A program made the position numbers and the translations under genes. The notes below the pieces were generated by a model. That model ran no database searches. It was not told the origin of the DNA and saw only the letters and a program-made list of their open reading frames with translations. DNA of 59,512 bases from Candidatus Eiseniibacteriota bacterium (lineage in GTDB: Bacteria > Eisenbacteria > RBG-16-71-46 > JABDJR01 > JAWXBZ01). The stretch spans positions 1 through 59,512 of the forward strand of contig JAWXBZ010000122.1 in the NCBI GenBank assembly GCA_034440375.1, read 5' to 3'. Shown here in pieces: positions 1 to 59,512 of the stretch. Position 1 is the stretch's first letter; each line of letters opens with the position of its first letter.

Positions 1-621
1 CGGCAGCGCGGTAGCGGGGACTTCGGGCTTGAGCGCATCCGGAACGGGCAGCGCCTGGTCAAGTGCCGCGGCCGCCAGGGAGGCACCGCCCGCGGGCGGC
101 GGCCCGGCATCGGTCAAGGGGGAGGCGACCGCTTCCACTTCCTCCGGCTTCACCATCGCAACCGGTTTCTCGATTCCTTCGCCCTCAACGCGCGCCTCCT
201 CGGGCCTCTCGGCAACGAGCGCGCGAAGGCGCCTGGCCATGGCGCGTACGACTTCCTGCAACAACGTCAGGTCCGTGGCGGCCACGTCGTAGAATTCATC
301 GCGGTGCAACGCCAGGGCCAGCCCGTCCTCGATGCACTCGGCTCGCTGGCCACGCCCGGAATCGTCCACGATGGCCCAGGTTCCGAATGCCTCGCCGGGC
401 CCCACCTCGGAGATCACCCGGTCGCCGGTCGAAAGCCGTACCCGACCCTCGACCACCATGTACAAGGCGTCCGCCGGGTCCTCCTCCCGATAAATCGTGT
501 CACCGTTCGAGATTTCGACCTCCCGCGCCGCGCCGGCCAGACCGAGGAGGTGGCGCGGTCCGACATCCTTCAGCAGGTCCGCTCCCTTCATGATCAGCAC
601 CCGTTCCACCGGCGTCAGCAT
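1..621 (-). CDS. Cyclic-nucleotide-binding (cNMP/CAP-ED) domain protein with Pro/Ala/Glu-rich tail; 3' end runs off the window
   Basis: Not in the ORF track because it has no stop in the window. ATG at 621 overlaps the upstream stop (ATGCTGA). Translation MLTPVERVLIMKGADLLKDVGPRHLLGLA...IYREEDPADALYMVVEGRVRL...VGPGEAFGTWAIVDDSGRGQRAEC fits a cNMP-binding barrel. No HTH is seen. Confidence 0.85.
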   Translation of the reverse strand, partial: MLTPVERVLIMKGADLLKDVGPRHLLGLAGAAREVEISNGDTIYREEDPADALYMVVEGRVRLSTGDRVISEVGPGEAFGTWAIVDDSGRGQRAECIEDGLALALHRDEFYDVAATDLTLLQEVVRAMARRLRALVAERPEEARVEGEGIEKPVAMVKPEEVEAVASPLTDAGPPPAGGASLAAAALDQALPVPDALKPEVPATALP

Positions 622-3371
622 CCGGGCGCCTCCAGTGCGACCACATTGGCGGCCCGCAACTGCACAACCGCCGTGCGATCCGGGCCGTCGGCCAACGCAT
701 CAAGCTCCGATTGAACAAGCGGTACCTCCTGCTCAGCAGGCCTCAACAGGCTGAGATCAAAATCCGGAACATGGCGTGCCGCCCGGACGGCACAGGCGCG
801 CAGCCAGTCATCTCCGGATTCCCAGGCGCCACGAATCCACCCGTGGAGCTTTTCCTGATCGGAAACGTCGTCGGGACTCGCCGTCGCTCTCGATTCGAAG
901 ATGCTCTCGACCGGCCGAAATGTCCCGCGGGGAAGAATGTGCCCCAGGTATTCCAGCGCGGGCGCGGCCACCTCGAGATCCCGGGACCGGAGGCTGTTGA
1001 AGGCCCCGAAGAGCGGCCGGGGCTCATACCAGCAGGCCAGCGCGAGCATGGCGCGTTCGAGAGCCCAGTTCGCAGACTCCTGGTAGCTTTCGGCGAGAAG
1101 CCGGACCTCGGGGGCGTCATTTTTCTCGAGCCCATGGGCCGGCTCGACGCAGGCGCGGTAGTCCCGCAACTCCCGGAGAAAGAGCCGGTGCGCCAGCCCG
1201 CGTGCCAGGACCGGCCGGCCAAGCAATCCGCGGGACCGCGCCAGGCTCTTGAGCCCTCGATGTCGATGTGTCAGGTCCGTGCTCCGGACCAGCACCATGA
1301 GCGCGGCTATCGCACGCGGCCGGGCAATCTCCGCCAGCGTACGCGCGGCGATCGCCTGGCCGCGCGCATCGCTGTCATTGGCCATGAGTTCCTTCAGGGC
1401 CGGCACGGAGGCGTCGCCGATGGCCGCGATCGCCAGACGCGCTTCACGGTTCAGCTCCGGCAGGAGAAGCAGGGGCAGCATGACCTCGAGAAGATTCCGG
1501 CTTGGCCGCCGGGCGGCCGAGAGCAGCGCAGCCCGCTGGATCTCGATGTCCGGGTTCCCGAGCAGGGTCGTCAGCCCCGTCACGGACGCCGGCCCCCCCA
1601 TCAAGCCAAGTCCACGGGCGGCCAGGAAGAGCTCCTCGCGAGTCCCGCTCTTGAGTCGTGCATCAACCCATGACGCCGTCACGGCACCGCGTGCCTCGTA
1701 AGGCCGCTCCCAGAGTGCTTCGAGAACATACTGCCGGAGATCCGGATCATCGCCATCGAGAAGATCCCGGGCAAATCGACCCGGCTGACGACTCCTGGAG
1801 AGCCTGTATCCAACCGCGGCCCGACGCACGGGCTCCTCCGAATCCCGAAGAAGCCCCTCGACCACACCCTCGCGATCCGCCATTCGCTTCGCTTCCATGG
1901 CCTGGATCGCCGCGGCCCGAACGATGGGCGATTCATGTCCCAGACACTCCCGGACGGCGCGCCCGATGTTGGCGTCGGGTGAATTTTCGCTCAGCCGAAG
2001 GGCCAGCACGATGCGGCGGACATCCTGCTGGTGCATCGCTTCAACGAGCGCCTTTCGTACGGCGGGAGTTCGAATTGCCTCGGAAGCCGCCTCGGGTTCG
2101 ATCCAGCGGCTGCTCAGCGCCTCCTTGAACGCGTGCCCGTACTCCGTGTTCAGGCGCAGGAGCACGAGGAGCCATAGCACCGCCAGGACGGCCGTGGCCC
2201 CGGCAATCATCGCGATGGGTGCGTGCAGGACTCGAAGTGCGACCAGGAGCAGAAGACCGGCCGCGGCGTCCGACCAGCGCTCAACCAGGGTATCGATAGC
2301 CGGCTTGACCAGGCGGCGTTCGACGGGTCGGATTGCCGCGAAGTAGATCTCGGACGACGACTTCCCCATCGTCTGAAAGACAACACCCTGGAACCAGCGC
2401 ATCGCCACGGCGGCCCACCATCCAAGGCTGAGTGCCGTTATCGAAGCGAACAGGATCACGGTGGTTGGCTGCAGGCCGGTGGACACCCCGAGACCCAGGC
2501 GCTGCAGCAACCAACCCGAGACGCCGAATTGGAAGAGAAGGGCCAGCACATTCAGTCCGATGTAAAACCTGCCGAGGAACTGGGTCAGGGCATGTGGATC
2601 CGGGTAGGCCTCCTGGATCATGAACTTGAATTGAAAGTCGACGAGAGTTGACACCACCACGGAAAGCGCGAGCCCGGCCGCAAGGACCTTGATGTAGGAG
2701 GACCGCCGGATGATGTCCCAGAAGGAACCGGTTGATGAGGAAATTTCGACCGGCCCCGAATGACGCGCCCGCTGGGTTTGGACCACCAGCGTCAGCGCGT
2801 GGGCCGCGAGGAGGAGCCCGGACAACGTCCACATCAGTCCGACGCGCTCAAAAGCAGGAGTCAACCAGGCCGCGATGCCGCCACCGACCAGCCCGCCGAA
2901 CAGCCCGAAGCCGGTCAGAATGGGAAAGATGCGACGGGCGCGACGGGAGTCCCAGACATCCAGCGCGAGCAGCCAGAAATGCGGCAGGAGCATCATGGCC
3001 TGGCTGCCGGTCCACAGATAGAACCAGGCGGTCGTCCAGTGACGCTCCAGCGGGAGCGTGATGGCGGCAAGAACACTGAACCCGACAGCCGTCAATTGAC
3101 TGACCCGAGTGGCGCCTTCGCGGCTCAACAGGCGGGCGAGGCGACTTTCCAGCCAGACGAACCCGGCCGACAACAGGGCCACCCCGATGTACATGTACGG
3201 CAGAGTTACCGCGCCGAATTCGGCCAGGAACAGCGCGTCCCGCAGCACCTTGGCAATGGTATAGGCGCACAGCAGCGTCGCGACGAGTGCCCCCATCAGG
3301 ACCAGAAGTCGCCCCTCATGGGGTTCAAGGCCGATCCGGCGGGTAAGGCTCTCCGGCGGAAAGGTCAGCAT
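615..3371 (-). CDS. NTT/TLC (Npt1/Npt2-like) nucleotide transporter domain fused to C-terminal HEAT repeats
   Basis: About 12 hydrophobic helices in the first ~410 aa with NTT-like motifs (YTIAKVLRDALF, HFWLLALDVWDSRRARRIFP, KPAIDTLVERWSD), then helical repeats (ESPIVRAAAIQAM, EEPVRRAAV, DIEIQRAAL). Confidence 0.8.
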   Translation of the reverse strand: MLTFPPESLTRRIGLEPHEGRLLVLMGALVATLLCAYTIAKVLRDALFLAEFGAVTLPYMYIGVALLSAGFVWLESRLARLLSREGATRVSQLTAVGFSVLAAITLPLERHWTTAWFYLWTGSQAMMLLPHFWLLALDVWDSRRARRIFPILTGFGLFGGLVGGGIAAWLTPAFERVGLMWTLSGLLLAAHALTLVVQTQRARHSGPVEISSSTGSFWDIIRRSSYIKVLAAGLALSVVVSTLVDFQFKFMIQEAYPDPHALTQFLGRFYIGLNVLALLFQFGVSGWLLQRLGLGVSTGLQPTTVILFASITALSLGWWAAVAMRWFQGVVFQTMGKSSSEIYFAAIRPVERRLVKPAIDTLVERWSDAAAGLLLLVALRVLHAPIAMIAGATAVLAVLWLLVLLRLNTEYGHAFKEALSSRWIEPEAASEAIRTPAVRKALVEAMHQQDVRRIVLALRLSENSPDANIGRAVRECLGHESPIVRAAAIQAMEAKRMADREGVVEGLLRDSEEPVRRAAVGYRLSRSRQPGRFARDLLDGDDPDLRQYVLEALWERPYEARGAVTASWVDARLKSGTREELFLAARGLGLMGGPASVTGLTTLLGNPDIEIQRAALLSAARRPSRNLLEVMLPLLLLPELNREARLAIAAIGDASVPALKELMANDSDARGQAIAARTLAEIARPRAIAALMVLVRSTDLTHRHRGLKSLARSRGLLGRPVLARGLAHRLFLRELRDYRACVEPAHGLEKNDAPEVRLLAESYQESANWALERAMLALACWYEPRPLFGAFNSLRSRDLEVAAPALEYLGHILPRGTFRPVESIFESRATASPDDVSDQEKLHGWIRGAWESGDDWLRACAVRAARHVPDFDLSLLRPAEQEVPLVQSELDALADGPDRTAVVQLRAANVVALEAPGC

Positions 3372-3496
3372 GTCGATTCCGTCTTCAGTTGTCGCACTCC
3401 TGCTGGAAAATCAAGGCATCGGGCCGAGTCAGCCAGCGTAGCATGTCGTCCGGAATGGCGATCGGTCGTCTCGGGAGTTACGATCCCACGTGAGTT

Positions 3497-3526
3497 CTGG
3501 CCCAATTGTTGCAACAGCCATGCCCG
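3497..3526. promoter_or_regulatory. Overlapping divergent sigma54 (-24/-12) promoter pair
   Basis: Plus strand CTGGCCCAATTGTTGCA (GG 3499-3500, N10, GC 3511-3512). Minus strand GGGCATGGCTGTTGCA (GG 3524-3523, N10, GC 3512-3511). The core TGTTGCAACA is a perfect palindrome. Confidence 0.55.
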
Positions 3527-3553
3527 TGTCAAGGGGGTGTCAATCGGTGTCGA
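3526..3553 (+). repeat. Three direct repeats GTGTC(A/G)A at 11/10-bp spacing (OmpR/PhoB-like box, or TTGACA hexamers on the minus strand)
   Basis: GTGTCAA 3526-3532, GTGTCAA 3537-3543, GTGTCGA 3547-3553. Confidence 0.4.
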
Positions 3554-3632
3554 GTAGGCCAGTATGGTTTAGGATGGCGATTCGAAGTCTTTTAGATCGT
3601 CGGTTAGATTGTTCGCCACGGCAAAACCAAAC

Positions 3633-5015
3633 ATGAAGGACTCAATCAACTTGATCGATTCCAGCCGTCGTTTGCCCCCGAAACTGTTGACAGGCGGACT
3701 CCTCCTGTCGCTGCTCCTGGCTTGCATCATCAACGGGGCCGTCCCCCGCGTGGCGAGGGCGGAACCGCGGTTCGGTGATTCGAGCTGGGTGGCACCAGCC
3801 CTGCCGGCCGGGGGCGACCCCACGTCCAATGGACCCCGGGTGGCTCCCCCCGACAAGGAGCGCGGATGGGAGACGGCACTCCGAACACCGTTCCGAGTCG
3901 TCCTGGTGCCATTCCGACTCATCGGCCGAGGGCTGGAGGCGGGCGTCAATCACATTGGCGCAAAATACCTCGAACCAAAACCGAAATCGACCACGCATGG
4001 GCCCCGTGTGGGTCTACGCGTGGATGTCAGCGGCGCAACCAGCGGGGTCGACAACGTCGGCATTGGCCCGGCAATCAGCTGGGACGGATTTCCGACCGAC
4101 GACGCCCACATGGAGGCCAGCGCCGCGTTTGCCCTTAATGATCGCCGCCGCGCCCGATTCCTGGGATTGCTCCGCGACAGGCAACCGCTCAGCTTTCAGC
4201 TGACCGCCGACTACGATTTCAAACCGGACCGCAGCTACTACGGCATCGGGAACGGGACCGAGGAAGCGGACAGGGCCTACTATCGCCTGGAGAGCACCAG
4301 GGTGGAGGGAGCGCTACGGCTTGGCGCCTCACCGCTTCGCCGGCTGCAGGTCCTGGCTGGCTACTCGGGCATGAGCCCGGGCGTCGGAAAGCATGCCAGC
4401 CCCCTCCTGGGCAATGTCTTTCCGGATGGAACTGTTCCCTTCGGGGGCACCGCCACACAGTATTTCATTTCAGGAGTTGCCGGCGATTTTGCCGTGCTCG
4501 ATGATGCCATCTCGCCGTCACTCGGGGTCCATGGCCGCGCGGAGCTGAAACATGCGGCCGGCCTGCGCGGTGCCGACCCTGATTACAACCAGTGGCTACT
4601 CGAGGGCCGCGCCTACCTGCCGGTATTCGCGAAGCGCCGCGTCCTCGCCTTTCGCGCCGCGTACGCCGGTGTGGACCCGACCGAGGATGGAGCGGTGTTG
4701 CCATTCTATCGCCTGATTCAAAGCGAAGGACAACTGCGCTTCCTCGGATATTCAACGCAGCGCTTTCGTGACCGGCAACTCATCCTCGCCCATGTCGAGT
4801 ATCGCTGGGCCATCTCCCACCAGGTGAGCGCACTCGCCATCTACCAATTGGGTGCGGTGGCACCCGAAAGGGAAGTTTTTTCCCTCCGGGCCGCAAAAAC
4901 TTCCTGGGGGGGGGGCCTGCGCATGGGGATGCGGGAAGGCTCCGCGCTCCGATTCGTCGTCGGAAAGGGTGACGAGGGGCTGAGTGCGCAACTGGCACTC
5001 AGGAGCGACTTTTGA
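3633..5015 (+). CDS. Omp85/BamA-TamA family outer-membrane beta-barrel protein
   Basis: Signal peptide; alternating amphipathic beta-strands; Omp85-like loop LRFLGYSTQRFRDRQL; C-terminal WGGGLR...AQLALRSDF ending in Phe. ATG 3633 preferred over TTG 3609. Confidence 0.75.
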   Translation: MKDSINLIDSSRRLPPKLLTGGLLLSLLLACIINGAVPRVARAEPRFGDSSWVAPALPAGGDPTSNGPRVAPPDKERGWETALRTPFRVVLVPFRLIGRGLEAGVNHIGAKYLEPKPKSTTHGPRVGLRVDVSGATSGVDNVGIGPAISWDGFPTDDAHMEASAAFALNDRRRARFLGLLRDRQPLSFQLTADYDFKPDRSYYGIGNGTEEADRAYYRLESTRVEGALRLGASPLRRLQVLAGYSGMSPGVGKHASPLLGNVFPDGTVPFGGTATQYFISGVAGDFAVLDDAISPSLGVHGRAELKHAAGLRGADPDYNQWLLEGRAYLPVFAKRRVLAFRAAYAGVDPTEDGAVLPFYRLIQSEGQLRFLGYSTQRFRDRQLILAHVEYRWAISHQVSALAIYQLGAVAPEREVFSLRAAKTSWGGGLRMGMREGSALRFVVGKGDEGLSAQLALRSDF

Positions 5016-6736
5016 GACGCCAATCAATTCGACCCGAACTCCGTCGTGCGCCCGGCGGGCCCCTGGCCATCTGGCTGCTCGCGTCCCTGTTTGGCGTGTC
5101 CGCCGCCTCGGACAATCACGTGAGCGCTCACGCATCGGACCGGACGGACCATTCCCCGGTTCAGGCAACCAGCGACACCACCTGGGTGGATCACGACGGT
5201 CGCCCCATTCCCCAGCCCCCCGAATGGGAGCCGAATTTCTGGGGCCATCAATTCCGCGAAGGACTGATCGAACCCCTGTCGCACGCATTCGACGTTCCGG
5301 ACCTGATTCTGGGCGTCACCGACTTCCTCGGGGCGGATCCGGAACGGGAATCGGTCAACGTGAATGCGTTCGATGAAGTGCCCAACTCGACCTGGTTCAC
5401 CAACCGGAATCATGTGCGTGCCGTTCCGTTGGCCGACATAAAGCAGGGGCCCGGCAAACCACAGCTGCCGACAAAGCCATGGACCATCACCAAGGTGAAG
5501 CAGGGCGGGCGTACCCATGGCTTTCAGATCAAGGATGCCGACGGTGGGCGATGGCTCATCAAGCTGGACCCGGCCGGTCATCCGCAGCTCGGCGCCGGAG
5601 CCGATTTCATTTCACGGACGTTGTTTCATGCCGCCGGGTACAACGTTCCGCACAACGAACCGGTCCAATTCCTGCGAAATGACCTGAGCATCGACGACGA
5701 TCTGTTGAACGGCAAGAAGGGTGCCCCCTTTACTGAAGGCGATCTCGATTCCCTTCTTACTCACGGTGCGGTGCTGTCGGATGGCCGGTTCAGCGGCTTC
5801 GCCAGCCTGTTCCTCGATGGCAAAGTCGTTGGCGCGCCGAGCATGCGCCGGCTGCGGCCGGGCGACCCGAATGACCGGTACACCCATGTCAACCGCCGCG
5901 AATTGCGCGGTCTGTACGTCGTTTGTGCCTGGCTCAACAGCTGGGACATGAAGGATCAGAATTTTCTCGATCTGTTTGTCGAAACCGGGGACAGCCTGGG
6001 GCATGTGGATCATTACGTACTTGATGTGGGCGCGTCACTGGGTGCCGCGGCCAAGGGACCGAAGAAGCCGTGGAACGGCTTTGAACATACTCTTGATTTC
6101 AAATGGACCATCCGGCGGCTGCTGAGTCTCGGGTTTGTCGAGGAGCCCTGGCGGCAGGCGAAGCAGGACTCGGGTATTCCTTCGGCCGGCAATTTCGAGT
6201 CGAAGAGATACAACCCCGGGGATTTCCGGACATTGATTCCTCAGGCGGCCTTCCGTGAGATGACCGACCGGGATGCCTACTGGGGCGCCAAGATCGTGGC
6301 GTCGTTCTCCGATGCCCAGATCGCGGCGGCTGTCGGCGCCGTGTCGTACGAAGACCCGCGGGCACGCGATTTCCTGGCACGGACCCTCATCGAACGGCGT
6401 GACAAGACCGTGACTTACTGGTTCGATCGTGTGGCCCCGCTCGATTTTTTTTCGGTCCGTGAGGGCGCCCTCCACTTCCACGATCTTGCGGTTGATATCG
6501 GCCTGGCGGCCCCGCGGAAATACGACGTCGAGATCAAGCAGGCGGACGGGCCGGCGACCGCAACCCGGCGTGTTCAAATTGACGGTGCGATGCTGCGTCT
6601 CGACGATGCTGATGATAATGGCGCGACACGACTCGCTGTTGAGGTCAAGGTCGATGGAAATTCGGCAAAGGCGGCGCGCGTTGAGTTGACCCGAATCGGT
6701 TCCACCTGGACGGTGACTCGAGTGCGCCACGGATGA
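5012..6736 (+). CDS. Exported atypical (HipA/PI3-4K/CotH-like fold) kinase-like protein
   Basis: TTG overlaps the upstream stop, with AGGAG RBS at 5001-5005. N-terminal signal peptide. Motifs KQGGRTHG (Gly loop), WLIKLD (Lys), WDMKDQN (DxKxxN), LDVG (DFG-like). Confidence 0.7.
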   Translation: MRRQSIRPELRRAPGGPLAIWLLASLFGVSAASDNHVSAHASDRTDHSPVQATSDTTWVDHDGRPIPQPPEWEPNFWGHQFREGLIEPLSHAFDVPDLILGVTDFLGADPERESVNVNAFDEVPNSTWFTNRNHVRAVPLADIKQGPGKPQLPTKPWTITKVKQGGRTHGFQIKDADGGRWLIKLDPAGHPQLGAGADFISRTLFHAAGYNVPHNEPVQFLRNDLSIDDDLLNGKKGAPFTEGDLDSLLTHGAVLSDGRFSGFASLFLDGKVVGAPSMRRLRPGDPNDRYTHVNRRELRGLYVVCAWLNSWDMKDQNFLDLFVETGDSLGHVDHYVLDVGASLGAAAKGPKKPWNGFEHTLDFKWTIRRLLSLGFVEEPWRQAKQDSGIPSAGNFESKRYNPGDFRTLIPQAAFREMTDRDAYWGAKIVASFSDAQIAAAVGAVSYEDPRARDFLARTLIERRDKTVTYWFDRVAPLDFFSVREGALHFHDLAVDIGLAAPRKYDVEIKQADGPATATRRVQIDGAMLRLDDADDNGATRLAVEVKVDGNSAKAARVELTRIGSTWTVTRVRHG

Positions 6737-8331
6737 CGCTGCCAACGACTGAGCCTATTCGCGGTCGGGGATCCCCGACTCCACGGCGGTACAGCCTGTT
6801 CGTGACAGCGGCCACTTTGCTGCTCCTTGGCGGCTGCGCCCGCATCGGGCGCCTGCAGCACGTTCAGCAGCCGATCTCACCGGCGTTTACCGACAGCACC
6901 CAGAAAGTACGAGAGGACGAGGAGAACGAGGAGTCCGAGGAGTTCGGGGGCCCGATTTCCTGGCAGCCGCTGTTCGGCGACACGTTGATTGGCCTGGTGC
7001 CCGGTACGGCCGATACCTCCCTGCGTTTCCTGGGGCGCCTGCGGGCCGGCTATACGGCGGACACGCTCAACATCATCCTGTTCGGCGACAACCGCCCGTC
7101 CTACCGCACATCGCGACTTCGCCCGGAGTTCACCAGGATCAAGCAGGCGATTTCGCTGAACCCGATCAAGATCCTGCGCGGCCTGATCACGATACCGGTC
7201 CTCCTGGCGAAAGGCCTTTACCCCGACCTGGCACTCATCCGGGACATCCCGGCCCTCATCAAACACAGTCCGAATTACGGGCGTGAGGCACAGGTGCTCA
7301 AGGCCGTGATGACCGCGATCGATTCGATTGAAGCGGGGGGAGAGACCGTCGCGGCGGTGATCAATACCGGCGACCTCGTGAAGGACGGACGATATCCCGC
7401 GCACTGGGAGCGTTTTCTCCGGCTCACCCGACCCCTGTCCTCCCGGGTGCCCTACTTCCCGATAGCCGGAAATCACGAGCGCACGGACACCGACGAAGGC
7501 GTGGAAAATTGGCGCACCGCGACGGGTTTGCCGATCACCGGAGACCGCCTCTACTACTCGTTCGATTCCGCCGATGGCTGGGTCCGCTTCATCGCCCTGG
7601 ACTCGAACCCGATGACCGATCCGGCCAATTACTGGTCCCGCGAGGTCGAGATCAAGTATTCCGACGAACAGATCGACTGGCTGCAGAAATCCCTGAAGAG
7701 TCACCGTGGCCCCGCATTCGTTTTCATGCATCATCCCCCCTTTTCAACCGGATTCCATCGCGGCCAGTGGCAGAATGACGATGTGCTTCGGGAGCGGCGC
7801 GAGCGGATGGTCCGGACGCTGAAAGAGAGCGGCATCTCCATTCTTGCCACCGGGCACGAGCACGCCTACGAGCGCGCCCTCCTTACCTGGGACGACGCGG
7901 TGCTGATCAGCATCGTGGCCGGCGGCGGCGGCTCGCCCCTTCACGCCATTCCCTCGGCGGCGCGGAGCGCTCAGATGTTCAGCGAATACAAGGTGGCCGG
8001 ATCCGTGATAAAGCCCGAGAATGTCATGACGGCGATCAATTTCCACTTCGTCCACCTGCGCCTCTGGTTCGGTGGTGGCGAGTTTCATACCTTTGCCGTC
8101 GACAAGGACGGGAGCACGAGGCTGATCGACGAGGTGCAAATCGACCTCAAGCGATACGGCGTTCCCGAGATCGACCAGTTCAAGATACCGGTGCCAAAGG
8201 AGGGACCGGTCGAACCGACACCGACCGTGGAAGACAAGCAAAAAGGAACGATCGCGGCCAAGACCGATTCTGTCTCGGCCGACGACAAGCTCAAGAACGA
8301 ACCGCCGCCGGGCGGGAAACCACCCCGTTAA
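6733..8331 (+). CDS. Calcineurin-like metallophosphoesterase, probable lipoprotein
   Basis: ATGA overlap with the upstream gene; lipobox LLGGC; motifs FGDNR, NTGDLV, AGNHE, FMHHP, TGHEH. Confidence 0.85.
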   Translation: MTLPTTEPIRGRGSPTPRRYSLFVTAATLLLLGGCARIGRLQHVQQPISPAFTDSTQKVREDEENEESEEFGGPISWQPLFGDTLIGLVPGTADTSLRFLGRLRAGYTADTLNIILFGDNRPSYRTSRLRPEFTRIKQAISLNPIKILRGLITIPVLLAKGLYPDLALIRDIPALIKHSPNYGREAQVLKAVMTAIDSIEAGGETVAAVINTGDLVKDGRYPAHWERFLRLTRPLSSRVPYFPIAGNHERTDTDEGVENWRTATGLPITGDRLYYSFDSADGWVRFIALDSNPMTDPANYWSREVEIKYSDEQIDWLQKSLKSHRGPAFVFMHHPPFSTGFHRGQWQNDDVLRERRERMVRTLKESGISILATGHEHAYERALLTWDDAVLISIVAGGGGSPLHAIPSAARSAQMFSEYKVAGSVIKPENVMTAINFHFVHLRLWFGGGEFHTFAVDKDGSTRLIDEVQIDLKRYGVPEIDQFKIPVPKEGPVEPTPTVEDKQKGTIAAKTDSVSADDKLKNEPPPGGKPPR

Positions 8332-8371
8332 CTCACGGTTTGCCGCGGGTCGCACATTTGGAGGAATTGAG

Positions 8372-9793
8372 ATGTCCACCGTCATGCCCGATGCCGGCAG
8401 TCCGGCCCTGACGGGCCCTGAGCCACCGAAGAATCCACTCGACCGCATCCTGGGCGTCTTCTCGGACGTCAAAGGCGGCGAGGGCCTGACAGCCGTTCTC
8501 CTGATGATGAACATCTTCCTGCTCCTCGCCAGCTACTACCTGCTGAAGACGATTCGCGAACCGCTCATCCTGGCCGGGTCCGGCGGGGCCGAGGTCAAGA
8601 GCTATGCCGCCGCTGCGATCGCAGGCATGCTCCTCATTATTGTGCCCCTCTACAGCGCGCTGGCCTCAAAAGTGTCGCGGGTCAAGCTGATCAACGGGGT
8701 GACCCTGTTCTTCATCGCCTGCCTGGTGGCGTTCTTCCTCCTCAGTCAGGCCAGCGTCTCGGTCGGCGTGCCGTTCTTCATCTGGGTGGGCATTTTCAAC
8801 CTGATGGTGATCGCGCAGCTGTGGGCATTTGCCAACGATGTGTACACCGTGGAGCAAGGCAAGCGGCTGTTCGCGATCGTGGGCTTCGGAGCCTCACTGG
8901 GTGCCATCGCGGGCTCGTTCGTGACCGGACAGCTCGTCAAGCAATTTGGTCCCTACCCGTTCATGCTGGCAGCGGCGGCCCTGCTGGGCCTGTGCATGCT
9001 GCTCACCAACATCGTTCACCTTCGGGAGAAGAAAGCCGGCGCAGCGCGCAAGGCAAGCGAAAAGGCCGCGGCCAGCGATAATCCGGCGGAGGGCGCGGGA
9101 GCCGGTGAAGCGATCAAGGGGAAAAGTGGTTTCTCCCTGGTCCTGGGGGATCGCTACCTGCTCCTGATAGGTCTCCTGATGGTCCTCGTCAACCTCGTGA
9201 ACACCACGGGCGAGTACATCCTGAGCAAGACCGTCGTCGAGTTATACTCCGCGGGGCAGGGGGCGGTGGGCCAGATTGACGAGAAGAAGGTCATCGGTGA
9301 GTTCTACGGAAACTACTTCACCATCGTCAACATCATCTCGGCGATCCTCCAGGCGCTTGTCGTTTCCCGTGTCCTGAAATACTTCGGTGTGCGCGTGGCG
9401 CTGCTCGTTCTGCCGGTGGTGGCCCTCGCCGGATATGCGGCGATGGCGTTCATCCCGCTGCTCTCGTTCATTCGCACGGTGAAGCTGGCCGAGAATTCAC
9501 TCGACTACTCCCTGCAGAACACCACGCGGAATGCGCTCTATCTGCCGTTGAGCCGCGAGGCGAAGTACAAGGCCAAGCAGGCCAACGATACGTTTTTTGT
9601 CCGGGCCGGGGATGTTCTGTCAGCCGGACTCGTGTTCGCCGGGACCACGTGGCTCGGTTTCGCGACCAAGCAATTTGCCATCGTGAATGCGGCCCTGGTC
9701 ATTGTATGGCTGGGCATCGCCGTGCTGGTCGGCCTTCGATTCAAGCGTCTTGAGAAGGCCGGCAAGTCGACTGACCCCGTGCCGCAATCGTGA
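8372..9793 (+). CDS. NTT/TLC (Npt1/Npt2-like) ATP/ADP translocase family carrier
   Basis: GGAGG RBS; about 12 TM helices; motifs YYLLKTIRE, LWAFANDVYTVEQGKRLF, YSLQNTTRNALYLPLSREAKYKAKQANDTFFVRAGD. Confidence 0.85.
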   Translation: MSTVMPDAGSPALTGPEPPKNPLDRILGVFSDVKGGEGLTAVLLMMNIFLLLASYYLLKTIREPLILAGSGGAEVKSYAAAAIAGMLLIIVPLYSALASKVSRVKLINGVTLFFIACLVAFFLLSQASVSVGVPFFIWVGIFNLMVIAQLWAFANDVYTVEQGKRLFAIVGFGASLGAIAGSFVTGQLVKQFGPYPFMLAAAALLGLCMLLTNIVHLREKKAGAARKASEKAAASDNPAEGAGAGEAIKGKSGFSLVLGDRYLLLIGLLMVLVNLVNTTGEYILSKTVVELYSAGQGAVGQIDEKKVIGEFYGNYFTIVNIISAILQALVVSRVLKYFGVRVALLVLPVVALAGYAAMAFIPLLSFIRTVKLAENSLDYSLQNTTRNALYLPLSREAKYKAKQANDTFFVRAGDVLSAGLVFAGTTWLGFATKQFAIVNAALVIVWLGIAVLVGLRFKRLEKAGKSTDPVPQS

Positions 9794-9831
9794 CAGCGCC
9801 GACGCCGGCACTCAACGAGAAAGGCAATATC

Positions 9832-10470
9832 ATGAAATCACATCGGATGGACACGATTTTCGCGGTGCTCCTGCCGGCCCTCATCCTGTGCATCCCCGCC
9901 TGCATCAAGCCGAAAGACAAAGCGGCGCGTTCCCCTGCGAAAGTGTCCCCGATTCCACCCCCGGCACCGACAGCGGACCAGAACCGGGCGAACGCCGACG
10001 AGACCCCGAGTACGGATTCGCCGTATGAACTGCAGTACATAGACACCATGATCCGGCATCACCGGGACGCGCTCGAGGCGGGCCAGCTGGCGGCAACGCG
10101 GGCGCAGCATGCCGAACTCAGGGAAGGCGCGGCAAAGCTCGTGAGCAGTCAACAGCGGCAGATCACGCTGCTGAGGGCGTGGCGGGATCGATGGTACGCC
10201 GGCAAGGCCAATGCCGAGAATCTCCACCTGGCCGGGATGACGCGATTGGACAAGGCCGCGCTGGCCTCCCTGTCCAACGAAGCGTTTGATCGGAAGTTCA
10301 TCGACCTGATGATCCCCCACCACCAGTGTTGCATCGTGATGGCGAAGGAAGCCTTCGGCAAGGTGGAACATAGCGAGCTCAAGGCGCTATCGCAGCAGAT
10401 CATGGATGTGCAGCAGCAGGAAATCGACCGGTTGAACGGATACCGGGCTGCGTGGGGTGGTGGTCGGTAG
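9832..10470 (+). CDS. DUF305 (ferritin-like, CopM-related) lipoprotein
   Basis: AGAAAGG RBS before ATG 9832; lipobox IPAC; twin motifs YIDTMIRHH and FIDLMIPHH. Confidence 0.8.
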   Translation: MKSHRMDTIFAVLLPALILCIPACIKPKDKAARSPAKVSPIPPPAPTADQNRANADETPSTDSPYELQYIDTMIRHHRDALEAGQLAATRAQHAELREGAAKLVSSQQRQITLLRAWRDRWYAGKANAENLHLAGMTRLDKAALASLSNEAFDRKFIDLMIPHHQCCIVMAKEAFGKVEHSELKALSQQIMDVQQQEIDRLNGYRAAWGGGR

Positions 10471-10496
10471 TTTGCCGGAGGCCCGCCGGGACGCTT

Positions 10497-10625
10497 CTAT
10501 TTGAAGATATTGAAATTGCCGAGCAGCCACCAGAGCAGCCCGAAGATGAGAATGGTACTGAGACACCCGCCGCCCATCTTCTTGGCGCCCCACCCCGCCA
10601 CAAGACCTCGCAGGAGCTTGCTCAT
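10497..10625 (-). CDS. Small 42-aa membrane protein
   Basis: AGAAAGG RBS; MSKLLRGLVAGWGAKKMGGGCLSTILIFGLLWWLLGNFNIFK. Fills the gap between DUF305 and DUF1207. Below the ORF-track cutoff. Confidence 0.65.
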   Translation of the reverse strand: MSKLLRGLVAGWGAKKMGGGCLSTILIFGLLWWLLGNFNIFK

Positions 10626-10679
10626 TGTCGACCTGCCTTTCTGGAATGCACGTTTGCGAGTGCATTCCTCTGGTCCGGA

Positions 10680-11906
10680 TCAAAAATGGATCGTGATACT
10701 GGGAACGATATAGGCCAGCGGACTCGTCTCCAGCCGTTGGTCCAGAAATTGACCATTCGGTGAGTAGCCATGGTACCACTCGAGTGCGATGAGGATCTCC
10801 GATGCCAGCAGGCGACCACCATCCGCAATACGGCGGTGTGCACCGGAATAGGCCGAGAATCCGATCATGGCGTGCCACGAACCGGCGTAGGACTTCGATT
10901 CACGGCCGTGCCGACAGTCCGTCCAGAGATTTGGCGTCCAGACCTCCCCGTCGCCATCGGGATTGTCGCATGAAGCAAAATCGTATGGCCTGGCCAGCTT
11001 GAAATCCACCGCGGTGAACCATTCGGTCTCGAAAAATGGGCGTCCGAACGGCCGGTTCATGAAACGGGTCAGCCAGCCATCGTGAGGATCCTCCTGATTT
11101 CCAGCGGAGCGAATTTCAAACCCCAACTGTGCGATCGGCGACGAGAAGGCCGCGGGTATTCGGGGCCGGATGGCCCACTTCAGTTCACCGCCGGCATACG
11201 CGCGCAGGCTGGATCGCCCCGCGTTGATCCAGTCCGGTGCCATCTCGACCGAAACCAGGCCGCGAACGGCTTCGAAGGTCAGGTCCACCCGTTTCACCGG
11301 CGGGTGGCCGAAGAGTTCGTCCTGATCGGGATGCCCATCCTGATTGCGCCCGAAATCGCCCAGCGTCAGGTATTCATCTCCCAGGTGGGTGCTCCGGTGA
11401 TAAATGGATAACCGCGAGGAAATGACCGGCCGCTCGAATCCCGAAACGCCAACGGTGTCCGACCACAATCCGGACCAGAGCATGTCAAGCGAGGTTCCGA
11501 ACTGATAGTCGGCATTCAACAGTTCCTTCCCCGCACGATCAAAGTAGGCAAAGACGCCGGCGGACAGCCCAAATTGATACCGATCCCATGGCCCCTTCCA
11601 TTTGAACATCCGGCGCATCGGGTCCAGTCGCGGATTCGCGCCGATCCCGACATCCCAGGCCGTCCCGGAGCGCTCCTCGAATCCACCTTGACTGGTTGAA
11701 TCCGTGACGTCGGTGCCGTAACGCCATTGCTCCCGGTAATGAGCCAGCTTCATTCGAAACTGGTCTTCACGAGGATCCGCGAGCAACGGTCGAAAGATCT
11801 TGATGGAGCTGGTTCCCGGCCGGGAAGCCGCGCCGATGCCCGGCACGCACAGCCCGATGATCACGGGTAGCAGGATGATGACCAGGCGGCGGGCATGGAA
11901 AACCAA
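10680..11906 (-). CDS. DUF1207-like outer-membrane beta-barrel protein
   Basis: Signal-like N-terminus after TTG 11906 (GGAG 6 nt upstream); motifs LLADPRE, LLNADY, YHRSTHLGDEY; C-terminal Phe. Confidence 0.65.
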   Translation of the reverse strand: MVFHARRLVIILLPVIIGLCVPGIGAASRPGTSSIKIFRPLLADPREDQFRMKLAHYREQWRYGTDVTDSTSQGGFEERSGTAWDVGIGANPRLDPMRRMFKWKGPWDRYQFGLSAGVFAYFDRAGKELLNADYQFGTSLDMLWSGLWSDTVGVSGFERPVISSRLSIYHRSTHLGDEYLTLGDFGRNQDGHPDQDELFGHPPVKRVDLTFEAVRGLVSVEMAPDWINAGRSSLRAYAGGELKWAIRPRIPAAFSSPIAQLGFEIRSAGNQEDPHDGWLTRFMNRPFGRPFFETEWFTAVDFKLARPYDFASCDNPDGDGEVWTPNLWTDCRHGRESKSYAGSWHAMIGFSAYSGAHRRIADGGRLLASEILIALEWYHGYSPNGQFLDQRLETSPLAYIVPSITIHF

Positions 11907-12002
11907 CGGCGGCTCCGGATTGACAGGGTAGGCGGTCCCTCGACTGGGTTGGATACTACCAAGCACTCCCCCCCGGCGAAGGAACGGTCTTGAACGCCAC
12001 CC

Positions 12003-12047
12003 AAAAGCAAAGCCCCCCGGGTGGCTCACGCCTGCCGGGGGGCTTGC
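12003..12047 (-). terminator. Rho-independent terminator of the 2181-aa gene
   Basis: GCAAGCCCCCCGG...CCGGGGGGCTTTGC followed by TTTT on the minus strand, about 40 nt after the stop. Confidence 0.75.
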
Positions 12048-12085
12048 TGTTCTGACTGCCTGTCTTGTTGCTTTGCCGGGCTGTC

Positions 12086-15000
12086 CTACTTGACGAGCAT
12101 CATCCGAACGGTCTTGGTGCCCAGCGGTGAATCGGCGCGCAGGAAGTAGAAACCGGCGGCGGCCGACTGACCGTTTTCATCCTGGCCATTCCATTCGAAC
12201 GTGTGGCGACCGGCGTCCATTGAACCCTCGTGGAAGCTCCTGACAAGCCGGCCCGTGGCATCAAAGACGCGCAGGCGAATGTCCGAGGCTGCCGGAAGGG
12301 CGAGCTGGAACGTGGTACGACCGCTGAACGGATTCGGATAGTTCTGGACGAGGCTGAAGGCCGTTGGACGACCGGCGTACGTGACGACGATCGGGCCGAA
12401 CGACTGCCGCTCGCCATGCCGATCAACCGCTTCGAGCTGATACCGGTACTCGGTCCCGTCGACAACCGTACCGTCGGTGTACCCGTAACGGCCGTCGCCG
12501 GTGATCGGCGTCTGGTTCATCTGGAGATAATCGCCGTTCAAGCCCTCGGAGCGATACAGATCGAAGTGCGAGTGATCTGACTCTTCCGCGGTCTCCCAGA
12601 CGATGCTCACGCCGTCCGGCGTCGAGAGTGCCTCGAACCGGGCCAGCGCCACCGAAACAGGATCTACCACGGTCATGCAGATTGGGATGATGGCCTTGGA
12701 CTGCGTCGGGTCGTTGGTCTTGATCCTCAGGAATCCGCGGTGCTGCCCGATGGCCACACCAGCCGGGTTGAATGCCACGTTGATGAGCTGCGTGTCGCCC
12801 GGATTGATCGTTCCCGAGGTCGGGGTGGCCGACAGCCACTCCTGCTCGTTCTGGATCAGTATCGACATGCCATTGTGCAGATACGCCGTGTTGAATGCCG
12901 TGAGCAGACCCACCGTTCCGGCCGCGTTCTCAATGCCGACCGTCGCGCTGTTGGTCACGCCATTCAGGCGCAGGTAGTTGTACTGAATGCTCCCGTCCTT
13001 GCAGAGGATCACCTGGAAGGTCAGCGTATCCGACGGGCTCGAGAAGCGGGGCACCTTCTTCCATTCAAAGATGGCCCGACCCATCGACGGATCCGTCCGG
13101 AACCAGACCTTGCCGCGAGTCGTCGTCGGCAGGAGGTCATCCCAGAAGGGACAGATGGTGTTGTTCGGGGTGGCAATGGCCGGAAGGGTGGTGTTGGTGA
13201 AGGTGGTCTGCGTCGCGGTCGGAGAAATCCAGCCGTTCGAACAGACGCGCATGGACGAGTAGTTGACGCCGTAATACGGGAAGACGAAGCCGAGGGCGAA
13301 GGGACCGCGGTTCTGGTCATCACCATTGATGCCGGTGTCGACCGTGCCCGCCAGGCCCTCGATCTCGACCCACTCGACGTCCGGTCCGCCGACCTGATCG
13401 CTGTCGATCCAGCGATAGCCAAACGCATCCGGGCCGCCCTGGGCATAGGGCTGGAGGCCGCCCCGAAGGGGAGACTCATAACCCTTGGCTTCCGGATCGC
13501 CTCCGACGATGGCACCCGGCTCAAGCTCCGGATTCACCAGGTCCATGACGTCCTTGAACATCTCGAGCTTTTTGTCATTGGGCAGGAACTGACCGGCGCT
13601 GGATCCCGCTGTCCGGAAAGAACCCGGAGCCGCCGGAATGCCCTGCGTGTCGGCCAGGCGCCAGATCAATGGCACCACGCCGGCGTTCATGATCGACGCG
13701 GCGCGGTGAACGACCGGCCCGTTGACGACCGTAATGACCGGACAGATGGAATCCGGTTCGATGACCGCCAGCGGAGCCCCGGTCACCTTGAAGCAGATCG
13801 ACACCGGAACGCTCGGCGTGACCGGGTCGTTCGAGGTGACGAACAGCGTGGTGGTGTAGTTACCCGGCAGCATGCCGGTGGCATCAAAGGTGAGCTGAAT
13901 GACCGTCGAGGTGGCTCCGGAAACGATGCCGTTGGTGGGCAGCACCGAGAGCCACGGCTGGTCGGGCGATTCGACTGTGTTGAAGATCAGATTGGCGAAT
14001 CCGCAACTGTTGGAGATAGTGACCGGCTTCTCCATGCCGACACTTCCCGCCACCAGCGTGTCGCAGACAGCGGTCGGATTGACCGTGATTGTCGGCGCAC
14101 AGGGGGGATTGTCGATGCACAGATCGTCGACAAACCAGTCGTCGGTCCCCGCTTGACCGGTCGTACGGATGCGCATCTGGAACAGGCCGTGGAAGAAGGT
14201 GCCACTGGACGGTGTCAGGCCGTCGATATCGACGATGCGCAGCGTGTAAGTGCTGGCCGCACCGGTACCGCCCAGAACCCGATCGACTTCATCCCAGATG
14301 CCATTCGAGTTCCGGAAGTCAACGACCAGATCATTTCCCACCTCGGGGACATCGCCGCCGCCGCCGGCCTCCTGGAAATAGGTCAGGGTCTTGCCCGAAC
14401 CGCCCGCTGTGGACAGATCGAGCTGGATCGACGTCATGATGTCGGAGCCGTTCAGGTCGGCCGAGGTCGGCAGCGAGGGTTCATTGACACCGTTGCCATT
14501 CAGCACAACGCCGGTGTTGGTCCACTTTGCCGCATCCGGCGTGGCACCAACATTGAAGTTATCGCAGAACGGGAGCGGCGCGCCGACACCGGTGACGTTC
14601 AGTTCAACGTGCACGCGGCTGACCGGCTCGTCCGGATCATTGCTCTGGATAAGGACGTTGCCGTAGTAGACCCCCGGTGACAGTCCGGTCGGATCAGAAA
14701 CGACATCCAGGAGGGCCGATCCGCCCGGCGGGACCGTTCCCGACGTGGGCGACGCGGAAAGCCACGGTGCGTCCTGGTACAGCAGCACCGCCAGCTCGTT
14801 GTGAACATAAGCCTGATTGAAGGCCACCTGGAGGCCGATCGTGCCCGCCCCATTCTGAAGGCCGACGGTCAGACCGTTCGACGGCTCGTCGATGTCGAGG
14901 TACTGGAAGACGATCGTGCCGTCTTTGTTGATGATGACCTGGAAGGTGTTCGAGGAGGCGTTGTCTGCGAAGTAGGGCACGCCGTCCCACTGGACGATGA

Positions 15001-18000
15001 ACCGATCGTTGGCGCCATCCGCATAGTAGTAAACGGTGCCGCCAACCGCCGGGTTCAGGTCGTCCCAGAACGGAGCCAGCAGATCGAACGGCGCGGTTCC
15101 GCTGGGCAGCGCACTGTTCGTGAAGGAGGTGGACGACGAACTGAACGACAGGATTCCGTTGCTGCCGACACGGATACTGTTGAACGAGTTGCCATAGTGA
15201 TTGAACGAGAAACCGAGCACGAACGGGCCAACGTTGACATCGTCCCCCGCGATACCCGTGTCGGTACCGATGCCCGAGATATCGACCCAGTTGAAGAGCG
15301 GGCCGTTTGTCTCGTCGCTGTCGATCCAGCGATAGCCAGCGCCATCCGGCCCGCCCTGGGCAAACGGCTGGGGCGGGTAGTGGATATTCTGGCCGCGATC
15401 GCCCAGGTTCTTGAGGCGGTCGCGTGAGCGTACCCGGTCACCCTCGAATTCGGCCGCCGGATCGAATCCACCGTCAATGCGATTGATGCGGTCTTCGGCG
15501 TCGCCCAGCGGCCCGGCATACCAGCGCTGCTTGACGGTTGACGCCACAGGACCTGGCGCCGCGCCCATTGGAAGGACCGAGCCGTCCGCGCGCCGGATGC
15601 CGACGAACTGCGGACCGGCCCACGAACGGACGGCCGAGGCGGCGTCGAGAACGCTGTACTCGAGCGGGCCCGAGCCGACGTTGTCGATCGTCACCGCGTC
15701 ATGCGCCGCCGGATCGGTATTGGCCAACGTGTTGGTGATCGAGGTCGGTGACACATTGATGTCCGGTGCGTCGGTGACCGTCAGCGTGGCGGTGACCGAA
15801 ACCACCGGGTTGCCGACATCATTGCTGCTGACATCGATCGTCGTGTTGTAGACCCCGGGGAGCAGGCCCGTGGCATTGAAGGAAGCCACGAAGTTCTGGT
15901 TTCCGAGGCCGCTGATGGTGCCACCCGCTCCCGACAGTGTGAGCCAGGTGACATCCGGATTTTCAGCGGCGGTCCAGGTCAGAGCGTTGAACTGGCAGGA
16001 ATTGGACACCGTCACCGGATCGGCATCGCCCGACGGATCGCCGGCCACCAGCGTGTCATCCACGCTGAGTGGGGCAACCGCGATGGTGGCGCCGCAGGAC
16101 GGAATGTCGAGCGTGGTGCAATCGACAAACCAGTTGTCGAAACCCGGATCGCCCGTGGTCCGGAAGCGATACCTGAACTGCGAGTGGAAGTAGGTGCCGC
16201 CCGACGGGGTCAGGCTGTCCAGGTTGACGATATGGGTTGTGAAGGCGATCTCGTCGCCTTCGACGCCGAGATGGCGCCCGACTTCGTCCCAGATGCCGTT
16301 CGAGTTGTAGAACTCGACGACCAGGTCGTTGGTCGGGTCGGGCGATTCGGCGTTGCCGGTCTGTTCCTTCTGGTAGAGCATGACGTAGCCGAGGCCGCTG
16401 GCGGCTCCCATGTCGATGGCCCGTGAGGTCAGGACATCGGTGCCGTCGAAATCGGCCGCGTTCGGCGGGGTCGGCGGATTGCTGGAGAGGGCGTCGATGA
16501 CAACGCCGCCGGTGGTCCACTTGCCCGAATCCGGAGCACCGGCCACATCGAAGCAATCGGAGAACGGCGGGTTGAGCGGCACTTCAACGCAGATCTCGGC
16601 GGTGAAGTTGCTCTCGTTGACCGGAATCTCCGAGTCGACGGCCGTGAGCTTGTAGCAGTTGACGCCCGGCATCGGCGCAGCGTCGGTGTAGCTTCCAGCC
16701 AGGCCGATGTCACCGGGAGCAAGGGAGACGGTGGCCAGATAGGCTCCGTTCCGATACACGTTGACCCCGTCGAAATCGCAGAGCTGGCTGCCGTCGATGT
16801 TGGTGGTCGGATTCGTCCAGTCGAGGTCGAAAGCCGGGCCGGCCACGGCCGTCACCGAGAAGCTCGATGGCGGGGCCGGTGTCGGATCGCCCCCGGCGTA
16901 CTTCGAAATGCTGGCCACGATCGACAGGCTGTCGTTATCCTGATCGTGCGTCCGCAGTTCGTACGTGTACAGCGTGCCGGTCGTGAGCCCGCCGTCCGTG
17001 TAGGTTTCGATTCCCTGCTCGACGGTTACCGTCGGGCCACCCACGCGTGTGATCTGGATTTCGAAATCACTCAGCAGGGTTCCGTTCACGCGGGTGATCG
17101 GATCGGTCCAATCCAGCTGGATCGTGGTGGGTGTCGTGCAATCGCTGGTGGCGGTGATACTGCTCGGGGCGTTCGGATCATCGGGATCGGCATAAACGAT
17201 CTCGTCCCAGTACGCGTTGTACTGGCCGGTCCGGTTGTCGGCCCATGCCGCCCAGGCCCGGCCGTTGTAGGCGCAGATCTGGTAGTAGTCGCCCGCGTAG
17301 CCGCCGGCGAACGGGGAGGGAAGCGCCGTCGGAAGGGTGTAGACGTCCTGCACCGGGAACGCATCCCAGGTGTTGCCGCCGTCGGTGGAGTGGCTGACCC
17401 AGGTCTTCGTCTGGAAGCCGGCGCCGCCGGTGTCCATGCTGAAGTAGGAAAGCGACACGTCGCCGCTGATCGGATCGCAATCGATCCAGGGGAACCACTG
17501 CTGCTTGCCGTTGGCAACCGGGTCCGGATGCACGCGGATACTCGCGCTCCAGGTGGCGCCGCCGTTATCGGAATAGCGGCAGTAGACATCCGAGTCGCCG
17601 GTGGAGCGATCGGCGTAGGTGATGTAGATCCGGCCGCTGTTCGGGCCGCTGGAAACGTCGCAGGTGATCGACGGAAAGCCGTTGATGCGGGTGTTGTTGA
17701 AATCGGGATTCGCGCCGTTCGAGGAGCGAATGCCGACCACCGGGAAAGCCTGCACGGCCGGGGCCCAGGTGGCGCCACCATTCAGCGAGCTGGCAAAGCC
17801 GATGCCCGACTCCGGCAGGAAGCCGCCGGCATAGACGGCCCACGTGACGTAGACCTCGCCGTTGGGGCCGGTGGTGATATCGCAGCCCTGGCCGAGGTCG
17901 GGCCCAAGGGCCGCCGACAGGTCAGTCCGTGCGGCATAGCCGTCACCGGAGCGCGTGAGAACCACGTGCGGGTCGGCCAGGTTGAAGTCGGTCCAGGCCA

Positions 18001-18631
18001 CGTACACCTGGTTTTCGAAGGGGCTTCCCGGCGTACGATCGACGTGGCCCATCTCCTTGTCATCGCCCGAACTGCTCAGGGGATCGATGTTCTGGAAGGC
18101 GCCCCAGGTGATCCCGTAGTTGGCACTCGCAATGAGACCGATGCCCGAGGGGTTGCGCAGCGTGACGTCGAACGTGCTGCCCAGGTTGTCATGCAGCGAC
18201 ACCGGATCGCCGAAGTTGGGATTGGCGTTCGGAAAGACGTTGCTGCCCGCCCAGGTGGCACCGGCGTCCAGGGAGTAGAAGTAACCCTGGCCGGTGGAGG
18301 TGGGCGTTGTGTTGGAGGTAATCAGGAATCGGAGTGGATTCGTGTACGACACCGAAACCGACACCTCGGTCTGGGGATCGGCCGAGGGGAAAACCTGGAC
18401 ATCCGCGTTGTTGATCGGGGAGTTGATCAGCGCGTCCCCTGGAATCCAGTAGCGCGGCGTCAAATCCGATTGGACCGGCGTTGGGGGCGTGACAACATTC
18501 CCCTTCATCAACTTGCCGATGCTCCACGGCCCGGCCTTTTCTCGCGCGGAGGCGGTAAAGGCCGAGACCAGCATCAACGTCGCGGTGAGGGTGGCGACGA
18601 GGATGCGCGAACGGGTGGTAGCGTGGAGCAT
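12086..18631 (-). CDS. Large secreted multidomain protein: BNR/Asp-box propeller, FN3 domains, duplicated supermodule with Ig/BACON-like and NIDO-like parts, C-terminal FlgD-Ig/Por-tail-like domain
   Basis: GGAGG RBS and signal peptide; Asp boxes SLDAGATW, SLNGGATW, SDNGGATW, STDGGNTW; repeated GGPDxxGYRWIDSD; C-terminal NYPNPF...FDATGRLVR...AGFYFLR. Confidence 0.9.
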   Translation of the reverse strand: MLHATTRSRILVATLTATLMLVSAFTASAREKAGPWSIGKLMKGNVVTPPTPVQSDLTPRYWIPGDALINSPINNADVQVFPSADPQTEVSVSVSYTNPLRFLITSNTTPTSTGQGYFYSLDAGATWAGSNVFPNANPNFGDPVSLHDNLGSTFDVTLRNPSGIGLIASANYGITWGAFQNIDPLSSSGDDKEMGHVDRTPGSPFENQVYVAWTDFNLADPHVVLTRSGDGYAARTDLSAALGPDLGQGCDITTGPNGEVYVTWAVYAGGFLPESGIGFASSLNGGATWAPAVQAFPVVGIRSSNGANPDFNNTRINGFPSITCDVSSGPNSGRIYITYADRSTGDSDVYCRYSDNGGATWSASIRVHPDPVANGKQQWFPWIDCDPISGDVSLSYFSMDTGGAGFQTKTWVSHSTDGGNTWDAFPVQDVYTLPTALPSPFAGGYAGDYYQICAYNGRAWAAWADNRTGQYNAYWDEIVYADPDDPNAPSSITATSDCTTPTTIQLDWTDPITRVNGTLLSDFEIQITRVGGPTVTVEQGIETYTDGGLTTGTLYTYELRTHDQDNDSLSIVASISKYAGGDPTPAPPSSFSVTAVAGPAFDLDWTNPTTNIDGSQLCDFDGVNVYRNGAYLATVSLAPGDIGLAGSYTDAAPMPGVNCYKLTAVDSEIPVNESNFTAEICVEVPLNPPFSDCFDVAGAPDSGKWTTGGVVIDALSSNPPTPPNAADFDGTDVLTSRAIDMGAASGLGYVMLYQKEQTGNAESPDPTNDLVVEFYNSNGIWDEVGRHLGVEGDEIAFTTHIVNLDSLTPSGGTYFHSQFRYRFRTTGDPGFDNWFVDCTTLDIPSCGATIAVAPLSVDDTLVAGDPSGDADPVTVSNSCQFNALTWTAAENPDVTWLTLSGAGGTISGLGNQNFVASFNATGLLPGVYNTTIDVSSNDVGNPVVSVTATLTVTDAPDINVSPTSITNTLANTDPAAHDAVTIDNVGSGPLEYSVLDAASAVRSWAGPQFVGIRRADGSVLPMGAAPGPVASTVKQRWYAGPLGDAEDRINRIDGGFDPAAEFEGDRVRSRDRLKNLGDRGQNIHYPPQPFAQGGPDGAGYRWIDSDETNGPLFNWVDISGIGTDTGIAGDDVNVGPFVLGFSFNHYGNSFNSIRVGSNGILSFSSSSTSFTNSALPSGTAPFDLLAPFWDDLNPAVGGTVYYYADGANDRFIVQWDGVPYFADNASSNTFQVIINKDGTIVFQYLDIDEPSNGLTVGLQNGAGTIGLQVAFNQAYVHNELAVLLYQDAPWLSASPTSGTVPPGGSALLDVVSDPTGLSPGVYYGNVLIQSNDPDEPVSRVHVELNVTGVGAPLPFCDNFNVGATPDAAKWTNTGVVLNGNGVNEPSLPTSADLNGSDIMTSIQLDLSTAGGSGKTLTYFQEAGGGGDVPEVGNDLVVDFRNSNGIWDEVDRVLGGTGAASTYTLRIVDIDGLTPSSGTFFHGLFQMRIRTTGQAGTDDWFVDDLCIDNPPCAPTITVNPTAVCDTLVAGSVGMEKPVTISNSCGFANLIFNTVESPDQPWLSVLPTNGIVSGATSTVIQLTFDATGMLPGNYTTTLFVTSNDPVTPSVPVSICFKVTGAPLAVIEPDSICPVITVVNGPVVHRAASIMNAGVVPLIWRLADTQGIPAAPGSFRTAGSSAGQFLPNDKKLEMFKDVMDLVNPELEPGAIVGGDPEAKGYESPLRGGLQPYAQGGPDAFGYRWIDSDQVGGPDVEWVEIEGLAGTVDTGINGDDQNRGPFALGFVFPYYGVNYSSMRVCSNGWISPTATQTTFTNTTLPAIATPNNTICPFWDDLLPTTTRGKVWFRTDPSMGRAIFEWKKVPRFSSPSDTLTFQVILCKDGSIQYNYLRLNGVTNSATVGIENAAGTVGLLTAFNTAYLHNGMSILIQNEQEWLSATPTSGTINPGDTQLINVAFNPAGVAIGQHRGFLRIKTNDPTQSKAIIPICMTVVDPVSVALARFEALSTPDGVSIVWETAEESDHSHFDLYRSEGLNGDYLQMNQTPITGDGRYGYTDGTVVDGTEYRYQLEAVDRHGERQSFGPIVVTYAGRPTAFSLVQNYPNPFSGRTTFQLALPAASDIRLRVFDATGRLVRSFHEGSMDAGRHTFEWNGQDENGQSAAAGFYFLRADSPLGTKTVRMMLVK
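12660..16575 (-). repeat. Intragenic tandem duplication of a ~650-aa supermodule (approx. 16575-14580 and 14575-12660)
   Basis: PFSDCF..PDSGKW..DLVVEFYNSNGIWDEV matches PFCDNF..PDAAKW..DLVVDFRNSNGIWDEV; QGGPDGAGYRWIDSD matches QGGPDAFGYRWIDSD. Boundaries are approximate. Confidence 0.8.
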
Positions 18632-19117
18632 GGGGACCTCCTGAAGAGTGGAAACCCTGCGTTGCTACGAAAACCCTGACTAAATTGGTACCCAACGACC
18701 GGACACCGCCAGAAGATGGCGGCAATCCAGTTCTTCGTTGCTGTCGGGTGAAGTGAAGAGGAAATTGGTGGTTCGTTCGGCCACACCCCGGAAGCCGGTT
18801 GAGCCTTATTTTTATAGAACCATGCTCATCCTGATGCAAGAAGAAAATGAAAAACTTCGTCGTTTGACCCGGCTTTCGACCGTCGTCCCTCGTCGGCCGA
18901 CCGTCAACACTGCATGACAGAATGTCATTGGCCGGATCCGGAAAGCCGCTGCCGGTTGGCTTTTTCGACAGGTGATGGTGGCATCCGACAACGGCAAGGA
19001 AAACGGAGGGCTTGTCACCACGCCTCGTCATGTTGTGGCGCTGAAAGCGATTACAACAACGGAGTGAAACCATTCAGTTCCACCCCGTCGTCACAAGACT
19101 TACTGTCAAGTCACCGA

Positions 19118-21355
19118 TCAGCGAACGAAAAGCATCTCCCGGTACTTGGGTAGTGGCCACGATCCGTCCTCAATGAGGTTTTCCAGCCGGTCGGCGCTGG
19201 TGCGAACGTCGGCCAGGAGCGTACGGACCTCGTCGGCCAGTCGACGCGCCTTCTTCGCCTCATCATGGATGCCTTCAACCTCTGCCAGTCGGCCACGGAG
19301 TTGCTCGGCCGCGGCCAGGATTTCCGAAAGGCCATCGCCGAGCGCCGACGCGCGACGGGAAAGCGCTTCGGAAGCGTTGCCGCTGGCCAGTGACACGCCC
19401 GCTGCCTTCAATTCGGCCCGGGCCTTGAGGGCCGCGGCTGTTACCACCATCTGACGCTCGGCGGCGGGGGCCACCAGGGTTTCGAGCATCTCCAGAACCG
19501 TCTCGGCCTCGAGCATGACCTGCTTGATGTAGCGCTCGAGAGCCACGTTCTCCCGGCTGGCAATCTCGTCCTTCGAAAAGATGCCGTGTTCCGTCAGGAA
19601 CCCCGAGTGTTTCCGGTCCGCGAAGGCTTCGATGGCTGCCGGCGTGTCGACCAGGTTCGGCAGGCCGCGCTTTTCGGCCTCCTTCCGCCACTCGTCACTG
19701 TAGTTGTTTCCTTCAAAGCGGATCGCGGCCGACTCCGTGAAAACTTCCCGAAGGAGTGCCAGCACCGCCTCGTCCCGCGCGGCCCCCGCGTCAATCCGCG
19801 CCCTGAGACGCGATGTCATCTGGCTCAGTGCGTCCGCCACCGCCGCGTTGAGCAGGGCCACAGGCACGGCGCAGTTGGCGCTGCTGCCGACCGCCCGGTA
19901 CTCGAATTTGTTGCCGGTGAAGGCGAACGGGCTCGTTCGATTGCGGTCGGTATTGTCGCGGGCCAGCTGCGGCAGCTTGGCCACGCCCATCTGCAGGACG
20001 AAATGCTCCGCATCCTCACCCGCCGAGCCCGACATGACCCGCTCGATGACCTTCGTCAGCTGATCGCCGACGAAGCACGAGAGAATGGCCGGTGGCGCCT
20101 CGTTGGCGCCGAGCCGCAGGTCGTTGGCCGCATTGGCGATCGAGTAGCGCAGCGCCACCGAGTGATCGTGAACCGCCTTGAGACACACCGCCAGAAATGC
20201 CAGGAAACGGAGATTCTGGTGCGGGGTGCGCCCCGGCTCGAGGAGGTTCTCACCCTTGTCGGTGGCCATGCTCCAGTTGCAGTGCTTGCCGCTGCCGTTG
20301 AGTCCGGCAAACGGTTTTTCATAGAAGATACAAACGAAGTCATGGCGCAGTGCCACCTTGCGGGCGATGTCCATGGCCAGTGCGTTGTGGTCGTTGGCCA
20401 GGTTCACTTCCTCGAAGATCGGCGCCATCTCGAACTGCATCGGCGCCACCTCGTTATGTCGCGTCCGGATGGGGATGCCGAGCCGGTGCGACTCAAACTC
20501 CATCTCCTCCATGAAGGCCAGGACCCGGCTCGGGATGGAGCCGAAGTAGTGGTCCTCGAACTGCTGCCCGCGGGGGGACGCCGCGCCAAGGAGCGTCCGT
20601 TCGGTCAGCATGAGATCGGGCCGCAGCGCGAAGTGCGTCCGGTCGATCAGGAAGTACTCCTGCTCGCAACCGAGCGTGGCCGTCACCGCGTGTACATCGA
20701 CATCGCCGAGCAGCTTGAGGAAGGCCGTGGCCTGTTTCGACAGGACCTCGAGGCTGCGAAGCAGCGGTGTCTTGTGATCCAGGCTGTCGCCGTAATAGCT
20801 GATGAAGACTGATGGGATGCAAAGCGTCATCCCGTTGGTGCTTTCCACCAGGAACATGGGCGAGGAGGGATCCCATGCCGTGTAGCCACGGGCCTCGAAC
20901 GTGGAGCGCATGCCGCCGGAGGGAAACGAGCTGGCATCGGGCTCGCTCTGGACCAGCTGGCTGCCCGAGAGTTTTTCCAGCACCTTGAGTTCGCCGGTCA
21001 TCGACACGTTCAGGTCGATGAAGCTGTCGTGCTTCTCGGCCGTCGAGCCGGTCATCGGCTGAAACCAGTGCGTGAAGTGAGTGGCGCCGTGCTGAATGGA
21101 CCAGTCCCGGGCCACCGAGGCGATGGTGTCGGCCACTTCCTTGGTCAGCGGCAGGCCATTCTTCAGCGTTCCGACCAGCCCGGAGTAGATCTCGCGCGGG
21201 AGTTTTTCCTTGAGCTTGATCAGGTCGAGGACATGCTCCCCGAAGTAGGCGCTGACCGGCGAGCGGCGGCCGTCGGGAAGTCGGGGGGGGTCGAAGACGC
21301 GCGGCTTTCGGGAATTTACCAGCAGGCGCGCTTCATCGCGGGGGGTGAAACTCAT
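19118..21355 (-). CDS. glnN: Glutamine synthetase type III
   Basis: HFTHWFQPMTGSTAEKHDSF, EPDASSFPSGGMRSTFEARGYTAWD, HNEVAPMQFE, KPFAGLNGSGKHCNWS, DRNRTSPFAFTGNKFEYR. Start reassigned to ATG 21355 (GGAGG RBS). Confidence 0.95.
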   Translation of the reverse strand: MSFTPRDEARLLVNSRKPRVFDPPRLPDGRRSPVSAYFGEHVLDLIKLKEKLPREIYSGLVGTLKNGLPLTKEVADTIASVARDWSIQHGATHFTHWFQPMTGSTAEKHDSFIDLNVSMTGELKVLEKLSGSQLVQSEPDASSFPSGGMRSTFEARGYTAWDPSSPMFLVESTNGMTLCIPSVFISYYGDSLDHKTPLLRSLEVLSKQATAFLKLLGDVDVHAVTATLGCEQEYFLIDRTHFALRPDLMLTERTLLGAASPRGQQFEDHYFGSIPSRVLAFMEEMEFESHRLGIPIRTRHNEVAPMQFEMAPIFEEVNLANDHNALAMDIARKVALRHDFVCIFYEKPFAGLNGSGKHCNWSMATDKGENLLEPGRTPHQNLRFLAFLAVCLKAVHDHSVALRYSIANAANDLRLGANEAPPAILSCFVGDQLTKVIERVMSGSAGEDAEHFVLQMGVAKLPQLARDNTDRNRTSPFAFTGNKFEYRAVGSSANCAVPVALLNAAVADALSQMTSRLRARIDAGAARDEAVLALLREVFTESAAIRFEGNNYSDEWRKEAEKRGLPNLVDTPAAIEAFADRKHSGFLTEHGIFSKDEIASRENVALERYIKQVMLEAETVLEMLETLVAPAAERQMVVTAAALKARAELKAAGVSLASGNASEALSRRASALGDGLSEILAAAEQLRGRLAEVEGIHDEAKKARRLADEVRTLLADVRTSADRLENLIEDGSWPLPKYREMLFVR

Positions 21356-21561
21356 CTTCAATATCCTCCGTGGCGACCACGACAAGCCAATACCTGCCGG
21401 AATCACTGGACAAGGGAACTCCGGCGAACAAACGCCCGCGCGGAATCCCCACGAAACGATGGAAAGGAGTATACCGCAGGGAGCCTGGAAGACCAGATTT
21501 CGATCGTAAACACATGCGAAAGAAACGCTTAGATGCCCGGGTCCACTCCTTTTGCCGCCTC

Positions 21562-21577
21562 GCAATCGGCCTGCCTG
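21562..21577 (-). promoter_or_regulatory. Possible sigma54 promoter for the GSIII gene
   Basis: AGGCAGGCCGATTGCG fits GG-N10-GC with TTGC but has two mismatches in the TGGCAC box. Confidence 0.3.
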
Positions 21578-21596
21578 ACACGTCCTTGGCCGGGGG

Positions 21597-21626
21597 TTGA
21601 TTCTTGCGCGCCCCTGCCGATAGACT
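21597..21626 (+). promoter_or_regulatory. Possible sigma70 promoter for the metal-efflux operon
   Basis: TTGATT-N18-TAGACT; the predicted +1 falls at or next to ATG 21634. Confidence 0.35.
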
Positions 21627-21633
21627 TGAAACA

Positions 21634-21948
21634 ATGAATCGAGTGTTTCGACGCATGACCATTCGCGGCCTGGCCAGGTCAATCCTTTTGGCCGGGATGC
21701 TGCTTGCCCTGCTCGTCGGATCTCATGTCCTCCCCGATCCGTGCCTGAGCCGTGGGGACGATTGCTGCTCCGCGCAGTCATCCACACACAGCTGCAATAC
21801 CCCCTGCTGCGCCGGCATGCAGGCAACGCCTGAAGTTGTCTTTCGACTCGATATGCCTGTCGGAGTTCAGATGGCTTTCGACCGCATTGTTTCCTCGCTT
21901 GACTTCACCCCTCCTGATCCGCTCGTCCGTCCCCCGATAGCGGCCTAA
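21634..21948 (+). CDS. Small Cys-rich exported/membrane protein leading the efflux operon
   Basis: Hydrophobic segment followed by DPCLSRGDDCC...HSCNTPCC; C-terminal RPPIAA resembles DUF2946-type leaders of metal transport operons. Confidence 0.55.
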   Translation: MNRVFRRMTIRGLARSILLAGMLLALLVGSHVLPDPCLSRGDDCCSAQSSTHSCNTPCCAGMQATPEVVFRLDMPVGVQMAFDRIVSSLDFTPPDPLVRPPIAA

Positions 21949-22030
21949 CTCCGCCCCGCCCGCCTTCCTTCCGCGTTTTCAAAACAGCTGAATTTTCCCC
22001 TGCGATGCAGGTGACAAAGGACATTTCTCA

Positions 22031-23263
22031 ATGTCTTGGATAATGGCTTCCTGCCTGTTGGCCAGCATGCTGCTTGTTTCGCCGTTACACGCCCAGCGTT
22101 CCGCCCCGGCGGACGCCTTGACGCGCGCCCGGGTGGTGGAGCTGGCGATGGAGCGGGCACCCGATGTGCTCGATGCCGATGCGCGTCTTCTCGAATCGCA
22201 TGGTCGCCTGAGGGGTGCCCGGATTCTCACGGGAAACCCGGTGGTCGATGTCGTAACCGGGGGTTCAGGCGGTGGCGGTAACCGCACGGAGGTCGAGATC
22301 TCGGTTCCGGTCGGATTCGGGCTCAAGCGGGCGCGACGAATCGGGGTCGCGAACGCGGAGCTGCAGCGGGATGAGCGCCTGGCCGAGGATGCCCGTCGTC
22401 TGGCTGTCGGTGCCGCACTGAACGCGTACTACCGGGTTCTTCATGTGACGAGTCGACTTGGCGTGGCGCGGGAACGACTGGTGCTCGCCGAGCGACTCCG
22501 CAGCGCCATCGGGGACCGGTTCACCTCCGGAGACGTCGCCCGACTGGATCTCAATGTCGCGGAAACTGAAGTTTCCCGGGCCCGGAGTGATGTTTTTGTC
22601 GAGCAACAGGGCATCGCAGAGGCCAGGGCCGGGCTGGCTCTGGTCCTCGGGCTGCCTTCGATGACGGACCGGGACGTGGTGGGCGATCTTGCGGAGCGGC
22701 CGGCCCTCGAGGAATTTCGGAACGATTCCGAACTCACCGAGCGTCCCGATATCCAGGCGGCGGCCAGTCAGCTCAAGGCGGCTGGAGCCGAGCATTCGCT
22801 GGCCGGGATGGCCGCCCTGCCGGATCTCGCCTTCCGATTGAACTACCAACGGGCCGGCGATGACTCGGAGTGGCTGCCGGGCTTCGCCGTTACGGTTCCC
22901 GTCTTTGACCGGGGCCAGGGAATTCGGACCGAGACGAGAGCTCGGACCCATCGGGCCCGCCTGGAGCTGGAGCGTCGGACCGCGGCCGCCAGCGCGGAGC
23001 AGGAAGCTGCGACCGCGGCCTACACCGCCGCGGTCGCTTCAGTTGAGGAGCTCGAGAAGAACGCGCTCCCCCGAGCGCTCGAGATCGAAAGCATGAGCGA
23101 AGAAAGCTATCTCAGTGGAAAGTCCAACCTCGGAGCGATGCTCGTGTTGCGCCGGGAAACCCTCGAAACCCGCCTGGACTACGTGGATCGACTGCTCGAA
23201 GCGGCTCTCCGCGGGGTCGACGTTGGTCTTGCAATCGGAATGTGGCCTCAAGAAAGGAAATGA
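22031..23263 (+). CDS. TolC/CzcC-family outer-membrane efflux protein
   Basis: Signal peptide; OEP repeats (RFTSGDVARLDLNVAE, ERPDIQAA, LPDLAF, TVPVFDRGQG); directly upstream of the MFP and RND genes. Confidence 0.85.
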   Translation: MSWIMASCLLASMLLVSPLHAQRSAPADALTRARVVELAMERAPDVLDADARLLESHGRLRGARILTGNPVVDVVTGGSGGGGNRTEVEISVPVGFGLKRARRIGVANAELQRDERLAEDARRLAVGAALNAYYRVLHVTSRLGVARERLVLAERLRSAIGDRFTSGDVARLDLNVAETEVSRARSDVFVEQQGIAEARAGLALVLGLPSMTDRDVVGDLAERPALEEFRNDSELTERPDIQAAASQLKAAGAEHSLAGMAALPDLAFRLNYQRAGDDSEWLPGFAVTVPVFDRGQGIRTETRARTHRARLELERRTAAASAEQEAATAAYTAAVASVEELEKNALPRALEIESMSEESYLSGKSNLGAMLVLRRETLETRLDYVDRLLEAALRGVDVGLAIGMWPQERK

Positions 23264-23265
23264 AA

Positions 23266-23601
23266 ATGAACAAGATGACCCGGATGCCGATGACCCTGGT
23301 TGTTCTGGCTTTGATTGCCGGCTGTGGCAAGGGCGCCGACAGGAATGACACGACTGGCGCCAAGAAATCAGGTGGCGAGCCCAAGCATGCCGCCGCTGAT
23401 GTGGTCCCTGGCTCCTATGAAGATTGGTGTGGAGAACACGGGGTTGCCGAAAGCGTCTGCACCCGATGCGACCCCTCCCTGGTGGCCGCCTTCAAGGCGA
23501 CCAACGACTGGTGTGCGGAACACGGACTTCCGGAGTCACAGTGTCTTCAGTGCAACCCGGATCTGAAGATCGAGCGTCCGGCGAAGCCGAAGGGAATGTA
23601 A
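23266..23601 (+). CDS. Small lipoprotein with two CxEHxxxESxCxxC motifs
   Basis: AGAAAGGA RBS; lipobox IAGC; WCGEHGVAESVCTRC and WCAEHGLPESQCLQC. Confidence 0.75.
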   Translation: MNKMTRMPMTLVVLALIAGCGKGADRNDTTGAKKSGGEPKHAAADVVPGSYEDWCGEHGVAESVCTRCDPSLVAAFKATNDWCAEHGLPESQCLQCNPDLKIERPAKPKGM

Positions 23602-23602
23602 C

Positions 23603-24994
23603 GTGAGACACCTGTCCACCGCCGCGCTCTGCCTGGCGCTCCTGTTAGGTGGCTGCAGCCCGAAGGGCGGGCAGGACGCCGGACCGTCCCCGGCGCCCCA
23701 AACCGCCGGGGCACCAACGACGACCGGGTCGGCCGCCGAATCAGGGGAGGCCATGTGTCTCGAGCACGGGGTCCTGGAGTCTGTCTGCACCAGGTGTCAC
23801 CCCAAGCTGATCCCGATCTTCAAGGCCAAAGGGGACTGGTGTGCGGAGCACGAGTTTCCCGAATCCATCTGTCCGGTCTGCCATCCGGAGCGCGCCGGTA
23901 AACCGACGGCCGATGTGTCAACGGACGAGGCCCCGGCGGATGGAACCAGGATCCGCTTCAAGACTCTTGAAACGGCCCGGCAGGCCGGCATCGAGACGGT
24001 CAAGGCCGTCGATGGCAACGATGAGGGAGTGGTCATGGCCACGGCTCGAATCGTCCCGGATCCGGCTCGACTGGCTCGTGTCAACGTGACAGCACCGGGT
24101 GTTGTCCGGACACTGAAGGCGGATATCGGAACGCGGGTATCCCGGGGTGATCCTCTGGTTGTGATCGAGAGTGCCGTCGTGGCAACTGACAGAGCCCGAC
24201 TTGAATCTTCCCAAGCGCGGGTCCGAGCGGCGGAGGCCGGCCATCAACGTGAGACAGAACTCCACACCAAGGGCATTTCATCGCTGAAGGAGGTCCAGGC
24301 CTCTCGACAGGAACTTGAGATCGCTCGGGCCGATGCGGCCGCGGCCGGAGCGGCGCTTGGCATGGTGGGCGCCTCCGAGGGGCGTTCCGGGACCTACGTT
24401 CTTCGGGCTCCGATTGGGGGTATCGTGACCCGGAGAGATGCCAGCCTCGGTTCGCTGGTGGATGCGGAGGAAGTGATCTTCGAGATCATCGATACGTCAC
24501 GGCTCTGGGCCGAGATCGATATTCCGGAGCTGGATGCCTCCAGCGTTTCCGCCGGGCAGAAAGTGATCCTCCAGATCGAAGGAGTGCCGGATCGATCGTT
24601 CGAGGGAACGATCAGCTACGTGGCTCCGATGGTCGACGATCGAACCCGCACGGTCCTGGCACGAGCGGCGCTCGACAATCCGGGTGGAATACTGCGGGCC
24701 AACGTCTTCGCCAGGGCACAGGTTCTGGCCAGGACATCGAAGACAACGGTGTTGATTCCAAGGGCGGCGCTTCATGAGACAAAGGGTGTCAATCTCGTTT
24801 TCGTCCGATTGCGTGAGGACGAGTTCATCACTCGTCGGGTCAAGATTGGGGGAACGGCGGGCGACCTCGTCGCGGTCAACACGGGAATCACCTCCGGCGA
24901 AGACATCGTGACCACCGGCAGCTTCCTGCTCAAGACCGAAACCCTGAAGGGGAGCATCGGGGCCGGCTGCTGCGAAGTCGAGCCGCCTAAATGA
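23603..24994 (+). CDS. CzcB-like RND periplasmic adaptor with N-terminal Cys/His motifs
   Basis: Lipobox LGGC; MCLEHGVLESVCTRC and WCAEHEFPESICPVC; MFP core (LRAPIGGIVT, GTISYVAPMVDDRTRT); C-terminal GCC. Confidence 0.85.
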   Translation: MRHLSTAALCLALLLGGCSPKGGQDAGPSPAPQTAGAPTTTGSAAESGEAMCLEHGVLESVCTRCHPKLIPIFKAKGDWCAEHEFPESICPVCHPERAGKPTADVSTDEAPADGTRIRFKTLETARQAGIETVKAVDGNDEGVVMATARIVPDPARLARVNVTAPGVVRTLKADIGTRVSRGDPLVVIESAVVATDRARLESSQARVRAAEAGHQRETELHTKGISSLKEVQASRQELEIARADAAAAGAALGMVGASEGRSGTYVLRAPIGGIVTRRDASLGSLVDAEEVIFEIIDTSRLWAEIDIPELDASSVSAGQKVILQIEGVPDRSFEGTISYVAPMVDDRTRTVLARAALDNPGGILRANVFARAQVLARTSKTTVLIPRAALHETKGVNLVFVRLREDEFITRRVKIGGTAGDLVAVNTGITSGEDIVTTGSFLLKTETLKGSIGAGCCEVEPPK

Positions 24995-25013
24995 ATCATG
25001 AGCTGAGCCCGGA

Positions 25014-28000
25014 ATGCTGAACTCCATCATCAACTGGTCGATCCGTCATCGCTATCTCGTCATCTTCGGCAACCTGGTGCTGGCGGTGGTCGGTGGCTTC
25101 GCGTTTCTCCATCTGCCGATGGATGCGTTTCCGGATACCACTCCGGTGCAGGTGCAGGTCAATACCGTCGCGCCGGCCCTCTCGCCCCTGGAAATCGAAC
25201 GGACGATCACGTCTCCGGTGGAGCAGGCCATCTCGGGCCTCCCCGGGTTGAAAGAGGTTCGCTCGATCTCAAAGTTCGGCCTGTCGCAGGTAACGGCCAT
25301 ATTCGACGAAGGGGCCGAGATTTACCTGGCCCGCCAGGTCGTGATGGAGCGTGTGCAGTCCGTCGCCCTGCCGCCCGAGATTGAGCGCCCCCAGCTTGGA
25401 CCGGTCGCCACCGGACTCGGCGAGGTCTTCCACTACCTGGTCACCGGCAAGGACAAGAGTCTCGTCGAACTTCGCACGGTTCACGACTGGATCGTGCGGC
25501 CTCAAATGAGGACCGTGCCTGGCGTGGCGGAGGTGAATACCTGGGGCGGAGATGAGCGACAGATCCAGGTCATCGTGGATCCGGCGACCCTGGCGCGATA
25601 CGACCTGAGCATCTCGCAGGTGGCGGAGATCCTTGAACGGAACAATGCCAACGTTGGTGGAGGCTCACTCGACCAGTCGGGTCAATCAAGCGTCATTCAA
25701 GGCATCGGAATCGTCACCAGCCTTGCGGATATCCAGAACATCATTGTTGCCAGCCACGAGGGTATTCCCACGCGGATTCGCGACATCGCCAGGGTCGTGG
25801 AGGGACGGGAGATCCGTCGGGGGGCCGTCACCGCCGATGCCACCGGCGAGGTCGTCCTGGGGCTCGGATTCATGCTGATGGGTGAGAACAGTCACGATGT
25901 CACCCGAAATCTGAAACTCCGACTCGACGAGGTGCGGAAGAGCCTTCCGGCGGGAATCGAAGTCGCGGCGGTCTACGATCGCACCGAACTGGTCGACAAG
26001 GTCCTGCATACGGTCAGGAACAATCTCTTCGAAGGGGCTCTGCTCGTCATTGCCGTCCTGTTTATTTTTCTCGGCAACTTCAGAGCCGGGTTGATCGTGG
26101 CGGCCGCGATTCCACTCTCGATGCTCTTCGCGTTCAATTTCATGCTGCGCGCCGGGATCGCTGGGACGCTCATGAGCCTTGGCGCCATCGACTTCGGCCT
26201 GATCGTCGACAGCTCCGTCATCATGGTCGAGAACTCCGTGAAGAGGCTCTCCGAGAACAAGGGAAAGGCATCGACGGAAGATGTCGTCCGCGAAGCGGCG
26301 ATCGAGGTCCGACGGCCGACGATGTTTGGCGAACTGATCATCATGATCGTTTATCTTCCGATCCTGGCCCTGGAGGGAATCGAGGGAAAACTCTTTCGCC
26401 CGATGGCGTTGACCGTCATCTTTGCCCTGTTCGGGTCCATGGTTCTGTCCCTGACCCTCATGCCGGCGCTGTGCGCGACGTTTCTTCCCAAAACGATTTC
26501 CGACAAGGAAAATGGAATCGTCGGATTTCTGCGACGAATCTACCGCCCCGGGCTGCAGTTTGCCCTGAATCGGCCGCGATTGATCCTGACCGTGGCCATC
26601 GTGATGCTGACGAGCGCGGCCATTCTTTCCACCCGACTCGGTTCCGAATTCGTTCCCCGGCTTCGTGAAGGCGCCATCGTCATCAATACCGTTCGCCTGG
26701 CGGGCATCTCTCTCGATGAGTCGGTACGATACGGAACGCAGATCGAACGGACGTTGCTCGCGAAGTTTCCAAACGAGATTAAACGAGTCTGGAGTCGGAC
26801 CGGAACGGCCGAAGTGGCCACGGATCCGATGGGGCTCGAACTCACCGACGTTTTCATCACGCTCAAGGACAGAAAGCATTGGAAGACCGTCCGGACCCAG
26901 GACGATCTGGTCCGGGCCATGGAGTCGGAATTGTCGTCCATGCCGGCCATGCGGATGGTGTTCACCCAGCCGATCGAAATGCGGGTGAATGAGATGATCG
27001 CCGGGATCCGCGCGGATGTCGGTGTCAAACTGTTTGGCGACGACTTTCAGATACTGAAGGCCAAGGCGCGGGAAATCGAGACCGTCATGCGCGGCATTCC
27101 GGGCACAGCCGACGCGTTTTCCGAACAGGTGACCGGCTCGCCCATCGTTCAGATCGATATTGACCGGGAAGCGATCGCCCGCCATGGAATCGCCGCCAGA
27201 GAAGTTCTCGATGTGATCGAGGCCCTTGGCTCGAGGCCGGCGGGAATGCTCCAGGAAGGGGATCGGCGGTTTCCGATCACGGTGCGAATCGACGATCGCT
27301 ACAAGGGAGACATCCAATCCCTGGGGAGCATACTGGTCGTCTCAGCCACCGGAGATCGCGTTCCCCTGGGCCGATTGACAAAAATCACATCGACGGAGGG
27401 GCCGTCCACCATCAATCGTGAATGGGCGAAGCGTCGGGTTGTGATCCAGGCCAATGTCCGCGGTCGTGACGTCGGGAGTTACGTATCCGAGTTGAAGGCC
27501 GTGATCGACCGGCAGGTAAGCCTGCCGGCCGGGTACTATGTGCGCTTCGGAGGACAGTTCGAACACCTGGAACGAGCCAGGGCCCGGCTGCTCATCGTGG
27601 TTCCCATTGCGCTGGCCCTGATCTTCGGGCTGCTTTACATGACCTATCATCGGGTTCAGGACGCCCTGCGCGTCTTCACGGGGGTTCCGTTCGCCGCCGT
27701 CGGTGGGATCGTGGCCTTGTGGCTCCGGGACATGCCGTTCAGCATTTCGGCCGCCGTTGGCTTCATCGCGCTCTCGGGGGTGTCCGTCCTCGGCGACATG
27801 GTCCTCGTCTCGACAATTCGCCAGAACCTGGAGCAGGGGATCGGCATTCGGCAGGCCATCGAGCAGGCGGCCGACCGGCGGCTGCGTCCGGTGCTCATGA
27901 CGGCACTGGTGGCGAGCCTGGGATTCGTCCCCATGGCCTTCAATACCGGGATCGGCGCCGAAGTTCAGCGTCCCCTTGCGACCGTGGTTATCGGGGGCTT

Positions 28001-28094
28001 GGTCACAAGCACGGTGCTGACCCTGTTCGTACTTCCGGTGCTCTACAGCCTGATTGGGCGGGCGCCCGCCGCCCGACGTCGGACGATCAGGTAG
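25014..28094 (+). CDS. czcA: CzcA/CusA-family heavy-metal RND efflux transporter
   Basis: DAFPDTTPVQVQVNT, GPVATGLGEV, SLGAIDFGLIVD, RLRPVLMTALVASLGFVPMA; 1026 aa. Confidence 0.9.
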   Translation: MLNSIINWSIRHRYLVIFGNLVLAVVGGFAFLHLPMDAFPDTTPVQVQVNTVAPALSPLEIERTITSPVEQAISGLPGLKEVRSISKFGLSQVTAIFDEGAEIYLARQVVMERVQSVALPPEIERPQLGPVATGLGEVFHYLVTGKDKSLVELRTVHDWIVRPQMRTVPGVAEVNTWGGDERQIQVIVDPATLARYDLSISQVAEILERNNANVGGGSLDQSGQSSVIQGIGIVTSLADIQNIIVASHEGIPTRIRDIARVVEGREIRRGAVTADATGEVVLGLGFMLMGENSHDVTRNLKLRLDEVRKSLPAGIEVAAVYDRTELVDKVLHTVRNNLFEGALLVIAVLFIFLGNFRAGLIVAAAIPLSMLFAFNFMLRAGIAGTLMSLGAIDFGLIVDSSVIMVENSVKRLSENKGKASTEDVVREAAIEVRRPTMFGELIIMIVYLPILALEGIEGKLFRPMALTVIFALFGSMVLSLTLMPALCATFLPKTISDKENGIVGFLRRIYRPGLQFALNRPRLILTVAIVMLTSAAILSTRLGSEFVPRLREGAIVINTVRLAGISLDESVRYGTQIERTLLAKFPNEIKRVWSRTGTAEVATDPMGLELTDVFITLKDRKHWKTVRTQDDLVRAMESELSSMPAMRMVFTQPIEMRVNEMIAGIRADVGVKLFGDDFQILKAKAREIETVMRGIPGTADAFSEQVTGSPIVQIDIDREAIARHGIAAREVLDVIEALGSRPAGMLQEGDRRFPITVRIDDRYKGDIQSLGSILVVSATGDRVPLGRLTKITSTEGPSTINREWAKRRVVIQANVRGRDVGSYVSELKAVIDRQVSLPAGYYVRFGGQFEHLERARARLLIVVPIALALIFGLLYMTYHRVQDALRVFTGVPFAAVGGIVALWLRDMPFSISAAVGFIALSGVSVLGDMVLVSTIRQNLEQGIGIRQAIEQAADRRLRPVLMTALVASLGFVPMAFNTGIGAEVQRPLATVVIGGLVTSTVLTLFVLPVLYSLIGRAPAARRRTIR

Positions 28095-29443
28095 AACGGC
28101 GCCGCCAGCAGGACCAGCAGCAGCCCGTAGCCGACCTGCCACCCCTGTGACTTCAGATTGGCCGCGGCGAGGCTGGTCCAGAGGAGCAACAGCACGCCCG
28201 GCAGCACGGGCCATGCGGGGCAGAGGAACGGCCGCGAGCCATCCGGGGCGAGCAGCCCCTCCCGCCGCCGGATGCGGAACAGCCCCGCCGTGACCATGAT
28301 GTTGGCGAGGGCACCGATGAAAATGCTCACGGCGATCAGGGCCTCCAGGGTGCCGAACCAGGCGTAGGCCGTCCAGGTCACGGCAAACCAGAGGGTGGCG
28401 AGATCCGGCGTTCCGGCTCGATTGACCCGGGTCAGCGGCTCCGGCGCCAGGCCGGATCGGGCCAGCGCGTAGAGAACCCGCGGCGCCGTCAGAACCGCCC
28501 CGTTCAGGCTGCCGATCGCCGCCACGATAGCCACGACGAGAAACAGGGTGTACCCCCCCGCGCCGGCGAGGCGGCCGAGGATGTCCGATCCCGGCAGGTT
28601 GGCGGCGGCCAGCCCATCTCGTCCGAGCACATGGAGATAGGCGGCATTCACGAGCAGATATACCACCGTGAGGACAACAGCGCCGCCGATCAGCGACCGC
28701 GGCAGAACCCTCCGTGCGTCCTTTGCCTCCTCGGTCAGCGTCGTCGTGTTGGCGTACCCCTCAAACGTCCAGAGGACGCCTTGCAATGCCAGGCCGATGG
28801 CCAGGAGCGGCGCCAGCCAACCGGAACCCGAAAACGCCCCGGCCACGACCGCCGCGCCCGCGGGAATGTCACCCGACGAAATTGCCGGGAGCCAGAACGC
28901 CATCAGTGACACGCCGAGCAGGATGACCAGCTTGGTCCAGGTGAGCAGTTGCTGCATCCGTGCGCCGACCCGCACGCCAAGCCATGAAAGTCCGAATAAC
29001 CCCAGGGTCAGTGCGATGGCGGCCAACCGCCCCCCGGTGGCCGAAAGCTTGAGGCCCGGTGCCAGGTATTCGCCAAGAATGACCACCAGCGCGGCACTGG
29101 AAGCCGGGTCAACGATCAATGAAAAGGCCCAGCCATAGGCGAAGGCCGGAAATCGTCCCCACCCCTTTTCAATGTAGACGTACCAGCCGCCGGCCCGGGG
29201 GTAGCGGGTGGCCAATTCGGACAGGACCAGGGCATCACCGATGACCAGAAGACCTCCCAGGAGCCAGACCCCGAGGATGATCCAATCGGACGGCAGGAAG
29301 GACGCCACGTAACCGGGCGTGCGAAAAATGCCGGCGCCGATGGCAACGCCGATACCGACCGCCGCGCCGGACCAGACGCCAAGGACCTGCTGGAGCGGTC
29401 GCCTCGCTTGGACGAACACAGGACGGGCATTATTCGATTCCAT
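28043..29443 (-). CDS. APC-family amino acid permease
   Basis: GAGIFRTPG, ELATRYPRAGGWYVY, WTFEGY, EEAKDARRVLP; about 12 TM helices. Start reassigned to ATG 29443. Confidence 0.85.
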   Translation of the reverse strand: MESNNARPVFVQARRPLQQVLGVWSGAAVGIGVAIGAGIFRTPGYVASFLPSDWIILGVWLLGGLLVIGDALVLSELATRYPRAGGWYVYIEKGWGRFPAFAYGWAFSLIVDPASSAALVVILGEYLAPGLKLSATGGRLAAIALTLGLFGLSWLGVRVGARMQQLLTWTKLVILLGVSLMAFWLPAISSGDIPAGAAVVAGAFSGSGWLAPLLAIGLALQGVLWTFEGYANTTTLTEEAKDARRVLPRSLIGGAVVLTVVYLLVNAAYLHVLGRDGLAAANLPGSDILGRLAGAGGYTLFLVVAIVAAIGSLNGAVLTAPRVLYALARSGLAPEPLTRVNRAGTPDLATLWFAVTWTAYAWFGTLEALIAVSIFIGALANIMVTAGLFRIRRREGLLAPDGSRPFLCPAWPVLPGVLLLLWTSLAAANLKSQGWQVGYGLLLVLLAAPFYLIVRRRAAGARPIRL

Positions 29444-29450
29444 GGGGGGG

Positions 29451-29460
29451 CAGTATACTG
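29451..29460. promoter_or_regulatory. Palindromic bidirectional -10 element (CAGTATACTG)
   Basis: TATACT reads on both strands, centred in a 29-bp gap between divergent ATGs at 29443 and 29473. No SD on either side. Confidence 0.5.
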
Positions 29461-29472
29461 CGCGCACCTGCG

Positions 29473-32400
29473 ATGACTCACGACCCGATTGCAACCGACG
29501 CGCCACGCGACGATGAGACAGCGCCTGCCGCGCCAATCGAGGCGACCCAGTCGTTGACTCGTCGCTTTCCCGCATGGCTGATACCCGCCGTGCTGGCCCT
29601 GGTCCTGGTCGCATTCCTCATCTGGGAGGCTCGGACCTCGCGGGTGCAGGCGGCCGTCCTCTCGCGCATGACGGCGAAGCTGACCTACGCCATGGCGCTC
29701 GGCCCGACAGATTCGGTCATTTATCCAACCACCGGGCCGTACGACCTTCGCCGCGGCTACACGAAAATTCCGTCGTTCACCGACACGCTCCTCACCCAGG
29801 GGTATGTGGTGACCGGCCAGGCCCGCTTCTCGCAAGATCTGCTCAAGTTCACGAATGCCGGCCTGTTCCCGATCTACCATGAGAAAGCCCAGGCCGGCCT
29901 CCTCGTTTACGATCGCGGTCGGCGTCGAATCTACGGCTCCTCCTACCCCGAGCGGCTCTATGCCGATTTCGGGGCCATCCCCGACCTCGTCGTGCAAAGC
30001 CTTCTCTTCATCGAGAACCGCGAGTTGCTCGAACCGGGACGGCCTTTCAAGAACCCGGCCGTGGAGTGGGATCGGCTGGTGCGGGCGGTCTTCGATTACG
30101 TGGGGCACAAGTTTCGCCTGAAGGAAGAATCACCGGGCGGCAGCACGCTGGCCACGCAGATGGAAAAGTATCGTCACTCTCCGGAGGGGCGCACCTCCTC
30201 GGCCAACGACAAGATCATCCAGATGATCAGCGCCACGCTGCGGGCCTACCTGGACGGTCCGAACACGGAAGCCTCGCGCCGGGACATCGTTCACGAATTC
30301 GTGAATTCGGTGCCACTGGCCGCGCTCCCGGGCTACGGCGAGGTCAACGGCCTCGGAGACGGCCTGTGGGCCTGGTACGGGGCCGACTTTGAAACGGTCA
30401 ACCGGTTGCTCACGGGGCTGTCGTCCGGCACCCCGGTCACGGCGGAGTCGGCACGAGCCTTCAAGCAAGTCCTGTCGCTGTTCATTGCCCACCGGCGCCC
30501 AAGTTATTACCTGATTCAGAATCGCGAACGATTGGCGCACGATACGGATTCCTACATCCGGCTGCTGGCATCCGGACAGCTTGTCCCGGCAGATCTGCTG
30601 CAGGCTGCACTCAAGGCCCCGCTCAAATTCCGCGAGGAAACGCCCGACCTCGAGAGCCACACATGGGTCCAGCGCAAGGCGGCCAATGCCGTGCGGACCC
30701 GACTGCTGCAACTTCTCAATCTCAAGAACCTCTATGACCTCGACCGCGTTGACCTGACTGCGGCCACGACGCTGGATGCCGGGGTGCAGGAGGGTGTGAC
30801 GCGCACCTTGATCCGCCTGACCGACGCCGCCTTTGCCGACTCGGCCAACCTGCGCGGTGAGCGACTGTTGGCCAGTGGGGATCCGAAGGGGGTCATCTAC
30901 AGTTTCACGCTGTATGAGAAGTCGCCGCGCGGCAATCGCCTCGTCGTCCAGGCCGACAACTATGACCAGCCGCTCGACATCAACGAAGGGGCCAAGCTGG
31001 ACCTCGGTTCGACGGCCAAGTTACGGACGCTGGTCAACTATCTCGACATCGTCAGCCAGATCCATGCCGATCACGCGGGCACGACGGCCACACGGCTTCG
31101 CCGGGTCACCGTCGACAAGCAGGACGCCATCCAGCGCTGGGCCATCGACTGGCTGGCCACCGCCGGGGACACGAGCCTCGCCGCCATGCTCGACGCAGCC
31201 ATGAATCGCACCTATTCGTCGTCAACCGGCGAGCAATTCTTCACCTCCGGCGGACTTCTTACTTTCGGCAATTTCAACAAGAGCGACAATGGCAAGACCA
31301 TGACGCTGCGCGAGGCAACACGGCATTCGGTGAACCTGGTCTATATCCGACTGATGCGCGACATCGTCCGGCACTACACGAGTGAAATTCCGGATTTCAC
31401 CTCCGACATGTACGAGGAGCGCACACATCCCGCGCGGCGCCGGTATCTCGAACGCTTTGCCGACCGGGAAGGGAAGCAATTCCTGGCCAAGTTCCTGCCG
31501 CGATATCGCGGCAAGACGCCCGAGGAAATCCTCGATCGCATGGTCGAGGAGATCCGGCCCACCGCCACCCGGATGGCCATGATTTTTCGCGCCGTGAAGC
31601 CGGAAGCCCCGGTCAGCGACTTCCGCGCGTGGGTCCTGCGCACCTGGCCCGAGGGCCTCGCCACGGCTCGCGGCGAGACCGCCCTGCGCGATGCCTTCCA
31701 ACGGTATCCGAAGACGGCCTTCGACATCCACGACCGCGGCTACATCGCCCGGGTCCATCCGCTGGAACTCTGGCTGGTCGAGTATCTCTACAACAATCCC
31801 GCCGCCGGGTGGACTGACCTGGTGGCCGCCAGCACGCAGGAGCGGCAGGACGTATACAAATGGCTCTTCAACTCGAAAAGCCTGGAGGGGCAGAACAACC
31901 GGATCCGCGTCCTGGTTGAGGAGGAGGCCTTTCAAAAGGTGCACCTGGCCTGGAAGCGGCAGGGCTACCCTTTTTCCAGCCTCGTGCCGTCCTACGCCAC
32001 GTCCATTGGCTCGTCCGCCGATCGACCCGCCGCGCTGACCGAACTGATGGGGATCCTGGTCAATGACGGCCTTCGCCTGCCGCTCACCCGAATCGAGGCC
32101 ATGCACCTGGCCGCCGGCACCCCGTATGAAATCCGTTACGAGCAACGTCCGGTGACGGGCGAGCGCGTTTACCCGGCCGAACTGGCCCGGGTCGTCCGCA
32201 CCGCGCTCTTCGATGTGGTCGAAAACGGAACCGCCCGCCGCGCGTACGGGGCGTTCAAGACAAAAGATGGTGAGATCATTCCCGTTGGCGGCAAGACCGG
32301 CACCGGCGACCACCGCTACGACACCTACGCCCCGGGCGGCCGCCTCATCGAATCCCGCGTCGTCAATCGCACCGCCACCTTCGTCTTTCTCATCGGCGAC

Positions 32401-32622
32401 CGCTTCTTCGGCACGCTGACCGCCTACGTGGCCGGCCCCAAGGCGGCGGGCTACGCGTTCACGAGCTCGCTGCCGGTACAGATCTTGAAGACGCTGGCAC
32501 CGGCACTTGAGCCGTTGATCACGGCGGGCAGCGGGGACAGCACGGGCACCGGGGACCCTGAGGCCGCCGGAAGCTCGCAGGCAATCCACCTGGTGCCGCC
32601 CATCGACGAAGCCGGGGAGTAG
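29473..32622 (+). CDS. Bifunctional transglycosylase/transpeptidase (class A PBP-like) with large insertions
   Basis: N-terminal TM anchor; GT51-like LFIEN and GGSTLATQ; transpeptidase motifs STAK, SVN, KTGT. Confidence 0.8.
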   Translation: MTHDPIATDAPRDDETAPAAPIEATQSLTRRFPAWLIPAVLALVLVAFLIWEARTSRVQAAVLSRMTAKLTYAMALGPTDSVIYPTTGPYDLRRGYTKIPSFTDTLLTQGYVVTGQARFSQDLLKFTNAGLFPIYHEKAQAGLLVYDRGRRRIYGSSYPERLYADFGAIPDLVVQSLLFIENRELLEPGRPFKNPAVEWDRLVRAVFDYVGHKFRLKEESPGGSTLATQMEKYRHSPEGRTSSANDKIIQMISATLRAYLDGPNTEASRRDIVHEFVNSVPLAALPGYGEVNGLGDGLWAWYGADFETVNRLLTGLSSGTPVTAESARAFKQVLSLFIAHRRPSYYLIQNRERLAHDTDSYIRLLASGQLVPADLLQAALKAPLKFREETPDLESHTWVQRKAANAVRTRLLQLLNLKNLYDLDRVDLTAATTLDAGVQEGVTRTLIRLTDAAFADSANLRGERLLASGDPKGVIYSFTLYEKSPRGNRLVVQADNYDQPLDINEGAKLDLGSTAKLRTLVNYLDIVSQIHADHAGTTATRLRRVTVDKQDAIQRWAIDWLATAGDTSLAAMLDAAMNRTYSSSTGEQFFTSGGLLTFGNFNKSDNGKTMTLREATRHSVNLVYIRLMRDIVRHYTSEIPDFTSDMYEERTHPARRRYLERFADREGKQFLAKFLPRYRGKTPEEILDRMVEEIRPTATRMAMIFRAVKPEAPVSDFRAWVLRTWPEGLATARGETALRDAFQRYPKTAFDIHDRGYIARVHPLELWLVEYLYNNPAAGWTDLVAASTQERQDVYKWLFNSKSLEGQNNRIRVLVEEEAFQKVHLAWKRQGYPFSSLVPSYATSIGSSADRPAALTELMGILVNDGLRLPLTRIEAMHLAAGTPYEIRYEQRPVTGERVYPAELARVVRTALFDVVENGTARRAYGAFKTKDGEIIPVGGKTGTGDHRYDTYAPGGRLIESRVVNRTATFVFLIGDRFFGTLTAYVAGPKAAGYAFTSSLPVQILKTLAPALEPLITAGSGDSTGTGDPEAAGSSQAIHLVPPIDEAGE

Positions 32623-32883
32623 TCGCTCCGCAAGACGAGTTCAGCGCCCTGACACCGGACCGACTCCCCGGGTCATCCCCCCCGAACTGGCTGCGCGAGA
32701 TCTCCCAAAAACAGCCCCCGGTGAGACGTATCCGCCGCCCGGCACCCGGCAAGGACCACCAGGCCTCACCCGGGTTGGCGATTCGAAATTCGCGGGCAGT
32801 CTCAAATCCAATCAACAGTTAGCGCCGTATCAACTGCGTGCGCGCGGCACCCGAACGGCCCGTCCATGGCACCCGATCGACCG

Positions 32884-32900
32884 CTGGCACAGCGATTGCG
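32884..32900 (+). promoter_or_regulatory. sigma54 -24/-12 promoter
   Basis: CTGGCACAGCGATTGCG, a near-perfect TGGCAC-N5-TTGC. Confidence 0.6.
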
Positions 32901-32910
32901 ATACCTGTCC

Positions 32911-33190
32911 TTCGTCCGGATGACTTAAGAAGTCGGAAGGACCTGTACTTGAGAACGAGACGATGTTCTCTGCAGTGACCGCCACCTGCGTTGTCGGCTG
33001 GTCCCCCATTAATGGATGGATTACAGCGCAGCGAAGGAACGGCGCAAGCGGAGAGCATCCTCATCTTAAGGCGCGGCCGTCGACCCACCGTTGACGCGCC
33101 CCCTGACCCGACGGTCGCGCCGCCATTTGCACCCCGCGTGATAGCCCGCCAACGAAGCGGTCGGACCTGTTTTCGGGTCCGACCGCTTCA
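32911..33190 (+). ncRNA. Candidate sigma54-dependent small RNA (or micro-ORF transcript)
   Basis: Lies between a consensus sigma54 promoter and a 14-bp hairpin; no convincing long ORF; internal stem-loops. Confidence 0.3.
33154..33189. terminator. 14-bp perfect hairpin, likely a (bidirectional) terminator
   Basis: GAAGCGGTCGGACC-N8-GGTCCGACCGCTTC, 43 nt beyond the aminotransferase stop. U-tracts are weak. Confidence 0.6.
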
Positions 33191-33232
33191 CTGTTCTTGG
33201 ATCTGCGCCACGACGGCTCCAGCCGCCAGCCC

Positions 33233-34531
33233 TTACCCCCGCGCTTCCCCCAGGACCTCGCGCAACCGTGGAAACAACCCGTCCAGGTCCGTCGGCGCCA
33301 GAGCGCCAACCGACAAACGGAACCAGCCGGACTCTTCCTTCAACCCGAATGCCTGGAACGGCACAATGGCCATGGCGGCTTTTTTGAGGAGGAACTGGCG
33401 GATCTGTTCATTGGTGTCCAGTCGGGTGCCCGCCAGCGTCTTGCCGATCAGGTCGATGCGGGCGGACAGGTAGATGGCACCCTGGGGAGCGATGCTTTCG
33501 ACGGGGTAGCCGTCGTTTCGCATCGCCTCGAATCCCTCGTGCAGCGTCACCAGGCGCTTTTCGATGCCGTGCTTCAGGCAGAGCGAATAGGCTTCGAGGT
33601 TGGCCGAGTCAGCCAGGAAGCGGGCGCAGGCAATCTGCTCCGGGCGCGGGGCCCAGGCGCCGACATGGCCCAGGATATCCGAGAACGGCTTCATTACTTT
33701 TTCCGGGCCGACACACCAGCCGACGCGAAGACCGGTGGCGGCGAAGGCCTTGGACATGCCGTCGGTAAAGAGGGTGTAGTCCCTCATGCGCGGATCGATG
33801 GCCACGGGCGTGATGTGCGTCGTCGTGCCGAAGGTCAGCATCCAGTACACCTGATCGTACAGCAGCATGAGCGGGCGCTGGCCGGCCGCAGCGCGGCGGC
33901 CGTTCTCGTCCAGGATCATCTCGACGATCTTCCGCAACTCGTCCTCGGTGAACGCGGTGCCGGCCGGGTTGAGCGGGCTGTTGAGAATCAGCACGCGCGT
34001 CCCGGCGAGATGCGGTTTGAGATCACCGGCAGTTGGCAGAAAATTGGTTTCGCGCCGGGCGATGATCGGTTGCCCCCTGGCGCCGACAAGCCAGGCGTAG
34101 TGATTGTTGTTCCAGGACGGCACCGGATAGGCCAGCGTTTCGCCGGGATCGAGGAGCGTCCGGTAGGCGCAGTAGATGACCGGGCGAACACCGCCGGCTA
34201 TGACGACACTGGCGGTGGAGTAATCGAGGCCGAGTCGCTCGGCGTAGAAATTCCGCACCGCCTGGCGCAGTTCCGGCACGCCGTCCGACGGGGGGTAGTT
34301 CGTCTCCCCCTTGTCGTAGGCCTCGGCAATCCCCTGCTTCAGGACGCCGGGAATGCTGAAGACCGACGGCTTGAAATCGCCCACCGTCAGATTGACCACC
34401 GCTTCGCCGGCAGCAATCCGGGCCCGGATGTCGGCGGCAATCTTCAGTATTTCCGAACCGACGAGGCCATTGGCCATGGCGGAAACCGGCAAGTCGGTGG
34501 CGGCACCTGGAATCGTGGTCGGTTCAGTCAT
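33233..34531 (-). CDS. PLP-dependent aminotransferase class I/II
   Basis: NLTVGDF, YPPSDGVPELR, NSPLNPAG, YDQVY, DGMSKAFAATGLRVGW. Start reassigned to ATG 34531 (GGAG RBS). Confidence 0.9.
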   Translation of the reverse strand: MTEPTTIPGAATDLPVSAMANGLVGSEILKIAADIRARIAAGEAVVNLTVGDFKPSVFSIPGVLKQGIAEAYDKGETNYPPSDGVPELRQAVRNFYAERLGLDYSTASVVIAGGVRPVIYCAYRTLLDPGETLAYPVPSWNNNHYAWLVGARGQPIIARRETNFLPTAGDLKPHLAGTRVLILNSPLNPAGTAFTEDELRKIVEMILDENGRRAAAGQRPLMLLYDQVYWMLTFGTTTHITPVAIDPRMRDYTLFTDGMSKAFAATGLRVGWCVGPEKVMKPFSDILGHVGAWAPRPEQIACARFLADSANLEAYSLCLKHGIEKRLVTLHEGFEAMRNDGYPVESIAPQGAIYLSARIDLIGKTLAGTRLDTNEQIRQFLLKKAAMAIVPFQAFGLKEESGWFRLSVGALAPTDLDGLFPRLREVLGEARG

Positions 34532-34636
34532 GACATCTCCAGTGGTGAAATTCGGCGGGGGGAGAATAGCAGAAACAGCGCCCCTGGCCGGGGTGTCTGA
34601 CAAGCTTCGACATCTCTGCTATTTTCCACATCGACC

Positions 34637-35179
34637 ATGAAACGATCCCCTCTTCCTGCGATTGGCCTGGCGCTGGTGATGTTGGCATCGGGCTGCTCCG
34701 GCTCGAGCCAGAAAGACAGGCCACGCCCGTCCGCCGGGGTCGGCGGCGCCAGCACGGCCAGCAGCGCCGGGGTCGGCGGCGCCGACAGCGCCGTGCCGGC
34801 AAACGCCCCCGCCTATCGCCTCCGCTGCAGCGAGGGGGGTGGATTCACCGGTCAATGGACCGGTTTCGTCCTCGAAGCCGACGGCCGCGTGGCCACCTGG
34901 CATGGTCGCGACGCCGAATCCTCATCAGGAACCCCCATCGGAACCGCCACGACCAAAGAGCAGAACCGACTCTGGTCGGCACTGGAAAAGGCCGGTTTCT
35001 TCACCCGCGACGTAAACGAACCGGGAAACATGACGCGATCTGTGCGTGTCGAAGCCGCCGCCGACACTTCGATTTGGAGCTGGAGTCTGAAACCGGAACC
35101 TGACAGCACGGGCCGGTCCACCGTTTGGAATGCCTGCCAGGATCTCGTCCGGCAGGTCAAGGCCAGGGAGGAACGATGA
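34637..35179 (+). CDS. Lipoprotein of unknown function, possibly an emfourin-like M4 protease inhibitor
   Basis: Lipobox LASGC, Ser/Ala/Gly linker, then LRCSEGGGFTG; its stop overlaps the ATG of the M4 peptidase. Confidence 0.65.
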   Translation: MKRSPLPAIGLALVMLASGCSGSSQKDRPRPSAGVGGASTASSAGVGGADSAVPANAPAYRLRCSEGGGFTGQWTGFVLEADGRVATWHGRDAESSSGTPIGTATTKEQNRLWSALEKAGFFTRDVNEPGNMTRSVRVEAAADTSIWSWSLKPEPDSTGRSTVWNACQDLVRQVKAREER

Positions 35180-38100
35180 GTCGTCGGGACGGTTTCGCAT
35201 CGATCAACGGATTGGCCGCTACTTTCCTGATCGCCTTGCTGGCCGCGCCAACACTGGCCGCCATTCCGGTCAATAACCCGGCCACATTCGTGAAGCCGGT
35301 CGTGGCACCCTCGAACCTGACGCCGGCCTCCTCCGGCCGCGGTGCCACCCTCAACAAGAAGCCGACAGCACAAACGGCCGTTTCGATGCGCGGGCCGCTC
35401 CGGGGGTTCTCCCGACTTCCGGTTGCCCTCGCGACCCCGGCCGCCGTGCGTCTGGCGGCACTGCGCGCGGCAAACGGCAACGACCTTCGTTTCGTCGCGG
35501 ATGACGCGGGTGAAACCGTCCGCTTTCTGGCCGGGCCGAATCTCGAGCCGGGCGGATCATCACGGTTGTCCGCACCCCGCCTGGAAGCGGAATTCGAGTC
35601 GCGAGCGCTTTCGTTTCTGGCCGATAATGCGACACTCGTGGCGATCGACAATCCAGCGGACGAACTGACGATGAATCGCGTCGAGTCCGATCGCGACGGT
35701 TTTCATGCCGTGCGCTTCCGGCAGACCTGGCGCCGGAACGAGATATGGGGGAACGATCTGATCGTTCGGTTTGATCCGGCCGGCCGCGTGATCGGGATGT
35801 CGGGGCACTACCGCGCCACACCGAAGGGTCTCATTCCGAACGCGCAACTGGATGAATCGGCGGCGACGGGCTCGGCCCGTGCGCATGTCCTTGGGCAGCA
35901 CGGGCGGACACCGACCTCGTCATCGGCCACCCCGGTCTGGTTCGACGCGCCCGGCGGTCTTCGTCCAGCCTTTGCCGTCATCGTGGAAGCCGGCCTCGAC
36001 TGTCGCCGCGAACTGCTCGTCGACGCGCTGACCGGCCGGATCCAGAAGGATCTCTCGCTGGTCCAGACCGACGGAGCGGTGCTCGGATCGGGGCCCGACT
36101 TGACCAACACCAACCGGACACTCGGCCTCTACCAGATCGGCTCGAGCTTCCTCATGACCGATACCCGAAAGGACATGTTCAGCCAGCCGTTGAGCCAGTT
36201 TCCCAACAAGCCAAGCGGCACCATCACGCTGATCAACGCCACGAATGGCATGGGCGACAACCTGACGCATGTCACGTCGTCGAACACAGCGAGCTGGAAC
36301 AGCTTCAGGAACGCGGTCAGCGGCGCCCACTTTGCCGGACAGGTGTACGACTACTACCGCACGCGTCACGACCGGCAGAGCATCGATGGGAAAAAGGGAA
36401 CGATGTGGCTGGTCGTCAACTTCCAGAACAACTTCAACAACGCCTTCTGGAACGGACAGTTCATGGTCTTCGGCAACGGCGACGGCAATGACTTCAGCGA
36501 TCTGGCCGGCTCGCTGGACGTGACGGCGCACGAGATGAGCCACGGCGTCATCGAAAACACCGCCGGGCTTGTCTACGAATTTCAGTCCGGCGCCCTCAAC
36601 GAGCATTTCGCGGACGCGTTCGGCGCGGCCACCGAGTTTTTCGCGAGGCCGGGCAGCGCCAACTGGCTGCTGGGTGAGGATGTCACGACCCCCGGTATCG
36701 CCGGCGACGCGCTGCGCAACATGGAAAACCCGGGAGCGGCCAACGTGGCCTTTGGGGGCCAGCAGCCGACGCACATGAGCGAATTCCGAAATCTGACGTC
36801 CAGTCAGGACAACGGGGGCGTGCACATCAACAGCGGCATCCCGAACCGGGCGTTTTTCCTGACTGCGACCACCCTGGATGTCGGGCGCGGTGAACGGATC
36901 TGGTACCGGGCGCTCAGCCAATATCTCATGAGAAACTCGCAGTTTGTCGACTTTCGCCGCGGCTGCATTCAGGCCGCCACCGATCTCTTCGGCGGCGGCT
37001 CGACCGAGGTAACCGCGGTGACCAACGCCATGAACACCGTCGGAATCGTGGACGGCTCGGCCACACCGGCACCGCCGCCGTCACCCGACAACGTCGGCAA
37101 CGACCTCCTGGCGGTGGTCGACCCGGTCAGTGATCACATCCTTTCGGTGGATCCGGATTTCTCCTCGCCAAGCGTGGACATCTCCGGTATCGCCATCGGA
37201 GCCGGGGGCCGCCCGACCTTCAGCGACAACGGAAGCCTGATGGCATTCGTCGGCGCCAATGGCAACATCTACGCGAGGACGATGAACGGTGCCGTTCAGG
37301 CTTTGACCGACGAGGGAGGATGGTGGAGCGTGGCCCTTTCCCCCGACGGCACCGACCTCGCGGCCACGACCGTCGCGGAGGACGGACGGATCTACGTCTT
37401 CGATCTGACCTCGAGCGCTTCGGGCTTTTATGAGCTGACCAGGCAGAATTCCACGCCGGGTGCGGTGGCCGACCAGGTGGTTTTCGCGGACGTTCTCGAG
37501 TGGACGCTCGACGGCCAGTTTCTCGTGTACGACGCGCTGAACCGGTCGAGCCTCGGCGGCCAGAGCTTTGAGTACTGGGACATCAACCTGCTCCGCCTCT
37601 CGGACGGCGAGTGCTTTCGTGTCTTCCAGACCCTGCCGCAGGGAGAGAGCGTCGGCAATCCAACGCTGGCCCAGAACAGCGATGGCAAGATCGCCTTCGA
37701 CTACGTCAGCAACGACGGTAACACCTATGTCATCGGCTACGAGTTTCAGACTGGCGCCAGCGGCACGATCACCAACAATCTGCAGTCGCTCGGCCGCCCG
37801 ACCTTCTCGGGCGACGACCGGCAGGTCTTCTACCAGTACATCAATTCGCAGGCGTTCATCTACCTGGTGACGCTCGAAGCCGACGGCGTCACGGGCAGCG
37901 GAAATGACGTCATCTGGGCCACGGACGGCTATGCGCCGGTCTGGTACACCGTCGGCACCCGCCCGACGCCGGTCACCCTGCTGGCCTTTGACCTGGCCTG
38001 GACCAACGGCGATATCCGTGTGAACTGGCAGGTCGGCGATCCCGACCAGGCGATCGGTTTCCGGCTGTCGAGTGCGACTTCGGAGGAGGGAGCCTTTGAT

Positions 38101-38562
38101 CCCTCCGGCGGACTCATTCCGATGTCCGAAGGGATCGACGGGCGGTTCGAACACCGGCTGCCGGCGCCCGTCGGCACGGACCGAATCTGGGTGCGGCTCG
38201 AGGAAGTCGGTCGGGACGGCTCGGTGGCGGAAGTGATCCGGCGGGAAATCCGGCGCCCGCCGGTCGATGCCAGACGGCTTCAACTCCTGCCGGCCCGGCC
38301 GAATCCGGTCGTCAGCGAAACACAGATCGCCTTCGTCGTACCGGAATCAGGCACGGGTTGGCCCGTTAGCCTGACTATTTTCGACGCCGCGGGGCGCCGC
38401 GTGGCAAGCCTCCTCGATAATGCAAACCTGCCGCCCGGCGAAAATATTGCGGCCTGGACCGCGACGGACGACCGGGGCCAACCGGTTCCGGTGGGTGTCT
38501 ACTACGCACGCCTGGAAGTGGCCGGAGAGCGCGTGTCCCGCAACATTGTCGTGGCGCGGTAG
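35176..38562 (+). CDS. M4 (thermolysin-family) metallopeptidase with FTP/PepSY propeptide, beta-propeller and FlgD-Ig/Por-tail-like C-terminus
   Basis: NNAFWNG, AHEMSHG (HExxH), GALNEHFAD, DNGGVHINSGIPN; GGAGG RBS; C-terminal RPNP...FDAAGRRV...GVYYARL. Confidence 0.9.
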   Translation: MSRRDGFASINGLAATFLIALLAAPTLAAIPVNNPATFVKPVVAPSNLTPASSGRGATLNKKPTAQTAVSMRGPLRGFSRLPVALATPAAVRLAALRAANGNDLRFVADDAGETVRFLAGPNLEPGGSSRLSAPRLEAEFESRALSFLADNATLVAIDNPADELTMNRVESDRDGFHAVRFRQTWRRNEIWGNDLIVRFDPAGRVIGMSGHYRATPKGLIPNAQLDESAATGSARAHVLGQHGRTPTSSSATPVWFDAPGGLRPAFAVIVEAGLDCRRELLVDALTGRIQKDLSLVQTDGAVLGSGPDLTNTNRTLGLYQIGSSFLMTDTRKDMFSQPLSQFPNKPSGTITLINATNGMGDNLTHVTSSNTASWNSFRNAVSGAHFAGQVYDYYRTRHDRQSIDGKKGTMWLVVNFQNNFNNAFWNGQFMVFGNGDGNDFSDLAGSLDVTAHEMSHGVIENTAGLVYEFQSGALNEHFADAFGAATEFFARPGSANWLLGEDVTTPGIAGDALRNMENPGAANVAFGGQQPTHMSEFRNLTSSQDNGGVHINSGIPNRAFFLTATTLDVGRGERIWYRALSQYLMRNSQFVDFRRGCIQAATDLFGGGSTEVTAVTNAMNTVGIVDGSATPAPPPSPDNVGNDLLAVVDPVSDHILSVDPDFSSPSVDISGIAIGAGGRPTFSDNGSLMAFVGANGNIYARTMNGAVQALTDEGGWWSVALSPDGTDLAATTVAEDGRIYVFDLTSSASGFYELTRQNSTPGAVADQVVFADVLEWTLDGQFLVYDALNRSSLGGQSFEYWDINLLRLSDGECFRVFQTLPQGESVGNPTLAQNSDGKIAFDYVSNDGNTYVIGYEFQTGASGTITNNLQSLGRPTFSGDDRQVFYQYINSQAFIYLVTLEADGVTGSGNDVIWATDGYAPVWYTVGTRPTPVTLLAFDLAWTNGDIRVNWQVGDPDQAIGFRLSSATSEEGAFDPSGGLIPMSEGIDGRFEHRLPAPVGTDRIWVRLEEVGRDGSVAEVIRREIRRPPVDARRLQLLPARPNPVVSETQIAFVVPESGTGWPVSLTIFDAAGRRVASLLDNANLPPGENIAAWTATDDRGQPVPVGVYYARLEVAGERVSRNIVVAR

Positions 38563-38591
38563 CCCGGCCTCAGTACCCGGCTTCGACCACC

Positions 38592-39347
38592 TCAGTATTC
38601 CTCTTCGACCACCCTCGCCAGCATCTGCTTTCGGTCGAGGCGTCCCTGCGCGTAGGAGCGCAGGTCGCTCATGCGGGCCTTGACCACCAGGCGTGAGATG
38701 CGTCTCTCGAGGAAGAAATCGCTGTTCTTGAGGAAGGCGGCGAAACAGAGCCACTGGTTGTCCCGGAGGGAGTTCATTGATTCGCCGTACTCGATGAGCG
38801 TTTCGATGATTTCGCCTTTGCCGGCATCGTAGAGCTTGGCCTGCTTGCCGGCCTGCTTGTCGATCCAGGTGCGCGGGGTGGGGGATGACTTGGGATTTTC
38901 GCCGGCCCTGGGCGGTACCGGCGGCTTGGGCGCGATCGGGGGATCCTGTTGCGAACGCTTTTCCTTGTTCTTCTTGATGATGACATTGCCGTGCTCGTCG
39001 GTTCCGAACGAGAAACCTTCCCAGCTTTCCGGCCATTGCATGTCGTCGCTACGATCGACCAGCGAGGCCTCGAAGGAAAAGAGGACGCCGAACTCATCCA
39101 TGTAAAGGCCGTGCGCGACGCCCCCCGCTGTATAGATGAGCACGTTCTTGCTGTCGAGGAGCATCTCGTCGATCACCTTTTCGAGGACGGTGATTTCGCG
39201 CAGCATTCGTTTCGAGCGAATGGGATCCGCCGATTGACCGGCCTGGGCGGCGGCCGGCGTGACGATCGCCGGGTGGAACAGGCCCGGCATCAGAAGCAGA
39301 GCGGCAAGCCCGATTCCGGCCAGAGGTGACCGGAGGCGGTTACTCAT
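38592..39347 (-). CDS. Secreted hypothetical protein in the ECF operon (paralog of 50911-51546)
   Basis: Signal peptide; start overlaps the anti-sigma stop; clear similarity to the 50911-51546 product. Confidence 0.75.
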   Translation of the reverse strand: MSNRLRSPLAGIGLAALLLMPGLFHPAIVTPAAAQAGQSADPIRSKRMLREITVLEKVIDEMLLDSKNVLIYTAGGVAHGLYMDEFGVLFSFEASLVDRSDDMQWPESWEGFSFGTDEHGNVIIKKNKEKRSQQDPPIAPKPPVPPRAGENPKSSPTPRTWIDKQAGKQAKLYDAGKGEIIETLIEYGESMNSLRDNQWLCFAAFLKNSDFFLERRISRLVVKARMSDLRSYAQGRLDRKQMLARVVEEEY

Positions 39348-40146
39348 TTCGGCCCACTTCCACGTCTTCGGGCGAGAGGAGCGGCCCCAGGCTGTCCGCG
39401 TGACTCATGCCAAGCTCCATCGGACGGAGAAAATCATGCGCGATCCGATCCGCCGGACGTGTGGCATCGATCTTTCCCAGCAGGTCTGCGTACTGCGAGG
39501 ACTGTTTGGCATTGATGTCGCCGTACAGGGAACGAAGTGCGGCACCGATCTCCTGGTCCCGACGCCCCCGGTATTCGTTCATGTAGGCCGATACCATTCG
39601 AAGCATGGCGGCCGAGTACTTGTCGAATTCGTCGCGGGTCAGGTAGGCGGCGGTACTGGTGCCGGCATCGCCGTTGCTTGAAACCTGCAAGGGGATCGTT
39701 CCGAGAGGATCGACGGTCTGGCGTGTCACCGGCCGATTACGCGAACCGACATTGACCTGGAAGCCGCCGTCGGTCTTCTGGAGTTCAACGCCCTTGAGCG
39801 CGAGGAGGAGAACAGCGGCCGCGGCACCGGCCACCACCCACCCGCCCACGGAAAACCAGCTGCCGAAGCGATCGCGGAAACCTTCCAGCCAACCGGCAGC
39901 ACTGGCGCGACGATTCCGGCCACCGGCTTCGACCACAAGGAAACTCGGGATACGATCTTCCACCTCCCAGTCGGCCAGGAGACTCCGCGTTCCGGAGAGC
40001 TCCTCCCATTCGGTACGAAGCGCCGCATCAACCTTGAGCTGGGCGTCAAAATCCCGGCGGTCGGCATCGGTCATCTCGCCATAGAGGGCCGCCACCAGCC
40101 TGTCGATTTTTGGATCGACCGATTCATGTCGTTTCAATTCACTCAC
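39340..40146 (-). CDS. Membrane-anchored anti-sigma factor (degenerate zf-HC2-like N-terminus)
   Basis: Directly downstream of the ECF sigma; LVAALYGEM..DRRDFDAQL; one TM helix (WVVAGAAAAVLLLAL). The GTG start is approximate. Confidence 0.7.
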   Translation of the reverse strand: MSELKRHESVDPKIDRLVAALYGEMTDADRRDFDAQLKVDAALRTEWEELSGTRSLLADWEVEDRIPSFLVVEAGGRNRRASAAGWLEGFRDRFGSWFSVGGWVVAGAAAAVLLLALKGVELQKTDGGFQVNVGSRNRPVTRQTVDPLGTIPLQVSSNGDAGTSTAAYLTRDEFDKYSAAMLRMVSAYMNEYRGRRDQEIGAALRSLYGDINAKQSSQYADLLGKIDATRPADRIAHDFLRPMELGMSHADSLGPLLSPEDVEVGRNE

Positions 40147-40159
40147 TCCTTCGGCCCGT

Positions 40160-40774
40160 TCAGGCCGGCAGCGTTGGCGAAATGCCACGCTCGTTCAACA
40201 GGCGTCGCAACGCCTTGAATCCGTAGAAAATTCGGCTCCGCACGGTGGCCGCCGGAACTCCGGTAATTTCGGCGATCTCTTCCGACGTGAAGCCTTGGTA
40301 CTCCCTTAGGACAATGGCGGTCCGCTGTTCGTTGGGCAGCTCCGTCAGGACCTCGTCCAGGAGCGTCTTGAGACTGGTTTGCTCCACGTGGCGGGTGGTG
40401 GCCCACTGGGCCGCCTTCCCGCCTCCCTCCGGCATCGTTTCCAGCCCCCCCTCCTCGTAACTGGAGTGGATGGCTTTTGACTTGAGGCTCCGAAACCGGT
40501 CCCGACAGAGGTTCAGGGCAATGTAGTGGATCCAAGCCCTGAATTTTGACCCGTCCCGAAGCGACCCGATATTCTGGTACGCCTTGGACCAGGCCTCCTG
40601 GCAGACATCCCGTGCGTCTTCAGAGTTGCCCATCATCCGCCGGATAAACCGGTAGAGGCTGGTTTCCCATCGCTGAGACAAGTTATTGAACGCGTTGATG
40701 TTGCCCTGTTGAATCAGGACGACGAGCTGCTCATCTGTAAGAGCGTCCAATGAACCTCCAGCTCCGGTATTCAT
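40160..40774 (-). CDS. ECF (sigma-70 group 4) RNA polymerase sigma factor
   Basis: DEQLV, DARDVCQEAWSKAY, FRAWIHYIALNLCRDRFR, LPNEQRTAIVLREYQGFTSEEIAEI...ATVRSRIFYG; GGAGG RBS. Confidence 0.92.
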   Translation of the reverse strand: MNTGAGGSLDALTDEQLVVLIQQGNINAFNNLSQRWETSLYRFIRRMMGNSEDARDVCQEAWSKAYQNIGSLRDGSKFRAWIHYIALNLCRDRFRSLKSKAIHSSYEEGGLETMPEGGGKAAQWATTRHVEQTSLKTLLDEVLTELPNEQRTAIVLREYQGFTSEEIAEITGVPAATVRSRIFYGFKALRRLLNERGISPTLPA

Positions 40775-40787
40775 GACCTCCAGGGGG

Positions 40788-40816
40788 TTAGACGTTCCCC
40801 CCGGCTGGACCGTTCA
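40788..40816 (-). promoter_or_regulatory. Putative autoregulatory ECF promoter
   Basis: TGAAC-N17-CGTCTAA ending 13 nt upstream of the sigma ATG. Confidence 0.6.
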
Positions 40817-40839
40817 AACGGATTCTCGGTTGTCAGTTC

Positions 40840-41094
40840 TCAATCCTCCGGCCCGCCAGCCAGTGGATGATGTTCAGAGGAGAGATCCGCCACCCCGCAC
40901 CCATTCGCGGAGCGCGGCGGCCGAGAACGGTTGATTCGAACCCGACACCCGACAGCCGTCGCGCCGCAGGAGTTCGGCAAACGGCCGATAGCGCCCATCG
41001 CAACGGCCGGATTGACGCCTGTGGCAAGAATGACGAAGCACATGAGGACCGCCAGCCGGGGCGGCTGTCGGGGCGTGACGCCGGTCATTGACAT
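40840..41094 (-). CDS. Possible 84-aa exported peptide
   Basis: AGGAG RBS 5 nt before ATG; signal-like RLAVLMCFVILATGVNPAVA; no recognisable domain. Confidence 0.3.
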   Translation of the reverse strand: MSMTGVTPRQPPRLAVLMCFVILATGVNPAVAMGAIGRLPNSCGATAVGCRVRINRSRPPRSANGCGVADLSSEHHPLAGGPED

Positions 41095-41429
41095 GGTCAC
41101 TCCTGGCCCGGGTAGATGGCGGCCAGACACAGGATACCCTTCGTGACGAAAACAACGAAGCGGCGGTCCCTGCTCCACCCGGGCCAAGACACTACTGTGG
41201 TGACGATAAAATCGGCTCGCTTGAACATGGCGCTTCTCCCTTCCGGGTCGACAGGACCCGGGAAGACCGGATGGGGAGGAACGCGCTGGAGCCGTTAATT
41301 GAAGATAGGGATGACTTCCCGCGGACGCCACATCGGACGGGTATATAATGGCCCTCCACCCCCAAACCAGTGGAGAATTCAATGCCCGTGAACCGCCCCA
41401 ACGACACCCTTGCCGAGAGGACACGACTC

Positions 41430-42236
41430 ATGACAACAACCGGTGCGCTCGCGATCGGCCTGTGCCTGGCCGGCGACTTTGTCGCCCTTCCCGCCATGGC
41501 CGGCCTCAGCATGCAGGTTCCCGCCACGCCCGGTGGGACCTTCGCCTCCGGCCATGACGATGCGCTGAATTCCATCACGGGACAGGGGCGCTCGGGCCGG
41601 AGTTGGGTCCTGGAATTGCCCGGCCCGGACCAGGACGAAGCATCCGCCGTCATGACCGAAACCATCGTTCCGGCCGTGGGTCGAACCGACATCGTGAACA
41701 TCATGCCGAGCGCGATCGTCCCCTGCGTCCGGGTCATCGTGGCGACGGATGCCCTGGGAAACACCGTCTATGATCTGGCCGTTGACGCGGCGAATGTAAA
41801 TCGGGACTTCCTCATCACCGACATCCATACCGGCGAGCCACTCCGATTCTGTTCCGGGGCCTTGGCCGCCCGGCCGGCGGATGATCTCTCCGCACCCGGC
41901 AGCCACTCGAAGAAGTCGGGTGACTTCAACCAGGGACACGAAACGGCACTCAACGCGCTCTGTGGAAGCGGCCGTTCCGGCCGAACCTGGTCGTTGACCG
42001 ACGACTCCGGCCGCGAGGCCATGGCTGAAACGGTCATGCCGGCCCTGGACCGCACGGAGGTGGTGCGGATCATGCCCGGGGCGATCATCCCGTGCGTCCG
42101 CGTCCGGGTTTCGACCGACGGCCTCGGAACAACCACCTGGGAGCTGGCTGTTGACGCCGAGAACGTTAATCGGGATTTCCTGATCACGGACATCCACACG
42201 GGCGGGGCACTGACCCTCTGCCCGGTTCGTCGATAG
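41430..42236 (+). CDS. Secreted protein made of two copies of an unrecognised ~100-aa domain
   Basis: GAGAGG RBS; signal peptide; repeats GRSGRSW...IMPSAIVPCVRV...LAVDAANVNRDFLITDIHTG and GRSGRTW...IMPGAIIPCVRV...LAVDAENVNRDFLITDIHTG. TATAAT at 41344-41349. Confidence 0.75.
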   Translation: MTTTGALAIGLCLAGDFVALPAMAGLSMQVPATPGGTFASGHDDALNSITGQGRSGRSWVLELPGPDQDEASAVMTETIVPAVGRTDIVNIMPSAIVPCVRVIVATDALGNTVYDLAVDAANVNRDFLITDIHTGEPLRFCSGALAARPADDLSAPGSHSKKSGDFNQGHETALNALCGSGRSGRTWSLTDDSGREAMAETVMPALDRTEVVRIMPGAIIPCVRVRVSTDGLGTTTWELAVDAENVNRDFLITDIHTGGALTLCPVRR

Positions 42237-42246
42237 GAGGGGGCGC

Positions 42247-44370
42247 ATGAATCGGCTCATCCGGCTCGGGCTTCCGGCCCTGGCGGGTGCGCTGACGATT
42301 TCCATTCCGGATGCGTTTCCGGCGGCACCATCAACCCGTGTTCGCATCAACCAGCACGGCTACGCGCCCGCCGAGACCAAGTGGGTGGCGGTGGCACTGG
42401 CTTCGGGAACGCCGGCCATTTTCGAGATCCGTCGCCGGAACGACGACTCCCTGGTCCTGTCCGGTGCCCTGACTCTAAGGCGCAGCGCCGATCCCGGAAG
42501 CGGCGATAATGTGTACCAGGGATTGTTCAGTTCGCTTGCGGCAATCGGCGAGTATGTCGTGCGGGTGCCCGGCGTGGGCGATTCGCACCCCTTCCAGGTG
42601 CACGGCGCCGTGTACGACGACCTTTACCGAAAACTGCTGAAAGGGCTCTATTACCAGCGCTGCGGCACCGCCATCGATGTAGCGCATGGTGGAGATTGGA
42701 CGCACGAGGCCTGTCATGACGAGGCGGGCGGCATGGCCTCGTACGACTGGGCCACCACCGGCGGGGCGCCGGGCGGCTACCGCAATACCATCGGCGGGTG
42801 GCACGACGCCGGCGACTACGGCAAGTACAGCACGAACAACGCCTATGCCGTGGGCGTGCTGCTGCAGGCCTACGACCATTTCCCCTCGCGCTATCCGCAT
42901 GACGATGCCGGCATCCCGGAAAGTGGAAACGGCGTGCCGGACCTGCTGGACGAAGCGCGATGGTCGCTCCAGTGGATGCAGAAGATGCAGCTGGCCAACG
43001 GTTCGGTGCTCCACCGGGAATCCGTCGCCAGCTATGCCGGCGAGTTCCTGCCGGAAGCCGAGCCGACCACGCGTTACTACACGTCGATTTCGAGTGATGC
43101 CACGGCCGTCCATTGCGCGGCAATGGCCCTGGCGGCACGGGTGTATGCCGGGGTCGATCCGACATTCGCGGCGACCTGTTCCACCAGTGCCGTGAATGCA
43201 TGGAACTGGCTGCAGAGCAATCCGGGCCGGGTGCCGGTCGCTGGATTTGCCAACCAGTTTGGCCATACCGGTGCCACGTATATCGCCGGAAACGAACTCG
43301 GGCGACGCCTCTGGGCCGCGGCCGAGCTTTATCGATTGAACGGGAGCGCGGCGGCGAAGAGCTGGTTCGATGCGCGCTGGGGGGACGGCCTCACGTTCAA
43401 CGGTGTCTGGTACCCCGATGGCTGGGGCGATCTGGCCAACATGGGGGCCTTCGCCTATCGCGATGCGCCGGGCGCGACGGCTGGAATCAAATCGGGCAAC
43501 TGGTGGAGCATCGAGAACTCGACGCTCTCCTCCGTGGGCGGCTGGAACACGCGCGTGGGGCAGGACGGCTACGGCTGCGTGGCCTCGACCACGCCACCTT
43601 CCGGCGATTACTACTGGGGATTCACCGGCGTCCTGCTCCGCTACGCCTGGACCATGATCCAGGCCGACCGCTATACACCAAACAGTGCCTGGGTACAGTC
43701 CGCCCGCGAGCAGTTGCACTACATCCTTGGCCGGAACCCGGTGGACCAGGTATACGTGACCGGCCTCGGCGAGCGGCCCGTGCTCCACAGCCATGGCGCG
43801 TGGAACCTGGCCGCCGGCTACGTGAATGTGGACGACGCCCTCTGTCGCCCCATTCCCAATCTTCTCGTCGGCGGCGCCAACAAGGCCGACAACTCCGCCA
43901 TCAGCCCCTACCCGGGCAAATGCTACGAGGACATCGCCGACCCGAACTATTTCAACAAGGGAAACTACACGCTCAACGAAACGGCCGTGAATATCCAGGC
44001 CTCGCTGATCGTACTGGCCGGCTATTTCAGTTCAGGGAATACCGTTTCAGGTGTTGATGATCCGGACATCGAGCCGGCACCGGCGGCGCGGGTCGCGACG
44101 ATCAGCGCCAGCCCGAACCCGTTCGTCGAGGGGACGACCTTGACGTTGGCCTCCGGGGCGCCCCTGTCGGGCGACGTGATGATCCTCGACGCGGCCGGGC
44201 GGCGCGTGGCGCGACTGGCCGTCCGCGCGATTCCGGGCGCCAAATCGATGGAGGTCCGCTGGGACGGCCTGGGTACGGACGGCCAGCCGGTGGCGCCGGG
44301 CGTCTACTGGGCGCGGGTAGCCGGCCAGGGTGAGTCGCGGGCGCGGCAACTGGTTCGGATTCGTCGGTAG
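42247..44370 (+). CDS. Glycoside hydrolase family 9 (N-terminal Ig) with FlgD-Ig/Por-tail-like C-terminus
   Basis: VRINQHGY, GGWHDAGDYGKY, PDLLDEARW, LHYILGRNP, NYTLNETAVN; GGAGG RBS. Confidence 0.9.
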   Translation: MNRLIRLGLPALAGALTISIPDAFPAAPSTRVRINQHGYAPAETKWVAVALASGTPAIFEIRRRNDDSLVLSGALTLRRSADPGSGDNVYQGLFSSLAAIGEYVVRVPGVGDSHPFQVHGAVYDDLYRKLLKGLYYQRCGTAIDVAHGGDWTHEACHDEAGGMASYDWATTGGAPGGYRNTIGGWHDAGDYGKYSTNNAYAVGVLLQAYDHFPSRYPHDDAGIPESGNGVPDLLDEARWSLQWMQKMQLANGSVLHRESVASYAGEFLPEAEPTTRYYTSISSDATAVHCAAMALAARVYAGVDPTFAATCSTSAVNAWNWLQSNPGRVPVAGFANQFGHTGATYIAGNELGRRLWAAAELYRLNGSAAAKSWFDARWGDGLTFNGVWYPDGWGDLANMGAFAYRDAPGATAGIKSGNWWSIENSTLSSVGGWNTRVGQDGYGCVASTTPPSGDYYWGFTGVLLRYAWTMIQADRYTPNSAWVQSAREQLHYILGRNPVDQVYVTGLGERPVLHSHGAWNLAAGYVNVDDALCRPIPNLLVGGANKADNSAISPYPGKCYEDIADPNYFNKGNYTLNETAVNIQASLIVLAGYFSSGNTVSGVDDPDIEPAPAARVATISASPNPFVEGTTLTLASGAPLSGDVMILDAAGRRVARLAVRAIPGAKSMEVRWDGLGTDGQPVAPGVYWARVAGQGESRARQLVRIRR

Positions 44371-44421
44371 AGGCTTGCCGGGCAGTACGGCGTCACGAAG
44401 TCCTGACGCCAGATTCACCGC

Positions 44422-45495
44422 TCAGCCCTGAGCCGCCTTGTACTTGTCCAGCCGGGCCTGCGACTCTAGCTTGCGCTTCGGATCGATGGCCAGCTTCAGG
44501 GCCTGCTCCTGGATCGTCACGGCCTTGTCGACATTTCCCTTTTCAAAGTGGACGCGGGCCAGCGTGTCGAGGACTTCCATGTTGGCGCCGTCGGTCAGAT
44601 CTTCGGCGCGGACGGCGGCGCGCAGCGCCAGGTCGAGATTGCGCTGCTCCAGGCCCTGCCCGTCGACGATGGCCCAGGCGATGGCGTTGAGCATCTCCGG
44701 GCGATCCTTGAACATGATATCGACCAGCTGCGTCGCCCACTGGTACCCCTCATCGTAGCGATGGAGTGCGAAGAGAAGGAGTTCGAATTTCTTGACCGCA
44801 GCCTGATCGTGGCGGGCGGGATCGACAACCATCAGCTCATCCAGGCCTTCGATCATCTTCCCGGCATCCTGCGCCTTGGCCGCGGCCTGCAGCCTGGCCT
44901 CAACTTCCTTGATCTTGTCCTGGCGGGCCTTGTACACGGCAAAATCCCAGGTGCCGGCGACGACGTCATCGAGAATGGCACCCAGCTCTCCCGGGTGGCC
45001 GATCCAGGCAATTATTCCCTTCTGGTCCACGACGAACGAGCAGGGAATCCCCTGTCGGCCAGCGGCGACCATCCAGGCGTTGTTCGTGCCGCCCCCTTTG
45101 TCAAAGGCCACCCGGTAATCCATCTTGGCACCCATCTTCTCGACAAAGGGCTTCACTTCGGGAAGACCCTTCGGCTCGCTGGAGATGCCGATGATCGTCA
45201 GCTTGTCGCCGTAGCGCTGCTGCAATTCGGTGAGATGCGGGATCGTCTGCCGGCAGGGTCCGCACCAGGTCGCCCAGAATTCGATCACGTACGGGTGCCC
45301 CTTCTCCAGTTTTTCGATGGGCTCACCCTTGACCCAGGTATCGATCATGAGTGGCGGCGCCGGCATGCCGATTTCCAGCTTCCTTGGCGGCCCGGGGCTC
45401 TGCTGGGCCAACGATGGAAGAGCGAGGGTGGCCGTGAGCACGAGAGCCAGGAAGGCGGCCAATGAAGCCGCATTGGTGCGGTGGTTTCGGTTCAT
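44422..45495 (-). CDS. Exported TlpA/redoxin family thiol-disulfide oxidoreductase with TPR-like C-terminus
   Basis: IEFWATWCGPC, GIPCSFVVDQKG, LDTLARVHF; signal peptide. Start reassigned to ATG 45495. Confidence 0.85.
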   Translation of the reverse strand: MNRNHRTNAASLAAFLALVLTATLALPSLAQQSPGPPRKLEIGMPAPPLMIDTWVKGEPIEKLEKGHPYVIEFWATWCGPCRQTIPHLTELQQRYGDKLTIIGISSEPKGLPEVKPFVEKMGAKMDYRVAFDKGGGTNNAWMVAAGRQGIPCSFVVDQKGIIAWIGHPGELGAILDDVVAGTWDFAVYKARQDKIKEVEARLQAAAKAQDAGKMIEGLDELMVVDPARHDQAAVKKFELLLFALHRYDEGYQWATQLVDIMFKDRPEMLNAIAWAIVDGQGLEQRNLDLALRAAVRAEDLTDGANMEVLDTLARVHFEKGNVDKAVTIQEQALKLAIDPKRKLESQARLDKYKAAQG

Positions 45496-45574
45496 GAGGT
45501 CCTCGAATCGACGATGCTGGTTGAGCGGGGTCGCCGGCCGCGCGAGGCGGTGGCGTCCAAAATAATAGCCGATA

Positions 45575-46648
45575 CTAGTCCAGGGTGCCTGTCCAGACTT
45601 CCAGGGCCCGCCCGTCGTCGGTAACCGCCAGGAGCGTGATGGAAGCCGTTCCGGTGTCCTTGAAGTCGATCCGGAAGAAGCCGGGGTCCGAGGACGCCAC
45701 CCGAACCCGATCCGTATCAACCGGTTCCGTGTGACCGAGGACGCCGGCGCCGCTGACCACGAGGTGGGTCGGGGCTGATGGCCCCAGCTCCGCCGGTCCA
45801 TCCATCAACTGTAAATTGTGATCATGACCGGACGCATACATCCAGGGGGGCCGGGCCTCGAAGGCATCGAGCAGGCGATGACGCATGGCTCTGTAGCTGG
45901 CGGCTGAGAGATCCTGGGCATAAATGCCATGCGCCCGGGCGATCGGATAAAGGGAGCCGATGACGGGCAGCGGCATGACAAGCCATGGGCTCAGGCTGCG
46001 GAACGGGAACAGGTGATCGAGTACCGTGAAGTGGCCGCCGTGCCGACCCCGGCTGGCCAGCGGGTGATGACCCACCACGATCACCTTCCGATCGCCGGCT
46101 GTGACGAGAGCTTCCGACAGGGCCTCGACGATTGCCGTGTCGGTCGTGGCCGGGCAAACAAGCGCAGCGTCGGGCCGCTGGTGGTCATGCAGCCACCACT
46201 GCGTATCGAGCACGACGACGCGCAGCCGGGGATCCAGGTCGTCGACGACGACCGGGCCGGGGCACCCCTCGTTGGGAAGCCAGCGGACCATGGCCCCGCC
46301 CAGGCGCTCGACCTCGATCTCCTGCCGGAGGACTCGTCGCCATTCCTCCGGGCCCGACCCTCCCCAATCGTGATTGCCGGGGATGAAAATGCCCCGCACG
46401 CCGGCGGCGGTGATGGCCTGGACCTGGTCGCGGATCCGCCGCGACATCTTGGGATAGTCGTCGTCGGATTCGTCGGGGAGCCCCCTCGGGTAGATGTTGT
46501 CGCCGAGAACGACGACAGCGCTCATTTCGGGGGCCCGGCCAAGCTCCGCGGTCAGGGCGGTGAGGACCGGTTCACCCGCCGGGCGGGGATCGCCGGCATC
46601 GCCGATCAGGAACAGGTGAAACATTGCCAGGAGGGCGAGAGGGGTCAT
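45575..46648 (-). CDS. Metallophosphoesterase
   Basis: IGDAG, LGDNIY, PGNHDW, GHHP, SGHDH motifs. Confidence 0.8.
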   Translation of the reverse strand: MTPLALLAMFHLFLIGDAGDPRPAGEPVLTALTAELGRAPEMSAVVVLGDNIYPRGLPDESDDDYPKMSRRIRDQVQAITAAGVRGIFIPGNHDWGGSGPEEWRRVLRQEIEVERLGGAMVRWLPNEGCPGPVVVDDLDPRLRVVVLDTQWWLHDHQRPDAALVCPATTDTAIVEALSEALVTAGDRKVIVVGHHPLASRGRHGGHFTVLDHLFPFRSLSPWLVMPLPVIGSLYPIARAHGIYAQDLSAASYRAMRHRLLDAFEARPPWMYASGHDHNLQLMDGPAELGPSAPTHLVVSGAGVLGHTEPVDTDRVRVASSDPGFFRIDFKDTGTASITLLAVTDDGRALEVWTGTLD

Positions 46649-46754
46649 ATGGAGGGAGAATACTCGACATTTTCTTTCATTGCGTCGGCACGGGGTTGCC
46701 GACATGACAGCCATCCCCCGGCCCAGCGACCGGGGGACATCAGTCCGATTCCAG

Positions 46755-48269
46755 CTACCGCGTCAGGAGCAGCTTGCCGGTTCGAACCTGTCCGGCGAAC
46801 TCGAGCCGGCTGAAATAGAGACCCGCGGCGGCCGCATGACCGTCATCGTCGTTGCCATTCCAGAAGATGGCATGATCACCCGCCGGAAAGGGCGTGGCGA
46901 CGAGTGTCGTCACCCGGCGACCCGCGGCATCGTGAATTGTGAGAAGGACCCGCCCGCCCTCCGGCTGGCTCCAGGACAGGCGCGTGGCGGACGCAAAGGG
47001 ATTCGGCTGGTTCGGGCGGAGCGACAACGCCGGCCGACCCGCATCGAGATCGTCGCCGGGAACGCCGGTCTGCGACGCGGTGATCCCAAGCGGCAGGCTG
47101 GCCGAGTTGTTGGCCATGTTCGGATCGTACTCACCGGCCTGGGCATCGACCGGAACGACCAGCACACCCGCCGCGCCGGCGAGCAGCGTGATCTCGACGA
47201 CATCGGAGGCGCCCAAAGCGAGCGTCGGCACCGTGCGGGTGATCGTGTTTCCGACACCGCTCACCGTTGCCGAGGCCGATTGAAACGTGAGGCCGGCCGG
47301 CAGGGGATTTGAGATGGTGAGATTCGTGACGTTGGAGGCACCGGTGTTGGTGGTGGTCATCGTGAATGTCCAGGTCTGGCCCGACTCCACGGTGGCCATC
47401 GTGGCCGACAGCACGACCGCCACATCGGCGCTGGCATTCAATAGGATCTGATCGCTCTGCGCATAGACGGTCGCGCCGTTCCTGATCTCGGCGTTGACCG
47501 TCTTCGTGCCGTTGGCCGCCGAGAGAACCCAGCTCTGATTGGCACTGAACGTCGTCCAGGCGGACCAGGCGCCCTCCTCGTTGCGGAAACGCATCTCCTG
47601 GGCCCAGCCGGTGCCATAGACGTACAGATCAACGGTCGAGTTGGTGACCTGGAAGGCCTCCCGGTTGATGACGACCGGATACACGGAATTCTTCCGGCCG
47701 AAGTTCTGCGTCCAGTAACGGCTGTACGGCCCGCCGGGGGTGCCATCCGCCGTGCAATCGCCGTTCGCATCCCCCCGCACGTTGCTCTGGTCGCCGCTCT
47801 GCAGGTAGTAGCCGATGCCGATCTCCCGGTAATTCACGGAGAGCAGATTGGCCCGGTGTCCCGTGGAGTTCATCCAGCCGGTCATGACGGCCGCGGGGGT
47901 CGAGTAGCCGGCGGCAATATTCTCGGCGGCGGAGTTCCAGCCGGTGTAACCGGCGGCGGTCATCCGATCCCACGGCCTGGTGCCGGTGTCGAGATCGCAG
48001 TGAGCGAAGAAGTTCCGCACGGCCATGTTGGTGCTGTGCGTGGTCGAGGAACTGTTGAGGAAGTCGTTGCGCTTGAGGGGTGGCAGCTGGCCGTTGGTCC
48101 AGCGCTCCTGATTCACGATCTGCATGACCTGGTCTTCGTAGGTCGGGCTCTGCGCCGAGGCGACGGAGACCACGGACCAGCCCAGGAGCACGAACGCGGC
48201 GGTTAACCGGGCGGCGCCCGGCTGGATGATTCCGAAAGTGCGGTGTCGTGGGTGGTGGTGACGAATCAT
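46755..48269 (-). CDS. CAP/SCP domain protein with DUF11-like and FlgD-Ig/Por-tail-like domains
   Basis: HSTNMAVRNFFAH, AENIAAG, WMNSTGHRANLL, YWTQNFG; GGAG RBS; C-terminal QPNPF...GLYFSRL. Confidence 0.85.
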   Translation of the reverse strand: MIRHHHPRHRTFGIIQPGAARLTAAFVLLGWSVVSVASAQSPTYEDQVMQIVNQERWTNGQLPPLKRNDFLNSSSTTHSTNMAVRNFFAHCDLDTGTRPWDRMTAAGYTGWNSAAENIAAGYSTPAAVMTGWMNSTGHRANLLSVNYREIGIGYYLQSGDQSNVRGDANGDCTADGTPGGPYSRYWTQNFGRKNSVYPVVINREAFQVTNSTVDLYVYGTGWAQEMRFRNEEGAWSAWTTFSANQSWVLSAANGTKTVNAEIRNGATVYAQSDQILLNASADVAVVLSATMATVESGQTWTFTMTTTNTGASNVTNLTISNPLPAGLTFQSASATVSGVGNTITRTVPTLALGASDVVEITLLAGAAGVLVVPVDAQAGEYDPNMANNSASLPLGITASQTGVPGDDLDAGRPALSLRPNQPNPFASATRLSWSQPEGGRVLLTIHDAAGRRVTTLVATPFPAGDHAIFWNGNDDDGHAAAAGLYFSRLEFAGQVRTGKLLLTR

Positions 48270-48497
48270 GACCAACATCTCCCGGAAGCGCGGCGTGTGG
48301 GACAACCTGGTTCACTTTGCTCGGTCACAGGAGATATCGGAGTGGGCCACTCGGAGCTTAAGAGCTTTCGCTGCGTATGGAATGCGTGAGGAGCGTCAGA
48401 TTACCCAGTTGGGGCGATTTGACTCAGGGATGATCGGCGTCGTTCTTCATGGCGCGGGTCATGGCGGCAGAGTAGCAGTTTTTCGACGGCGCGCAAG

Positions 48498-48526
48498 TTG
48501 TTGTCCACCCGGCCGCTCGTTATCCT
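48498..48526 (+). promoter_or_regulatory. sigma70-type promoter, leaderless
   Basis: TTGTTG-N17-TATCCT; the predicted +1 lies at about ATG 48534. Confidence 0.45.
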
Positions 48527-48533
48527 GTGCCCC

Positions 48534-50889
48534 ATGACCCCCTGCCCCGTTTGCCGGGTCCCGGTGCCGGACTCCAGCCGCTTCTGTTCGTCGTGCGGGT
48601 CGTCCATTCATTCCAGCACTCCCAGTGTGGCCGGAGTCGTGGCGAGCGGTGCCGCCGGCTCAACCCTGTTCCAACCGGGAATGGTGCTGGCCGGGCGTTA
48701 CCGGATCATCGGGCTCATCGGGCGGGGCGGCATGGGCGAGGTGTACCGGGCCGACGACCTGAAACTCGATCAGCCGGTGGCGCTCAAGTTCCTTCCCGCC
48801 GTTTTGGCCGGAAACGCGGCGGCCCTGGCCTCCTTCCATTCAGAGGTTCGGCTGGCGCGGCAGATCAGTCATCCCAACGTCTGTCGCGTGTACGACATCG
48901 GCGAGATCGAAGGGCAGCACTTTCTGTCGATGGAGTTCATCGACGGCGAGGATCTGGCCAGTCTTCTTCGGCGCATCGACCGGTTGCCGGCCGAAAAGGC
49001 CACGCAGCTTGCCCGCGAAATCTGCGCTGGCCTGGCGGCCGCCCACGCCCAGGGCGTGCTCCATCGCGATCTCAAGCCGTCGAACATCATGATCGACGGA
49101 CGGGGTGATGCGCGCATCGCTGACTTCGGCCTGGCCGGACTGTCCGGCCGCCTCACCGAGAACGACAACTTTGCCGGCACCCCGGCCTACATGGCACCCG
49201 AACAGATGGACGGCATCAACCTGACGGTGAGGACCGACCTCTACTCACTGGGCCTCATTCTCTACGAGATGGTGACCGGTCGACGCCCGTTTGAGGCCGA
49301 CTCGCTGGTTGAACTGATCCGCCAGCACCAGGAAGAACCGCCCGAACCGCCGTCGCACCGGGTGAATGACCTCGATCCGCGCGTTGAAAAGGTCATCCTC
49401 CGATGTCTCGAGAAGGAACCGGAGCGCCGATTTGACTCGGCGATGGCCCTGTCGGCCGCCCTGCCAGGCGGCGATCCACTGGCCGCCGCGCTGGCAGCCG
49501 GCCAAACGCCGAGCCCGGAGATGGTGAGAGCCGCCGGTGGCGAGGTGGCGATGCGTCCGCGCACGGCCAACCTGCTGCTCGGCGTCATGACCCTGGGAAT
49601 CATCATCAGTCTTTTCATCGGCCGGCAGGCGTATCTGTATCAACTGAGTCCGCTGCCAAAGCGTCCGGAAGTCCTCGAAGACAAGGCCCGCGAGTTGCTG
49701 GCCCGGGTCGATCTGCCGCAATCGGCCGGGCTCAAGGGCTCCGGATTCCTGGATGACTATTCCCTGCTGCGTTGGATCGCGGATCGCGACCCCTCGCCGG
49801 ACCGCTGGAGTCATTTTGCATCGGGAAAAGCCTCGGCCATTTCGTACTGGTATCGCCAGGCCCTGCCGCGGGGGAGGTGCCGCAGCGTCTCGGCTCGTTC
49901 GGTCGCATCAACCGGACGGACCCGCCGTTCGAATCGGCCGGGATGTCCATGGTGGTCCTCGACGAGACCGGCCAGCTGACCTTGCTTGCGGTGATTCCGC
50001 CGCGGACCGACTCGTTGGCCGTGGTGCCCGAGCCCGATTGGCCGAACTGGTTTGTCGCGGCCGGACTCGATACCGGGCGATTCGCTCCGGCGGTGCCGAA
50101 TCGCAATCCGAGTTTCTATGTTGACGCGCGGCGCGCCTGGCGCGGCACGCGGTCGTGGGCGCCCGGCGACACCGTCCTGGTCGAGGCGGCCACCTACCGG
50201 GGCCGGCTGGCCCGATTTTCGGTGATCGTCCCCTGGGATCCGCGTGACCGATTCAATGATGTCCTGCCGGATGGCCAGAGGACCGCCCAGTCGATCATCT
50301 CGTTTGTCATCATCCTGACGGTCATGATCGGCGGCTTTCTGATCACGCGTCGAAACATCCGCCTGGAGCGGGCCGACCGGCTCGGTGCGGTGCGGGTGGC
50401 CACGGCGGTCTGGGGTTCGCTCATGCTGGCCTGGCTCTTCTGCCGATTCAGATCGACTCGGATGTGCTTCTGGGCGGACCGGCCGTGATCGGCGCCATCC
50501 TGAGCAGCCTGACCCAGGTGGTGACCACACCGATGGTCATCCTCATCCTGTATGTGATCGGGAGAATGGTTCTGAAGAAGGAGTGGCTCTCGGTTGGCCT
50601 GGTGGTCCTGCTCCTGGGAGGCGCCGCCTCGGCCGGGCAGACATCGCCGACGCGTCTCGTCATCAGCCTCATCATCACGGGCGGCCTGCTCGCCCTGGTC
50701 TTCCGCCGGGGCTTCCTGGCTGCCGCCTCGGCCATCCTGGTCCTGGGACTCGTGTCGAACTACCCGTTCGCACTGGACACGTCGGCCTGGTACTTTTCGA
50801 CGACATTGATCCTGCTGGCGCTGCTGGCGGTGATCGGTGTCACCGCCTTGCGCGCAGCCCGCGGCCGGCTGGGCGAGCGGGCGGCGTAA
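48534..50889 (+). pseudogene. Zinc-ribbon + Hanks Ser/Thr kinase + extracytoplasmic + multi-TM receptor kinase, split over three frames
   Basis: Intact kinase motifs (GRGGMGEVY, VALK, HRDLKPSN, DFG, GTPAYMAPE). Coding-like sequence shifts frame at ~49860-49875 and again at ~50440. Confidence 0.7.
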
Positions 50890-50910
50890 GGGCCGCCCGC
50901 TTCGCCCGAA

Positions 50911-51546
50911 TCAGGACTCCGTGGTGACGATCTTTCCCCTCATCGAAGCCTCGGTGATGGTGCCGTCGGCAAAAGCCTTGAGATCGCCGGCGCGTGCCTT
51001 GATCTGGAGCTGGTTGAGCTTGTGCTTCTTGAAGTAGCGGCTGTCCTCGAGCGCGATCGAGATACCGACCCACTGGCTGCCATCGAGGCGTGTTCCGAAG
51101 TTGTCGCCGCCGGCCATCAGGGCTTCGGTCATCTCCTCCTTGAAGGCCTTGTATTGCTTTTCCTGGCGGGTCAGCATCCGGGCCGAATCCCCGTCGTCGT
51201 CATCGTCGTCCCACGACCAATTCCAGTTGGTCTGGCGCGTGATCGACCAGCGATTGAGAAGTGACACCTCGGCGGTGAACAGGATGCCGAACTCCGGGAT
51301 GTAGTGCCCCTGCGTGGCTTCGTGTGACTGCACCAGCACGTTGCGGCTCTCGACGAAGACATCGTCGAACATCTCCTCCATGCCGCGGATCGTGCGACGA
51401 AGGCGGGTGTCGTCACTTGCGGTGGTTGACGTCTGTGAACGGACCAGCGGCGCGGCGGCCACTGTCAGCACACCGACAAGTCCGACCACGGCAAAGAGGC
51501 GCCCGTAACGGGCAACCAGGGGGGAACGCGCAACGAAAGACAGCAT
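50911..51546 (-). CDS. Secreted hypothetical protein (paralog of 38592-39347)
   Basis: AAGGAG RBS before ATG 51546; signal peptide; LRRTIRGMEEMFDDVFVESRNVLV...GHYIPEFGILFTAEVSL. Confidence 0.75.
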   Translation of the reverse strand: MLSFVARSPLVARYGRLFAVVGLVGVLTVAAAPLVRSQTSTTASDDTRLRRTIRGMEEMFDDVFVESRNVLVQSHEATQGHYIPEFGILFTAEVSLLNRWSITRQTNWNWSWDDDDDDGDSARMLTRQEKQYKAFKEEMTEALMAGGDNFGTRLDGSQWVGISIALEDSRYFKKHKLNQLQIKARAGDLKAFADGTITEASMRGKIVTTES

Positions 51547-51622
51547 CGGATCTCCTTGAGACGGGGGGTTCGATCGGCGCCCGGCGCTGCCGGTGCCCGG
51601 CCAATTCGTGCTTCGGTATCCA

Positions 51623-51650
51623 AAGACGCAGGTCGGCCGTGGAGTGTTGA
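51623..51650 (-). promoter_or_regulatory. Putative ECF promoter matching the one at 40788-40816
   Basis: TCAAC-N17-CGTCTT. Confidence 0.5.
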
Positions 51651-51703
51651 AGCGGGAACGAATTGACCGTGACGGCCTTTCGGTCAGAAGGGGCGAGGAG
51701 ACG

Positions 51704-52024
51704 TCAGGAGCGACGCGGGTGCCAGCGATGGCGCTCGAGGTCGATCCGGCCGCGGTCGTTGAATCGAATGCCTTCCTTCGACAGCAGCCGGCGCTGCAAC
51801 CCCGGAGGCTCGACCAGCCCCTCGGTGGAACAGGCCCCCTGTGCGTTGACCACCCGCCACCACGGGACATCGTCGGGGCACCCGCTCATGGCCCAGCCGA
51901 CGGCCCGCGCCGAGAGCCGGCGCCCGAGGTGTTCGGAAATCTGGCCGTAGGTCATGACACGCCCCTTCGGGATGCGCTTGACCAGCTTCCAGACCGGGGC
52001 GAAGGCGTTGGGGGTTCGCGTCAC
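51704..52024 (-). CDS. Alkyltransferase-like (ATL/YbaZ, MGMT family) protein
   Basis: IPKGRVMTYGQI, ARAVGWAM, VPWWRVVNAQG (Trp in place of the catalytic Cys). Confidence 0.85.
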   Translation of the reverse strand: MTRTPNAFAPVWKLVKRIPKGRVMTYGQISEHLGRRLSARAVGWAMSGCPDDVPWWRVVNAQGACSTEGLVEPPGLQRRLLSKEGIRFNDRGRIDLERHRWHPRRS

Positions 52025-52049
52025 GCCCGGCCCCGGTCAGTGATGAGCC

Positions 52050-54134
52050 TCAGAGGTACTTTTTCCACCAGTCAAGAATCTGGCGCAGGCGATGTAGCCT
52101 CATGTCGGGCGGCCCGCCGCGGCTCATGCCATGGCTGGTCGTGCGCGGGTAGCGGACGAAGCGCGTTGGGATCTTGCGCATCTTCAGCACGCTGAACACC
52201 TGCTCGGCCTGCTCGATGTTGCAGCGCAGATCCCCTTCACTGTGGATGATCAGTGTCGGCGCCTTGACCCGGCCAAAGTAGGCGATCGGGCTCATCTCGC
52301 GGAGTTTTTCAGGGCGGTCCCAGATGTTGCCGGGCCAGTAGAAATCGGGTGCTTCGACGAAATCGGTGTTCCCCATCATGCTGACGAGGTTTGAAACACA
52401 GCGGTCGGTGATGGCCGCCTTGAAATCACGCGTGTGACCGATGGCCCAGTTGGTCATGTAACCGCCGTAGCTGCCGCCCATGATACCGAGACGTTTCGAA
52501 TCGACCCACGGCTGTTCCTTGATGAAGGCAGTCACCGCCTGGATGTCGATCCAGTCCTTGTTTCCCCAGTCGCCCGTGATGACGGCGCAGTGATCACGAC
52601 CGTATCCCTTGCTGCCGCGCGGGTTGGAGTAAAAGACCGCGTAACCCTGCGCCGCCAGGAGCTGGAACTCGTGAAAGAACGGCACGCCGTACTGGGCATG
52701 GGGCCCGCCGTGCACCTCGAGGATGGCCGGCATTTTTCGTTTGCCGTGAGCGGGCCGGATGGACCAGCACTGAACGCGGTGGCCGTCGGCGGTGCGCACC
52801 CAGTGACTCACCGGTCGGACGATCTCGAGTTCCCGGTGGAGGAGCGCGTTGAAGGAGGTCACCGCCCGCGGCGTCAATGATCCGATCGACTTCGAAACGT
52901 CGGTCAGATGGATTTCGGCCAGGCCGCTGCTGTCACCGACGACCAGGACCAGCTTCCTCCCCGTCGCATCGAAATTGCCCAGCGTGTGTTCCCGGCTGCC
53001 CCGGGTGTGAATCGTCAACGGGCCACCGGAGCGGGCCACCGAGGCCACGTGTCCCTCGCCATGCCAGCCAAGGCGCGTGACGATACGCCGACTGTCGGGA
53101 GTCCACAGAATCTGCGGATCGAAGGCCGCTTCGGCGGTGTCGGCCAGCGTGGCCGCCGTGAGACAGTAGTCCGTCTTGCCGGTCAGGCTCCGGGCTCCAC
53201 CCGTGACCGCGCCGCAAACGAAGAGTTCAATGTTTTCGGCATCCCACTGACCGGCGCGCCCTTCGCGGCCGGCCCAGGCCAGTGACTTGCCATCGGGCGA
53301 CCAGCGCACCGCGGTCTTCGGCCCCTCGGGAAGATTCGGTACGGCGCGGATCTTCCGGCTGGACACCTGGATCCGCAGAATCTCGTCCTTCCACGGCTCG
53401 ACCATGGCCCGTGGTGCGCGATTGGTGGTGACCGCCAGTTCCTTGCTGTCCGGGGACCAGTCGTAGCTGAAGCCTCCCATCGTGTCCCGGTCGTACAGCT
53501 TCCGGTGCTTGCCGGTTTTGGCATCGATCACGTACAGGTGGAAGCGCTGGGCATTGAAATAGCCGTCTCCGTCCAGGCGGTACCACCAGTCGTCGAGGAC
53601 CCGGGGCGGATCGGTCAGGCCGTTGTCGGTGCGATGCTTCCCGGCCGCACAGGTCCAGTCGGGGTCCTGCTCGCGGAACGACGCGGCCAGCATCCGCCCA
53701 TCGGGCGACCAGCGGAACGAGGCCAGCGTCCCCTCGGGAAAATCGGTCAGCTTCGTGGCCTCGCCACCGGCGGCTGGAATGGTCCAGATCTGCGGGCGGG
53801 ACTTCTCGCGCCCCGAAACGAAGGCGATCCGCCCGCCGTCGGGCGACCAGCGGGGATAACCGTCCTTGCCGCCGCTCGTGAATCGCACCGCCTCTCCCCC
53901 ATCGACCGGGACCATCCAGAGATCGAGGAGGTAGTCATTCTTCGTGCCGACGTGCTTCCGAACAAACACGACCCGTTTGCCATCCGGCGACAGTTGCGGG
54001 TCGGAAACGAATACAAACCGGGTCAGATCCTCGACCTTGATCGGCCGGCGGGTTCGCGATGCGGCGCGGCTGACGGCGGCGCGGCTGACCGGCATCTTCG
54101 AGCGGCTCTTCCCCTTGCGACGTGACGATGCCAT
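52050..54134 (-). CDS. S9 family serine peptidase (acylaminoacyl/dipeptidyl peptidase) with beta-propeller
   Basis: VHGGPH, NPRGSKGYG, GGSYGG, HSEGDLRC, SHG; repeated WSPD blades. Confidence 0.92.
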   Translation of the reverse strand: MASSRRKGKSRSKMPVSRAAVSRAASRTRRPIKVEDLTRFVFVSDPQLSPDGKRVVFVRKHVGTKNDYLLDLWMVPVDGGEAVRFTSGGKDGYPRWSPDGGRIAFVSGREKSRPQIWTIPAAGGEATKLTDFPEGTLASFRWSPDGRMLAASFREQDPDWTCAAGKHRTDNGLTDPPRVLDDWWYRLDGDGYFNAQRFHLYVIDAKTGKHRKLYDRDTMGGFSYDWSPDSKELAVTTNRAPRAMVEPWKDEILRIQVSSRKIRAVPNLPEGPKTAVRWSPDGKSLAWAGREGRAGQWDAENIELFVCGAVTGGARSLTGKTDYCLTAATLADTAEAAFDPQILWTPDSRRIVTRLGWHGEGHVASVARSGGPLTIHTRGSREHTLGNFDATGRKLVLVVGDSSGLAEIHLTDVSKSIGSLTPRAVTSFNALLHRELEIVRPVSHWVRTADGHRVQCWSIRPAHGKRKMPAILEVHGGPHAQYGVPFFHEFQLLAAQGYAVFYSNPRGSKGYGRDHCAVITGDWGNKDWIDIQAVTAFIKEQPWVDSKRLGIMGGSYGGYMTNWAIGHTRDFKAAITDRCVSNLVSMMGNTDFVEAPDFYWPGNIWDRPEKLREMSPIAYFGRVKAPTLIIHSEGDLRCNIEQAEQVFSVLKMRKIPTRFVRYPRTTSHGMSRGGPPDMRLHRLRQILDWWKKYL

Positions 54135-54264
54135 GCAACCCCCGCTGGATGGATTCGTGAAACGGACAGGACTGATTCAGGCGATGGGCATTGTCGGCGC
54201 GGCCGCGGGTCCTGTCCAGTGGAGTCGGGTGGGCCCTGCCTGAGAGTTGTCACACGGGTCCACC

Positions 54265-54293
54265 TTGCTACCCCCCACCACGCGGCGTATCAT
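54265..54293 (+). promoter_or_regulatory. sigma70 promoter of kup
   Basis: TTGCTA-N17-TATCAT. Confidence 0.55.
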
Positions 54294-54361
54294 GCCCGGC
54301 TTGGCCGACTCTGCCGGGCGGCCGAACCACCCCGGATGGGGCGGGAATCAAGGAAACGCGC

Positions 54362-56266
54362 TTGGCCGAAACTTTGCCAACAGACCACCATCGACATCCC
54401 CCAAAGGGCCGCTATCTCTACGTCCTGATGCTGACGGCACTCGGTGTCGTCTTCGGGGACATCGGCACGAGCCCCCTCTACGCCATGCGGGAATGTTTCC
54501 ACGGGCCGCACGCGATCGAGGCGTCGCCCGCGAACATCATGGGCGTGCTGTCACTGATCTTCTGGTCGCTGATCATTGTCATCTCGATCAAGTATCTCGG
54601 CTTCATCCTGCGCGCGGACAACCGCGGCGAGGGAGGCATTCTCTCACTGTCCGCCCTGGCCAATCGGACCGCGCGGGGCAAGGACACCCAGCGGATGATC
54701 ATCGCGGCCCTCGGTATTTTCGGGGCGGCGCTCCTCTATGGCGACGGCATCATCACGCCGGCCATTTCGGTCCTGTCGGCGGTTGAGGGGCTGTCGCTGA
54801 TCACCCCCCTGTTCAGTAGATGGGTGCTGCCGATCACCATCGTGATCATCGTGCTGATCTTCCTGGTGCAGAAAAACGGCACCGACGGCATCGGCAAGGT
54901 CTTCGGCCCGGTCACCCTTGTCTGGTTCCTGGTCCTGGCGATCCTTGGTGTCCAGTGGACGCTTCGTTACCCGGCGGTCCTGGAGTCCGTGTTCCCGAGC
55001 CATGCGATCGACTTCTTCATGCGGAACGGGTGGCACGGCTTCCTGGTCCTCGGAACGGTCTTCCTGGTCGTCACCGGCGGCGAGGCCCTTTATGCCGACA
55101 TGGGGCACTTCGGGGCCCGCCCGATCCGGCTGATCTGGTTCTATCTCGTGCTCCCCGCGCTCATGCTCAACTATTTCGGCCAGGGAGCGTTGCTCCTGTC
55201 GGATCCAGCCAATGCCGAGAACCCGTTTTACCGCCTCGCGCCCGAGTGGGCGTTGCTTCCGCTCGTGATCCTGGCCACGGCCGCCACGTGCATTGCCAGC
55301 CAGGCGGTCATTTCCGGTGCTTTCAGCCTGACACGACAGGCCGTGCAGCTCGGCTACAGCCCGCGCGTCGAGGTCAAGCACACGTCTGCCTCCGAGATCG
55401 GCCAGATCTACGTTCCGGGAGTCAACCTCGCGTTGATGGTGGCTTGCATCTGGCTTGTCATTGAGTTCAAGACATCCAGCAACCTGGCGGCGGCCTACGG
55501 CATCGCGGTGACGGCCACCATGGGGATCACGACGGTCCTTTTCTACTTCGTGGCTCACGACAAGTGGCGCTGGCCGAAATGGATGGCGCTCAGCCTCTGC
55601 GGGGTGTTTCTCATCATCGACCTGGCGTTCTTCGGCGCCAACATCATCAAGGTGGCCGACGGTGGCTGGTTTCCGCTGGCGGTGGCTGTGATCGTCTTCA
55701 CCATCATGACCACCTGGAAGCGCGGCCGGCAGATCCTGTCGGCGCGACACGCGGAATCGGAGATTCCGCAGGTCGACTTCATCCGGATGACCCAGGAGAA
55801 CCCGCCCCACCGGGTGCCTGGAACGGCCGTCTTCATGTATCGCAATGCCACCGGCGTTCCCTCGGCGCTGCTGCACAACCTGAAACACAACCGCGTACTG
55901 CATGAACGGGTTGTTTTCCTGACCGTCATCTCGGAAGAAATCCCGCACGTTTCCGCGGAGGAACGGGTGAAAGCCGAGGACCTGGGGCACGGATTCTGGC
56001 GGGTTCTCATCCGCTACGGATTCATGCAGGATCCGGATGTGCCGGCCGCCCTCCAGATGCTGCCACCCGAAATCCTGACGCTGAAGCCGATGGAGACAAC
56101 CTACTTCCTGGGGCGCGAGACGATTGTGGCCACCGACCGTCCGGGAATGGCCGTCTGGCGGGAGCGGCTCTTCGCGCGCATGATCCGCAACGAACGGACC
56201 GCCACGTCCTTCTTCAAGCTGCCACCCAACCGCGTGGTGGAGATGGGCGAGCAGATCGAGATCTGA
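54362..56266 (+). CDS. kup: KUP/HAK/KT potassium uptake protein
   Basis: GVVFGDIGTSPLY, ADNRGEGG, YGDGIITPAISVLSAVEG, TGGEALYADMGHFG. TTG 54362 has an AAGGA RBS. Confidence 0.95.
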   Translation: MAETLPTDHHRHPPKGRYLYVLMLTALGVVFGDIGTSPLYAMRECFHGPHAIEASPANIMGVLSLIFWSLIIVISIKYLGFILRADNRGEGGILSLSALANRTARGKDTQRMIIAALGIFGAALLYGDGIITPAISVLSAVEGLSLITPLFSRWVLPITIVIIVLIFLVQKNGTDGIGKVFGPVTLVWFLVLAILGVQWTLRYPAVLESVFPSHAIDFFMRNGWHGFLVLGTVFLVVTGGEALYADMGHFGARPIRLIWFYLVLPALMLNYFGQGALLLSDPANAENPFYRLAPEWALLPLVILATAATCIASQAVISGAFSLTRQAVQLGYSPRVEVKHTSASEIGQIYVPGVNLALMVACIWLVIEFKTSSNLAAAYGIAVTATMGITTVLFYFVAHDKWRWPKWMALSLCGVFLIIDLAFFGANIIKVADGGWFPLAVAVIVFTIMTTWKRGRQILSARHAESEIPQVDFIRMTQENPPHRVPGTAVFMYRNATGVPSALLHNLKHNRVLHERVVFLTVISEEIPHVSAEERVKAEDLGHGFWRVLIRYGFMQDPDVPAALQMLPPEILTLKPMETTYFLGRETIVATDRPGMAVWRERLFARMIRNERTATSFFKLPPNRVVEMGEQIEI

Positions 56267-56282
56267 CGCCGGGAGGTTTCAA

Positions 56283-56573
56283 GTGAGCGCCTACGTCATT
56301 GTCGATATCGATGTCCAAGATCCGGCCGGCTACGAGGAGTACAAGAAGCTCGCGCCCGCCTCCATCGCGGCGTTCGGCGGACGATATATCGCCCGCGGCG
56401 GCCAGACCCACGTCCTGGAGGGTGACTGGCGGCCGAACCGCATCGTCATCCTGGAATTCGACACGGTCGACCAGGCACAGGCCTGGGTGACCTCCGAGGA
56501 ATACGCGCCGGCGCGAAAGCTCCGGCAGGCGACGGCCCGCGCCAGCATGATCGTGGTGGCAGGGGTGGACTAG
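56283..56573 (+). CDS. DUF1330 domain protein
   Basis: YEEYKK...AFGGRYIARGG...LEGDW...ILEF...AQAW..SEEY; GGAGG RBS. Confidence 0.9.
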   Translation: MSAYVIVDIDVQDPAGYEEYKKLAPASIAAFGGRYIARGGQTHVLEGDWRPNRIVILEFDTVDQAQAWVTSEEYAPARKLRQATARASMIVVAGVD

Positions 56574-56601
56574 CTCTCCCTTCCGGCTCGCAGGGGATCA
56601 C

Positions 56602-58038
56602 GTGATTGTCTTCAAATTCGGCGGCACCTCCGTTGAGGATGCCGCAGCTATTCGTCGTGCCGCCACGATTGTGGCCGGGCGACGATCACCGAACGCGGTG
56701 ATCGTCGTGTCCGCCATGGCCGGGATGACGAACGCGCTCGTCGAAGCCGCTGCCGATGCCCGCGCGGGTCGCCTTACCCGCGCCCTCGAAATTCTCGATC
56801 GGATGATCGGCCGGCATCGGTCGGCAGCGGACGATCTTGCCGGTGGCCACCTCCGTCAGGCCCTCGATGCTCGATTGGACGAAGCCCGTCTCGAAGCAGC
56901 CGAAACGCTTCGGAGCCTTGCGGAAATGCTTGAGGGGGATCCGAGCGCCGGCTCAGAATTGCCGACGGCCGCACGGCTCACGGACTCGCTCCTGGCCCAG
57001 GGCGAAATTCTCTCCTCGCACCTGACGACGTGCGGATTCAGCGCCGCTGGTCTCCCCACCCGTTTCCTGGATATCCGACCGATGATGCGGACGAACGCCG
57101 ATTTCGGCCGGGCCGCCGTCGATCTCGGGGTGGCCGGCCCACGTCTGGCCGCCGGTTTCCGTCCCGAGCCCGGTGATGACCGGATCGTGGTGACTCAGGG
57201 GTTTATCGGATCCACTATTGGAGGAGCGACGACGACGATCGGCCGCGGTGGTTCGGATCTGACGGCGTCAATTCTCGGGGCAGCCCTCGACGCTACGGAA
57301 GTGCAGATCTGGACCGATGTGGATGGGATCATGACGACCGACCCCCGGGTCGTTCCCGGAGCCCTGCACATCGAGGTCATCTCCTTCGCGGAAGCGGCCG
57401 AGCTCGCCTACTTCGGAGCAAAGGTCCTGCATCCGAGCACGCTGGCTCCGGCCATGACGAAGAACATCCCGGTGCGGGTGCTGAATTCCCGCCGCCCGGA
57501 CGGCGTCGGAACCGCCATCGTGCGGTCGACACCGGGGGCCAAGGGACCGATCACGGCGATCGCCTTCAAGCGAGGGATCACCGTACTCAACGTCACATCG
57601 GACAGGATGCTGATGGCACACGGCTTCCTGGCCCGGCTCTTCGAAGTCTTCAGCCGGCACGAAACGGCCGTCGACATGGTGACCACCTCGGAAGTCAGCG
57701 TGTCCATGACGCTGGATGACACCCGACATCTTCCGGTCATCCGGAATGAACTGGCCCCTCTCGGTGACGTGAGCGTGGAGACGGATCAGGCCATCGTCTG
57801 TCTCGTCGGCGAGGGCCTCCGGTCATCGCCCGGCCTCGTCCCCCGTATTTTTTCAGCCGTCCAGTCGCTTCCCGTCTCGATGATTTCGCATGGCGCCTCG
57901 GCGATCAACCTGAGTTTTGTCACGCCGGGTTCGCGAGTCGAGGAGGCGGTCCGGGCCCTGCACGCCGAGTTCTGGGGCGCGGCGGTTCCGCAAACAGCTC
58001 CGGGACAATTGTCGTCCAACGCCAAAAAGATCCGCTAG
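56602..58038 (+). CDS. lysC: Aspartate kinase (lysine-sensitive AK III type)
   Basis: VFKFGGTSV, VVSAM, GEILSS, GRGGSDLTA, IWTDVDG, GAKVLHP, two ACT domains. Confidence 0.9.
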   Translation: MIVFKFGGTSVEDAAAIRRAATIVAGRRSPNAVIVVSAMAGMTNALVEAAADARAGRLTRALEILDRMIGRHRSAADDLAGGHLRQALDARLDEARLEAAETLRSLAEMLEGDPSAGSELPTAARLTDSLLAQGEILSSHLTTCGFSAAGLPTRFLDIRPMMRTNADFGRAAVDLGVAGPRLAAGFRPEPGDDRIVVTQGFIGSTIGGATTTIGRGGSDLTASILGAALDATEVQIWTDVDGIMTTDPRVVPGALHIEVISFAEAAELAYFGAKVLHPSTLAPAMTKNIPVRVLNSRRPDGVGTAIVRSTPGAKGPITAIAFKRGITVLNVTSDRMLMAHGFLARLFEVFSRHETAVDMVTTSEVSVSMTLDDTRHLPVIRNELAPLGDVSVETDQAIVCLVGEGLRSSPGLVPRIFSAVQSLPVSMISHGASAINLSFVTPGSRVEEAVRALHAEFWGAAVPQTAPGQLSSNAKKIR

Positions 58039-58039
58039 A

Positions 58040-58603
58040 TCAGATCGTCCCGTCCTCGTCGTCGATGAGGCGGTACCCAGTAGCCGCCGGAACGGGATCC
58101 GAAGACGTGGCCGTCGAGGACTCGGCGCCCCGCGGCACGGCGCGGACGGCATCGCCGACGTGAATCGTGCCGCCCGCGATCACCCGACTCAGCATGCCGA
58201 TGGCCGGCTGGAACTCGCGCAGCGGCTTCCCCTGGGAGTGCTCGAGGCGGCTGCAGCCGGTGCGGGGCTTGGTGATCTCGAGTACAACGTCGGCGCCGAT
58301 TCGGAACTGATCACCGGGCAGGAGCTCCTCCACGCGGAGGCCGGCCACGATGAGCTGCTCACCCATTTCGCCGGGCTTCGTACGGTAACCGAGCGCCGCC
58401 AGTGATTCGAGCCACTCCGCGGACAGGATGTTGACCTGCCGCACGGAGCCCTTGCGGGCCTTCTGATCACCCGCCAGGCCGAAGTCGGCCACGACCTCGA
58501 TTGCATCGACCGGTACGCGGATGAAATCGTCCAGGCGGTCATCGGCGGCGTATGAGCGGTCGAGTGGCTGGTGCACGATGCTGGTCAACGTTCCGGCGGA
58601 CAT
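58040..58603 (-). CDS. MOSC domain protein
   Basis: GLAGD, RQVNIL, MGEQL, EITKPRTGC, GMLSRVIAGGTIHVGD; GGAG RBS. Confidence 0.85.
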   Translation of the reverse strand: MSAGTLTSIVHQPLDRSYAADDRLDDFIRVPVDAIEVVADFGLAGDQKARKGSVRQVNILSAEWLESLAALGYRTKPGEMGEQLIVAGLRVEELLPGDQFRIGADVVLEITKPRTGCSRLEHSQGKPLREFQPAIGMLSRVIAGGTIHVGDAVRAVPRGAESSTATSSDPVPAATGYRLIDDEDGTI

Positions 58604-58627
58604 GCGCAATCTCCTGGATGAACGGTT

Positions 58628-59512
58628 CTAGGCTTCCGAACGACTGACAACGATCCGGCCCGACGAGGATTCGACGATCCGTCCGATGACCGCGGCGTCG
58701 GCCACTCCCGCGGCGTGGAGCGCCAGGAGCAACGTTTCGGCGTCATCGGCGCGCACAGAGGCCAGCAGGCCGCCGGACGTTTGCGCATCGCACAGGAGAA
58801 GCTGCTCCTCCTTGGTGAGATCGCCACCCCAATCGACCCAATCGCCGCTCAGGAACCGCCAGTTGGCGTGCGTGCCGCCGGGGGCGATCCCATCGCCGAT
58901 GTAGGTAACGGCGGCGCCGATGAGCGGCACGCGGTCGAACCAGACCCAAGCCGTCACCCCGCTGGCGGCGACGATGTTCCGTAAATGTCCCAGCAGGCCA
59001 AAGCCCGTGATGTCGGTCAGCGCATGGACCCCGGTCGTGGTCAGCACCTCCGCGGCGGCGCGGTTCAACGTCGTCATGATTCGGATGGCTTCGCCAATCG
59101 CATTCAGTCGATCCGTCCCCTGCTTGGCGGCGGTGGTGATGATCCCGAGGCCGATCGGCTTGGTCAGGATGAGGGCATCGCCTGGTCGCGCCTTCGCGTT
59201 CGTCAGCACGCGATCGGGGTGAATGGTGCCGACCACCGCCAGCCCGAAGATCGGCTCGTCGGTGCGTATGGTGTGTCCGCCCACGATATCAATGCCGGCC
59301 TCGTGCGCCTTGTCGGCGGCGCCGCGCAGAATTTCCCCCAGGACGGAAGGCGGGAGGGTGTCCTCGGGAAAACCGACGATGTTGAGCGCACAGACGGGCC
59401 GCCCCCCCATCGCGTACACATCCGACAGCGCATTGGCGGCCGCCACCTGCCCGAAGTCATACGGCTTGTCCACGATCGGCGTGAAGAAATCGGTGGTCAG
59501 GACCAGCGCCAG
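58628..59512 (-). CDS. selD: Selenide, water dikinase (selenophosphate synthetase), 5' end outside the window
   Basis: TTDFFTPIVD, AAANALSDVYAMGG, GGHT, LTKPIGLG, TDITGFGLLGH, DAQTSGGLL. Confidence 0.92.
   Translation of the reverse strand: MALVLTTDFFTPIVDKPYDFGQVAAANALSDVYAMGGRPVCALNIVGFPEDTLPPSVLGEILRGAADKAHEAGIDIVGGHTIRTDEPIFGLAVVGTIHPDRVLTNAKARPGDALILTKPIGLGIITTAAKQGTDRLNAIGEAIRIMTTLNRAAAEVLTTTGVHALTDITGFGLLGHLRNIVAASGVTAWVWFDRVPLIGAAVTYIGDGIAPGGTHANWRFLSGDWVDWGGDLTKEEQLLLCDAQTSGGLLASVRADDAETLLLALHAAGVADAAVIGRIVESSSGRIVVSRSEA

Follow-up and report, generated by a model that had tools for sequence, protein, structure and literature searches.

A candidate sigma-54-dependent structured RNA gene in the spacer between two convergent genes of a Candidatus Eiseniibacteriota bacterium

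The stretch of DNA analyzed here, called the window (59,512 nucleotides), contains a spacer of 610 nt (32623-33232) that is the site of the RNA gene described below and is flanked by two convergent genes, one for a class A PBP-like protein and one for a class I/II aminotransferase (Table 1). Between 32800 and 33100 the GC content is 58%, as compared to 64-71% around it. The nearest database relatives of the aminotransferase are from uncultured "Eisenbacteria"/Gemmatimonadota-type MAGs (64-68% amino acid identity); the closest relative found (86% amino acid identity) is encoded on the metagenome contig L081. The DNA of the window itself was detected in microbial-mat metagenomes. A scan for tRNA and tmRNA genes gave no match.

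Several genes near the spacer are related to nitrogen, namely that of the aminotransferase, that of an amino-acid permease, which carries its own sigma-54-like element (29506-29490), and that of a type III glutamine synthetase (19118-21826). These surroundings hint at the signal to which the RNA might respond; they prove nothing.

Table 1. Genes and predicted elements in the spacer and at its borders
Feature	Position	Strand	Remarks
Class A PBP-like gene	29473-32622	+	Transglycosylase and transpeptidase domains; left of the spacer
Candidate activator (bEBP) site GGCGATTCGAAATTCGC	32777-32793		Centre ~125 nt before the predicted start; putative function
IHF-like site AATCAACAGTTAG	32810-32822		Predicted; one mismatch to the IHF consensus WATCAANNNNTTR; at ~-95; unchanged in variants
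Second IHF-like site TATCAACTGCGTG	32828-32840		Changed at 32830 and 32832 in variants
Two direct repeats GGCACCCGA-CG-CC	32846-32860, 32868-32882		Between IHF-like site and promoter
Sigma-54 type -24/-12 promoter, TGGCAC-N5-TTGC, TGGCACAGCGATTGC	32885-32899	+	Predicted start ~32911
Predicted RNA gene	32911-33197	+	~285 nt to the terminator here; conserved part to ~33147
5' hairpin P1	32914-32942	+	GUCC/GGAC around UGACUU-AAG-AAGUCG with GGA/GAA internal loop; fold prediction
GAGAAC/GTTCTC hairpin	32951-56/32965-70	+	Present as first described
Rod-like hairpin	32957-33063	+	Predicted; ~107 nt, ~41 pairs, apical loop UUAA at 33009-33012
43-aa micro-ORF	32963-33094	+	Not conserved
17-aa micro-ORF MDYSAAKERRKRRASSS	from 33016	+	Not conserved
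3' domain	33070-33121	+	13-bp helix (33070-82 with 33109-21), 26-nt loop; part 33096-33108 variable
Conserved, mostly unpaired tail GCCAUUUGCACCCCGCGUGAUAGCCC	33122-33147	+	Candidate interaction region, putative role
Intrinsic-terminator-like hairpin	33154-33189	+	14-16 bp, loop UUUU, T-rich tail
Class I/II aminotransferase gene	33233-34603	-	Right of the spacer, convergent

The conserved part of the RNA (32911-33147) is ~237 nt long; the transcript of this strain probably extends to the terminator, which gives ~285 nt. Folding of the + strand between 32909 and 33196 gave -130 kcal/mol (z = -5.5; 0 of 200 shuffles as good), as compared to a z of only -2.2 for the - strand. Six or more G-U pairs are invariant, which on the opposite strand would be A-C mismatches, and in relatives the 5' hairpin has loops (GAAA, GGGA, GCGA) that are GNRA tetraloops on the + strand only. 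The asymmetry of the fold, the invariant G-U pairs and the GNRA loops all speak for the + strand. The downstream hairpins listed in the first-pass annotation of this DNA (CCTTC/GAAGG enclosing GACTT/AAGTC, GAGAAC/GTTCTC and a 14-bp terminal hairpin) were all found again; of these, the CCUUC/GAAGG pairing is an alternative that would be disrupted by U32912G in the variant X26. The linker UUAA (33066-33069), which follows the rod, is near-invariant, and the tail behind the 3' domain has a high probability of being unpaired in parts.

Variants of the locus present in sequencing runs were rebuilt from difference tables, in which changes near contig ends are not listed, and were grouped into type B (X12, X14, X24), type C (X20, X21, X27, X28), type D (X22, X23, X26) and type E (X16). 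Type B shows no listed difference between 32845 and 32926, a segment that includes the GGCAC repeats, the promoter and the start, and 6 substitutions plus 4 one-base indels in the 219 nt from 32929 to 33147. The spacer farther upstream (32700-32844) has ~12 listed changes in X12, and X16 has 19 in 183 nt; pieces of the aminotransferase gene of type B differ at 21 of 164 and 18 of 108 positions. In close relatives the segment 32845-33147 is thus nearly unchanged, whereas the upstream spacer and the flanking genes differ by 10-17%. Promoter and RNA being far less changed than their surroundings, they are therefore under purifying selection that is stronger than that on the adjacent coding DNA. 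The tail 33122-33147 is kept in X12, X14, X24 (with one 1-nt deletion), X20 and X23. Type B is without the segment 33148-33233 (86 nt), which holds the terminator; in these strains 33147 abuts the stop codon of the aminotransferase gene, which becomes TAG.

In types C, D and E, whose sources are soil, wastewater, pond, lake and sediment samples, the core is kept at 90-97%. Where the unaligned flanks of their contigs can be read (30 letters per loose end), they show the same 5' hairpin and 3' loop in diverged form. The flanks are diverged homologues rather than foreign DNA, and the type C-E contigs therefore look like orthologues and not like mobile copies. Among 160 loci fetched via the aminotransferase (80 from genomes and 80 from metagenomes), blastn and nhmmer found no homologous spacer. 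The locus L001, which is the only syntenic relative, has the same convergent gene pair with just 33 nt between the two genes; in L081 the neighbor is another one, a TPR gene. The RNA, absent at this position from L001 and L081, the two nearest sequenced relatives, is thus lineage-restricted at this position. A last batch of further sequencing runs gave no additional variants.

The hairpin P1 is supported by covariation. In the variants it reads GACU-GAAG-AGUC, GACC-GGGA-GGUC, GACC-GAAA-GGUC or GAC-GCGA-GUC; as their fourth pair the window, X26 and X24 have U-A, and X27, X18 and X20 have C-G, so that one pair has changed on both sides, from U-A to C-G, in three of seven sequences. Of the cells of P1 in the alignment 94% are paired; slid controls gave 20-40%, and an equally high value arose in 11 of 500 shuffles. 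The substitutions A32941G and C32942U leave the outer GUCC/GGAC helix intact via G-U pairs. For the rod, every rebuilt variant gave the same fold, which was also obtained with RNAalifold; 99.3% of the cells are paired, in five pairs one of the two bases varies and wobble pairing is still allowed, and two cells are broken (A33035C and A33030T). Seven of eight transitions at paired rod positions keep the pair on the + strand, and the four that convert a Watson-Crick pair to a wobble pair all yield G-U on this strand. Among the variants no rod pair has changed on both sides, hence formal covariation is absent from the rod, for which the sequences differ too little and shuffling gave no informative control. 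The covariation expected of a structured RNA was thus seen in P1 and not in the rod, in which there is no double compensatory change. The arms of the 3' helix (33070-82 and 33109-21) are invariant, with indels and substitutions gathering at 33096-33108; the indels elsewhere are in the linker between P1 and the rod (32944-32952) and in the bulge 33047-33049. Like the loop 33096-33108, both are unpaired in the model.

The RNA is present in environmental RNA preparations. Three metatranscriptome runs from three studies (sediment, freshwater and lake water) yielded one short contig each (176, 176 and 227 nt), which match 32953-33091, 32951-33103 and 32931-33142 at 93-97% identity. All three lie inside the predicted transcript. 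With their unaligned end letters they span only ~32923-33150, the contig of X23 extending to ~33150, and do not enter the flanks. These contigs are assembled, unstranded and of low depth, and DNA may be included in them; they speak for presence rather than for ends or direction. Six short assembled contigs of types C and D, three from RNA runs and three from runs labeled "DNA?", have their upstream limit at ~32910: that of X26 begins at the equivalent of 32910 and that of X27 at ~32918.

The -24/-12 element ahead of the RNA is there as described. TGGCACAGCGATTGC is the sole exact TGGCAC-N5-TTGC within the window; mononucleotide shuffles gave 0.12 per window (at least one in 12% of them). In its wider form, CTGGCACAGCGATTGCG (32884-32900), it matches YTGGCACGrNNNTTGCW, with GG at -24, GC at -12 and the exact spacing. 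The +1 predicted from it (32911) is 3 nt ahead of the conserved 5' hairpin, which begins at 32914. The promoter has no listed change in the very close relatives X12 and X14; in type B the start is preceded by 66 invariant nt, beyond which the spacer drifts. A scan of 32000-34000 with an E. coli-type consensus, which may not be that of the host phylum, showed no sigma-70-like site. Genes for rpoN, an activator (GAFTGA bEBP), IHF/HU, Hfq and CsrA were not found within the 59.5-kb window by annotation and motif scans.

About 100 bp upstream an imperfect palindrome had been noticed as a possible enhancer. It is present (GCGATTCGAAATTCGC at 32778-32793), though weak and absent from the listing of a repeat search. 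The candidate activator site GGCGATTCGAAATTCGC, of which it is part, is intact in X12, X14 and X16, in which the neighboring positions 32770, 32773, 32775 and 32795 are altered; given the ~10% background divergence, this conservation alone is not significant. The left part of the palindrome, the 11-mer GGCGATTCGAA, has one other exact copy in the window, at 3576-3586, in another spacer with two overlapping sigma-54-like elements, and occurs a single time in 1.36 Mb of related loci. The position of the second copy near such elements hints that the two may be a shared activator site. Of the two near-IHF sites proposed to lie between palindrome and promoter both were found; the first is conserved, the second is not. 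The direct repeats, which lie in the segment 32845-32926, have no listed change in the close variants and carry A32849C in one near-identical soil strain.

That the unit might encode a small protein is suggested by the two micro-ORFs, of 43 and 17 codons, which do exist. Their frames are not conserved, however. In type D, G33001A creates a stop at codon 13 of the 43-aa ORF, leaving 12 codons, and both ORFs are frameshifted in types C, D and E by one extra nucleotide that follows 33047 or 33049. Substitutions are spread over codon positions 1, 2 and 3 as 6/5/4, hence without third-position bias, and six-frame translations compared with 5.8 billion proteins revealed no called ORF or homologue. 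A small-protein gene was rejected because its reading frame is not kept among the homologues, and we consider it extremely improbable. Nearly as hard to maintain is that the spacer houses a MITE/REP/ERIC-like or other DNA-level element and that the short contigs are due to assembly breaks or carry-over of DNA. It would account for a long imperfect inverted repeat between convergent genes, for the lack of this spacer from the same gene pair in L001, and for short contigs confined to the element, one of them at a depth of 34 in a run labeled "DNA?". Yet contigs of 4.8 kb and 12.4 kb from mat runs traverse the locus, their depth (7.1 and 29.1) staying flat, with neither extra pieces nor a pile-up, a second copy was found neither in the window nor in the 160 loci (1.36 Mb), and searches of plasmids, phages and viral contigs gave no match. 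The RNA locus is single copy, the readable flanks of the variants are diverged homologues of the same flanks rather than new contexts, and strand-specific G-U pairs and GNRA loops are a property of RNA. A MITE/REP-type element, which should occur in multiple copies, was therefore rejected; we regard it as highly unlikely. For an RNA that exists but acts in cis on the convergent aminotransferase gene, by antisense or transcriptional interference with its structure being secondary, speaks that in X12, X14 and X24 the conserved RNA abuts the aminotransferase stop with no terminator between them. We hold this to be improbable, since in the strain of the window a strong terminator precedes the aminotransferase gene, the RNA contigs end by ~33150, the core is retained in diverged homologues (X16 and others) but is missing beside the aminotransferase gene of both L081 and L001, and the whole folded core is under purifying selection.

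The first-pass annotation had also pointed to several GGA motifs and to titration of CsrA. The motifs are there, eight GGA in ~287 nt with 4.6 expected (P = 0.06) and four ANGGA with 0.84 expected (P = 0.01), so that ANGGA is enriched and GGA overall not significantly, and the GGA in the internal loop of P1 (32918-20) is kept in three variants. In having several GGA/ANGGA in a non-coding RNA the transcript resembles CsrB, RsmY and RsmZ; unlike in these, the motifs are few and mostly paired, with 32918-20 as the only fully unpaired one and none of the eight in a hairpin loop. One variant loses a GGA by A33038C, the models of CsrB, RsmY and RsmZ gave no match, and there is no csrA within the window. 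The part of the claim that concerned a CsrA-type sponge is thus unsupported; it was rejected because so few motifs are displayed, and such a sponge appears very improbable. A weightier objection is that the RNA is real and the sigma-54 match incidental, the transcript arising from another, unmodeled type of promoter or being cut from a longer one. An exact site occurs by chance in about one of eight shuffled windows, as the 12% given above implies, the sigma-54 machinery is not seen within the window, the host phylum may have a housekeeping promoter that escapes an E. coli-type scan, and conservation of the promoter was shown in near relatives only. Against this, the site is intergenic and in the correct orientation with its +1 just ahead of P1, the sequence directly before the start is invariant where the spacer farther upstream drifts, 32623-32920 is covered by no RNA contig, and further spacers of the window have sigma-54-like elements too, including one that adjoins the same 11-mer. 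An incidental match is rather unlikely in our opinion, and from the sequence we consider sigma-54 dependence of the RNA gene to be probable.

The stand-alone, ORF-less RNA of ~280 nt originally proposed for this spacer is hence supported by its fold, its conservation, the RNA contigs, the covariation in P1 and the broken ORFs. The evidence for the existence of the RNA is good and that for the promoter class reasonable. Taking all parts jointly, we think it fairly probable that the spacer holds a stand-alone + strand gene for a structured non-coding RNA that is driven by sigma-54 and acts in trans.

As to how the RNA depends on sigma-54, where precisely it begins and ends and how it acts, we infer the following. 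Sigma-54 RNA polymerase would bind the -24/-12 element and would require an ATP-dependent activator bound upstream, for which GGCGATTCGAAATTCGC at ~-125 is the candidate site; bending of the DNA at the IHF-like site may assist activation. Transcription would start near 32911 and yield a transcript composed of a 5' hairpin with a GNRA-type loop, the ~107-nt rod, the 3' helix-loop, a single-stranded tail and a terminator near 33190. The RNA would be made only under the signal of the activator and would then be regulatory in trans. Because purifying selection acts on nearly every position of the core, the long duplex is dominant and there is no good GGA-loop or seed pattern, we favor an RNA that binds a protein partner, or whose rod is processed, over base pairing via a short seed. 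Both strands of the duplex, the linker UUAA and the tail are nearly invariant, which would better fit a protein-binding or processed RNA than an sRNA with a short seed. A blastn search of the RNA region against the window revealed no long complementary stretch.

It is possible, albeit doubtful, that the RNA is the first to be described of a new family of near-invariant, abundantly expressed rod RNAs in an uncultivated Eisenbacteria/Gemmatimonadota-like lineage of mats, sediments, soils, ponds and wastewater, and that it is turned on by a dedicated sigma-54 activator and captures a protein. If true, this would be a new RNA-protein regulatory pair with a logic as in GlmY-RapZ or 6S-RNAP, and the same activator might control the operons beside the second GGCGATTCGAA site (3576-3586). 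Sigma-54-dependent sRNAs, among them GlmY, CrcZ, Qrr and NrsZ, serve as central switches in metabolism and behavior; to our knowledge all those studied are from Proteobacteria. Here a sigma-54 sRNA would be found in a phylum without a cultured model, with a clean arrangement of predicted promoter elements, signs of expression in the environment and an unusually high constraint on its sequence. The RNA is a concrete candidate for an Rfam family, offers a handle on the sigma-54 regulon of the lineage and might serve as a marker transcript by which metatranscriptomes reveal these organisms. By itself the RNA does not settle any long-standing question.

Consistent with the suggestion that the RNA is new, a search of Rfam 15 with the whole window gave no match at gathering thresholds; with the RNA region at E ≤ 10 the best models were P17 (18.8 bits) and Xoo2 (14.1 bits), both with a threshold of 45 and both matching the terminator hairpin only. 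Like 6S RNA, an abundant RNA of ~200 nt, the transcript is highly conserved, largely double-stranded and seen in metatranscriptomes. Unlike 6S RNA it has no large central bubble, its 5' and 3' ends are not paired with each other and the rod is internal with loops of 1-3 nt (in the MFE and centroid structures). A 6S-like RNA was rejected since the closing stem and the central bubble are absent and there is no match to 6S in Rfam.

Qrr1-5 of Vibrio are transcribed with sigma-54 and LuxO and act by Hfq-dependent base pairing. With these the RNA shares a sigma-54 promoter (here predicted) directly ahead of an ORF-less small RNA; however, the Qrr RNAs are ~100 nt long, fold into four short stem-loops, have a conserved single-stranded seed and exist as several paralogues, whereas the RNA described here is ~240-285 nt, rod-like and single copy. 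LuxO and Qrr are dealt with in PMC4878744 and PMC11407668.

Like CrcZ/CrcY and NrsZ, the RNA would be a signal-induced sigma-54 RNA that lies in a spacer and has an intrinsic terminator; unlike these, it has no A-rich CA motifs, modular repeats or Rfam match. CrcZ and CrcY of Pseudomonas depend on sigma-54 and CbrB and are sponges in the Hfq/Crc system, and NrsZ depends on sigma-54 and NtrC. The upstream site GGCGATTCGAAATTCGC is dissimilar to what we take to be the consensus of CbrB or NtrC.

GlmY of Enterobacteria is transcribed with sigma-54, GlrR and IHF; it is a decoy for RapZ, binds protein rather than acting through a seed, and is ~150-200 nt long. The RNA resembles GlmY in being a stand-alone structured sRNA with an enhancer-dependent sigma-54 promoter, upstream activator sites and IHF, all of which are predicted here. 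It differs from GlmY in that it does not match the GlmY/GlmZ models of Rfam, has one long rod instead of three stem-loops, is from a different phylum and has no known RapZ or GlmZ partner. Falling outside GlmY, CrcZ, NrsZ, Qrr and all Rfam families, the RNA is best filed as a new sRNA family.

The predicted sRNA lies in a spacer of 610 nt between the convergent PBP-like and aminotransferase genes. Beside the same aminotransferase, two relatives, neither of which carries the sRNA at this position, have a spacer of only about 33-45 nt (L001, 7267-7299; L081, 5103-5147), and in L081 the convergent neighbour is a different one, namely a TPR protein. The sRNA-bearing spacer was thus either acquired in this lineage specifically or lost elsewhere. 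At the 3′ end of the sRNA, this strain has an 86-nt segment (33148-33233) with a strong terminator hairpin that is precisely missing from the close variants in the sequencing runs X12, X14 and X24, where the sRNA sequence directly adjoins the aminotransferase stop codon.

The pond run X28, labelled "DNA?", yielded a 151-nt contig with a word depth of 33.9 that matches 32953-33091. The contig is restricted to the RNA core, an unusual pattern for genomic DNA that points to RNA or amplified material in X28.

The two direct repeats upstream of the sRNA promoter (see the table) are similar to its -24 box; no change in them is listed for the close variants, and one near-identical soil strain has A32849C. 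The inverted repeat at the end of the PBP gene, whose surroundings vary among relatives, may be a 3′ structure of this gene. At the other end, the permease ORF as listed (to 29614) overlaps the start of the PBP ORF (29473), so the start codon of one or the other is probably annotated wrongly.

Repeats and sigma-54-like elements in the window
Feature	Position	Strand	Context
Spacer	3372-3608		between divergent genes 615-3371 (HEAT/TLC-like) and 3609-5015 (Omp85-like)
-24/-12 element CTGGCCCAATTGTTGCA	3497-3513	+	spacer 3372-3608
-24/-12 element CGGGCATGGCTGTTGCA	3526-3510	-	spacer 3372-3608
Sigma-54-like element GTGGCGCGTCGGTTGCA	29490-29506	-	precedes amino-acid permease gene
Perfect 9-bp inverted repeat CCGGGGAGT/ACTCCCCGG	32612-32620 / 32663-32671		spans PBP stop codon region
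Two direct repeats GGCACCCGA-CG-CC, 22 nt apart	32846-32882		directly upstream of sRNA promoter

Elsewhere in the window (35125-38562, 42247-44370 and 46755-48305) are three proteins that resemble secreted enzymes: an M4 thermolysin-like peptidase, a GH9 cellulase and a CAP/DUF11 protein. Each of them has at its C-terminus a FlgD-Ig-like domain, which may be a lineage-typical sorting or anchoring domain. At 12086-18631, the minus strand carries a very long ORF, coding for 2181 aa.

A second spacer, flanked by HEAT/TLC-like and Omp85-like genes, contains two sigma-54-like elements on opposite strands that overlap each other. It shares with the sRNA promoter the sequence GGCGATTCGAA, the left half of that promoter's putative activator site, of which the sole other exact copy in the window (3576-3586) is located in this spacer.
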